A program made the translations under genes and the position numbers. The notes beneath the pieces were generated by a model that had not been told where the DNA came from, ran no database searches, and was given only the letters and a program-made list of their open reading frames with translations. From Nemertoderma westbladi (Eukaryota; Animalia; Xenacoelomorpha), in the NCBI GenBank assembly GCA_032718475.1, contig JAUCBJ010006577.1:1-53156 (forward strand): a stretch of DNA of 53,156 nucleotides. Reading direction: 5' to 3'. Within the stretch, counting starts at the first letter, position 1. The number at the start of each line of letters is the position of its first letter. Shown piece after piece: positions 1 to 53,156 of the stretch.

Positions 1-291
1 GGTAATCAATATAAATCTATCCCGCAAGATAATAATAGGCATACGGAGTATGTGAGGAACTCTTGGAGACATGCCCCAGAATCATCTCGACACCAAAGTC
101 AAACATACCAGCAGTATCAGAAGCACAGAGTGAGTAGACATGATTATCCACATCAACACTTCCCAAACCCTCATCTAAGAGACCAATCTGAACATACCTC
201 GTACCCCAGTAATGACCAATGTGACATAACCTATGACAACAGGTATTACAACCGATCCAACAGAAGTCATATGGCTAGGAATCGTTTTTAA
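1..291 (+). CDS. Possible 3' end of a coding exon of an upstream gene (hydrophilic low-complexity tail)
   Basis: Frame 1 is open from base 1 to TAA at 289-291 (GNQYKSIPQD...HMARNRF). Composition is more GC-rich than the following AT-rich DNA. No recognisable domain. Confidence 0.25.
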   Translation, partial: GNQYKSIPQDNNRHTEYVRNSWRHAPESSRHQSQTYQQYQKHRVSRHDYPHQHFPNPHLRDQSEHTSYPSNDQCDITYDNRYYNRSNRSHMARNRF

Positions 292-1494
292 GCTGGCTCC
301 GAGTATCACAACTGGAGACCTAAATTTCAAAAATGCTGGAAATACGTGTAATATTTTGCAGAGAAGTGAAATCAGTCGCCATAGGTAGCATATGAAGGAT
401 GATTTGCAACATGACAGCAAATTCTATTAAGTTCTAGAACAATGTCAGTGAATCTACCTTTGACTAAAAAAAAAATGTAAAATTAAACGTTGAATATATG
501 CTAGATACTATTTTCAGTTAATAAGTTTGTGAAGAATTTTAAGTTAATATTTTTTCTGTAGCATGATGCTTGGTTTTCAACATATATACAGTAAGTTTAT
601 TATTTTTTAGTAAAAAATAGATGATTACAGCAGTATCGCATTTACTGACGAAATTTCATATTTTTAAATAAATATAACAGTACTTACTCAGTTTTTAAGA
701 CTTGCATTTTAATTTTCACATTTTTTACTCAAAATAGATAGATAGACAATTTGTTGTCAAAGAATAGTTAAGGAATGTCTCGCAAAGTTTATTCATGGGA
801 TTTTTCAGTGAATCTAATTTCGCAATAAAAAAATGTCAAATTAATAGTGCTAAAACCCAGCATCACTCTGTAGAACCAATATATTATAAAAAAAATGTAA
901 TATACTATATTAACACTGACACATTGACTTACCTACACATAGTTGCAACACTACAGTGTATACATGAGACATTGTTTCATAATGTTACATATCGAATAAC
1001 ACTTACTGCTATATCTAGCACATACTCACAACAATCAATACCCTACATCTAAACATTAATTATCATTCCATCTTATATTCAAACGTAATTAACCTGTCAA
1101 TATTGTACTGATACTGTATGTAGAACAAGTAAATTATTATTATTAGTTAGATGTATTTCGTATTAATTAATATGCATTTTATGCTATCGAAATCATTAGA
1201 ATAATTGGATCTCGTTGGTAACATATGCTATAGTATAGAATTCAATGAACAATAATTTATAATTGATACTACCACAAGTTATTTGTAAACATCTGCGACC
1301 AGTTATGATGAATAAATCGATATTGAATAATTATTACTTGGCATTCAACAGCTATAACTCGGATATTTATCGCCTTTTTCTCTCGAGGTTGGGTGGAAGA
1401 GTGAGTGGTGAGTTGTGAGGAGTTATAACAGTCCCGAGTTCGAACCCAGTTGAATATTTTGTTATCTGAAAAATTGCGAAATTAAATTTAGTTA

Positions 1495-1771
1495 CTGGTG
1501 AAAAATTGCGAAATGAAAAATAGTAGAAGTTACCTATAGACACCTCTAGCATCTGTAAAATAAAGGTTGGTGAATATGAAAATACTGGTTGGTGAAAAAT
1601 AGCGATTTGAAAAATAGTAGAAGTTACCTGTAGACACCTCTAGCATCTGTAAGATAAAGGTTGGTGAATATGAAAATAATGGTTGGTGAAAAATAGCGAA
1701 AATGAAAAATAGTAGACGTTACCTGATGCTAAGTGTAGACACCCGAACACCTGTAAAATAAAGGTTGGTGA
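1495..1771. repeat. ~97-bp tandem repeat, about 3 copies
   Basis: Unit ...GAAAAATAGTAGAAGTTACCT.TAGACACCTCTAGCATCTGTAA.ATAAAGGTTGGTGA... recurs three times; the third copy is diverged. Confidence 0.8.
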
Positions 1772-2386
1772 TTGGAGGAAGGAGTAGCGTTGGGTGACTA
1801 ATAACGCCTCTAGCGGAATAAGCGGGAACTTGAGAAGTTACCATGGTTACGGTTGAAATGCTGACATCTGATTGGTTGAAATAATAACGACCACTGCTAA
1901 TGGTTGAAATGGTGGCTTCTGATTGGAGGAAGGAGTAGAAATGGACGGTAATGGTGGGCTATGGGTGACTCTGGCGCCGTATCATAGCTTCTTATACTAC
2001 TGTTGTGTACGTCTCTGGTGCTACTAACCTTTAGCACCTTAGTTGCACTGTTGGCACCAATCTGTGGAAGTTGCTAAACTCAATTTACACTCCTACGTAA
2101 TATAGCCGTCACCATGGTTTCTAAATGCTATTTTCCAGGCTTCACGACTTTTCAAATTATTGTATATCTATAGACGAATTCAAAACGCGTCTATACACAG
2201 CGTCTGGAATTGTCTTGGGTTCATTTCTAATTTTTTAAATTTTTAAATTTTCCAAAAATTTTGAAAATAAAATTTTGTTTTGATACCCACCAGACAAAAC
2301 TCAACGCAAATCACCGCAAACCTGCTCCTATGCATTTCCTAGTATTTGCATACGAGGAATGCATACCAAGTGAGTTGCGTCTAATA

Positions 2387-3943
2387 CTAATTTTGGTTTG
2401 AGGCAGGAGACAAATTATAATCTCCCGTCTCAATGCGTGTCTCCTCTAATAACACAATATCTTGGACCGGTCGGTCCAAGGTGTGTAAACCATTAGTTTT
2501 ACACTTCTTCGGGTGCGGACACTTGCACCTAATTTTCACAGTGACTGTGCGCACTATGTTTTGCACGTCTGGGTGTATGTGCAAGATAACTCCTGTCTCC
2601 CAATATTTTCTCTTGACAATCGGTTCGGTTATCAATACGTAATCTCCCCTTTGGAGACTCCGAACCGTTTTGTACCACTTTGATCTGGTAGATATGGTGG
2701 GGAGATAATATTCCCGCCAATATTCCCAGAATGTGTACGCAACAAATTGGGTTATTTTCCAGCTTTTACGACTATATAGGTCGGCACTAATGGGTTCTGA
2801 TGCCGGCACAAGAAATGCTGGACTCTGCATTAGCAAATGATTCGGCGTTAATGCAACACCGTCTGGCAACATAGCTATCGGCCTCAAGTTTAGGGTATGC
2901 TCGATTTCGCTGAAAGCTGTGACCAGTTCGTCGTCGGTAAGTTGTTTGTTTACAGGCAACGTCTTAGCAATGGCCTGCTTTATGGAACGTACCAAACGCT
3001 CCCAACTTCCTCCTCTCCAAGGACTTTCTGGAGTATTGAATCTCCACTCTACTCTTTGCGGCAAAAGTGCTGCAGAAATTTCTTTATTCTGCGCTGCTCT
3101 GTGAGCCGTGTCCAACTCGCTATTCCCTCCGACAAAGTTTGTACCCTTATCAGAGTAGAACGCCTTTACTAGTCCTCTCCTGGCCATAAATCTCTTTAAG
3201 GCCAGGAGCAGAGATTTGGTTGACATGTCTGCCACACGCTCGATATGTATGGCTCTACTAGCCATGCATGTCAGTAGCAGGCCCCATTGCTTGTGGGTCA
3301 GCCGTCCACTCTTTGCCTCAATCGGAACAAAACAATCCACCCCTGTATTTGTAAAAGGTGGGTCATATGCCTGCACTCTCGCTTCCGGGAGTTCAGCCAT
3401 CTCCTGTTCCAATACTCTGGTGTTCACCCTCTTGCAAACCAGACAGGCGTCGTACATAGTACCTACTGCCCTGCTTGGCTGCAATAGAATGAATCGCTGT
3501 CTCGCTGCCGACAAACAGTGTAACTTTCCCGCGTGATGCAACCTGTTGTGTATATCCCATAGAATCGCTCTTTGCAATTCTATTGGGTGACTAGGGATTA
3601 TCACTGGGAACCTAAACTGTGAGTTTATGTCGACAGTCTGGATTCTCGATCTATGACAAATCAAACCCTTATGGATTAATGGACTCCATTTTCTAAGGGG
3701 TTTATAGAGAACTGGTCGTTGAGCCGATAATAGATGGAATTCTTTTGGGAAGGCACACATTTGATAATGTTTCAAATGCTTTAATTCCGCTTGATCAATC
3801 TCATCCTCTGTCAGAGGTTGTTTCAATTTCCGAATTCGCTCACTATTAGTGCTCATTTGTTCTCCCAAATGTTCCGAATGTTTTATACAAAGGTACGAAA
3901 TGTATCGGCTTAACCACGCAGTTCTTTTACAAATTGCAGCCAA
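2387..3943 (-). pseudogene. int: Element 1 integrase
   Basis: HHCC (IHNRLHHAG...CLVCKR), DDE core (GVDCF, YSDKGTNF, GSWERLV), and BEL-type C-terminus (W...YLP, RTVTV, RPVQ). Confidence 0.92.
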
Positions 3944-3976
3944 GAGGCAGACGAATTTAGTAATTTGTCAAAAATA

Positions 3977-6900
3977 CTATGGCTCTAATGCCAGCGACGG
4001 TTGTCCGCTAACTAATGGAAGTTTCGAATCCAAACCCACAGGTTTGGAAACCAAAGGCTCCATTATGTCGGTCATTTTCTGTCCGTCACTTACCAACTGT
4101 GACCCTCGGGTAGTCTGTAAGGGTGGTTTTACGTCATAACTTACCCTTCCTGACCTAGTAGTCACGTAAGTCTGTAGGTCTGACAGGTCTCCAGGCCGCT
4201 CCAATGACTCTTCAGGCCGCTCCAATGACTCTTCAGGCCGCTCCAATGACTTAAGTTTGGCTTTCGACTTTGACTTAGAGACTTTCTCCATCTTGACTTC
4301 TGCATCTTCTGGCATCGGATTGGTCACTATCTTTAGTCGCTCTGGCCAATGTTCCTGTGTCCTTGTTAGAAAATCAGGTCCATGCAACCAAAACTCCTGC
4401 GACTCTTCATGACAGAATTCCGCCGGCATTGCACCTCTCGAAGTTATGTCGGCCGGGTTTAACACTCCCGGACAATGTCTCCATTGTTCCTTCGTCGAAA
4501 AGTCGACGATCTGAGCGCGTCTGTTGGCCACAAATGTCTTTAGTGCAATATTGTCGGCCGGATTGTATACTAACACTAAGGATGCGTCCGTCCAATAGAA
4601 TAAGGTCAATGTCGTGTCTAACTCCTCTGTTATCTGCTTACTTACCTCGACTGAAACTACTGCCACCTGTAACTCTGCACGAGGGACAGTCATGTATTTG
4701 ACCGGCATTTTCTTTGATCTAGAAGTCACAAAGGCCGTCTCAAATTTATCCTGACTTACTTCTCGGCGAAGGTAGGCTACCATACCAAAGCCGGTGTCAC
4801 TTGCGTCACTGAACAAGTGAAGTTCGAGATCAGCTGGGAATACCAGCTGATTCGGAAAGTAGGAATGGGGTACATCTATATTTTTCAATAGATGCAACTC
4901 GGCTTCCCACTCTCTCCACTGCTTTGCATGTATAGGAGATATTGGTTCGTCCCACTCTAGGTTGGATAACCAAATTTTCCTCATGCACGCTAGTGCCTGT
5001 AATATTACCGGACTGATAAAGTTCATCGGGTCAAATAGTCTACTCAATGTCGATAAGCAAATTCTCTTAGTCAAAACTTTGTCTGGACTACTGGGCTCAA
5101 ATCTAACTCTTACCTGGAACTTGTCCATGTTCGGGTTCCAAGCGAGTCCCAGTACTCGCGCCATAGGGATGGGTTCTACCCCCAATTCAATGTCTCCGCT
5201 CCCGCGATCCTTTACCGGGAACGATTCTAATAGGGCCTCCGAGTTAGTAGTGAACTTGGTCAGAGGAAAACCCCCTGTAGCCAAGCATTCCTGCAGGCCG
5301 TGAGCCACTTCTATGGCTTGTTCCGCTGTGTCCTTGGACACCAATCCGTCGTCCATGTTGAAGTTTCTCAATATAGACTCGATAACCTCTACTGGATACT
5401 TACCAATCTGGGCCGTTGCCGTTTTCTTTAGAACAAACAGCGTGCCATTTGGACTATCGTGGGCACCAAATATCCTAACGTACATTTGATATGTAACCAC
5501 TGGGCCGGATAAGTCTTCATTCTCAAACCAGAGAAATCGAAGGCTATCCTGGTCTGCCTTACAGGCTCTTACCTGGTGGAACATCGCCTCGATGTCACAA
5601 GTAAATGCGAATCGCTGCTGTCTAAAACGCAACAATATTCCTATCAAATAATTATTCAGGTTGGGTCCATCCATCAACTCTGAATTCAGGGACATACCTC
5701 TGTAGACTGCTGCGCAGTCGTTGACTACTCGGACTTTGTCAGGCTTGTCAGGGTGAGTCACATAGTGGTGTGGGAGGTAATAAGTCTGGTCTGTCACTAA
5801 GTCAGGGTCCTCTACCTTCCCAGCAAATACCTTGGCAAAATAGTTGTTGATCTGGGCGCAATACTTCTCCCTAATGTCCGGATTCTTCAACAACCGAGCC
5901 CTTACTCCGTTCAATCTTTTCAAGGCTAAGCTGTAGTTGTTCTCCAACTTAGGAGGTTGTCGACGCCACAACATTCCAACTTCAAAATGTTCAGTCGGTA
6001 GCAGACGTATGGTATCTTCCATCATCTCCAGCGACCGTTTCTCATCAGTAGACATGGCTAGGTCATATCCACCGGGTTCCATTGCGTCCCTATCCAGCCA
6101 TTCGACGGTTCTGGTTCCTGTCTCGAGGTCCTGGCGTATCAATTCCTTCTGCAATTCCTCCTCACTGTATTGGAAAATGTCGAGGTCTCGATATTTAGCC
6201 ACTTGACCCTCCACTATGTCGGTATAAGTCAAAACGTTACTCAGATAAGTAGCGTGGGCCGCTGAACCAGACCCACGGGTCTGATAACAGTAGTCCTCGG
6301 GTTCACTATCTGTCCGGTCGTTATGAAGTGGTTCCGACAACCTAACATTATCGGGAATCAACTCCTTGTCCGACTCGCTAACGTCACTATAATGGTCAAT
6401 ACAGGTTCTCCTAAACTCGTCTATGTCTGGTAGTTCTACTAACGGTGGTTCAGTTATAGGCTGTAATCCGTCGTATCTATCCATTGGCTTGTCGCCACCT
6501 GTAAACTCATAAGACATGGGTACTCGTGTATACCAACCTAATATAGTCCTATGGGGATGTGGTCCATTTACATGCGGCTCAGCTGGTCTCGTTTCCCATA
6601 TCTGGTGTGCGATCAGCTGTTCTGCACCAATTAACATAGAAACATTCCTATAACCTACCTGGTGTCTTGGTACTCTGAGTTTGTCAAAATACTCCTGTGC
6701 TATGGGACTCATCGGTGGCACCTTACCTAACTGCCTGCCGAACCCCTTCATAGCTAGACACTTAAATCCGTCCAATGGCAAAGCTCTCTGTTCTTGTCGA
6801 GTGTGCTGGTCTCTCGGAAGTAGGGAGTCTAGTTCTACCGAAATTCTGTGTCCCTTGAGGTCTCCTACCCCGTGCATAGACTTTAACTCTATTTGGATTT

Positions 6901-8296
6901 CCTCGGCGTCCTGGAAGCTAGAAACGGTTCTCGCCACTTCCTCGTCGATATAAGATAATGTGGACGCAGTGTCCAACATCACATATATTCGCTTCGATCC
7001 CTTATCGCCAGTAAGATTCACCAGAATCACGCTAAATATTTCCGACGTGGCCGATGATAAATACGTCCGCGCGCTGGTCGATGAACTATCCGCAGTGAAA
7101 CCTTGGCAGGTCACTTCTCTCGCGCTCGACTCGCCATCCTCGTCCGACGAACCTGGTTGATAACCATCGTCCTGAATGCCGGTGTACGTATTTCTTCTTA
7201 TCGATACAGGTTCTCTGCTCCCCTTCCTTTGAGGATTTCGCTGTAAGTAACGGTCCGTTGGGGTATGGAAATCCGCATGTAGCAACTTGTGATGTAATCT
7301 GCCGCATTCCATGCATCCGTCCTTGCTGTTCGGGCACTGCCACCGTACATGACCTGGCGCAAGACATGCCCAACAGGTGTCCAACGTCCGCACTTGAACT
7401 CTTCTCTGTTCCGAAGTTAATTCTTTGAACCGTCTGCAACTATCTAACTTATGGTCGTCAGATCTTACCTCCTTTAGTAAGCAGTATTGGCAACCTACAA
7501 ATCCATCCGGCAACTCCTGTTGCTTTAACCAAGGTCTATCTAACCGCTCACCTGACCATACTCGCGAGTCTGATCTAAAGGCTGGGGTACTCGAATTATA
7601 TCTGTCTACTGAGTTAAATGTCACAGTGGTCCTGTCATCGTCAAAACTTACCATAGACTTACCGGTAACAGATTTAGACTCTCTCATATTCTCCTCTGAG
7701 AAGTTTGATTTCATCTCTGCTACTGCGTCTGTGGCTATCATGTCATGAATATGTTGAAGTGTCAACACCTTACCTTGACCTTCCAACTTATTCTCTAATT
7801 TGCGCCATTTCTGTCTGTAACGCATGTTTAAACGTCTTATTACGCTCTTCAAAACTTCGGCGTGATCACCATGATGAGGTAGATTCACCGTCCTTAAGAT
7901 GTCTAATGCGTTCGAAATAGCGTTCGCTAAATTCAACAGCTCTAACGGAGTTGTAATCCTTCCGCCCTTACCCAAGTCTTCTACTATTGACTGTGCCATC
8001 TTGGTTTTATTCCCATAGATGTCGCTAAGCGTCTTCATTGCTAACTCGAATGCTCTTTCATTGCCGACGAAGTTGTCAGCAATGGCTCTAGGTTCTCGAT
8101 GGAGCATTTGAAGCAAATAGTTGAACTTATCGTTGGGAGTAAAGGTGCTGTTGGTCAGCTGTTCGTCGACATAGGTTTTGAACATCCTCCAATGCTTATG
8201 GTTGCCCATAAACTTCTGGGGTTGTTGCGTCGGCAGTCCTTGCCTGGCAGCAAACTTACCTATGTCTCTAAGGGTTGCGTCGTTCCGGGTTAACAA
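3977..8296 (-). pseudogene. pol: Element 1 Gag core / zinc knuckles / aspartic protease / RT / RNase H
   Basis: DUF1759-like KFMGNHKHWRMF; three Cys/His knuckles (CQYC...H...C, CWACLAPGHVRWQC, CMECGRLHHKLLH); protease MLDTAST; RT YYLPHH, KVRVVND, DIEAMFHQV, with the catalytic motif degenerated to FNMDD; RNase H LFSDASD, VPRAELQ, QWRHCPGVLNPADITSRG. Confidence 0.92.
4194..4250. repeat. 21-bp in-frame tandem repeat, ~3 copies (SLERPEE)
   Basis: GGCCGCTCCAATGACTCTTCA repeated within the RH-IN linker. Confidence 0.85.
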
Positions 8297-8301
8297 ATGG
8301 T

Positions 8302-9933
8302 TTAGTTCTGCAGGATTATTAAGTCTGGTCCTTTCCGGGGATTGAGACTTACCTGCTCCGCGTCCGTCCTTCTTTCCTTATAGTTTCGGGACTTCTGATG
8401 TCTCATGTCTTCCTCTTCATCGCTTGAGTCTGTGTCAGTCCTTAGCGCTCGCGTTGGTTTGCGCGCTGAGGCCCTGACCCAAGCCTCTTGTATAAACTTT
8501 TTGGCTGAGTTTTCGAAATTGGGATTATGGATATTCGGGACAGGCGTCCTTACCTGAGGTCTATGTGGTATAGTTGCCTCCGATATGCGTACTCGTTGAC
8601 TAGGTTGGACTTTATCTGACTCAGGCCTACTAGGATTAGAATTACTTCTTACCTGGGCTGCTTCCTTTAACCGTAGGTTACTAAGCATGTCCGTTATAGG
8701 TAGGATGTGCGGCGATATAGCTTGCGCTAAACTAGCACTTAACTCATCCCTCGTAATAAATTCCTGGCTAGGGTTCTGTTGTATAGTCGGCTCTATCTGA
8801 GTAATCCGCTGTCTCTCATATGATCCCTCTTCCGGTTTAACCCGGAAGTTCTCCGTCGAACTGGGTCGGCGCTCCGTCCGCGTATTCCAAACCCGCGGGT
8901 ACGGTTCACCAAATACTCGTCCTGTTGGAGTTTCTCTAAACTCTTCATTCTTGCGTTCAGTATGTAGTGGTGCGGTGTTCTGATGCCGTGGATTCTGCGC
9001 GATAGGTGAAGCACTAATACCAACTGGTGTGCGATATGTAGAGAACGGTTTAGCGATCCGTGTACTCGTAATAACTGGACCGGGTATAGGAATTCTGGTC
9101 GTCGTCGACTCGCGTATAGTCGGAGTTCTCGCTTCCTGTTCGGCCTTCTGCAGTGCGAACAGTTCTCGCAACTCGGTCCCTACACTCGCCCCACATTCTT
9201 CGATCATTCGCATCCCCTTCTCGGCGATTTCATTCGCCTTCCTGGTCCGTTCCTCGCTCTCTAAATTTAATCTCGCACTTTCCAACTGTGCCAGTTTACG
9301 TTCTTCTTCTTCCCTCGCTCGTCTCGCTGCGCTCTCTTCTTCCACGCGCGCCTTCTCTTCATACAACGCCCGTCGCTCATTCTCGATCTCGAGTTTGCGT
9401 TCCTTGCGTTCGCGTTCAAGTTGGAGTTCGCGTTCCTTCTGTTCGCGTTCGTGCTGAAGTTCGCGTTCCTTCTGTTCGCGTTCAAGCTGGAGTTCGCGTT
9501 CAAATTGGAGTTCGCGTTCCTTGCGTTCGCGTTCCGCTTGTTCCCGCTTACCTTTATCTTCCAACTCTCGCAACTTTGCGTCTAACTTATGTGTGCGCTC
9601 CCGTTCCCGCTTGGCTTCCTTCCTTGCTTCCGATGCACGCAAAACTTACGCCTGCTGTTCGTCCAGTCGGCGCCTTCTCTCCTCCGTCAAGTTCTGAGAA
9701 ACAAGGGATCTAGCACATATAACCTTCCCTCGCGCGTGACTAACCTGGGAATCGCCACTGTCTCTAGATGCGTCGTCGGGTGGAGTTAACGTTCTCTGTT
9801 GGATGTTGTCCGTCGTTGGTAGCACCTGGCCCGGTACCACCACTCCACTCTGCATCAGCCAGCCGGTAACTTCCCGTTGATACCTGCGCTCCTCCTTATC
9901 CTGCGTTTCTTCTCGCTCCACTAAGTTTCTCAA
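8302..9933 (-). pseudogene. gag: Element 1 Gag N-terminal part (E/R-rich coiled coil), interrupted by a stop
   Basis: ORFs 9646-9933 and 8302-9642 are in the same frame, separated by one TAA. They contain ERELQ repeats and lead into the Gag core via a frameshift. Confidence 0.8.
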
Positions 9934-9949
9934 CTCTGCGTCACCTCTG

Positions 9950-10837
9950 CCCTTAGCGGTCCCTGGCCAACAGCAGCCATTACGAGACTGAAAAGAACTC
10001 GGACCGCTGACTGCTTGTGTCAGGGATTTGCGACGGGAAACGACGGCCCCTTAGTAGCCAAGCCGTTCTGGTTCTCGATGATCGAACCCTTCGGGGTTCG
10101 TGAGGGGTGGAGCGGACACGCGAACGGGTGGCCAACTAACGACTGCCCCCTGAGCTAAGCCGTACTGGTTCTCGATGACCGATCCCTTCGGGGTTCGCGA
10201 GGGGTGGGACGGACATGCGAAAGGGCTGGCCACAGGACGGGTTCGACGAAGACTGCCCTTAGCGGTCTCTGGTCAACGGCAGCTATTACGAGAATGAAAA
10301 GAACTCGGAACGCTGACTGCTTGTACCGGGATCTGCGACGGGAACCGACGACAGACCCCTTAGCCAAGCCATACTGGTTCTCGATGATCGTTCCCTTCGG
10401 GGTTCGTGAGGGGTGGAACGGACACGCGACGGGGTCGAAAGACAAAGGACTAGACTCTACTGGCCTACCGACTGTTTGGAACAGTTTCTCGGCTGCCGAA
10501 GCGACTACGAGCCTGAAAGGGACTCGGAAAGCCTAGGTGGTTGGGTTTCTGCGATGAACCGACGGACCCCTAGCCAAGCCGTTCTGGTTCTCAATGATCG
10601 AACCCTTCGGGGTTCGTGAGGGGTGGAACGGACACGCGAACGGGTCCACCGACACGACAGACTCCTAGCCAAGCCGTACTGGTTCTCGATGACCGATCCC
10701 TTCGGGGTTCGAGAGGGGTGGTACGGATAAGCGACAGAGTCCACCGACTGGACCGACCCTTAGCCAAGCCGTGCTGGTTCTCGATGATCGTTCCCTTCGG
10801 GGTTCGTGAGTGGTGGAACGGACACGCGACAGGGTCG
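9950..10837 (+). ncRNA. Array of structured RNA modules: six K-turn/cUUCGg hairpins plus three 11-nt-loop hairpins (probable leader of element 2)
   Basis: Repeated CTC-(G/A)AT-GA-N-stem-CCC TTCG GGG-stem-N-GA-G with covarying closing stems. G-U wobbles and UUCG tetraloops read on the plus strand. Confidence 0.7.
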
Positions 10838-11467
10838 ACCGACACCGACACTACGGCACTAAGACTAGGACCGAGGGAAAATCTGGGGAACATTAGGTAG
10901 GCTAAAATCTGAGCGAACAGTGGGTAATTAAATAATATACTGTAGGGATTTATATTGTCGTATATAATTATTGTGAATATTTGGTGTATATTGATTTGGG
11001 GAAGCCGAAAATTATTCTCAATCAGGTTTCAACTGTAGGAAGTTACATTAAAGAGTATATCCAACTAATGCAGCTTTTTATCAACCGCAAACTTGCATCT
11101 CAGAAAACATTCCTTCTCCACAATCAATATCCGGTGACTGGCCGGGGCTCGGTGGTCTGTAAAGTCACGTCTCCAGCATCGGCGTTTTTCCCCCCTGGTG
11201 TAGGGATAACGGCAACAAAATTGAGAATAATTAATGCGGTTAATTTTGACAGGGTGTCAAAATTAAGAATAATTACGGTCAACTTCAACTGGTGGAAGTT
11301 GAGAATCCTTCAATACTCTTCAAAACTCTCTACGTGCTTGCCAGCACCCACTACGAGGAAACTCTGGTATTTGAGTTGAGACAAAGTCGTGGTTTAATTA
11401 ATCAACAAACTCGATCTAACCAACTCGTAGTCGGCAGATCACATATTTGGAGAGTTGTTAACAGGGA

Positions 11468-11659
11468 ATGGAAGTATCGATCACACCCATTGATATAATC
11501 CAAGTTGAGCCAGGAATCTGGCACGTCGAAGTTGAAGTACAAGGAACGAACGTCGGACGATTCAGGATTACCGTTCGGGTGGTCCAAGCTGAGTACAATA
11601 CCTACGAGGAACTGTTTTATGACATCGCGTATCTAGCTATCGACGAGGCGTTACAATGA
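11468..11659 (+). CDS. Small 63-aa upstream ORF whose stop overlaps the gag start (ATGA)
   Basis: ATG start, protein-like composition (beta-rich, then an acidic helix). TGA 11657-11659 overlaps ATG 11656-11658. Confidence 0.45.
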   Translation: MEVSITPIDIIQVEPGIWHVEVEVQGTNVGRFRITVRVVQAEYNTYEELFYDIAYLAIDEALQ

Positions 11660-14600
11660 CGACAAATAACGTGTCCGATACCGACGAGATGGATCACCAC
11701 ACAGACTCGGAAGCCGACGAGGTACCAAACGTCAAGAACATGACCCGTCGGCTAGGGGCTCTCAAAGGCGGAGTAACCCGAGCGTATCAACGGATGGAGA
11801 AACAACTCAAGGGAGTCAAAACCCCCCTCAATGAGGTACAAACTCAGCTTCAAAGTATCCGAAATATCCTACAGCGGTACGAAAGAATGATACAGGCGTA
11901 CCAAGAGCTCGTTCCCTCCACCGATCAGGAAAACTACCCCAAGTTGGAAGAACACGTTGTACATCTAGATGGGTTCCGCAAACAACACCGGAGGACCCTC
12001 AGCCTTGTGAGAGGCTATGAAGAACAGTATTACAAGAGGGCTGAAAGAACAGACGCGGAATCAGTACGATCCTCCAGCATCAGGACAGCAGTACATCGAA
12101 AGAGAACGGGGTCCGCTAGAAATCAGCACTCCAGCGCTAGGAGCGAGATATCCGGCTCAGCGCGCAGTTCTCAAGGGGCGCCGCCACTCCGAGACCAACT
12201 GCGAGAACGGAAGGCATTAGCCCTCAAAGCTCGGATGGAAGATGAGTATATTCAACTGCAAGCCGAGCAAGATGTATTAGCCGCCGAAATACAAAAGCGA
12301 GAGGCCGAACAAGCGGCCGAACGGCAGGCCGAACAACGCGAACAGGAGGCCGAACAACATAGACGAGAGGCCGAACGGCAGGCCGAACAACGCGAACAGG
12401 AGGCCGAACAACATAGATGAGAGGACGAACGGCAGGCCGAACAACATAGACGAGAGGCCGAACAACATAGATGAGAGGACGAACGGCAGGCCGAACAACG
12501 TAAACGAGAGGACGAACGGCAGGCCGAACAACATAGACGAGAGGCCGAACAACATAGACGGGAGGACGAACGACATGCCGAACAACGCAAACAGGAGGCC
12601 GAACAACGCGGACGAGAGGCCGAACGAGAGATCGAACAACGTAAATGGGAAGCAGAAATGCATAAACAACACGCCGAGGCACAAGCAATTCTCATCCACA
12701 AAAAGAATGCGGATATTGCAAAACTCGCGGAATACGAAGCCGCACTTATAGAACGAGATATTCAACTCTACGAGGACTGGGAAAGGGATATAGATCAGGA
12801 ATATGAACCAATCCCGGTACCGGAGTTAGAAAAGTCATTTACACCAACAGCGGCGAAACTTCCGAAACCCGAGATCCCGCCTACCAAACAGTCTACGCTA
12901 TCGGCACAAGCCCCGGTGTTCCATCCCCCACCGGCTATGCTAAAGAATGAGGAACCTTATTTCCCATCCAACACCACGACAGCGAGTGTACCCAAGTACG
13001 AGCCTGAAAGGGACTCGGAACGGGACGCCACTCCCCGATCTAACAACCCATTTACATCCACACCACAAACTCGTAGCCGCGTCATTATTAAAACTCCACC
13101 TATTATTGATCCATCAAGTATGGGAGTGAGTGCCAATAACTATAACCCTCCGAGTCACTCTAGTTCAGACGACGTCAGCATCATCCGGGCGTTGGAGAAC
13201 CGCCTTGCCATGCCTAAGATGGAGATTCGCACCTTCGAAGGAGATCCCGTCGATTACCTCAGATTCAAGAAACGGTTCTTTGCGCAGATCGGATCAACGG
13301 ACATAGCCGACGCACAGAAATTGGTATATTTATCGCAATACCTGGGCGACAAACCACGCAGAATAATTGCATGTTTTGAAGGAGGTTCTCATGAGGCATA
13401 CTATGACGCATGGAAAACTCTAGATAAAAGATACGGAAATACCGTAACTATAATTAATAAAACTCTATAGAGACTGATACAGGACGCGGGATCACTAGGG
13501 GACCCACAGAACATCCAGGAATTCTCCGACTCTATGAAGGATGCCTACTATACTCTGAAGCCCTTAAATAAGGAGGACCAGGTGAACAATATTCTAAACC
13601 TCCGACAGATCGCCCGGAAGTTTCCCGGATGGTTACAAAGTAAGTGGGCTTATAAATGTGTAGATCTCCGGCGCAGACATCCAGATCGAGATCCTAGCTT
13701 CCTTGAAATGTCGGCATTCCTGGACGATATCTCCGAAGCCATGAATGACTCGATGTTTTCAAAACAGAGTCTCGCAAAGTTGGACGGAATAGAAAGCAAC
13801 TCCAGGAGTAAGATAACCCCTCCGAAACCGAGATTCCGCCCCCCACCGGTGAGTACGATGGCCATCACCATGGCCGAGGATTCCGACGACGAAGACTACG
13901 AGGAACCGACATCCGCCGAGGAATGGGCATGTTATCTCGCGAGTTGGGCACCCGAAAGGGAAGGCATCACAAATTCCCTGCTCTGTCTCTTCTGTGGGGA
14001 GAAACATAAAGTGGAATTCTGCAGAAAGTTTCAGTTCGCCGAACTCGTCCCACGCTTCAAGGCGATAATGAAACACCGAGGATGCTTCTGGTGTCTTGGA
14101 ACAGGTCACTATGTTCGGGAGTGCGACCAAAGATCATGCTGTGCTGTCTGTAACGACCAACGCCATCACACGCTCCTCCAAATCCCCGCGAACTTCGATT
14201 TTACTACCCTCCCCTTTCGGATCGAAGCCAGGCGAAGAGGAGAAACAAACCACGTCTTCAAAGGAACCCGGACAACCCAACGGAGAGAAACCAACCCGTT
14301 TAAAATCTCCACCGATACACCACAAGTAACAAATATTTCGGCCACGATTAATCTTATAAATCGCCGCTACATGGTCTTCGCAAAGGTAATCCCAGTAAGG
14401 ATCCAAGGAGTCGGCAAATCTTTGACGACACTCGCGTTCCTCGATAACGGGTCCGACGGAACCATCATCGACCGGGATTTCCTTGGGCAACTCGGCCTAG
14501 AATATGAACCTTGTAAACGGCCCATACAAACCATCACCGATAACAGAGAGGTAGAGTCCGGGGAGGTGCAACTCCAGATGGAAGGAGTGATGAAGGGCTA

Positions 14601-17600
14601 CGAAACGGCTAAGTTAACCATCAAGAACGCCTTGGTACACACAGACCTCCGGGTGCGGTTCCGACAATCAGCCGAGTACGCCCCCCTCATACAATTGGAC
14701 CGAGACGATGTAGACCTGAGGTGTCCGCAGTTGGACGTAAACCGCATCACCCTACTGATCGGACTTGATACACCGGAACTACACATCCCCACCGGAGATA
14801 TCGCCCGATCTATAAACCAGGATGACGGATTTTATGCTGAACGAACAATAATGGGATGGACACTCTGCGGCATTAAGGAGGAAACTACAGACACCTATAC
14901 CTACCTTCCCAAATGCCAGATTAAAGAGAATGCAACCTCCGTGGGTTATTGCTCAGCTTCGGATTTTGACGAGGATTTGTTTCTGGAAACCGAGAAAACC
15001 CAACGAGAGATGACGAAATATTTTAATTTGGAGACCCAGGAGTTCGCGGAAAAGGACGAAAACCCATCCGAAGAGGACCAATATTGTATGGACGTTCTCG
15101 ACCAGGCCACGTTTAAAGACGGACACTGGTGTTCACCTATGTTATGGAAGGACCCAAACAAACCAATGGCAAACAACGCCAGCATGGCACTTAGGCGACT
15201 TAAAGGGATTCTACGCCGGCTGAATGACCAACCCGAGATAAAGGAGAAATATAATACCGTAATCCAAGGATATCTCGATGATGGATTAGCAGAAATGGTA
15301 CCACGGAATGAACTGCAAGGTGGTAAAAGAACATATTATCTCCCAACCCACTATGTAGTAGAAGCCCGCAAAGGTGGGAAAATCCGAGTGGTAAATGATG
15401 CTGCCGCTATGTACCAGGGCGAATCCCTAAACAGTCAACTTTACACGGGACCCAACATATATAGCACACTCATTGGCGTATTGATCAGGTTCAGGGAAAA
15501 CCGGGTAGCATTCACCTGTGACATCAAGGCCATGTTTCATCAAGTTCGTACGTTACCAAGAGACTCGGACTGTCTACGTATCCTATGGACGGATAAAACG
15601 CTTACTCAACAGGAGATTAGCCAACTCACGATAAAGGACGTAGACGTAATGCGTATGGTTGTCAGGATCTTCGGCGCTAAGGACTCGCCGGTAGCATGCA
15701 GTGACATGCTAAAGAGGACGGCAACTATGTGCGAAAACGAGTTCCCTCCAACCGTCATAGAAACCATTCGACGATGCTTCTACGTGGACGACGGATGCGC
15801 CGGCGCAGATAATGTGGATGAGGCATATCGGCTAGCAATGGGGATGGTAGAATGTCTAAAGAAAGGAGGGTTTCCGCTCGTGAAGTTCAGATCCCACGAC
15901 AAAACACTTATGGAAAGGTTTCCGGAGGACATCCGGCTGGAAAATAACAAAATGTATTCAGAGGATGTGGAACATCATGTACTCGGGATTGAATGGGACA
16001 TAGAATCAGACGAATTCATCTTCAAATATAAACCCCTACCCAAGCCTATGACAAAAAGGGGATGTTTGTCGATAAAAAGCGCCATCTTCGACCCACTAAA
16101 TTTCATATCTCCAGTAACCTTGGCCGGAATGAACCTGATTAAGGAAATGTGGATAGAAGGACTGGGATGGGACGAAGAGCTCCCCCCATACCTCAGCGTC
16201 AAATGGAGAAAATGGACGGAGCAGCTCGAACACCTACATCTTATGCGGATACCTAGACCGTTCTTCCTCGATAAATTGCACACCGATATCTTCCAGCTCC
16301 ACACCTTTTCGGATGCTTCGAATACCGGAATCGGCGTAGTCACCTTCTTACGGAGACTAAGTAACGATGGAAACGGCGATACAAGCTTCTTATTCTCCAA
16401 AGCAAAGACAGTATCCGGGGAATTCGTAGCAACGATTCCGAGACTCGAGCTACAAGCTGCAGTTTGGGCAGTAAGACAGAATCGCATGGTCATGCGGAAC
16501 CTACGGATCCCCATAGAATCTCAACACTTCTGGGTAGATTCGAGTATAGTTCTCTATTATCTCCACTCTCCATCACGGCGTCACACCACGTTTGTTGCAA
16601 ACCGAGCCACGGAGATTAAACAGTGTACCGGCCGAGAACAGTGGCATCACGTGAATGGGAAGGAAAACCCAGCGGACTTATCAAGCCGAGGCGCCACCCC
16701 AAAACAACTCGGTAAAAGTAAACTCTGGCTTACAGGCCCGGAATTCCTACAGCAGCCACAATTAACATGGAGTACCCGATTCGACCCCGAGCTCGATAGT
16801 GGAAAATACTCCGAGGACGATAAAGAGATCCGTAAAATCCATCGAAGCAACGCGGTGGAAATTTATAGTTGTCTGACTGAGCCTGCAAAGGACTCGGGCA
16901 GGCACTATAACGTCGCGACGATCACTCAACTAGCGGCGTCTTTACATCGGTTGATCGAGCGAACTTCATCCATGAGACGGCTCGTCCACCACGTTATAAC
17001 CCTTCGCAACTTCCTACGGTGGAAAAACAACAAACCGATAGTTCAACGGAATATACAAGAACTTATTATCGCGGAGAAGTGTATTGTTAGATATGTCCAG
17101 AAAGAAAGTTTCCCCGATGAATGGGAACAACTTAGTGCGGGCAAAACGTTGAAACCGGACAGCCCAGTCTACCAACTGAGACCAATGATGGGAGAGGACG
17201 GACTGATCCGACTGAATACCCGGATGGCAAACGCCCCGGCCGAATATGAGGTTAAATACCCGGCGCTTCTGCCCGGAACGTCGACACTAGCTAAGCTATT
17301 AATTCTACAATGTCACGAGGACAACCATCACGTAGGACAGAATTGGATTATAGCTAATATAAGACAAAGATATTGGATCACCCACATCCAGCCACTGATC
17401 CGGAAAGTGTTGAAACGTTGCTTCACCTGCAGACGTTACCTAGCGCCACCAATCACCCAAAAGATGGCCGACTTACCAGCCACCCGTCTACAAGCGGATT
17501 CCCCACCATTCTACGTCACCGGAGTGGACTGTTTCGGACCGTTCACGGTTATTGAACGACGATCCAACATCAAATGCTGGGGAGCCATCTTCACCTGCCT

Positions 17601-18486
17601 AAGGTCTAGGGCAATTTACCTAGATATCGTGGTAAATCTGACACAACACGCATTCATCAACGCTCTGCGTCGGTTCGTGGCGAACAACGGGACATGCCGC
17701 CACATGTATTCCGATAATGGTACAAACTTTGTGGGAGGAGAGAGAGAACTTAGAGAGGCGATCGAGGGATGGTTTACCAATAACACCGCATCCCAAGTCT
17801 GGAAGGAACACCAGATACAGTGGCACTTCCAGACCCCCTTAGCACCCCATACGAGCGGGGTATGGGAGAAACTGATCGACCTAGTGAAACGATCCATGCG
17901 CGTCGCTCTAGGCGATACCCGGGTAACCCATGACACCCTCCGCACAACATTCTGCGAGATCACGGCTACCCTGAACAACCGACCCATTGTTCCTATCCGC
18001 GACGACCCCACAGACCTGGAGCCCCTCACTCCTAACCACTTACTGGGGAGACCCAAAACCCACATCCTCCCGGAAACCATGTTCCCGGATCCCAACGAGA
18101 TCGCGAAACATACAAATTGGAAAAAGGCCCAAGCGTTGGCAGCGCATTGGTGGAGAATTTGGGCCCAGGAGTACCTCATAACCCTCCAGACCAGGAGGAA
18201 ATGGAACAACACCTACCGGAACGTCGCAGTTGGCGACATGGTACTAGTTAAAGAAGATCTCAAAGACCGCGTTCACTGGCCTGTGGCGCGGGTCGTGACC
18301 ATACACCCAAGCAAAGACGGACTTGCGAGGACTGTGACGATACGAACGAAATCGGGCCACTACCAACGCCCTATCCAGAGGCTGTGCCTTCTTGAAGGTA
18401 ATGATAGCGGTGACTCTACGAGAGGTGATAAGTTCCCTACTCAAGATCCTGCTGCGGACATTGGTGACAATTACAAATGCGTGTAA
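11656..18486 (+). pseudogene. gag-pol: Element 2 BEL/Pao gag-pol: a single reading frame with three in-frame stops (TGA 12418, TGA 12472, TAG 13468)
   Basis: ORFs at 11656, 12658 and 13534 share one frame. DUF1759-like FEGDPVDYLRF; three Cys/His knuckles; protease FLDNGSDGT; RT YVDD; RNase H FSDAS, IPRLELQA, QWHHVNGKENPADLSSRG; integrase HHCC plus GVDCFGP/SDNGTNF/VWEKL. Confidence 0.95.
12298..12630 (+). repeat. In-frame coding minisatellite (EAEQHRR / EAERQAEQ units)
   Basis: Variants of GAGGCCGAACAACATAGACGA and GAACGGCAGGCCGAACAA. Confidence 0.9.
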
Positions 18487-18765
18487 ACCCTTCTCATCAT
18501 GTTGACAAACTCTTTTAAACTGTGATTTACTGACAATGAGTTATGGACCCCCCTTAAACCAACTGTAACCACGCAATGGTATTTGTGTTTCCTCGTGTGT
18601 TATGTGGAGTCCAGCATCACCCTGCAGATGTTTCGACTGACGCAGGGTCGTTTATGTTTAGTTTACCCTGATTTTGGTCATCGGGACCAATGATATTGGA
18701 TTATTGGAAATGGAAAAGATTTGAAGTGGAATTCATTGTATTCATTGCAGTATGTTATGTTGTCC

Positions 18766-19176
18766 GTTGCGTGCGCAGTTCGGGGTGTAGGCGGTGTAAC
18801 GAGTCCAGCTGTAGATCCTGGATTGCCGCGCAACACCCCCTCTATCCCGTTATTCTGGTGGGTCCATGGTGCATCCACGTGACTTCGACGATAGAGGGTT
18901 TTATGTTTCTCAGTCGCGTTATTCTGGTGGGACCGTTACGTGGATTTTGGGGCGTAGGCGGTGTAACGAGTCCAGCTGTAGATCCCAGAATGTTGCGTAA
19001 CCCCATCCCACATGACTTCGTCGACTGAGCTTTATGTTGTTGGGAGTGTTATTCTGGTGGGTCCCTGGTGCATCCACGTGACTTCACTCCCAGCGTCTTC
19101 ATTGTCCGTTACGTGCGCAGTTTGGGGCGTAGGCGGTGTAACGAGTCCAGCTGTAGATCCCAGATTGCCGCGTAAC
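18766..19176 (+). ncRNA. Two interleaved structured RNA modules, three copies each, in the 3' UTR of element 2
   Basis: Invariant GTAGGCGGTGTAACGAGTCCAGCTGTAGATCC core x3. The GTTATTCTGGTGGG...CCAC.TGACTTC module x3 has unrelated but perfectly pairing closing stems. Confidence 0.65.
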
Positions 19177-19725
19177 ACCCCTTCCACGACAAAGATTAAC
19201 CAAAGAAAATGATTCAATATAGTTGGAAACGATGAAAAGGATCAGACAACTCTACTATAAACCTGAATGATGACGCGTATGCTGATGAAAATGTAATGAT
19301 GCGCACCCTGGTGCTGCGCTTATATCAATGATGATAGCCGGGGGGCTATAAACCCAATGATGATGTGGAAATAAATAAATAAATGTGAAATAAATGGTGG
19401 AACTAAATGTTGAAATATATGTGGAAATAAATGAAATGAGATGAAATAATAATGAAATGAAAAAAGACAAAAAAAAAGGTATAAAAAAGTCTAAAGAAAA
19501 GAATTAGAAAAAAGAAAAGGACAAAAAAGTCATAAAAAACTGGTTGGATATTAATGTATAGCTATAGTAACTGTAAATGCTGAATGTATTAGCAATAAGA
19601 TGATAGATGCCTATATAGCAATGTTATTAATAAACTGAATTAAATAAAAAACTGAATTATTCTGCTATCGCTATAGTTTCAGACTTTCTGGACTTATAAT
19701 TAACTGATCTAATTTGTAACGGATA

Positions 19726-20983
19726 TGTTCGCACTTTCAGACCTTTGGCAGTTTAACCCGCCAAATTAGGATGTCTTCTAGATAATAAATCGCTTTAGCC
19801 TCTAACAAATATTTGATTCACTACACTAGTTGAAACCAATCTGTGCGCGATCATTCACCCGTTGGATATACCCGGGAGATTGATTTCGACAGCTTAATCG
19901 TATTGCTATGTAAGCCTAATGTATTATTCGACTGACAGTATTATATAATCTCTGACAATATTATTCACCTTCGGGAAATATTAACAGTTCCTTTAGGACG
20001 TGGCGCTCTATCTATATAAACAGAGTTATGACTTAAACTACTCACAACGATATGGCTTAGTTACAATTCACATATATGGCGCATTCTTTAGGAAATGCTT
20101 CGTTATCAGTCTCACTCATACACAATGCTGCACAATACTGCACACTGATCTGCCGATCTTCACTGATTTTAGTCACATATAAAAGGAACACGGACCGAAT
20201 CATGTAGGGTCTATCAGATAACATTAGATTCACTTCAAACCACTCAACATAGGTCGCAATCATTTATCTGTAACCTTTCTCTCTTACCTTCGGTATATCA
20301 AGAATATTGGGTTTTCGGGGTTATTTGTCGTTATTCCAAATATAATAATTCATCAACCATATTATGAAGAACTGACAGTAAATAGCAGTATAACAATATA
20401 AAAGTATGCACAGTGTTACACAGTATGCAGTGTATGCAGTACTGCAGTATGCAGTATGCAGTATGCAGATAACGGATATATGTCCTTATAATTAAGCCTA
20501 CTAGTGTAGGGCTAAAGCAGAAAAGCACAAAATACTCCAAAGCCGTTCTTCCTGGCTTAGAATCACCAACAATACTGTATAGAATAACTATAAGAATACC
20601 AGCTACCCTTATTCCACGAAGCTCCCGTCCAACACAGAGAAAGAGCAGTGAGATAGGAAAATTCAGTTCAGTAGCTCTGTGATAGGTCAAAATCAAAGCC
20701 AACTCAAATCCTATTGGCAGATACAGAAAGCAGGGCTATGGGGCAACGTGGCAATATCAGCCGTTAGCCGTCGTCATGGTAGCGACACTGTTTTCAAGAG
20801 TATCGAGCTTTTTACGTCACGAAATTACAGATTATGTCCTCTAAAGTACAAATACAGAAGAAATGGCTTTTATGTCCTCCAAAACACCAGTACAGCAAGG
20901 ACACGGCCTTTTTATGCCTGGTAAACCAACCACAGAGTACTTTACGGGGATAATAACCGGCTAATTACGCAAAAGCTTTTACA
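19726..20983 (-). repeat. 3' LTR of element 3
   Basis: Minus strand reads TGTAAAAGCTTTTGCG...GTGCGAACA. Aligns to 31522-32710 except for a central block. Confidence 0.88.
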
Positions 20984-20991
20984 CCGCTCCC
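20984..20991 (-). promoter_or_regulatory. Polypurine tract (PPT)
   Basis: GGGAGCGG immediately precedes the TGT of the 3' LTR on the minus strand. Confidence 0.65.
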
Positions 20992-21621
20992 AGAAAATGG
21001 GATTTAAGTCTATAAAATATAACAAATCACAGTATCTAATATATAAAGATACTCTAAACAGTTAGTCTTTCTTGCGCGGACGGCGTTTACGCAGTTTTTT
21101 AAAGTTAGCCAGAGTCTTTTTCTCTTTGGGGGGAGCCACTTTACTAGGAGGGCCATAACTCCTGGGTGAAGGGTGCAATATGATTGCATTAGAAGGTTTG
21201 GGTTTACGGTCGGTGTCTCGTCCATTTCGATATGCTTCTCCTCGAGCTGATTTTCCTCCGCTTATCATGGGATACGTTCGTCCAAAACTCTCGCAGAGAA
21301 TAGGGTTTTCTAAGCTTGATATCTTCTTAGAGATTCGAGATTTCCCAATCGAACTGAGATAAGGCCAATTCGTTTATCGATTGGACTTACTGTTATAACT
21401 TACGTTTATCTGAACAAACGCAGGTTTCTTTTTTGATCTTTATAGAATAGCGTTTAACTCGTTTCGTACAACGCTCTCCTTCACCTTGATGAGGGGTTGT
21501 ATCGCGTTAAACGGGGACGACCATACGGTTGGATAGTGATATTAGGTGTCCGCGTCACAATCCGGCTAGGTAAGATGGGCGGCTAGCTAGAAATCACTGT
21601 CGGAGTGTTACCGATTAATTG

Positions 21622-22581
21622 TTAGGGTAGCACTAGATCTTTGAACAGTGAATACAGCTCGGGAGGATCCGTCATACTAATAGGATCAAGAGTCTGAGGT
21701 CTCACTAGGGAATGAGGAGCTCTGATCGAGTATTCCGAAACTCTGATCATTGGTTTATTTAAGGATCGTCTGAGTCGAACGAGCGTAGGTGATACATTGA
21801 ACAAGTTTCGCTCGAAACTCCTGTAAGTATAGCGAGTAAAACCGTGTTTAAAGCAACGTCTCCGCGGATGTTTATGTCTTTCCGTTTGTTGGTTGGGTCT
21901 TGGGTATTCATCGCAATAATACCCAAAAACGTACGTCTTGTAGGGGAAACGCGGGTGATCGTTCTCCAGCTTACAATATTCCTCCATCCGTTCGAAGCTA
22001 TTCGGTACAACAGGTAGCGGTCGATCGGCGGTAAGATACATCATAGGGGAATCGAGCCGTTTGAGTTCTACCATGCAGTCATGATGTATACCTTGAGGAT
22101 ATCGAGTTTCTAGATTTTGTTGACTGGCAATATTGAGATATGTTTCTATCAGGAATTCCAGATAATCGTTGAAGTCGCTGCGTTTATTCGGCTCCTCAAC
22201 GTCTTCTCTTTCGATTCGGTTTCGCATAGAATTCTCATGTTCGATTCTCGGTTTATTGTTCCGCCTCCGCTGGGTATGATATTTAAATAGAACCATTTCT
22301 CTTTTGGTGTCTATATCGTCTATATCGTGTAAATCGATAGGATGACCAGTAGTTAAGAAGGCCATATACGTACCATTACGCTGCGTATATCGAGCAGCGA
22401 ATTTTCTATAGTCCAACTCACGCGTGAGCCGCTCTTGGGACATTGGCGGTTCGATATAACGACCATCGTCCTCCGCAGCAGTTGGACTAACGTCGCCGCG
22501 TATTAAGCTATCAACAAACGCTTGTAAAAGTAGAGTATATCGCTCCCCGATACCAAGACCATCTTCTATCAACTCCGTCAT
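21622..22581 (-). CDS. Orphan ~319-aa ORF between gag-pro and the 3' LTR of element 3
   Basis: Long intact ORF from MTELIEDG (ATG 22581) inside an AT-rich region. No signal peptide, TM segment or recognised domain. Confidence 0.65.
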   Translation of the reverse strand: MTELIEDGLGIGERYTLLLQAFVDSLIRGDVSPTAAEDDGRYIEPPMSQERLTRELDYRKFAARYTQRNGTYMAFLTTGHPIDLHDIDDIDTKREMVLFKYHTQRRRNNKPRIEHENSMRNRIEREDVEEPNKRSDFNDYLEFLIETYLNIASQQNLETRYPQGIHHDCMVELKRLDSPMMYLTADRPLPVVPNSFERMEEYCKLENDHPRFPYKTYVFGYYCDEYPRPNQQTERHKHPRRRCFKHGFTRYTYRSFERNLFNVSPTLVRLRRSLNKPMIRVSEYSIRAPHSLVRPQTLDPISMTDPPELYSLFKDLVLP

Positions 22582-23407
22582 ATCTGCTATATATGAGTTT
22601 ATCCATATTATAATGAGTCCACATTTAGGCGAGCGGGCGTCGCTGCCTACCCCAATCAACCCCCGGACAGTACGAGATCCTCAGCGCCGATGTGTCGTCG
22701 CCGCTGTACTTTCGCCAACGACGTAGCCGCACAACGACAACGACAACCGGCACAAGTCACTCAACTGTCCGTCCCAAAGGCTTAGATGTACTTCAGGTTT
22801 TCCTTGGAGAGTTAGGTTACTTTTACGATTGCGACTAGCTACTGTAAACACACTTTAGCAGTAACATTCACCTATAAACTCACAAATACCACACAACTGG
22901 TCACAACTACACACATTCGGGCCATTTGTCCGTTAGTCAATGCCTTCCAGAATGTCACTGTATTATTATGTATCCCTGGATACTAGTAGTGCGCTATTTA
23001 TTCCCTATGCTATTCAATGGGACAAGCTTTCTATTGTTCTTTTAACTCAATTCTAATTCTAGCGTGGTTGTTGCTATGGTGACATTATGCAAAGCTAGCG
23101 GTAGAATTAGGGTAATTCCAATGCATACAGATCTGGGATGTTATTTAATAGTATTCTTTAATAGTCAATGTCCTGTTTTATACATGACTTTATGAATTTT
23201 ATCGGCTATTGACTATGTTTGGGAGACTTCGCACACTCATACTCATAATAAGATAAATCTCCGCTCCCTTGATCTATTAATTAATGGAATTTTGGGAATG
23301 TTATAAATTGCGTAAAAATGGCAATTTATTAAATTCATTAAAAGGCATGAATTTAAATTTATTCCCTGAAATTTTATTATTTGATAATTAAATTGACATA
23401 TTTTGAT

Positions 23408-23710
23408 TCTAGAACATGTCTGGGGACACAAGATCCTTAATTCTATGACAATTGTCTTTTTAAGAATATCGGTAAATGCTACGATATCTTAATTGACTAG
23501 AATTGTTGAAGGATCTGAATTTTACAGATTTTGATTTATTAGATTTGCAAATATTAAATAATTAATATTTGAGATGGGCACCAATTTATTCCAGAACTTG
23601 TCTGGGGACGTTAACCACTGATTCTAAAATTTGTCTTTCAAGTATATCGGTGGGTGCCGCGATATCTTAATCGACTAGAATTACAGATGGTCAAAAGGTT
23701 TAACAGATTT
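23408..23710. repeat. Diverged tandem duplication (~180-bp period)
   Basis: TTC.AGAAC.TGTCTGGGGAC...GATATCTTAAT.GACTAGAATT at ~23408 and ~23589. Confidence 0.65.
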
Positions 23711-24229
23711 ATGTGCGTTTTACGCTACTGTTAGAGGGACATCACGCTACTATATGTATTATTATATACAGTATGAGAGCAATATCGCACGAAGCAATGT
23801 CAGTGTGAAGAGGCAAGTCGTTTCCAAGGTCTACCCAGAGCTTGGTTTAGCCGAGACACGAGGATCTGAACTTTGCATTCCTAATACTCTGCCTACCAAT
23901 AATACTTAAATATAGTAGTGGCTTTATTGTACTTTAATAAGTACGGACATTTCATCTTACTGTAGTCACGTATTTATAATATGATACGGACAGTAAGGAA
24001 AGAGGAAAAGAATTATTTCTTGCCGTCGCATTAAATATAATATATACGTAATTAAGTAATAAACGCGAATATATATTGCACTAATCTACTAAATAATCGC
24101 TAAAATAACATTCTACTGAATAAAATTAAAGAAAACGATTATAATAAAATTACATAGTAATACATACAGAAATATAAAAATAATAAAATAATATAAAATA
24201 ATAGAGTCACACACCCACTCCATATGTTG

Positions 24230-27200
24230 TTACGTTATGGAGTCCCTAGATGTTTGAAGGATTAGGGAGGTGGTCGTGGGAAGAGAATCTTGCCTTCCAC
24301 AGTTTCCGGAGAGTCCTCCATTCCCTTCCGGTAAACACAAACGACCGACTGGGTGATTGAGTCGCTGCATCCCGAATACAATTCCAGGTTTCCTCTTCGT
24401 CCTGGAATAGTGACGATAGAAACATCGCTCTAGGTACACGACGGCCTTACAAAGCCGATTCCAGGAGCTATAGTGGTCTGTCGCTCCCTGCAGGAGAGGT
24501 GAGAGTCCCTGCGAGATGTCTGATGTTCCAGAGCTCCAATCGCTCTCTCTGATCTTCATGAAGGATCCACTCGCGGTGGGGAGGTCCAGATCCACGGCGT
24601 CGTCTCTGGCAATATGCAATACCGACAGATCTATCCCGGGTTCAAATAACTCCGCTCCACCCGTCCGGGTTTTAGGTTTGACTTTCTCCGCTCCCTTGGC
24701 TGGTCTAATCTCAGTCGGAGTAAGATGGGGAGGCCATTCATCCTCCTTACTCAGGAAGTCGGGTTCACCTAACCGGTCTGTAGTATCTGTCAGTTCTTGA
24801 GGAGTTGCTCCTCTGGAAGCGATGTCGGCTAAATTCATCGTCTTGGGGCAATATCTCCATTGATCTACATTGGAGTTAAGATTGTCATTATCTGAGGAGT
24901 GTGGTGTTCCCTCAGTTGGTTTGTCTCCCTCACTAGTATCATCTTCCCATTCACTCACCTGGCAGACGCGATCTTGAAGCAGTCTTTCTCTGAGTGTTCT
25001 TCGGGAAGGTCCAGTAAGGTACCAACCTACTCTAGTTCTTACCGCATAGGTCTGAAGTGGTTGCGGTTGAGCAGGTCGTTTCTCCAATGTCTCCAGCGCC
25101 TCATGCGCGTTTTGACCGATTAATATTTGTACTCCAGGATAATCGGTGTCGAATCTAGGAATGTTAAGTCGTTGGGCATGATCATCTTCGTCCCAATTAT
25201 AAGGTTCCACTTGGGTGGTAGCGAAGTTCTTTATTGCCACCATTTTGACTGACCTTATACTGTGTTCTCCTAGTTTATCCTGTGGAGTGGACAACTCACA
25301 TATATAATAGTCGGCAGCCACAGCAGATTTCCAAACCTGCATGATCCCTGACATGTTTAGCTTGGTTCGGAACTTGGGTTGTCCAGCAAAGATGTCCTCG
25401 GCTAGTTCCCTATCGATGAATGTTCCCGTGCTGCCGGAGTCCAGGAGGGCGTTCACTATATAGCTCTTCTGAGGTCCGTGGACCCGTAACTGGACTACAG
25501 GAAATTCTCGGATTCCTACATTTGAAGTTGGCGCTTTCCAAGATTGTTGTTGATCTGAAGTAGTTAGGGTAAGGTCGCTGTCTGTGTCTTTCTCATACAT
25601 GAGTGCTCGATACACTGCGGTGGTGTTTATTAAGTAACAGGATTCGTTTTCGTCGGAGAACTCGTCCGTATAGAATCCTTCCATCTCAGATTGATCAGTG
25701 TCGTTCACATCACTGAATTGGACATGTAGTTCGGACTCACTTACCTGACTCGGGCTGTTTCGTTCGAATTCCGTGTGCAACAAGATATGATGTTTTGCGC
25801 CGCACTTTGCACACCTTGCGTCGGAGTAACAGGTTCGCCGTTGGTGTCCTCGTCTGAGGCAATTATAACACAACCGCTTATCCCACATGACTTCACGTCT
25901 ATCCTTTAGTGATTTCCTCAGGAATTTATCACACGCATTTAAACGGTGGGGCCCGTCGCACAGCACACATTTCGGCTTGATGTTACTTACTTTAACCTGT
26001 GCTATGTGGTGCACACTTGTTCTTTCCTCGGGCTTTCTCACCTGAATTCTTTTAGGAGACGTAGGAAGGGTTTTTTGTACCTGTTCTCTCCTGTCATTTG
26101 CTCGAGACTTGAATTTACTTACCTGATCTTTAGGCATTTTATTGACATAATAAGATCTATCAGTGTCTTTCCCGCTATCTTCTCCTTGAGAAGTCTGGCT
26201 TTCGCCGTCGTCTGTATAACACACTGGTGTTACCTTTCTCCTAGAGACGGGTTTTTCACTTACCTTGTTTTCCGGTGTCTTCTCTCGGGACTGCTTGAGG
26301 AGTTGCAATTTCACTTCTCCATCCAAGAATGACATGAGATCAGCCATGGTAGGGTCTCGTCGTTGTTGTTCCATCATATATAGTACTTTCTTATCCCAGC
26401 GTGTGCCTACCCCACCTTTCGGTAAAGTAGAAGCCACAGCTCCAATGACCATAGAACTTTGGTATTCATGAGACTTACCTAACCAATCTAATTGTCTACA
26501 GATCTCTTGAATCTCATCGGAAAACTCTATTATCCCACTGCTGATGAACTTTCTGGGCGCTACTAATTTTGCATATAAATACTTAGCGATATTATTCCTA
26601 TTACCATACCTGATGTTTAGTGTGTCCCAAACTTGTCTTAATCCGTCTGGATGTCCAATAAACTTTAACGCCATTAACTTGGGAGATCCTTCCAAGCACT
26701 CGATGAGGTATCTAAGTTTTTCTCCATTAGATAGTACAGAGTTCTGTATGTTATCTTTGTAATATTCATTAAAAGGTAACCATTTCATCTCATCTCCATT
26801 GAATTTGACTATCTCTCCCACCTTCACCGCTTGACGGGCTTCGGTTCTAGCCATTTGACGCGTAAAACTTTCTTGGGCCATCGTGTTATTTAATATCGAG
26901 TTATCGGTATATAAATTTCTCGGATTATGATCAGGTCTATAGGGAATGTCATTATCAACAGGTCTATAATTACCCTTAATAGGGTTCACTATAGGAGTTT
27001 CTACTTCGCTAGCAGTATAGATGCGTGTAGGCTCCACACCTTGCGCATGAGATATTTCAGACCTAACAGGTTGACACATTGTTACAGGGGGTGGTGGTAT
27101 ACCCTTTTGTAAATTTACTAATTTATCGCGTTCTAGCGCGATATTTTGCTGCACTTCTTGCAACTCTAGCCTACTTTCCCTTACTGTGCCCTTTAACTGT

Positions 27201-29266
27201 TGAACAGTCCCTTCTAACTCTCGGACCTGTTGGGAGGAGCGTGCTTGATTCTCCTCCATCTTTCCGAGGAGAATGTCCATCCCCCGCCGTCTCTCGTCCA
27301 CCCAATCAACCGCCGAAACGGGATCCGCCAACGTCGTAGCGGGCAGACGAGGGACAACGGGCGACAAATCAGTAATATTTCGCTCGGGGTCCAGGACCTG
27401 AACTGTCTTCTGGGCAGTTCTACTGGGCACAGGTAGCTTAGTGCTATGCAGAGGGAATGTAGAGGTAGCTTCAGGGAGCACAGGTGTGTCTATCACCGAA
27501 GGGGTGATTTCAAAAACAGGCCTAATTATTTCAGGCTCATCTACTATAGTAGGGAGTCTTTCTATTTTAATTATTTGGTCTGTGGGTTCTGTACTGCCTA
27601 AGTTGGTGTTATTTAGTTGCCTTCTAACAGCTGGAGGCAAATCAGGCAATTTCTGACGGTGGAATGTTCTTTTACGTCTGCTTAGACGAGATCTATTTCC
27701 TTTGCCTTCAGTATCGGTGGTATCGCCTTCTTCAGATGATGTATATCCCTGTCTTTTGGGAGTAGATCGATTCATCATCTGCATATTACTAGCTGTTAAC
27801 TGTTTACTGAAGTCGTCTTGCTTCTCTTGAAGATTTTCCAACTCCAGTTGGGTGATCTCTTCAGCCGCTCTCCGTTCTGCTTCCGCCACCGCTGCCGCTT
27901 TTGCCTCTGCCGCTGCCGCTTTTGCCTCTGCCGCTGTCGCTTTTGCCTTTGCCTCGGCTTCTGCTGCTGCCGCTTTTGCCTCTGCCGCTGCCGCTTTTGC
28001 CTTTGCCTCGGCTTCTGCTGCTGCCGCTTTTGCCTCTGCCGCTGCTTCTGCCAAGGTCGCCTTTCTTTCTGCCTCTGCCACTGCTGCTATCTTTCTGTCT
28101 TCTATACGTTTTTTCCTTACTTGTTCTTCCTTTTCTCTAGCGATGCGGAGTTGTTCATCGAATTTAGCTTGGTTCGCCGCTAACCTATCTACATCTATTG
28201 CATCCAACACACGCTGGGCTCCTTCACTATTAGGGCTAAGTCCATCTAGCCTTCTCCTCAACTCTTCATCTCCCAAAAAACGCTGATAGTCTGACAGATA
28301 GATGTCAATGGCATCCTTCTTATGCGGTTTCTCTGCCGTCGCTTCACTTTCCACTTGGGAAAAAGTAGCGTCCGTTGATTCTCCATGGGTTGAGCGCTCC
28401 TCCAGCTGAGCTTTCCACTGAGCTGCTCCTTGAACCTGGCGACTCACCCGTTGAAACCAAGTCTTTACGGCAACTTGCAACGACGTGTCTTGTCTTCGTT
28501 TAGAAGCCTCCTCAAAGGCCGATAATATTAACCTGATTCGTAGAATTCTTTCTCTTACTTGATAAAGCAGCTGTCCCTGCTCTTGAGGTCCTTGAGGTTG
28601 TTGTAACAGTTGTTTTTCTACTCGCTCCATAGAGCTGAAGAATCCCTGTGCGTATCCGGCTGCGGACCTCTTCCACACAGCTGGATCTATGGTTTCCTCG
28701 GCTACTCCCATCCGGTGTATGTCTTCCCAGGCAGCTTCGGATAAATCAAACGGGAGTCCGGGTCCGGGAAAGTTCCATTGCGACTCGACCATGGACTTCA
28801 GTTCTTCCCTTGTGTATCCAGCATAACTATCTCTAGTTGAACGCTGGCTTCTCGCCCAATCGATCTGGTGTTCTTCCACAGCGATCAATAACCTAGTGAG
28901 TACGGCTGCAGGAAGGATGAGAAGGGGATCTGAATAAGCCTCATCCGTCATCCTTGCTCCGCGTTCGGGTGTCAGTTCTACCGTATCTTCACTACTGGAG
29001 CTGTCGGGCCGCTGAGAAATAAGTTCTTGGCTCGCGGGTTGTTGCTGTTCCGCTGCTTCTTGGTTCCGCTTGACCTGAGCTCGAGTGCCTATGACAGACC
29101 TACGATGTTGGACCAGCCTAGGTTCTTTTATTACTACTGGAGGGATGACCTTCCTCACAGTGGGAGGTGAACTGAACTTACGACCAGACGGTTCTACGTC
29201 TCTATCTGAGTCGCAGATAGTTACATCTAATAAACTGTCTGACAGGTTCTGCTTAGTATCAGACAT
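24230..29266 (-). CDS. gag-pro: Element 3 Gag-protease polyprotein (1678 aa) lacking RT, most of RNase H, and integrase
   Basis: KFNGDEMKWLPF...EKLRYL; CVLCDGPH, CYNCLRRGHQRRTC, CAKCGAKHHILLH; LLDSGSTGTFI. After RVGWYLTGP it jumps to the RNase H-end motif QWRYCPKTMNLADIASRG. Confidence 0.9.
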   Translation of the reverse strand: MSDTKQNLSDSLLDVTICDSDRDVEPSGRKFSSPPTVRKVIPPVVIKEPRLVQHRRSVIGTRAQVKRNQEAAEQQQPASQELISQRPDSSSSEDTVELTPERGARMTDEAYSDPLLILPAAVLTRLLIAVEEHQIDWARSQRSTRDSYAGYTREELKSMVESQWNFPGPGLPFDLSEAAWEDIHRMGVAEETIDPAVWKRSAAGYAQGFFSSMERVEKQLLQQPQGPQEQGQLLYQVRERILRIRLILSAFEEASKRRQDTSLQVAVKTWFQRVSRQVQGAAQWKAQLEERSTHGESTDATFSQVESEATAEKPHKKDAIDIYLSDYQRFLGDEELRRRLDGLSPNSEGAQRVLDAIDVDRLAANQAKFDEQLRIAREKEEQVRKKRIEDRKIAAVAEAERKATLAEAAAEAKAAAAEAEAKAKAAAAEAKAAAAEAEAKAKATAAEAKAAAAEAKAAAVAEAERRAAEEITQLELENLQEKQDDFSKQLTASNMQMMNRSTPKRQGYTSSEEGDTTDTEGKGNRSRLSRRKRTFHRQKLPDLPPAVRRQLNNTNLGSTEPTDQIIKIERLPTIVDEPEIIRPVFEITPSVIDTPVLPEATSTFPLHSTKLPVPSRTAQKTVQVLDPERNITDLSPVVPRLPATTLADPVSAVDWVDERRRGMDILLGKMEENQARSSQQVRELEGTVQQLKGTVRESRLELQEVQQNIALERDKLVNLQKGIPPPPVTMCQPVRSEISHAQGVEPTRIYTASEVETPIVNPIKGNYRPVDNDIPYRPDHNPRNLYTDNSILNNTMAQESFTRQMARTEARQAVKVGEIVKFNGDEMKWLPFNEYYKDNIQNSVLSNGEKLRYLIECLEGSPKLMALKFIGHPDGLRQVWDTLNIRYGNRNNIAKYLYAKLVAPRKFISSGIIEFSDEIQEICRQLDWLGKSHEYQSSMVIGAVASTLPKGGVGTRWDKKVLYMMEQQRRDPTMADLMSFLDGEVKLQLLKQSREKTPENKVSEKPVSRRKVTPVCYTDDGESQTSQGEDSGKDTDRSYYVNKMPKDQVSKFKSRANDRREQVQKTLPTSPKRIQVRKPEERTSVHHIAQVKVSNIKPKCVLCDGPHRLNACDKFLRKSLKDRREVMWDKRLCYNCLRRGHQRRTCYSDARCAKCGAKHHILLHTEFERNSPSQVSESELHVQFSDVNDTDQSEMEGFYTDEFSDENESCYLINTTAVYRALMYEKDTDSDLTLTTSDQQQSWKAPTSNVGIREFPVVQLRVHGPQKSYIVNALLDSGSTGTFIDRELAEDIFAGQPKFRTKLNMSGIMQVWKSAVAADYYICELSTPQDKLGEHSIRSVKMVAIKNFATTQVEPYNWDEDDHAQRLNIPRFDTDYPGVQILIGQNAHEALETLEKRPAQPQPLQTYAVRTRVGWYLTGPSRRTLRERLLQDRVCQVSEWEDDTSEGDKPTEGTPHSSDNDNLNSNVDQWRYCPKTMNLADIASRGATPQELTDTTDRLGEPDFLSKEDEWPPHLTPTEIRPAKGAEKVKPKTRTGGAELFEPGIDLSVLHIARDDAVDLDLPTASGSFMKIRESDWSSGTSDISQGLSPLLQGATDHYSSWNRLCKAVVYLERCFYRHYSRTKRKPGIVFGMQRLNHPVGRLCLPEGNGGLSGNCGRQDSLPTTTSLILQTSRDSIT
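27888..28052 (-). repeat. In-frame Ala-rich repeat (AAAEAKA / AEAEAKAK)
   Basis: Tandem GCTTTTGCCTCTGCCGCTGCC variants. Confidence 0.85.
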
Positions 29267-30587
29267 GTCTACGTATACCGTTGAATGTCTACTGCTGTAT
29301 TACAGTCTGAGCAAGTCTAGTAATTCAGTATTAACTGCTAGCCTAGTAATTAATTACCGATACTGCTACTCAGTGTAGCGTGATATATATATAATATATT
29401 AGAATACCGGTATACTTATAGTATATATAACTATATAAGTATTATTACAGACTAGGTTTATCACAGAATACCGGTATAATTTTTAGCACAAATATATATA
29501 AATATATAATAGGCCTATCGGGAATACCGGTATACAGCTTACAGTTTGTAGTATATATAATTCTGGAATAGAATTAATTACAAGTACCGGTATAATTTCA
29601 GCCTAGATTTATAGAAATAAAGATAATAGGCCTATCGTAAATACCGGTATATCAATTATTTTAAATAATTGAATTTCTGAATTTTAGGGTTACTTTGTTA
29701 CTTTACTTACTTTATTACCGTTATTTGAGCAGTAGTCCAACTGATATGGAGACCTAATGGTTGTATGGTAGGCCTACTATTTATAAATCTTTTGAGTTGA
29801 TTTATAATATATATATACCCTTTAATGGGTTTTGTCAATGTTTGAAATAAATGTTATTATTTCTGGGGAGTAATCACTACACAAAGCGGTGCGCTTTCAG
29901 TGAAGTGTTACTTATAGGACACTAAAACAAATAATTCTAATTTACCTAAGTTACTTAATACTACAAATTACGTACAATTCGGGTGAGATTACAATCTCTA
30001 AATAAACACAAAAATTTACAAAAAACACAAAATACGAATTTTTAGGGTAATTTTACAAGAAGTCTACAAACCAGCCTAACAAAGGGTTAGAAATCTGGTT
30101 ATTACAACGGACAGGGTTCTACGGTATTTGAAAATAATACGTAGTAGTAAGTACACTGCGTTGTCCAGATAGGAAAATACCACCGCCTGACGACCTATAG
30201 CCGTATCGCTATAGGTTCTACGTTATGTATCACGGAGTGTTCCTACCTAGAAGTTAATAGAGCTAATCGAAAGTGCCTATCAACCACTTTACAACACAAA
30301 TGTAATGCCTACACTAATTACTTTCGGAAAGCACTGTACACTAAACCCTAAATTAGGTACGAGTACTTGTACAACATATAATCAGTAGTTAAATATACTT
30401 GAACAGCTAAAAGAACCACGGCATCTGCTGGAGTGACCGATGCACAAAATCACCAGTCTTTACCTACGCCAAGCAGCCCGTGTAGTACCGGGGTTAATTT
30501 AACTATAGCGGTATGTATAACAAACACAATTACTGTAGGAACAAACTTGGGGAATGAATGTTGCGAATAATCGCATAAACTCTGAAT

Positions 30588-31160
30588 AATAAATATTACG
30601 CTACGCGTACAAACTACTCAAACAAAATGCAGACCGAACACTGACAGACTACTATCAAGCCTAAACAAACTACGGTATATGCAGACTCCGAAATAATTAG
30701 GTAGTATGCGTTCTAACCCAGTAGTACGACTTATTCTTTAGTTGGGGGTTTACCTTACAGCATTCGCTGCCCCTACTTCCTAACCGTTCTTTATCGGACA
30801 AGTGATCTACACACGCTGCAATCCGTTCAGACCTAATAACAGCCAGACAACTATCCAGCCTACAAATTATCTAAATAAATATTATACGCTACCCGTACAG
30901 ACTTACACAAACAAAGTACAGACTCAACGATGGCAGACTACTCTCAAGCCTAAATAAACTACAGGACATGCAGACTCCGAAATAATTAGGTAGTATGCGT
31001 TCTAACCCAGTAGTACGACTTATTCTTTAATTGGGGGTTTACCTTACAGCATTCGCTGCCCCTACTTCCTAACCGTTCTTTATCGGACAGATGATCTACA
31101 CACACTGCAATCCGTTCAGACTTAACAACAATCAGACAACAGCTCAGCCTACAAATTGTC
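30588..31160. repeat. ~285-bp tandem duplication in the element 3 leader
   Basis: AATAAATATTA...GCAGACTCCGAAATAATTAGGTAGTATGCGTTCTAACCC... occurs twice. The same duplication is in element 4 at ~49940-50505. Confidence 0.85.
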
Positions 31161-31509
31161 TGTACAATCTGATCAGGCTTACACGCCTTCTGTTCAATAC
31201 TGGCCTACAAACAAATAAAACTTGACAGAAATAAGTAAAATCTCAATAAAAACCAGGCGTCCCCGATTAATTATTAAGACCTACCGGCATATATAATCAA
31301 ATCGAATAATACTGCTGTACTTATACGGGAAGTACCGGTTAGGACAGTTAGGCCTACCGACCTACTGAAGTACCGGTTCTGGCAGTTGGACCTACGGGCC
31401 TACGGCAGTACCGGTTCTGGCAGTTGGGCCTACTGACCTACAGATGGACCGTTCAGGTTTACCGGTTGACCGGTACTTTCAACTTTATTGCTTACTGCAA
31501 TAAAGAAGC

Positions 31510-31521
31510 TATATCCGTTAT
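31510..31521 (-). promoter_or_regulatory. Candidate self-complementary primer-binding site of element 3
   Basis: ATAACGGATATA directly follows the LTR end and is the exact complement of LTR positions 32258-32269. No TGG/tRNA complement. Confidence 0.65.
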
Positions 31522-32710
31522 TGTTCGCGCTTTCAGACCTTTGGCAGTTTAACCCGCCAAATTAGGATGTCTTCTAGATAATAAATCACCTTTAGTCTAT
31601 GACAAGTATTTAATTCACTACACTAGTCGAAACCAATCTGTGCGCGATCATTCACCCGCTGGATATACCCGGGAGATTGGGTTCGACGGCTTAATCTTAT
31701 TGCTATGTAAGCCTAATGTATTATTCGACTGACAGTATTATATAATCTCTGACAATATTATTCACCTTCGGGGAATATTAACAGTTCCTTTAGGACGTGG
31801 CGCTCTATCTATATAAACAAAGTTATGACTTAAACTACTCACAACGATATGGCTTAGTTATAATTCACATATATGGCGCATTCTTTAGGAAATGCTTCGT
31901 TATCAGTCTCACTCATACACAATGCTGCACAATACTGCACACTGATCTGCCGATCTTCACTGATTTTAGTCACATATAAAAGGAACACGGACCGAATCAT
32001 GTAGGGTCTATCAAATAACATTAGATTCACTTCAAACCACTTTAACATAAGTCACAATCGTTATATGTAACCTTTCTCTCTTACCTTCGGTATATCAAGA
32101 ATATTGGGTTTCGGGGTTATTTCTCGTTATTCCAAATATAATAATTCATCAACCATATTATGAAGAACTGACAGTAAATAGCAGTATAACAATATAAAGT
32201 ATGCACAGGTTGTTTGATTAGGTATGGTATGTTATGTTTAGTTATGTTGAGTTGCAGATAACGGATATATGTCCTTATAATTAAGCCTACTAGTGTAAGA
32301 CTAAAAACTGAAAACACGGAGGTGCCAAAAGCCGGTTCTTAGGCTCTGGGCAAAACATAACACTGAACTACTGAGTTTCTGTATACACCTCCAACACAGA
32401 GACAACAAACGCTCTGATTGGTCAACCTAAACAACGAGAGAACAAAGAAACAAAGAAACGTCGACGTGGCAATATCAGCTGCTAGCCGTCGTCATGGTAG
32501 CGACACTGTTTTCAAAAGTATCCAGCTATTGCGTCACGAGATTGTGGATTATGTCCTCTAAAGTACAAATACAGTACAAATACATAAGAAATGACTTTTA
32601 TGTCCTCTAAAACACCAGTACAGCAAGGACACGGCCTTTTTATGCCTGGCAAACCAACTACAGAGTACTTTAAGGGAAAATAACCGGCTAATTACGCAAA
32701 AGCTTTTACA
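31522..32710 (-). repeat. 5' LTR of element 3
   Basis: Minus strand reads TGTAAAAGCTTTTGCG...GCGCGAACA; direct repeat of 19726-20983. Confidence 0.88.
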
Positions 32711-33493
32711 TAGGCCCTACTACCGGTATGTGTTTGATGCGTAGGTGTACATAGCACAATAGTACAAAAGGGCCACAGTTCCGAATTAACTGAAGCCTAT
32801 TGTTTACGAGTAACATTACACAATGTACTTGACTCATTCGGACCAAATATGGGCAATTCCACAGAAATTGGACACAATATGACAAAATTAAAACTTTCAA
32901 AAATAAGCAACAGGTCAAGATTTAATGCGCAAAATTTCATAAATTTTTAGAATGTGTCAAAATCTACATCGATATGACGGCATTAACTAGGAATTTTGAC
33001 CTCTAAGCTGCGAACAGTCACCATGCCAAAGATTTAAAACAAAAGAATTATACTATTGAAGGTGACATAATAATTTGTTTACTTTTAGCCATATAGGATA
33101 TACTTGGTATTATTGAACTCAGCCGTGAATCCACATTGAGGTACTGTAGTTCTATGTCATTAACATAAAAGGCCACCTGTCTCCATAATTGTAAAGTTAG
33201 ACAATTTTTTTGCATTTTTTTTACAACTTTGTCTAGAACGTTCCTCCACATCGAAATTCGCATGACTCAATGCCGACGCCAGATGGCGTCTTTTGTGCCA
33301 TTGATTAATCCAGGCCATCATATTAAAGGCTGTGATTGATTTCAGTGATTTATTTTCAGTAACGTGTGTGACACTATCACACATAGCCAGCCTCCTATAC
33401 CAAACCAAACCAAATATAAAAGTTTGACTTTATTAATTTCGATTAGAAGGAACGAAAACTGTACCAGCTATAAATTTGGCGGATTTTGTTCTA

Positions 33494-35097
33494 CAGTCGG
33501 GGTCTCAAAGTGCATCTGTTCTTTGAGATTTTCTCAAAGAACTAAAAGTGTCTCAAATTTCTAAAAGTGGTCCAAGAAAATGACAAAGTGTCCTCAAAGA
33601 TTTCAAAGTAGTACTGTCAGTCATTTCATACAGTCCTGCCTGAAGCTGGCTATGGTATGGGATATATTGACTTTGACTATAGGGTAAAATATATGTAATA
33701 AAAACCTCTATGAAACAATAAAGATGCCTCCAAAAAATACTGCAGTAATAAATATTTGTTACTGAAAGTAAGAATTAAACTTACTGCAATAATAAAAAAT
33801 TGTCTTTTTCTGCAGTAACAAATAATTTGTTACCGCAGTAGAAATTTTTATTCAATTATTTATTCATATTGATTACTGCAGTATAAATTTTTATTCAATT
33901 ATTTATTAATTTATTAATATTGATTATTGCAGTAATAAATATTTGTTACTGCAGTAATAAATATTTGTTACTGCAGTAATAAATATTTATTACTGCAGTA
34001 ATAAATATTTATTACTGCAGTAATAAATATTTATTACTGCAGTAATAAATATTTGTTACTGCAGTAATTGTTATATGTTACTGCAGTAACTAATATTTAA
34101 TACAGCAGTATTTTTTGTAGGTATTTTTATTGTTTCATAGAGGATTTTATTAATTTATATTTGGACTATTTACAGACGCCATAATTGCGGGCTATCGGAA
34201 TGAATGTGTTGGTATTTGTGTCATAGACTGTTTGTCTGTTGCCCTATCTATATTAATGTATAGTGCTAAAACTGTACTGTTTAAATTTGTTTAGCCCAGG
34301 TGAACGCCGAATACCTTTACCAATGCGTTTCAATGGTCAACCAGCCATACTTTGCCGCACTGTAAATTGTGTTATACAAAGTAAAGAATAACTATAGAGG
34401 CAGGCATAAAGATAAATGATTCAAGCGCACTAATTGGCTGTTCCCATAGATGTTTTAGGCATTGTAGATGAGCTGAGCAATGCATATGGTCAGAGCGACC
34501 GCCCAGTCTGCCAAAATCTATTATGTAATCAAATGGTACCACAAGCCAAGCAAAGCATGTGACAGTTCTTTCCGACTATGCACCTGTTTGTTTGAAGGTC
34601 GCCGTCCGTGGGTCGCTACTCACTAGCTGTGATTGATAGTTTAAACTGGGTGCCGCTTTGCAAGAAGGCGGTACACATCAATTGAAAATATGAGGCAAAC
34701 ATTTAAAATATGCTCAAATATAAACGCCAGCGGCAGGGGATATTTTAATATCTCTATTAAGCTAAAACAACACAAGATTGTAGCCGTTCTATTGTACTTG
34801 AAAGTCGAAAGCCTTTCTTCGTTTTTAAGAAAGAATTCTCGCGCTCTCGTGAACATAGTTTTTATATTAATTAAACAGTTAAGGTAGTACGGTTTGACAT
34901 CTACCTCAAAGTGACATTTCTCAAAGAATTCAAAGAATTCAAAGTGCCTACAAGCAGGAAATCACTTTGAGATTCCCAACTAAAAGTGTATACAAGAATT
35001 CAAAGCGGCCGTTGGGAGTAATGTGATGACTTTTAGACACTTTTAGAAAAACTTTGAGAAAATCTCAAAGAACAGATGCACTTTGAGACCCCGACTG
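33494..35097. mobile_element. Non-autonomous Tc1/mariner-type TIR element
   Basis: 46-bp perfect TIRs (CAGTCGGGGTCTCAAAGTGCATCTGTTCTTTGAGATTTTCTCAAAG) flanked by TA on both sides; no transposase ORF. Confidence 0.85.
33679..34169. repeat. Foldback-like element nested in the TIR element: ~80-bp imperfect inverted arms around ~22-bp palindromic tandem units
   Basis: The arm ATAAAA.CCTCTATGAAACAATAAA.AT.CCT.CAAAAAATACTGC appears inverted at both ends; internal (TTACTGCAGTAATAAATATTT[G/A])n. Confidence 0.75.
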
Positions 35098-35255
35098 TAT
35101 GTACATAGGCCTACTGTACGTTACTGTTTGGTTAGGTACCGGTACGTAGCCAGATACAGGTAATACTGTAAATTCACAGATGGCAACGAATTCTTTCACG
35201 CGTGGTTATATGATCATCAACAACGATCTGTTATTAAACTGCAACTAAAACTTAA

Positions 35256-35999
35256 GGGGGAAGGGGGGGGGGGGGGGGGGGGGGGGGGCGTACACCATTT
35301 TGGTCCAAAATATGTTAAAATTTTTATGGTCTATTATAATGCACAATTAAATGGTGTTTCCAAATCTGAAAACCGCTATTTAATAGCTCTTTTAGTTTTC
35401 AAGTTATAACAATTTCCATTTAAGGATTCCTATTGCAATTACTATTACTACAGTATGTATACCGGTAATGAAAGCTCGATCATCTCTAAATATTTTTTTA
35501 TGAAATTGTCAACTGCAAACTTCTACAATTTTTCAGCATTCAGTCTGAAAATTTCTGAGGGTGTCTAGATAGCCACACTGCATAAAAGGATCAGACAACT
35601 TTTCGAAATTTTAATTTAGTTAATAAAATTTAATACTATTTAGAACAAACCTAAAAATTTAGCATAAATTTGCAGCGCCACCTAGCGGTGAAGAATTATT
35701 TCCACAAAGTTTCGCCTGATAGTTATGTTGCCCCATCTTTGATCTATCATATAAAAATACTTCATGTGATTAAATTTAAAACCGTAAAAACCTTAGGGTT
35801 TTTAAGCGCAATCAAGTTAACTTAAAAGATAACTAGTATTAACTAATATTAAATAGCGAAAAAAAAAAAATTCTGACCTGTCATGTAGATTAGCATCTTA
35901 GGTACCAAATTATAGACAAAACCAAACAATTTTGAATCGCTGAGTGATAAATCGAAGAGTTGTCCGAAAATGGTGTACCCCCCCCCCCCCCCCCCCCGC
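35256..35999. mobile_element. Non-autonomous TIR element, possibly Kolobok-type (TTAA site, GG termini)
   Basis: TTAA-poly(G)-GTACACCATTTT on the left and AAAATGGTGTAC-poly(C)-CTAA on the right. Superfamily is inferred from the termini only. Confidence 0.6.
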
Positions 36000-38067
36000 C
36001 TAACTCAGTTTGTTAGTGGCTAAGACTCAGTGTGTTTGTCCCCCCCATCCCCCTCCCACCCTCCGGTCAGTCAGACGTCTTGTATGAAATCTTTAATAAA
36101 TAATAGCCTATCTGTAATTATTCACTTATTATTCACAAACTAACCAGATGTTAAAGTTGATGCAACCACGGGTTTACTCAGTTCGCTCTTTCCAGTCCTC
36201 GAGAAAGCTTGCAGGGAAAAAGAATAATTGGTTCCCGATTCCAAATTATCAACCGAAAACTGAAACATTAAAAAACAATAACTAAATATTACGAGTTGCT
36301 AAAAAAGTAAAAAGTTAATATCCTTCCAACTAAACGCACGATAGGTTTTATTAGTTTGGGACACATACCATGAATTTAGTTGGGGCCATCCTTAAATTAT
36401 GTGTTTAAAAAAAAAGTGACAACAAAATTGTCTCTTCAAACAAGTCAAGTAGTAGACAGTATCTAAAAACTTTCAGTTTGGTGCCCAGCCAGTCAGCCAC
36501 TAGCCTAGCAGTTTAGGTACGGTATGCCTGTGCTATAGCATTTACTAGCCTTAAACTGAGCTCTTCTGCTGTATCTGACGAATATGTAATCGACAGGAAA
36601 AAATATTCCATCGAAATATTTCAACAAATATTTCATGATTAATATACTGTACATGGGCTAAATATTGCCAAATATACTATTTTTAACGATTTGTTGTATC
36701 AAAATGGCTCAGAAAAGAAAAATCCGGCTCTGCCGTCAAAGTTGTCGAACTATCATCATACCAAAATTCCTCCTCCTATCACCTAAAAACGGTTATTGTA
36801 TTAAGGGAGATGGTATAAAGTTATTAATAACATTCTATTGCGTCAGTCGTCACATTTAACAGCTATAATAATTTATTGATGGTATTGGCTAAAATTATAT
36901 ATTTATTTTCTAATTAATTAAGATAAACAGTAATCGAATTTATTTTGGTTACCGTAGTTTGTAAGGTTTCATTCATCAACCCTAATTAACGGCGTCATGT
37001 AAATCCTAAGTCATAATAAACTGGTTAAGCAATTTGAATAGCACAAATAAACACAATTTTAATAAACATAAATTGCTTAGATTATGACTTAGACTTAGAG
37101 ATAAGTTGATTTTCATTTAGGGTTTCTAGGGCGCCTTTTATAGTTACATAAATTTACAATCTCGAATAAATAGAATGTGAGAATGTGAAAGAAAACGTGA
37201 CCCCGACCGTGAACAAAAACATTTTGTCTCTAAATACATTACATACATATCAGTTTAGTCTTATTTTTCATTTTGTCACTAATAAATCATCACCATAGTT
37301 ACCCAGAACAACAAAATAAATTAACTGTTTTTCACCAACAGTACAACTCTTTTAAGGGCTTTGGTCATCTGCATCTGCATTATTGTTGAGTTATTCTCTG
37401 AGATAACGTAATTCTAGATTCGAACAACGCACATCAGACATAGATAAAGGTTAAATACTATTAAGAGGCTACCCCCTTATCCCAAATAAGGTAGCAAAGA
37501 CCTTTAATTTAGAGAAAAAGAACTCAGATAAAATAACAGACTCGCCAATTGTTGTTTATTTTAGAGTTTTTTTTCTCGAGACTACACTTTTGGTGGGTGT
37601 TTCTCTGTCTAGCTATGGTCACCGAGTGATAGATTAATGACTTAGTAAACTTTATAGGACTTAGTTTAATCTCAGAAATATAATACTAATGATAAATTAT
37701 TAATAATGTAATTATAATTTATTACTTAATAATTAATAACTTAAATAACAATAAATATTAAACATGAAGAGATAAACAGAGACTTAATGCACAAAACCGT
37801 TAGAGACAGAGTAAAGTAAAAGAATCCAAAGTGAAATAAAGTAATCCATTTATAGCCCCACTAGTTATTATTTAGTGAAGTAAAGTATAATTTAGGGTAT
37901 ATATAACGTATATCGAAACTCTATTAAATTAATTTGATTATTAATTAGGTTTATTGACCGAGTAAAATATTAAATTTAAATATCAATAAATTTTTAAATA
38001 ATAAATAAAGAACAAATTTCATGACTATATTATATTTCCTTAACATTATCACTATAGAATAGCGGTT

Positions 38068-38196
38068 GCGCTAATTTAATGGATACTTTTTTTCCCTAGA
38101 TGCGTCCTCAGCGCTAATTTAATGGATACTTTTTTTCCCTCGATGCGTCCTCAGCACTAATTTAATGGATACTTTTTTTCCCTCGATGCGTCCTCA
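38068..38196. repeat. 43-bp tandem repeat x3
   Basis: GCGCTAATTTAATGGATACTTTTTTTCCCT.GATGCGTCCTCA at 38068, 38111 and 38154. Confidence 0.9.
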
Positions 38197-38407
38197 CCTA
38201 CTGTATTGTATTTTATCAAAACTATAACCTTTCAATTCCCACAAAAAATAACAAGACAGTAATATAAAATATTTGTAATGCAGTGAGTTTTGTCAATGAA
38301 ATAAGTTGCCACATCCACTCAGAGTTGAGTCTTACACTTATTAATTAATAGCACATCAAAGGAATTACCGTCATCAGATATCTAAAAATAATAAATGAAG
38401 TTATTAA

Positions 38408-38782
38408 GGGGCCGTCCAAGTATGACGTCAGCACTTTAGGGGGGGGAGGGGGGTTGGGAAAATCTGATGACGTGCTGATGAGGGGAGGGGAGGGGGTCAG
38501 CCAAAATCTGACGTCAGCATGTTCATTTATAGGTGCTAGAAGAGATATAGCAGAAGAGTAAATAGCTTGCCCATTTTAATTGTTCGAAGACCCCGAAGGC
38601 CCGTAGCACGACCTTCTGTTTCAGTTACCAGTCACCATGTTTCAGTGATTAGGACGCGAAAATTTTTTTTAATCTGATTAGGGGGGGGGGGGGGTCAACG
38701 CCTATCTGATGACATCTGATTTAGGGGAGGGAGGGGGTCAACATTTTGGGGAAAAGTGCAGACGTCATACTTGGACGGCCCC
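38408..38782. mobile_element. MITE with TAA target duplication (PIF/Harbinger-like)
   Basis: TIR GGGGCCGTCCAAGTATGACGTC at both ends; TAA at 38405-38407 and 38783-38785. Confidence 0.8.
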
Positions 38783-38785
38783 TAA

Positions 38786-40577
38786 CTAGCTAGAATGAGT
38801 TTCAATAAGGTTGTGGCATGCACCAATACGGTAGAACAATTTACAGATGAGAGTCCGCAACTCGGCTTTATTATCCAGGGAGATTAGTTCGCAGAGGTCT
38901 GCGTAGTAGAACTCGATGTGCGTTCGGAATCTCTGGGAGTCGAGGTAGAGAACTCGAGACAGCAGGAGTAGAATGAGGGAGGTCCACGCGTCGCGATGTC
39001 CTTCCGAGAGCATGGACGCGTAGTAGCCGATGGCCTCGCGACACAAACCCAAGAGTTGCTGCTCTACTAGCGGCCAATCGGGTTCCCGCAGCGGGTCCTG
39101 CGAGACACGGAAGAGAATCCGCACGGCGCAGGCCAACGACTGCGTCTCCTGTTTCATCAGATGGGGTTTCGACTTCCCTTTGAATCCCGCCTTCCACAAC
39201 GCAGTCCGCTGTTCGTTATTAGCGTTGAAACTCTTCGCGAAACTATGACTCTCAACGAGACACTGCGTTAATAAAAGTAACTGCTCGGTAGACATGTAGT
39301 TGTACATCCCTTCGTCTTTAAGGTCCTCCGATATAGACCGTTGTCTTAGCAACGCATCGACAAGAATTTCTTGGTCGTCTTTCTTAGAAGCCGAAGGGAA
39401 GAATACGATGTTATCGATAGTCTGAATGAGTTCTAATTGGACGACGCATTTAATTAGAAGCGACGTGAACAGCTGAACGCTGGGTCGGTTTATAGTAGGC
39501 GACGACGGAGGTTGGATGGACTCCTCCTCCCGGGCGGGCGGCGACCTCGGAGGAGTCCCCGGGGGGCTGTCCGCGCGACCACCCCCCGCCGTCGCCGTCC
39601 AGCTCAGCAGACCGTGCGGAGTGGACGAACGGAAGACCCCGACCACCGAGTTGCAGACCAACGTCCAATCCGACTCGGAGAACTTGGGCCCGGAAGTCAC
39701 GACGAGGTTCTCGAGACAGTTCGTCGCGGATCGCGCCAGCTGCTCGTTGTCCAAACCCGCGCATGCGCATATCTGTTCCATTAAGTCGATCAGCATTAAA
39801 CCGTTTAGTTGCGCGAAATATTGATTGAACACATCGACTATGGCGTAGAGCGCGTGATTACAGGTAGTCGTCATCCACTCACCCCGAGCCGGTTCAACTA
39901 TACTAGTCGTCGCTTTCAGATTATCAAAAATTCTAAAAACCACGCGGAATAGGTCGACCCACCAGGAGGGCCGGAACATGTGCCCGTACGACTTGATAAT
40001 CTCGAATAGCACAGTGAGCGCGCGCGTTCGCACATCGAGTTTACAGCGATTGATGATGCAACTCAACTCGAACAGCACGGGGAACCAGCCCCGGACCCAG
40101 GCGCGGTCCTCCTCCGCGATATGGAACTCGTCCATCGCGTGCTCCGAGAAGGCCTGCGGACGCTCGCTCACGTACCGCGCGCAGTGCCGGATCAGCCGGA
40201 TCGCCTCCATGCTCGTGTCCGGGAACTGGGAGTTACACGCGAACTCGCTGAGACACTTAACCGCGTCCTGGAACGAGTCGATGGACGCGTTAAAGTTCCG
40301 CTCGTAAACGGTTGTCACGATTTTTCCCGCGGTTTGGAAGGCCATCTCCACAACATTCTCCTCGTGGTCGCTGGCCGCCATGTGGAACACGCTGAAGATG
40401 TTCTTCCACCCGGATTTGATGTTGTGGGACTGGGAGTTGACCATCTGCGCGACGCAGCGGACTACCATATCCCGGATCACGATGTTGCGGTTCTTACTCA
40501 TGATGACCTCGAAGGGCCGAAGGAAATCCTTCTGGAATCGGAAGTTGGGCAATTCGCCCTTCTCGAGAAACTTCATA
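38786..40577 (-). CDS. ARFGEF1: BIG1/BIG2 exon 3 (HDS/C-terminal region)
   Basis: Acceptor TTTCAG|T restores [16 protein letters not shown]; [20 protein letters not shown]; TAG at 38786-38788. Exons sum to 5100 nt. Confidence 0.95.
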
Positions 40578-40756
40578 CTGAAAGTTAATAATAAATTTTA
40601 AGTTATATAAATTACATCGTTAATAAATCCATTTTTAATACTTTATTTCGAAAATATAAAACAATTAGTCTTTGTCTGTAACACATTGGGGTTTTAGTTA
40701 GTAGAAAGTTTTAGTTTGGTGGTAAAGTAAATTTATCAATGAGTTTATAGACTAAC

Positions 40757-42255
40757 CTGAGTTGTCTGAGGGAATCGATAGCGAATACGGCGACGTCCTC
40801 GTTGGGGATACAGCCAACTCGGTTAAAGTGCTCCCCGAGGACGGCCCAGATCCGACTCCATTGCAACCGGATCCGGCCCATGTTGTAGTAGGAGATCTCG
40901 ACGATCTTCTGGAGGGAGAACATCCGGGGATGTACCGGGTTCTGTAACTCCTCCATCGAGACGAAGGTCAGCGCCTTGACGAAGTCGACGATGGCGTCGC
41001 CATCGAGATGGGTGGACCCCGTGAAGACGCGATCCACGGCGACCACAATCGACTGGGAACTCGTCTCCCCCATCGACTCCTGGATCATATTGATCCGTTT
41101 TGGATCCATAAAGAGCCGGTCGTCGGCCCCCGTGCCCAGCAGGTCGTTCCATTGATCCACGGAGGGGGTGACCCCGCCGCTAGAGGCGCTACGCGTGTTG
41201 AACAGATACCGCGCCTTGACGCCGGTCCCAATCATCTGCGCGAGTTCCAACTGGGAGGTGCACTTCAATATCTCGTGCCACGCGGCTCCTAAGTAGTTCC
41301 CGTCGGTATGCGCCACGGTTATTAGAGTTTTTATTGTGTCTATATTTTTTGATTTCATTTCGGTTATCCCGCTGGTCGCGGTTAACAACGTAAAACGCGC
41401 CATCGCCTGGATAAAAGCGTCGCGTTCTAACTCCATGCGGAATATACAAGCGATTCGAACCGCAGAGCGGATTCCCTCGAGACACAACGAGGCGATGTCG
41501 GCGTCGTCGCAGTCCTGTAGCCCCACGCTGAAGGCGGCGAGAAACGGAGTCCAAACGAGTTTGAACATCGGACGAGCGTGTTCCACGTGCGTGCCGGTGG
41601 TGAACTCAACGTTCACTACATGCGACGCGGCTTCCATCAACGCCTTGGCGGTGGAGGCCAGCATCTCGGACTCGACGTTAAACAACAACTTCTTCCGTTT
41701 CTCGCTCCAGAGAGCCCCGTCCCTCGGTTGCTTGTACTTGCCGCCGAGGTGCGACGACAACCGCATCTTTATCTCGCTCCCGGCTATCTCATCGTATATC
41801 GCGCTCAGGTACTCCTCCGGGAGATCCTTGGAGTCGTTAATCCCGCGATTCATCCTGATGTACTGCTCTTTGGTCATCTTGTAGCGGACGTTGGCGCTGT
41901 GGAGGTCGGTGGTGAGCATGATGATGGAGTAGGAGAGGACGTAGGCGGTGTCAGCGGAGGCGAAGAGCCCGAGATTAGGGTTGGTCTCGCAGTACCGGCC
42001 CGCAAACTTCTCCATAAATCTATCGATTTTCTGGGCCTCCCCCGGCAGTCGGAATCCGTCCAGGAATTTACGCAGCGCCGACACGATATCGATGGCTCCG
42101 AAGTCCATTTGGTCGATGTATGCGTACATGACTTCCTTGTTGTAGGGCTCGTTGTCGCCCATAAAGTCGCCGACAATAGCCTTGTCGAGTTTGTCAGTGG
42201 CGCAATGGAAGAAATCAGCGACATCCTCAGGGCTAGAACCCACTATTCCTTGTTC
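40757..42255 (-). CDS. ARFGEF1: BIG1/BIG2 exon 2: Sec7 catalytic domain and HDS region
   Basis: Acceptor TTTTAG|GAA gives YLQ-EQGIVG; catalytic [17 protein letters not shown]; ends DSLRQL-AG|GTTAG. Confidence 0.95.
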
Positions 42256-42349
42256 CTAAAAGTACACAGATAGTAAGTTAAGTAGTCATAGGTAGACGTA
42301 ATGGTCGGGACTAGAACCTATAGATACTGATAATAGGTAAAAATACTGG

Positions 42350-44995
42350 ACAGTGGACACAAACCTGTCCTGTATCTATTGGAAACTCATCTGTATCTAT
42401 TGGACATGGAGACCCTCATATGTATCTATTGGACACTTACCTGTATCTATTGGACACTTACCTGTATCTATTGGACACCCTCATCTGTATCTATTGGACA
42501 CTAACACTAACCTATATCTATTGGACACACTCAACTGTATCTATTGGACACTTACCTGTATCTATTGGACACACTCAACTGTATCTATTGTACACTAACC
42601 TGTATCTATTGGACACACTCAACTGTATCTATTGTACACTAACCTCTATCTATATATTGGACACACTCAGCTGTATCTATTGGACACTTACCTGTATCTA
42701 TTGGACACACTCAACTGTATCTATTTGACACTTACCTGTATCTATTGGACACACTCAACTGTATCTATTGTACACTAACCTGTATCTATTGGACACACTC
42801 AACTGTATCTATTGGACACACTCAACTGTATCTATTGGACACACTCAACTGTATCTATTGTACACTAACCTGTATCTATTGGACACATTCAACTGTATCT
42901 ATTGTACACTAACCTGTATCTATTGGACACACTCAACTGTATCTATTGGACACTTACCTGTATCTATTGGACACACTCAACTGTATCTATTTGACACTTA
43001 CCTGTATCTATTGGACACACTCAACTGTATCTATTGTACACTAACCTGTATCTATTGGACACACTCAACTGTATCTATTGGACACACTCAACTGTATCTA
43101 TTGGACACACTCAACTGTATCTATTGTACACTAACCTGTATCTATTGGACACATTCAACTGTATCTATTGTACACTAACCTGTATCTATTGGACACACTC
43201 AACTGTATATATTGTACACTAACCTGTATCTATTGGACACACTCAATTGTATCTATTGTACACTAACCTGTATCTATTGGACACACTCAACTGTATCTAT
43301 TGTACACTAACCTGTATCTATTGGACACACTCAACTGTATCTATTGGACACACTCAACTGTATCTATTGTACACTAACCTGTATCTATTGGACACACTCA
43401 ACTGTATCTATTGGACACTTACCTGTATCTGTTGGACACACTCAACTGTATCTATTGTACACTAACATCTATCTATTGGACACACTCAACTGTATCTATT
43501 GGACACTTACCTGTATCTATTGGACACACTCAACTGTATATATTGTACACTAACCTGTATCTATTGGACACACTCAACTGTATCTATTGTACACTAACCT
43601 GTATCTATTGGACACACTCAACTGTATCTATTGTACACTAACCTGTATCTATTGGACACACTCAACTGTATCTATTGGACACTTACCTGTATCTGTAGGA
43701 CACACTCAACTGTATCTATTGTACACTAACCTCTATCTATTGGACACACTCAACTGTATCTATTGGACACTTACCTGTATCTATTGGAAACACTCAACTG
43801 TATATATTGTACACTAACCTGTATCTATTGGACACACTCAACTGTATCTATTGTACACTAACCTGTATCTATTGGACACACTCAACTGTATCTATTGTAC
43901 ACTAACCTGTATCTATTGGACACACTCAACTGTATCTATTGGACACACTCAACTGTATCTATCGTACACTAACCTGTATCTATTGGACACACTCAACTGT
44001 ATCTATTGTACACTAACCTGTATCTATTGGACACACTCAACTGTATCTATTGGACACTTACCTGTATCTGTTGGACACACTCAACTGTATCTATTGTACA
44101 CTAACCTGTATCTATTGGACACACTCAACTGTATCTATTGTACACTAACCTGTATCTATTGGACACACTCAACTGTATCTATTGGACACACTCAACTGTA
44201 TCTATTGGACACACTCAACTGTATATATTGTACACTAACCTGTATCTATTGGACACATTCAACTGTATCTATTGTACACTAACCTGTATCTATTGGACAC
44301 ACTCAACTGTATCTATTGTACACTAACCTGTATCTATTGGACACACTCAACTGTATCTATTGGACACTAACCTGTATCTATTGGACACACTCAACTGTAT
44401 CTATTGGACACTAACCTGTATCTATTGGACACACTCAACTGTATCTATTGGACACACTCAACTGTATCTATTGTACACTAACCTGTATCTATTGGACACA
44501 CTCAACTGTATACTCACCTGTATCTATTGGACACTGAGATTTAGATATTGGAAACACACCTGTATCTATTGGACACTCACCTGTATATATCTATTAGACA
44601 CTCACCTGTATTTATTGGACACACACCCGTGCCGTATCTATTGGACGCTCACCTGCATTTATTGGTCTTTCACCAGTATCTCTATTGGACACTCACCTGT
44701 ATATATCTATTAGATTTATTGGACTTTCACCAGTATCTTTATTGGACACTCACCTGTATATATCTATTAGACACTCACCTGTATTTATTGGACACACAGA
44801 CACACCCTTGTCGTATCTATTGGACGCTCACCTGTATCTATTGTAAACTCACTACATTTATATTGGACACCCACTTGTTTCTATTTAACCCTCACCTGTA
44901 GATACTGGACACTCACATTTAGATATTGGAAACTCACCTGTATCTATTGGACACTCACCTGTTTCTATTTGACACTCACCTGTAGATACTGGACT
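42350..44995. repeat. Intronic minisatellite of alternating 21- and 23-bp units (44-bp higher-order repeat)
   Basis: TGTATCTATTG(G/T)ACACT(T/A)ACC and TGTATCTATTGGACACACTCAAC, degenerating toward both ends. Confidence 0.95.
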
Positions 44996-45004
44996 ATGCT
45001 AAAC

Positions 45005-46000
45005 ATAAATGAGCGAGAGACTGAATCAAAGGCCTTGAAGAAGTCAATAAAGATAACAGCCAGATGCCTGTCTTTATTTATTGATAACTCTTCGATTGAT
45101 TATCCTTCTAAGTGCCAAAATGGGCTCCATGGTCCTACGACCTTTACAGAACCCATTTTGGTTCCCTCGTAACAGTCTCTCAACATGATCCCAGGTGAGC
45201 CTACTCTACTGGCACGATTGGTCTTCATACTCCTAGCTGCAGTCTTGGTTTCAGCAAAGGAGATGTCACCAATGGGGATATCTGTGAGCACAGACTCAGA
45301 TACATGATGTACATCAAAGTTATCAGGCAACACACTGTCATTGTTTAGAAGCTTCTCAAAGTGGTAGGCCTATACTTCCAACTGCGTTCAGCTGGAGATT
45401 CAGCCTTAACCTTGGTGATTGGTTAGCTTGTCTCCCAGTGAGCAGGTTTATTGATTGCCATGCCTGGGCTGATTGCCTACTATCATCAGCATTGTTAATG
45501 GGATCAACCTGCTTATTGATAAGCTTCTTCAGGTTATCAGAGTAGGCCTACTGCCTGTTTCGGGACGTAGATGCAGCCTTAACTGCATTCTTGGCCGCTG
45601 TAGTCTGTTTGAGTCGGGACTCTTTCTGCGCCTTATGAAGGTCATTTCGGCACTTCTGAATTTTGTTGTCAGTCCAGGGGGCCCTTTTCCTGTTTCGAGG
45701 GTATACAGGAACTGTTTTTGCAGCTGCTAACTTAACTGCTTCTGTAAAGGCAGTATAGCCCTCGCAGTGATCTGCCGCCTCAGAGGCAAGAACCTCATAC
45801 CTGTTGCTCAGCTGTAGTGTGAAGCTGGATCTGTTGCAACAGAGAGGACCAGTCATGCCGCGGCAAGGCAGAATTCGTAATTATGCTAGCGCGGGGACTA
45901 AGTCTTACCTTGGCCACAATAAGGCGGTGATCATTGGAGAAGGGTCGAAGTGTAAATGCATTACAGTCTTGTATAGAGCTCCTGTAATTGCTATACGAAA
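45005..46000 (-). mobile_element. Degraded non-LTR retrotransposon (LINE) fragment, endonuclease end to RT start
   Basis: PFSNDHRLIVAKVRL (AP-endonuclease SDH motif region), LSNRYEVL, APW, and IDFFKAFDSVSR (RT motif) near 45012-45050; contains frameshifts. Confidence 0.8.
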
Positions 46001-46006
46001 CGAATT

Positions 46007-46405
46007 GACACTTACTTGTAGATACCGGACACTCACCTGTAGATACCGGACACTCACCAGTAGATACCGGAACACTCACCTGTAGATACCGGACACTCAC
46101 CTATAGATACCGGAACACTCACCTGTAGATACCGGACACTCACCTATAGATACCGGACACTCACCTGTAGATACCGGACACTCACCTGTAGATACCGGAC
46201 ACTCAACTGTAGATACCGGACACTCACCTGTAGATACCGGACACTCACCTGTAGATACCGGACATTCAACTGTAGATACCGGACACTCACCTGTAGATAC
46301 CGGACACTCACCTGTAGATACCGGACACTCACCTGTAGATACCGGACACTCACCTGTAGATACCGGACACTCAACTGTAGATACCGGACACTCACCTGTA
46401 GATAC
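46007..46405. repeat. 21-bp minisatellite made of the exon 1 splice-donor junction, ~19 copies
   Basis: Minus-strand unit TATCTACAG|GTGAGTGTCCGG. Confidence 0.95.
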
Positions 46406-48204
46406 TGTATTCCCCGTCTCGGCTTCTTATTGAATATATCGATTCCGTGTTCCAACAACTCCTTCTGCTGTTTAATAACCTCGAACTTCTCGGAGGTATC
46501 GACTCCGGCGCTGTTAACCGAACTGGTAGAGCCGCCGTAACTGGAACTGGTGCCTCCCCCGACCGAGAGCGAGCGACTGTCGGCGTCGTCCCGCGGGGGG
46601 GCGTGACTCCCACACGGCGTGGACTCAGCCCCTAACGTAGTCTGTATCGCGGGCCGCACGTATAACTCCTTGGACCAGTCCACCATACACCGGAGGATCA
46701 GCACCAAACACTCGAGGCCCTTCAACCTCATCGTCTTACCGCCCTCCCCGGGGAGGGACTCCTGTCTGCCCTGGGCGATCTTGGAGAGGTCGTTAACGAG
46801 GCGTTCGAACACGTTACTCGAGGCCATGTTGCAGTCGTAGTTGAGGTAGATATCAACGACTAACTGGGCGTCCGCGCAGATCTTAGTGAGGGCGGTAACA
46901 AGGCAGAGTTTGTGGCTGAACGAACTGGTGGGAGTTTCTAGGATATTGAGGAAGATGTCCTTGAGGAAGACCTCGATCTGCATCTTCAGATGGGATTTGA
47001 AGGAGGTGAAGAGACCGAGGAAGATAGCGAGAGAGAGTTGGAAGACCTCGGGGACGGAAGAGACGGCGTTGCGGCTGAGGGCCACGCAGAGGTACTGCTT
47101 GATAGCGGAGACGAACATATCGTGGGAGCGGAATACGGGGCCGCCGTTGTTGAGTACGTCGAGGAGGAGTTGGAGGCTGAGGACCTTGGAGCGGACCTCG
47201 TGGGAGCGGGGGTCTGGGGGCGGGCTAGTGGGCAGTGACTTCATCGAGAGTTTGCAGAGAGAGCGGAAGACGAGGAAGGCGTCCTTCTGGGAGACGTTGA
47301 CGAGGAGAGGGGTGAGGAGGAGTAGGGAGGAGTCGATGGGTTCCGGGACCCCAGGGAGGCCGGAGGGGGCAACTCCATTGGGATCGGAGGGGGAACCTCC
47401 AGGGGGCACCGAGGGGGAATCTCCAGGGATTTCCACTTCTTTAGGAAGTTCTCCTTCAGTAACCGCGCGATCTAGTAATTCTTCGACAACGTAATTAACT
47501 ACAGTATCAACCGTATCGGCGTCCTCTTCGACTTGAGTTACAACGACTGCGGGTTTAGCTTCTTCGTGCTGCTCCATCCGCAGGAATATAACGTTGAGCA
47601 TCTGGGTTAGAGTCGCTTTGGCGGTGGTTTGGTTGACTGGGTTGCGGGATGCGAGGTATATATTGTAGCAGGTTCTTACGGACAGCAGTAGAGCTCCTTC
47701 GTGTACCTCGCATCCGGTGTTCGATGTGACGGCAGTGAGGAGAGCCTTGATGATTTGGAGTTGGACAGCGTCGTCGGTGGACTCCCCGACGAAACAGCTG
47801 CAAATAACGTCGACGATGCGATCGATGAGTCGCCTCTCCGGGTTGCGGGGATCCGACGCGCTGCCGACTAGATGTCCGTACGCGATTAGTTTCTGGAGGC
47901 AGTCCAATGCGGTTGTTACGATCCGCGGCGATTTACTTTGGCAGCTCAGCTCGAACGGAAGGAAATACTGGTCGGCCTCGATGATATTGGCGTGGCTGGA
48001 AGGCAGCGGGAGGGTTGATTGGTTGTCGGATTCCTGGTTCTTGGAGGTGGACTGTTTGAGTTCCTCGCCGAGCCGGAGTAACGCTTCCTCACACGCCTTC
48101 CGCAGCTGGCTGTTGTGCGGTTTGCGTGTTTCCTTATCCAGCATTATCTTTTCTAAAGCCTTACTGAGAAACATCTTCTGTGTTAGTTGATTCTCTAGAC
48201 TCAT
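46396..48204 (-). CDS. ARFGEF1: Brefeldin A-inhibited Arf-GEF BIG1/BIG2 (Sec71) exon 1: DCB and HUS domains, start of Sec7
   Basis: MFLSKALEKI..., FLPFELSCQSKSPRIV, DAFLVFRSLCKLSMK, YLNYDC, FNKKPRRGIQYLQ, followed by donor CAG|GTGAGT. ATG at 48204 chosen by similarity to the known BIG1 N-terminus. The ARFGEF1 vs ARFGEF2 distinction cannot be made. Confidence 0.92.
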
Positions 48205-48475
48205 TTCATATAAAAACAGCAATGCCGTCTGACAGTATAGTTATTGTAGGGGGTATACCTGTATACGGGTATATTATAGATATTATTACTGTATTTATCA
48301 TTTGTTTGCAAATTATTAATTATGGTAGGACTAATAACAAATCATCTAGGCCTATCAGATCAGCCTATTCTGCTATTGGCTGTATGCACAGATGCAGGTC
48401 TGCAGTCTGGCTGTCTGGGTCTGGGTTAACTGACTGTATGAACTGCAATCATAACAACAAACTCAGCGTTTTTTA

Positions 48476-49639
48476 TGTTACCGGAAGCTGGGAAGGCCTA
48501 CGTACGGTAGGGATTTATAACTAAAATAGTGCAAGCTACCAGCTTATTGGCTGATGTGCTGTACGGAGATATCTGGGCTCAGTTTAATCGGCCAACTAGC
48601 TTAGAGAGGTTGCCTTAGCCTTGCTGTTCGTGTCAGCCAATAGAATTTGCGTAGGCGTTGATTTCGACCTATCCCAGCGCTACTGAACTGAATTTCCTAT
48701 CTCACTGCTCATCCTCTGTGTTGAACGGGGCTTCGTGGAATAAGAGTTTTTGGTATACTCGTATAGTAGTAGTAGTCATATGATTTTATATGATTCTGTT
48801 GTTGTGTTCCCATTTTCGCCATAACACCGGCTTTTTGGGAAGAACTCTAGTAAAACTGCTTAAATTATCGAAAGTATAAACTGTTACTAATTAATCAATC
48901 GAATCGAAAGAACTCACTAACTCACTTAATTTAACTGCATTAATCATATTGTTTGTACTGTTATTTACCGTCAGTTATTAATTGTACCTATTTGTTGATG
49001 GAAATATTGCTCTTTGGATAATACGGATAAATCACCCAAATTTCCCAATTTTCTTGATACACTACAGGTTAGAGAGACCGGCTATACATAACAATTGCGA
49101 TTTATATTAATGTGGTGTGTATTGAATCTAATGTTATTTAGCAGACACTACATGAGTCAATTACTGCTCTCTTTATGTGTGATCAAATATACTGACGGTC
49201 GGCAGAATAGTGTGTATGATTGTGATTGGTAACAAAGTATTTCCTAAAGAATACGCTTTATACTTTAATCATAAGCGGTATCGTTGCGTTTTGGTATAAG
49301 TCTTAGTTCTGTTTAAATAGATAGAGCGCCACGCCCTAAAGGAACTGTTAATATTTCCCGAAAACCAATAATATCTGTCAGAGATTAATTATTAACGATC
49401 TATCGAATAATACAGTAAGTTTACACTGCAACCTTACACTGCAATAATAAAATTTAAGCATCCGAATTCAGCCTCCCGGGTGTAGATCCATCGGGTGAAT
49501 GATCGCGCATGGGCTGACTTCGGCTAATGTTTTGTGTATTAGCATAAATTGTTGTCGTATGCTAAAGGTGTTTTAATTAACTAAAAGACATATAAATTTT
49601 GGCAGGTTAAACTGCTAAAGGTCTTCAAAAGCGCGAACA
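48476..49639 (+). repeat. 5' LTR of element 4
   Basis: Homologous to the element 3 LTRs and ends GCGCGAACA. Start inferred from TGTT at 48476. Confidence 0.7.
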
Positions 49640-49654
49640 GTAACAGTTTATACT
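49640..49654 (+). promoter_or_regulatory. Candidate self-complementary primer-binding site of element 4
   Basis: GTAACAGTTTATACT is the exact complement of LTR positions 48873-48887. Confidence 0.65.
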
Positions 49655-51819
49655 CTTATTGCAGTAGGCAATAAGGTTGCAAAATACCGTAGTGACTGGT
49701 AAAACTGAACCGGTACTTCTGTAGGTCAGTAGGCCTAACTGTCATCACCGGTACCGGTACTGCTGTACAAGTACATTTAGTATTATTCGATTTTGATTAT
49801 TGTATACTGGTAGGTCTTAGTACTTAATCAGGGACTGCAGCCCTGAATTTTTATTGAGATTTTACCTATTTCTGTCGGTTTTATTTCCTAGTAGGCTAAT
49901 ATTGAGCAGAAGGCGTGTGACCCTGCTCAGATTGTTCAGATAATTGTAGGCTGAGCTGCTGTCTGACTGTTGTTGAGTTTGGAGAGATTACGGCGTGTGT
50001 AGAGTTTGTCTGATAAAGTGCCGTTAGTAAGTTGGGGCAGCCATATGCGGTAAGGTCAATCCCCTCTTAAAGAATAAGTCGTACTACCGTGTTAGAACGC
50101 ATACTAACTAACAGTTTCAGAGTCTGCATATACTGTAGTTTATTTAGGCTTGATCGTAGTCTGCCAGTGTTTTAGCCTGTGTTTGTTTGTGTGGTCTGTT
50201 CAGGTACCGTAATAGTTATTACTCAAATATTTGTAGGCTGGATTGTTGTCTAGCTATTTTTAGGTCTGAAGGGATTGCTGCGTGTGTAGAGTTGGTCTGA
50301 TAAAGTGCCGTTAGTAAGTTGGGGCAGCCATAAGCTGTAAGGTCAATCCCCTCTTAAAGAGTAAGTCGTACTACCGTATTAGAACGCATACTAACTAACA
50401 GTTTCAGAATCTGCACATACTGTAGTTTGTTTAGGCTTGATAGTAGTTTGCCAGCGTTTGGTTTGTATTTGTTTGAGTATTCTGTACGGGTAGCGTAATA
50501 TTTATTATTCAGAGTTTATGCGATTATTCGCAACATTCATGTCCCCAAGTTTATTCCTACAGTAATTGTGCTTGTTATACATACCGTTATAGTTAAACTA
50601 ACCCCGGTACTACATCAGGGCTGCTCGGCGTAGGTAAAGACTGGAGATTTTGTGCTTCGGTCACTCCAGCAGATGCCGTGGTTCTTTTAACTGTTCAAGT
50701 ATATTTAACTACTGATTATTTGTTATACCGGTACTTGTACCTAATTTAGGGTTTAGTGTACAGTGCTTTCCGAAGTAATTAGTGTAGGCAGTATATTTGT
50801 GTTGTAAAGTGGTTGATAGGCACATTCGTTAGCTCTATTAGCTTCTGGGTAGGAACAATCCGTGATACATAACGTAGTACCTATAGCGATACGGTTATAG
50901 GTCGTCAGGCGGTGGTATTTTCCTATCTGGACAGTACAATATATTTACTACTTATTATTTCAAATACCGTAGTACCCTGTCCGTTGTAATAACCAGAATT
51001 CTAACCCTTTGTTAGGCTGGTTTGTAGACTTCCTGTAAAATTACCCTAAAAATTTCGTACGTAATATTTTGTTGTGTTTAATTAGAGAATTAATCTCATC
51101 AGTATCGTAAGTAATTTGTAGTATTAAGTAACTTAGGTAAATTAGAATTATCAGTTTTAGTGTCAAATAAATAGCACTTCACTGAGAGGCGTTCAGCTTC
51201 TGTGTAGTGACTCCCCCAGAAATAATAACATTTATTTCAAATATTGACAAAAACCCATATAAACGGGTATATAAATATTATAAATCAAATCAAACGATTT
51301 ATAAATAGTAGGCTTGTCATACAACAACTAGGTCTCACTACCAGTTGGACTACTACTTAAACAACGGTAATAAAGTAAGTTAAAGTAGCTAAGTAACCTT
51401 AAAATATTCAGGAATTCAATTATTCTAAAAATAATTGACATACCGGTACTCACTATAGGCTTATTATATTTATCTCTATAAATTTGAGCTGAAATCATAC
51501 CGGTACTCTGTAATTAATTCTAGTTCATAATTATACTTATATACTATAAGTGTAAGCTGTATACCGGTATTCACTATAGGCCTACTATATATATGTATAT
51601 ATTTGTGCTAAATTATATACCGGTACTCTGTGACAAATCTAGTCTGTAATAATACTTATATATATTATAAGCATACCGGTATTCTAATATATTGTATATA
51701 TATCACGTTACACTGAGTAACGGTACCGGTAATAAATCGCTAGGCTTGCGGTCATACTGAATTACTAGACTTGCTTTAACTGAAAATATAGTAGTAGACA
51801 TTCAACTGTATAACTAAAC

Positions 51820-53156
51820 ATGTCTGACACTCAGCAAAACCTGTCAGACAGTCTGATCGATACAACTATTTGTGATTCAGATAGGAGTGTGGAGCGAATA
51901 AGAAAGGAGTTCGGCTCACCTCCTACTGTAAAAAAGGTCATCCCTCCAGTAGTATCAGACCCTAGGCTAGTCCACCATAGGTCCATCATAGGCACTCGGG
52001 CACAGGTAAAACGGGACCAAGAGGCAGTTGTCCTATCGCAGCAACATCTTGGTCAAGAACCTACTTCCCAGCGACCCGATAGCTCCAGCAGTTCGGATAC
52101 TGTAGAGTTGACTCCCGAACATGGAGTGCAGATGGCTGATACAGTCTACTCGGACCCCCTTCTTACTCTTCCTGCTGCAGTGCTAACTACTATATTCATT
52201 GCGGTGGAGGAACATCAAGCCGACTGGGCGAAGAATAAGCGAGCGACCCAAGATAATTACGCGGGATACGCCAGGGAAGAATTGATATCTATTGTTGAAT
52301 CACAATGGAACTTTCCCGGACTCGGACTTCCATTGGATCTGTCCGAGGCTACTTGGGAAGATATACACAGGATGGGAGTGGCTAAAGATACAATGGATCC
52401 AGCTGTTTGGAAGAGGTCGGCAGCAGGATATGTGCAGGGATTCTTCGGATCCTTGGATCGATTGGAAGAACAACTGTTTCGACAACCTCACGGACCTCAA
52501 GAGCAGGAAGAGCTGCTATACCAAGTACGCGAAAGGACCCTACGCATTCGACTAATCCTCTCAGCCTTTGAGGAAACTTCCAAAAGAAGACAGGACACGT
52601 CGCTGCAGGTTGCTGTCAAAACTTGGCTACATCGGGTAGATCTCAAAGTACAGGAAACGGCCCAGTGGAAATCCCAGCTGGCTGAGAGATCAACCTATGA
52701 AGAACCAACTGATGTCACCCTTTCTCAAGCGAAAAGCGAAGAGGCCGCCGAGGAACCGCGAACTAGAGACGCTATCGACATTTATTTGTCCGACTATCAG
52801 CGATTCCTAGGAGACGAAGAGTTGAGGAGACGGCTGTCTGGACTTTCCCCTAATAGTGAAGGAACCAAGCTTGTATTGGACTCAATCGATGCCGAAATGT
52901 TAGCTGCAAACCAAGCTGAATGTGATAAAAAACTCCGTCTCACTAGAGTCCGAGAAGAACAAATAAAGAAAAGAAGGATAGAGGAACAAAAGGCGGCGGC
53001 TATGGCAGATGCAGAAGCAGAAAGAAAAGCAGCAAAGGCGGCGGCTATAGCAGATGCAGAAGCAGAAAGAAAAGCAGCAAAGGCGGTGGCTATGGCAGAT
53101 GCAGAAGCAGAAAGAAAGGCAGCAAAGGCAGTGGCAGAAGCAGAAAGGAGAGCATC
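51820..53156 (+). CDS. gag: Element 4 Gag N-terminus (partial, apparently open to the window end)
   Basis: MSDTQQNLSDSLIDTTICDSDR... is homologous to MSDTKQNLSDSLLDVTICDSDR of ORF 24230-29266. Ends in 45-bp KAAAMADAEAERKAA-type repeats. Confidence 0.88.
   Translation, partial: MSDTQQNLSDSLIDTTICDSDRSVERIRKEFGSPPTVKKVIPPVVSDPRLVHHRSIIGTRAQVKRDQEAVVLSQQHLGQEPTSQRPDSSSSSDTVELTPEHGVQMADTVYSDPLLTLPAAVLTTIFIAVEEHQADWAKNKRATQDNYAGYAREELISIVESQWNFPGLGLPLDLSEATWEDIHRMGVAKDTMDPAVWKRSAAGYVQGFFGSLDRLEEQLFRQPHGPQEQEELLYQVRERTLRIRLILSAFEETSKRRQDTSLQVAVKTWLHRVDLKVQETAQWKSQLAERSTYEEPTDVTLSQAKSEEAAEEPRTRDAIDIYLSDYQRFLGDEELRRRLSGLSPNSEGTKLVLDSIDAEMLAANQAECDKKLRLTRVREEQIKKRRIEEQKAAAMADAEAERKAAKAAAIADAEAERKAAKAVAMADAEAERKAAKAVAEAERRA

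Follow-up and report, generated by a model that had tools for sequence, protein, structure and literature searches.

A candidate self-primer for reverse transcription in the LTR of a BEL/Pao retrotransposon from Nemertoderma westbladi

The window analysed here comprises 53,156 nucleotides of Nemertoderma westbladi DNA (assembly GCA_032718475.1, contig JAUCBJ010006577.1, positions 1 to 53,156 of the forward strand) and contains the retrotransposons that we call elements 1 to 4. Elements 1 (minus strand) and 2 (plus strand) are BEL/Pao elements that lie head to head at 2387-19725; neither has two matching LTRs within the window. The apparent start of element 1 is at 10920, within the 5′ LTR of element 2, and element 1 carries 95-nt repeats at 10045-10845. 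Two stretches, 33492-35099 and 35263-35997, resemble small non-autonomous DNA transposons bounded by inverted repeats, which are 48 nt long in the former and contain long runs of G and C in the latter. A host gene for an ARF-GEF (BIG-type Sec7) occupies 38786-48240 on the minus strand as three large open frames, two of which are separated by an array of about 4 kb of 21-23-nt repeats; the first 30 protein matches listed for it, from animals where named, were at 50-63% identity, none of them close. No tRNA genes were found in the window. Element 3, the main subject of this analysis, has the following features:

19726-20983, minus strand: 3′ LTR, 1258 bp, TGT...ACA, aligned with the 5′ LTR
20469-20480, minus strand: copy of the LTR segment in the 3′ LTR, exact sequence match
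20984-20991, minus strand: polypurine-tract-like sequence GGGAGCGG just before the 3′ LTR
21622-22680, minus strand: additional open frame, 352 codons from stop to stop, intact, between the gag-protease frame and the 3′ LTR
24230-29299, minus strand: open frame of 1689 codons encoding a BEL/Pao Gag (DUF1759, zinc knuckles), a protease (DSG) and a short RNase H end
31510-31521, minus strand: primer-binding site without TGG, ATAACGGATATA, directly after the 5′ LTR end
31522-32710, minus strand: 5′ LTR, 1189 bp, TGT...ACA, aligned with the 3′ LTR
32253-32296, minus strand: 44-nt block with the candidate primer, identical in both LTRs
32258-32269, minus strand: LTR segment, candidate self-primer, TATATCCGTTAT, exact complement of the site

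The DUF1759 domain of the gag-protease frame was recognized with an E value of 8.2e-12, and this frame runs in frame into the short RNase H end; RT, integrase and most of RNase H are absent from element 3. The scrap of RNase H shares 42% identity over 57 residues with a full BEL/Pao polyprotein, and all 21 protein matches of the element carry DUF1759 and/or Peptidase_A17, the best of them at 26% identity. The additional frame at 21622-22680 had no Pfam match, and its Atlas matches scored at most 0.80. By its gene content, element 3 is best read as a defective, non-autonomous BEL/Pao-derived copy and not as a full member of the Belpaoviridae. The family is abundant, as 14,829 contigs of run X1 aligned to a 1.6-kb LTR stretch. 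No relatives were detected among viral contigs in any of three scans, and Rfam returned one match at chance level (E 0.39). In contigs of X1 and X3 the flank beginning at 32711 follows 165 and 269 letters without a match to the LTR, so that some genomes appear to be without the insertion at this place.

The original prediction held that no TGG-type tRNA site follows the 5′ LTR of element 3 and that the 12 nt after the LTR end are the perfect complement of 32269-32258 and of 20480-20469. Both statements were borne out, the first by inspection of the sequence and the second by exact search, and alignment of the two LTRs placed the LTR end where it had been expected. The LTR end adjoining the site reads GCGCGAACA, and both LTRs begin with TGT and end with GCGAACA. 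The segment TATATCCGTTAT occurs at these two positions and at no other place in the window, and 736 nt separate its 3′ end from the LTR end. For such a 12-mer, a first-order Markov model gives a chance expectation of 2.8e-4 per LTR; in the window, matches of at least 12 nt were reached at 36 of 14,840 sliding positions. Past an internal loop the duplex can be extended by about seven more pairs, to −21.0 kcal/mol, so the 5′ edge of the candidate primer is not fixed at 32269.

Downstream of 32205 the two LTRs are identical at 659 of 687 positions, whereas their upstream parts diverge, with poor alignment at 32464-32340, and the divergence ends shortly upstream of the segment. The 44-nt block at 32253-32296 is identical throughout (44/44), and the neighbouring blocks are identical at 24/43 and 22/47 positions. 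In a comparison of contigs, none of the 40 substitution sites listed, out of 205, fell in the site or the segment of element 3. BEL/Pao elements duplicate 5 bp of target sequence. The flanks of element 3, GCCTA and TATCC, have no such duplication in common, and this, together with the diverged upstream parts of the LTRs, indicates that the element is probably a recombinant of two copies.

A sister copy, element 4, lies on the plus strand and shares with element 3 80% identity over 3.5 kb of internal sequence and about 70% in the LTR. Its relevant features are:

48873-48887, plus strand: LTR segment, exact 15-nt complement of the element's own site, at a position homologous to the segment of element 3
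49640-49654, plus strand: primer-binding site without TGG, GTAACAGTTTATACT, directly after the LTR end at 49639

The two elements have the same LTR ending, but their sites, aligned over 13 positions, differ by three substitutions and one indel, and all four differences recur in the segments. Complementarity across copies is thus kept through mirrored changes in the diverged sister element. The cognate duplexes have predicted energies of −13.3 (element 3) and −18.2 kcal/mol (element 4), against −2.7 and −5.0 for the crossed combinations, and the Markov expectation for the 14-mer of element 4 is 2.3e-5. Both cognate duplex cores are purely Watson-Crick, whereas the structural helices nearby use G-U pairs and loops. 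This covariation is a comparison of two elements, as distinct from a family-wide count. The loose ends of four X2 contigs suggest a further variant of the site, different at two positions; the three bases following it would pair with the three that precede the segment in the LTR. No LTR partner of this variant was seen. An upstream block of the element 4 LTR (48613-48767) is 83% identical over 157 nt to 20587-20741 in the 3′ LTR of element 3 and has no counterpart in the 5′ LTR of element 3, which points to an exchange of U3 modules.

The surroundings of the site were examined by RNA folding, which predicted the following helices for element 3:

31301-31729, minus strand: 12-bp long-range helix enclosing the site, 31729-31718 with 31312-31301, pair probability 0.95-0.98
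31490-31713, minus strand: helices on either side of the site, about 31713-31697 with 31504-31490, and 31647-31635 with 31539-31525

The enclosing 12-bp helix is predicted in element 4 as well, with a probability of at least 0.95. The downstream flanking duplexes were calculated at −15.7 (element 3) and −25.3 (element 4), and the upstream ones at −16.5 and −13.1, respectively. Although both flanking duplexes can form in both elements, the ensemble contains one per element: a local hairpin beats the downstream flanking helix in element 3, and the upstream flanking helix is missing in element 4. In nested folding the primer helix had a probability of 0.0 in both elements, because it crosses the enclosing and flanking helices, and each segment had a competing partner. 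The flanking helices are thereby predicted to make the primer helix a pseudoknot, and the resemblance of the modelled fold to the 'pretzel' of Tf1 is suggestive.

Signals that could bear on transcription were sought in the LTR; the transcript side of the analysis used contigs, not raw reads, in all runs. Intron-like signals were found in both elements:

32008-32084, minus strand: intron-like signals in the LTR of element 3 (AG|GTAAG donor, CTAAT branch site, TAG acceptor)
49068-49141, plus strand: counterpart intron-like signals in element 4

These signals are conserved between the two elements and lie 185 nt downstream of the candidate primer. One contig of run X4, which is RNA by guess only, crosses them unspliced. 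The presence of the signals may suggest, weakly, that a sense transcript is already under way at this point. The idea that splicing makes the primer of elements 3 and 4 was rejected, as no match was found across strong junctions. A conserved TCAGTT motif, initiator-like by the initiator consensus, follows the segment at a distance of about 90 nt in both elements (32171-32166 in element 3, 48971-48976 in element 4). An RNA starting at this motif would not have the segment at its 5′ end, which counts against self-priming. In element 3 no clear TATA box lies 25-30 nt upstream of the putative primer, and in element 4 TATAAA occurs inside the segment itself. Since only the 3′ end of the primer would need to be cut, the missing TATA box at −30 is a weak counter-argument, and the start need not lie at 32269, as the original prediction had proposed.

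We consider it likely that this BEL/Pao family self-primes in the manner of Tf1, with a segment of the element's own LTR, cut from its own RNA, as the primer; the exact complementarity located at the LTR end, the mirrored changes in element 4 and the identity of the segment in LTRs that otherwise diverge support this interpretation. The RNA would start at or upstream of about 32269-32277, and the LTR segment would anneal to the priming site. An autonomous copy would provide both RT and RNase H; the RNase H would cut at the 3′ end of the segment, after which RT would extend the new 3′ end by about 736 nt and then jump to the 3′ repeat. During plus-strand synthesis the binding site would be rewritten from the primer, and this would account for the purely Watson-Crick cognate duplexes and for the mirroring of every change. 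If self-priming occurs, these elements would be freed from the tRNA supply and probably also from host defence by tRNA fragments, the mirrored pair of elements 3 and 4 would provide a natural test of primer identity, and it would be explained why tools that search for tRNA sites miss such elements.

The 3′ junction of element 3 falls within an 11-nt stretch equal to 11 of the 12 site bases, a match with a chance of about 7e-5, estimated after the fact. The repeat around this junction is pre-existing and high-copy, and is probably the 3′ LTR of element 2. The 9 nt after the 3′ LTR (19717-19725) were considered as a primer footprint added with the element, and this was rejected because the repeat is uninterrupted in contigs of all four runs. 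In Tf1 the primer stays on the cDNA. If it does so here, the primer might bias the choice of target.

Four other explanations of the complementarity were weighed. In the first, which we regard as unlikely, the primer is the copy of the segment in the 3′ LTR: the RNA would be cut there, for example at a polyadenylation site, and its own 3′ end would prime. The 3′ LTR holds the same sequence, and DNA alone cannot separate the two copies; such a primer would agree with the position of the initiator-like motif, which lies downstream of the segment, and a contig from a run guessed to be RNA covers 32253-32581. However, the stretch 32602-32242 of element 3 has no match to any of ten polyadenylation hexamers. 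In element 4 the only ones are an AGTAAA 38 nt upstream and the TATAAA within the segment. Candidate polyadenylation signals at corresponding positions of the two elements are found 550-680 nt downstream of the segment. Priming would moreover be expected to fail on an RNA with a poly(A) tail, and cutting within U3 would remove the repeat on which the strand jump depends.

Priming by a host RNA (a half-tRNA, an internal fragment or another small RNA), with the LTR segment masking or presenting the site as an RNA switch, is improbable and ranks below the 3′ LTR copy. It would agree with the ICTV description of the family as tRNA-primed (PMC8742986), and half-tRNA priming is recorded for some Copia lineages in the available part of PMC6317226. 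The sites, however, differ between elements 3 and 4 at the positions given above, and those of the element 2 candidate and of the outside families described below are unrelated, so that a fixed host primer fits poorly. The absence of G-U pairs and loops from the cognate helix cores, in which they depart from the structural helices nearby, also argues against a switch.

Still less probable is a separate short RNA, such as an abortive transcript, a piRNA or an siRNA from any LTR copy, that primes in trans. LTR-derived small RNAs are plausible in a family as abundant as this one (14,829 X1 contigs), and the primer helix is missing from the nested folds. Cer7 of C. elegans has an element-encoded primer; the literature search found no paper on it. 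A primer acting in trans, however, gives no reason for the flanking helices and would need a small RNA that ends exactly at 32258. A chance inverted repeat has a negligible probability. The AT-rich window does hold many perfect inverted matches of at least 11 nt, but in both elements, whose letters differ, the match sits right at the LTR end, at the expectations of 2.8e-4 and 2.3e-5.

Returning to self-priming from the LTR segment, the trait was sought in other BEL/Pao elements. In the window, no priming site could be assigned in element 1, and element 2 has one candidate pair:

11010-11232, plus strand: 11010-11022 is the exact 13-nt complement of 11220-11232, next to a putative LTR end

The candidate site at 11220-11232 begins 2 nt after a CA, and 13 nt were reached by 1 of 300 Markov controls; element 2 has a CA-nn-TGG site at 11286 too. 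A metagenome scan yielded 51 loci, with a readable 5′ LTR end in six BEL/Pao families. The TGG site is absent from five of these and present in one, L039. A contiguous self-match of 12 nt was found in L040 (control maximum 10). In three further families a match of 11 nt appears only across a GT-AG intron: L006 (control maximum 7), L016 against the LTR of L014 (8) and L012 against the region behind the pol of L013 (10), with controls drawn from 195-197 leader windows. The positions noted for these three matches across a canonical intron are:

L006, 2039-2985
L016, 278-985
L012, 55-80

Self-matches of 11-12 nt above the leader controls were therefore seen in four of the six outside families. In the same test, L011 (a variant of L006) and L007 gave no self-match; L003, of the family of L007, shows 7 nt after an acceptor whose donor lies beyond the visible sequence.

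For a quick RT-RNase H tree, 39 rows were used: 17 of the 51 loci, 20 of the 21 proteins and, from the window, elements 1 and 2. Element 3 lacks RT and is therefore absent from it. One clade of 22 rows, with a support of 99, unites every non-TGG row with elements 1 and 2 and with P0121, the best protein match of element 3. L039, the only tRNA-type row in the tree, lies outside it. The expectation that the trait is private to the lineage of element 3 is doubtful, as other BEL/Pao families from metagenome contigs show it. A broader reading, which we put forward tentatively and hold to be somewhat short of an even chance, is that tRNA priming was lost across a clade of animal BEL/Pao elements, many members of which would splice an LTR intron to build the primer; elements 3 and 4 would then be forms that lost the intron and have a ready-made primer, and primer and site would co-evolve by mutual copying. 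If this is true, spliced primers would tie the start of reverse transcription to host splicing.

The original prediction took BEL/Pao elements to be normally tRNA-primed, and the ICTV profile of the Belpaoviridae agrees, giving an 18-nt site for tRNA-Arg or tRNA-Gly and priming by host tRNA, and calling replication 'poorly understood' (PMC8742986). Element 3 resembles this family in its LTRs near 1.2 kb with TG...CA ends, its polypurine tract, its DUF1759 Gag and its aspartic protease; the LTR range of the family is 0.2-1.2 kb, and we counted the 1189 and 1258 bp of element 3 as lying within it. The family differs in having a tRNA site, RT and integrase, whereas elements 3 and 4 have no TGG and element 3 has neither RT nor integrase. 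In half-tRNA-primed elements (Osser, Bryco and Bianca type), the site complements an internal fragment of a host tRNA.

The closest likeness is to self-priming elements. As in Tf1/Tf2, Tj1, Tosmo and Tf1/sushi in general, the site of element 3 lies directly after the 5′ LTR and complements the element's own LTR. In Tf1 the site has 11 nt complementary to its own LTR (PMC7175516, accessible text). The available sections of bioRxiv 10.1101/2022.12.06.519325 describe a Tf1 primer helix flanked by two duplexes, formed between sequence adjacent to the site and the LTR downstream of the primer, and a U3 divergence in Tosmo that ends near the primer; for element 3 flanking duplexes of this kind can likewise be predicted, one of them in the folding ensemble, and the U3 divergence also ends near the primer. 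The Tf1/sushi elements, however, encode Ty3/gypsy chromovirus proteins, and element 3, with its BEL/Pao Gag and protease, is not a member. It also differs from Tf1 in a primer about 740 nt from the site, a duplex of 12-15 nt and intron-like signals in the LTR, and some of its relatives, unlike Tf1, match only across an intron. For Tf1 both the transcription start and the RNase H cut have been demonstrated; for element 3 they are predictions.

Self-priming of BEL/Pao elements is absent from the available portions of PMC3601003, PMC5445492, PMC3286476 and PMC13524379, and among BEL/Pao papers the main text available for PMC3118150, PMC554778 and PMC6238403, supplements aside, has no discussion of the priming site; the literature searched, to which most subscription papers and the Repbase reports did not belong, held no description of BEL/Pao self-priming. 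The mechanism is already known from Tf1, and what is likely to be new, relative to that literature, is its occurrence in BEL/Pao elements. The parts available of PMC6317226, PMC4600332 and PMC7175516 describe self-priming in Tf1/sushi and give it as a prediction for plant Tcn1 and the Copia TAR lineage. For the TAR lineage of plant Ty1/copia (Houba, Osr-1), the prediction stems from complementarity between LTR and site (PMC6317226, in the text accessible). TAR belongs to another superfamily and another kingdom than element 3, and its self-priming means that a further origin outside Tf1/sushi is not unprecedented. If self-priming is confirmed here, the Tf1 strategy would have arisen once more, this time in animals and in a third superfamily of LTR elements.

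What the first reader, a model, noticed from the sequence alone, without database searches (positions are those of the whole stretch)
48873..49675. Compensatory covariation of the LTR-PBS duplex in element 4
Seen: in the diverged relative both partners have changed but still pair perfectly. AGTATAAACTGTTACT (48873-48888) complements AGTAACAGTTTATACT (49639-49654) over 16 nt, at positions homologous to those in element 3. A hairpin just downstream also covaries: CTTATTGC/GCAATAAG (49655-49675) vs CTTTATTGC/GCAATAAAG (31483-31505). Inference: a ~750-nt-range duplex is under selection. This is independent support for the self-priming model.
Basis: partly seen in the sequence, partly recalled or inferred. 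Interest (0 to 1): 0.85.

Follow-up and report, generated by a model that had tools for sequence, protein, structure and literature searches.

The report
Self-made primer in BEL/Pao retrotransposons
Two related jumping genes in an animal genome carry, where a host tRNA normally lands to start DNA copying, a short sequence that pairs perfectly with a stretch of their own terminal repeat and changes in step with it, so they likely prime their own replication, which is not how this group is described.

Summary
Elements 3 and 4 are BEL/Pao LTR retrotransposons, 74% alike in the LTR. In each, the bases right after the 5' LTR end pair perfectly with an LTR segment about 750 nt upstream (12 bp and 16 bp), with 6 mirrored changes in 12 pairs; column shuffles reach at most 3. 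No tRNA-type TGG site is near. The hairpin shows only one compensatory change, which is chance level. In 11 of 12 distant BEL/Pao families with both LTR ends mapped, the same site pairs (10 nt or more) with the element's own LTR, in 10 of them only across a GT-AG splice junction, and the partner ends in AC or AT, as here. Self-priming is the best reading (about 0.75). The mirrored changes are probably the primer being copied into the site each cycle, not proof of compensatory selection on a long helix. The predicted 750-nt duplex is fragile, and the RNA start and the cut are untested. This scan noted the same signature before in other genomes; nine paper searches listed no report for BEL/Pao.

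The parts
48873..48888 (+). Element 4: LTR segment complementary to the PBS (candidate self-primer; predicted 3' end at 48887)
49640..49654 (+). Element 4: PBS-position sequence directly after the LTR end; first TGG only at +58
48381..49639 (+). Element 4 5' LTR; 3' end fixed by homology to both element 3 LTRs, start is a guess (between 48240 and 48613)
49462..49523 (+). Element 4: predicted U5 stem (49462-49474 with 49511-49523), 4 of 12 pairs changed on both sides against element 3 (31686-31627), plus one wobble change
49598..49619 (+). Element 4: predicted 8-bp U5 hairpin 20 nt before the LTR end, kept in element 3 by two G-U swaps
49655..49675 (+). Element 4: hairpin right after the PBS, one compensatory change against element 3 (31504-31484)
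51814..53154 (+). Element 4 gag N-terminal part, 72% identical to the element 3 ORF; runs off the window
32258..32269 (-). Element 3: LTR segment complementary to its PBS (same 12 nt in the 3' LTR at 20469-20480)
31510..31521 (-). Element 3: PBS-position sequence directly after the LTR end; first TGG at +267
31522..32710 (-). Element 3 5' LTR (1189 bp, TG...CA)
19726..20983 (-). Element 3 3' LTR, preceded by a short purine-rich tract; U3 differs from the 5' LTR, no target-site duplication
24230..29299 (-). Element 3 gag-protease ORF (DUF1759); no match to the reverse transcriptase of elements 1 and 2

Best explanation
These BEL/Pao elements likely start reverse transcription with a piece of their own LTR RNA instead of a tRNA: the LTR segment is complementary to the site just after the LTR end, is predicted to anneal there and to be cut at its 3' edge, and would then prime minus-strand DNA. 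Shown: the complementarity, its position, the mirrored changes, the lack of a TGG site, and the same arrangement in distant families. Inferred: that the segment is in the transcript, that it is cut after the AC/AU dinucleotide (by the RNase H of reverse transcriptase, by analogy with Tf1; supplied in trans for element 3, which lacks the enzyme), and that plus-strand synthesis copies the primer into the PBS each cycle, which makes both arms change together and purges G-U pairs. Elements 3 and 4 are the intron-free form with an unusually long loop (about 750 nt, against 47-243 nt from partner end to LTR end where measured in relatives).
For: Perfect 12- and 16-bp matches beginning at the LTR end; 6 of 12 pairs mirrored, shuffles at most 3; chance of independent drift about 2e-5 for three mirrored changes. 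No TGG before +58 and +267. Of 12 distant families with both LTR ends mapped, 11 pair 10-15 nt with their own LTR under strict splice filters, against 7 of 132 cross-family pairs, 6 of which are among three kin; in 10 the partner exists only after removal of a GT-AG intron, which points to pairing at the RNA level. Blind scan: spliced match of 11 nt or more in 23 of 68 loci, against 1 of 68 in each of two controls. Partner ends in AC or AT in all 12 mapped families and in both window elements. No internal G-U in 19 of 20 spliced duplexes when G-U was allowed, whereas local stems of elements 3 and 4 do swap to G-U.
Against: No RNA data: start site and cut are unknown. A TATA-like hexamer lies inside the element 4 partner and 10 nt before the element 3 partner; if real, the partner would lie upstream of the RNA start. 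The duplex has pairing probability near 0.99 only when the RNA begins at the partner and ends about 80 nt after the LTR; with 30 nt more upstream it is 0.14-0.25, and with 180 nt more downstream 0.12 or less. Only two copies of this family were available. The relatives are distant (about 27-41% protein identity) and were found with the element 2 polymerase, not with elements 3 or 4. Contiguous partners were not above chance in the blind scan (12 of 68 against 8 and 7); only L032 is anchored by both LTR ends. The G-U count leans my way because most rows were first found by exact match.
Confidence: 0.75

Rival explanations
1. A variant inside the best explanation: the primer is the same LTR segment but comes from the 3' LTR copy of the genomic RNA or from a separate short LTR transcript, annealing in trans rather than by a 750-nt fold-back at the 5' end.
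For: Long-range fold is fragile; TATA-like hexamers at or just before the partner; the 3' LTR of element 3 holds the identical 12 nt; spliced families keep their intron in both LTRs, so spliced and unspliced LTR RNA must coexist.
Against: With the RNA starting at the partner, both elements fold the duplex at about 0.99 and the two-sequence consensus fold predicts it. Tf1 and Tj1 are described as using the 5' end.
Confidence: 0.25
2. The duplex is a selected structural or regulatory helix (masking the PBS, packaging, RNA circularisation) and the primer is a host RNA such as a tRNA half or small RNA.
For: ICTV describes the family as tRNA-Arg or tRNA-Gly primed; internal tRNA fragments prime some copia lineages; the host's tRNA set could not be searched (no genome; no tRNA in the window).
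Against: The site differs at half its positions between two 74%-identical relatives and takes 23 different 10-nt forms in 27 rows, each matching its own LTR; a fixed host primer would hold it constant. Selected helices here tolerate G-U, this one does not.
Confidence: 0.12
3. DNA-level copying (template switching or conversion between two short inverted repeats) keeps the arms complementary without any role in priming.
For: In elements 3 and 4 the partner is contiguous in DNA; 9 nt of the partner also sit right after the 3' LTR of element 3, so such pieces do get moved.
Against: Cannot explain complementarity to exon-exon junctions in relatives, the fixed position at the LTR end, the shared AC/AT end, or the absence of any other primer site.
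Confidence: 0.05

Closest known systems
Tf1/Tf2 of Schizosaccharomyces pombe, Tj1 of S. japonicus and the Tf1/sushi group (Ty3/gypsy)
   Same: PBS just after the 5' LTR is complementary to the element's own LTR RNA; no tRNA site; predicted stem-loops in U5 next to the PBS. The element 3 PBS starts with the same five bases as given for Tf1 (passage in PMC11042837); this may be chance.
   Different: Different superfamily (BEL/Pao domains); 12-15 nt rather than 11; loop about 750 nt; not shown that the partner is the 5' end of the RNA or that RNase H cuts; many relatives need splicing to form the partner.
Predicted self-primed plant lineages Tcn1 (gypsy) and TAR/Houba/Osr-1 (copia)
   Same: Same kind of sequence evidence: LTR region complementary to 10 nt or more starting 0-5 nt after the 5' LTR (criterion of PMC6317226), which both window elements meet.
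   Different: Plant Ty3/gypsy and Ty1/copia, not animal BEL/Pao.
Belpaoviridae (BEL/Pao) as described by ICTV
   Same: LTRs with TG...CA ends, DUF1759 gag, protease, and in elements 1 and 2 the Pao pol and integrase domains.
   Different: ICTV gives an 18-nt PBS for tRNA-Arg or tRNA-Gly (PMC8742986); absent here and in 11 of 12 mapped relatives.

Membership tests
BEL/Pao (Belpaoviridae) | BEL/Pao-type Gag and protease | tested here: met
   DUF1759 in the element 3 ORF, best protein hits carry PF05380/PF03564/PF18701; element 4 ORF is 72% identical to it
BEL/Pao (Belpaoviridae) | Pol order PR-RT-RH-IN with BEL/Pao-type RT | tested here: inconclusive
   Element 3 shows no RT match; element 4 pol is outside the window; elements 1 and 2 have the Pao pol domains
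BEL/Pao (Belpaoviridae) | LTRs of 0.2-1.2 kb and a polypurine tract | tested here: met
   1189 and 1258 bp, TG...CA, short purine-rich tract before the 3' LTR
BEL/Pao (Belpaoviridae) | 18-nt PBS complementary to the 3' end of tRNA-Arg or tRNA-Gly | tested here: not met
   No TGG before +58 (element 4) and +267 (element 3). This is a listed trait, not the phylogenetic basis of the family
Tf1/sushi self-primed group | Ty3/gypsy-type proteins | tested here: not met
   BEL/Pao domains
Tf1/sushi self-primed group | PBS complementary to the element's own LTR | tested here: met
Tf1/sushi self-primed group | Primer is the first 11 nt of the mRNA | not testable with these tools
   No RNA data; TATA-like motifs give conflicting hints
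Tf1/sushi self-primed group | RNase H cuts the RNA duplex to free the primer | not testable with these tools
   Needs biochemistry; the shared AC/AT end only hints at a defined cut
Tf1/sushi self-primed group | U5 stem-loop structure next to the PBS | tested here: inconclusive
   Predicted stems shared by two sequences; the Tf1 requirement was seen only as a reference title

The most novel reading that the evidence does not exclude
A broad branch of animal BEL/Pao retrotransposons has replaced tRNA priming with a self-made RNA primer cut after an AC/AU end; most families build it by splicing an intron out of the LTR, while elements 3 and 4 are an intron-free form that reaches across 750 nt or acts in trans, and the primer is rewritten into the PBS every cycle so that it evolves freely.
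Probability: 0.55. Interest if true: 0.85.

Novelty: new variant of a known kind. Interest (0 to 1): 0.7.

Why it matters
Self-priming is shown only for Tf1 and predicted for a few gypsy and copia lineages; the reference description of BEL/Pao says tRNA-primed and 'poorly understood'. If true, the third great LTR superfamily uses it too, in at least two forms, so tRNA priming was lost or replaced more than once, annotation tools that demand a tRNA site will miss these elements, and the predicted primer end gives an exact, testable base for a cut.

Tried and rejected
No whole genome is held and no sequencing runs could be had, so no further copies of this family and no RNA ends. An LTR motif found nothing in viral or metagenome contigs; the element 3 protein and a BEL/Pao profile found nothing in viral contigs. 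Rfam found nothing in 48300-51900 at E up to 1; no tRNA in the window. A splice-junction partner for elements 3 and 4 was considered and rejected: it adds 2 nt in element 4 with poor splice sites and nothing in element 3. No partner was found for the candidate PBS of element 2 at 10920 (best 8 nt; its LTR appears cut off), and no LTR pair for element 1. The flank after the 3' LTR of element 3 is not significantly like an LTR beyond 9 nt. The RT tree (quick method; 75 of 79 loci plus elements 1 and 2) leaves the window elements on long branches and cannot place elements 3 and 4. The Sec7 tree leaves the host an unplaced animal. The hairpin after the PBS is not an obvious shared feature of relatives (by eye). 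R-scape-type statistics are not possible with two copies. The protein atlas did not answer.

Full report
Setting. The window is animal DNA: it holds a Sec7/BIG gene about 50-66% identical to those of other animals, on a long unplaced branch, with GT-AG introns. Four BEL/Pao LTR retrotransposons lie in it. Element 3 is on the minus strand with LTRs at 32710-31522 and 20983-19726 and a gag-protease ORF that shows no match to reverse transcriptase. Element 4 is on the plus strand; its LTR ends at 49639 and its gag, 72% identical to that of element 3, runs off the window. No whole genome was held.

Observation. 48873-48888 is the exact reverse complement of 49639-49654, and 32258-32269 of 31510-31521. 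Both downstream arms start at the LTR end, which is fixed by the point where the 5' and 3' LTRs of element 3 part. Shuffled LTRs gave 16 nt in 0 of 5000 and 12 nt in 2 of 5000 trials; own pairs have -14.1 and -19.8 kcal/mol, swapped pairs -3.0 and -5.0. The LTR between the arms is 74% identical over 706 columns; the duplex is the top helix shared by the two elements, with 6 of 12 pairs changed on both sides, while 150 local column shuffles reached 3 once and otherwise 2 or less. With one gap allowed the minimum is three substitutions and one paired indel; a simple model of independent drift gives about 2e-5 for three mirrored changes with no mismatch. The hairpin after the PBS is real but has one compensatory change, a level that 142 of 150 shuffles reach.

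No tRNA site. The first TGG lies at +58 in element 4 and +267 in element 3. That a tRNA 3' end needs TGG is general knowledge, recalled. Internal tRNA fragments could not be tested, but the two sites differ at half their positions and each follows its own LTR.

Relatives. A BEL/Pao protein alignment fetched 79 loci from metagenome assemblies; they are distant (27-41% identity to the element 2 polyprotein) and their hosts were not determined. Thirteen had both LTR 3' ends; one duplicate (L007) was dropped, leaving 12 families. Under strict splice filters 11 of 12 pair 10-15 nt with their own LTR, starting 0-4 nt after the LTR end, against 7 of 132 cross-family pairs, 6 of them among three kin; the twelfth, L009, pairs 11 nt across a junction that only the looser filter admits. 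In 10 of the 11 the partner is an exon-exon junction of a GT-AG intron; in L032 it is contiguous, as in the window. One of 12 has a TGG near the LTR end (L056). I looked for junctions because earlier notes of this scan on other genomes described them; the test here is on other DNA. A blind scan of the 68 of 79 loci with at least 600 nt upstream found spliced matches of 11 nt or more in 23, against 1 on the opposite strand and 1 in shuffles; contiguous matches of 11 or more were not above chance (12 against 8 and 7). So the contiguous form rests on elements 3 and 4 and L032, with L074, L022, L029, L060 and L071 as unverified candidates.

A shared end. In 27 rows (25 loci plus the two elements) the partner ends in A followed by C (22) or T (5), with 23 different 10-nt forms. 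Left out before that count: duplicates (L007, L020, L031, L036, L054), and L010, L016, L017, L052 and L062, whose LTR ends were doubtful; L052 and L017 end in AA and do not fit. All 12 families with mapped ends fit. For element 4 I set the end at the LTR boundary; one more pair extends into the LTR.

Mechanism. [quoted passage not shown] By analogy the LTR segment here would anneal, be cut after AC/AU and prime minus-strand DNA, with enzyme supplied in trans for element 3. Copying of the primer into the PBS would make both arms change together. That is why the covariation marks the segment as the likely primer but does not show compensatory selection on a 750-nt helix. In line with copying, 19 of 20 spliced duplexes had no internal G-U when G-U was allowed (most rows were first found by exact match, so this leans my way), while local stems of elements 3 and 4 swap to G-U.

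Against. The duplex is predicted at about 0.99 only when the RNA begins at the partner and ends soon after the PBS; 30 nt more upstream gives 0.14-0.25 and longer fragments 0.12 or less (single folds). TATA-like hexamers lie inside or 10 nt before the partner, while 23 of 25 relatives show none within 75 nt upstream, so the RNA start is open, and a primer from the 3' LTR or in trans remains possible. No RNA reads were available. Only two copies of the family were compared.

Literature. ICTV profile PMC8742986 (whole text): 18-nt PBS for tRNA-Arg or tRNA-Gly, replication poorly understood. PMC6317226 (passages): self-priming in Tf1/sushi, predicted for Tcn1 and TAR. PMC4600332, PMC5341516, PMC3601003, PMC13524379 (supplement list only): passages. 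PMC3118150 has no occurrence of primer, PBS or tRNA in its main text and PMC554778 none of PBS or tRNA; their supplements were not read and could bear on this. The original Tf1 papers were seen only as reference titles. Nine searches listed no paper on self-priming in BEL/Pao; the library lacks most subscription journals and Repbase reports, so this is not proof of absence. Seven earlier notes of this scan describe the same signature in other genomes; none matched this sequence or genome.

Verdict. Observation confirmed; interpretation partly supported; new variant of a known kind; self-priming about 0.75; interest 0.7.

Noticed in passing
window 19717-19725: The 9 nt directly after the 3' LTR of element 3 repeat part of the candidate primer (the reverse complement of the PBS); such 9-mers occur nowhere else in the window outside the partner and PBS sites. 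Tf1 insertions without integrase carry the PBS in the direct orientation, so this is the opposite orientation. Unexplained; possibly a captured primer piece.
   Followed up: partly
window 19726-20983 and 31522-32710: The two LTRs of element 3 differ strongly in part of U3, where the 3' LTR is closer to element 4 (83% over 157 nt), and there is no target-site duplication: probably a recombinant of two insertions.
   Followed up: partly
window 48958-48974 and 32168-32184: A pyrimidine-rich stretch ending in CAG is conserved about 90 nt after the partner in both elements and looks like a splice acceptor without a shared donor between it and the partner; it could remove the partner from a spliced or trans-spliced message.
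   Followed up: no
window 21622-22680 (-): Extra 352-codon open frame in the 3' part of element 3 with no Pfam match.
   Followed up: partly
window 48207-48381: Element 4 sits head to head within about 200 bp of the start of the host Sec7/BIG (ARF-GEF) gene, which has only two introns here, one filled by a 21-23-nt tandem array.
   Followed up: no
window 10880-10919: Elements 1 and 2 lie head to head with both 5' LTRs apparently missing; two LTR-end-like words in tandem end at 10892 and 10919.
   Followed up: partly
window 30588-31161 and 49936-50511: Both elements carry a roughly 288-nt tandem duplication in a leader of more than 2 kb before gag.
   Followed up: no
L005, L008, L025, L030, L034, L035, L051, L066, L078 (LTRs): GT-AG introns of 72-186 nt inside the LTR whose exon-exon junction is complementary to the PBS; up to 426 nt in other loci.
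   Followed up: yes
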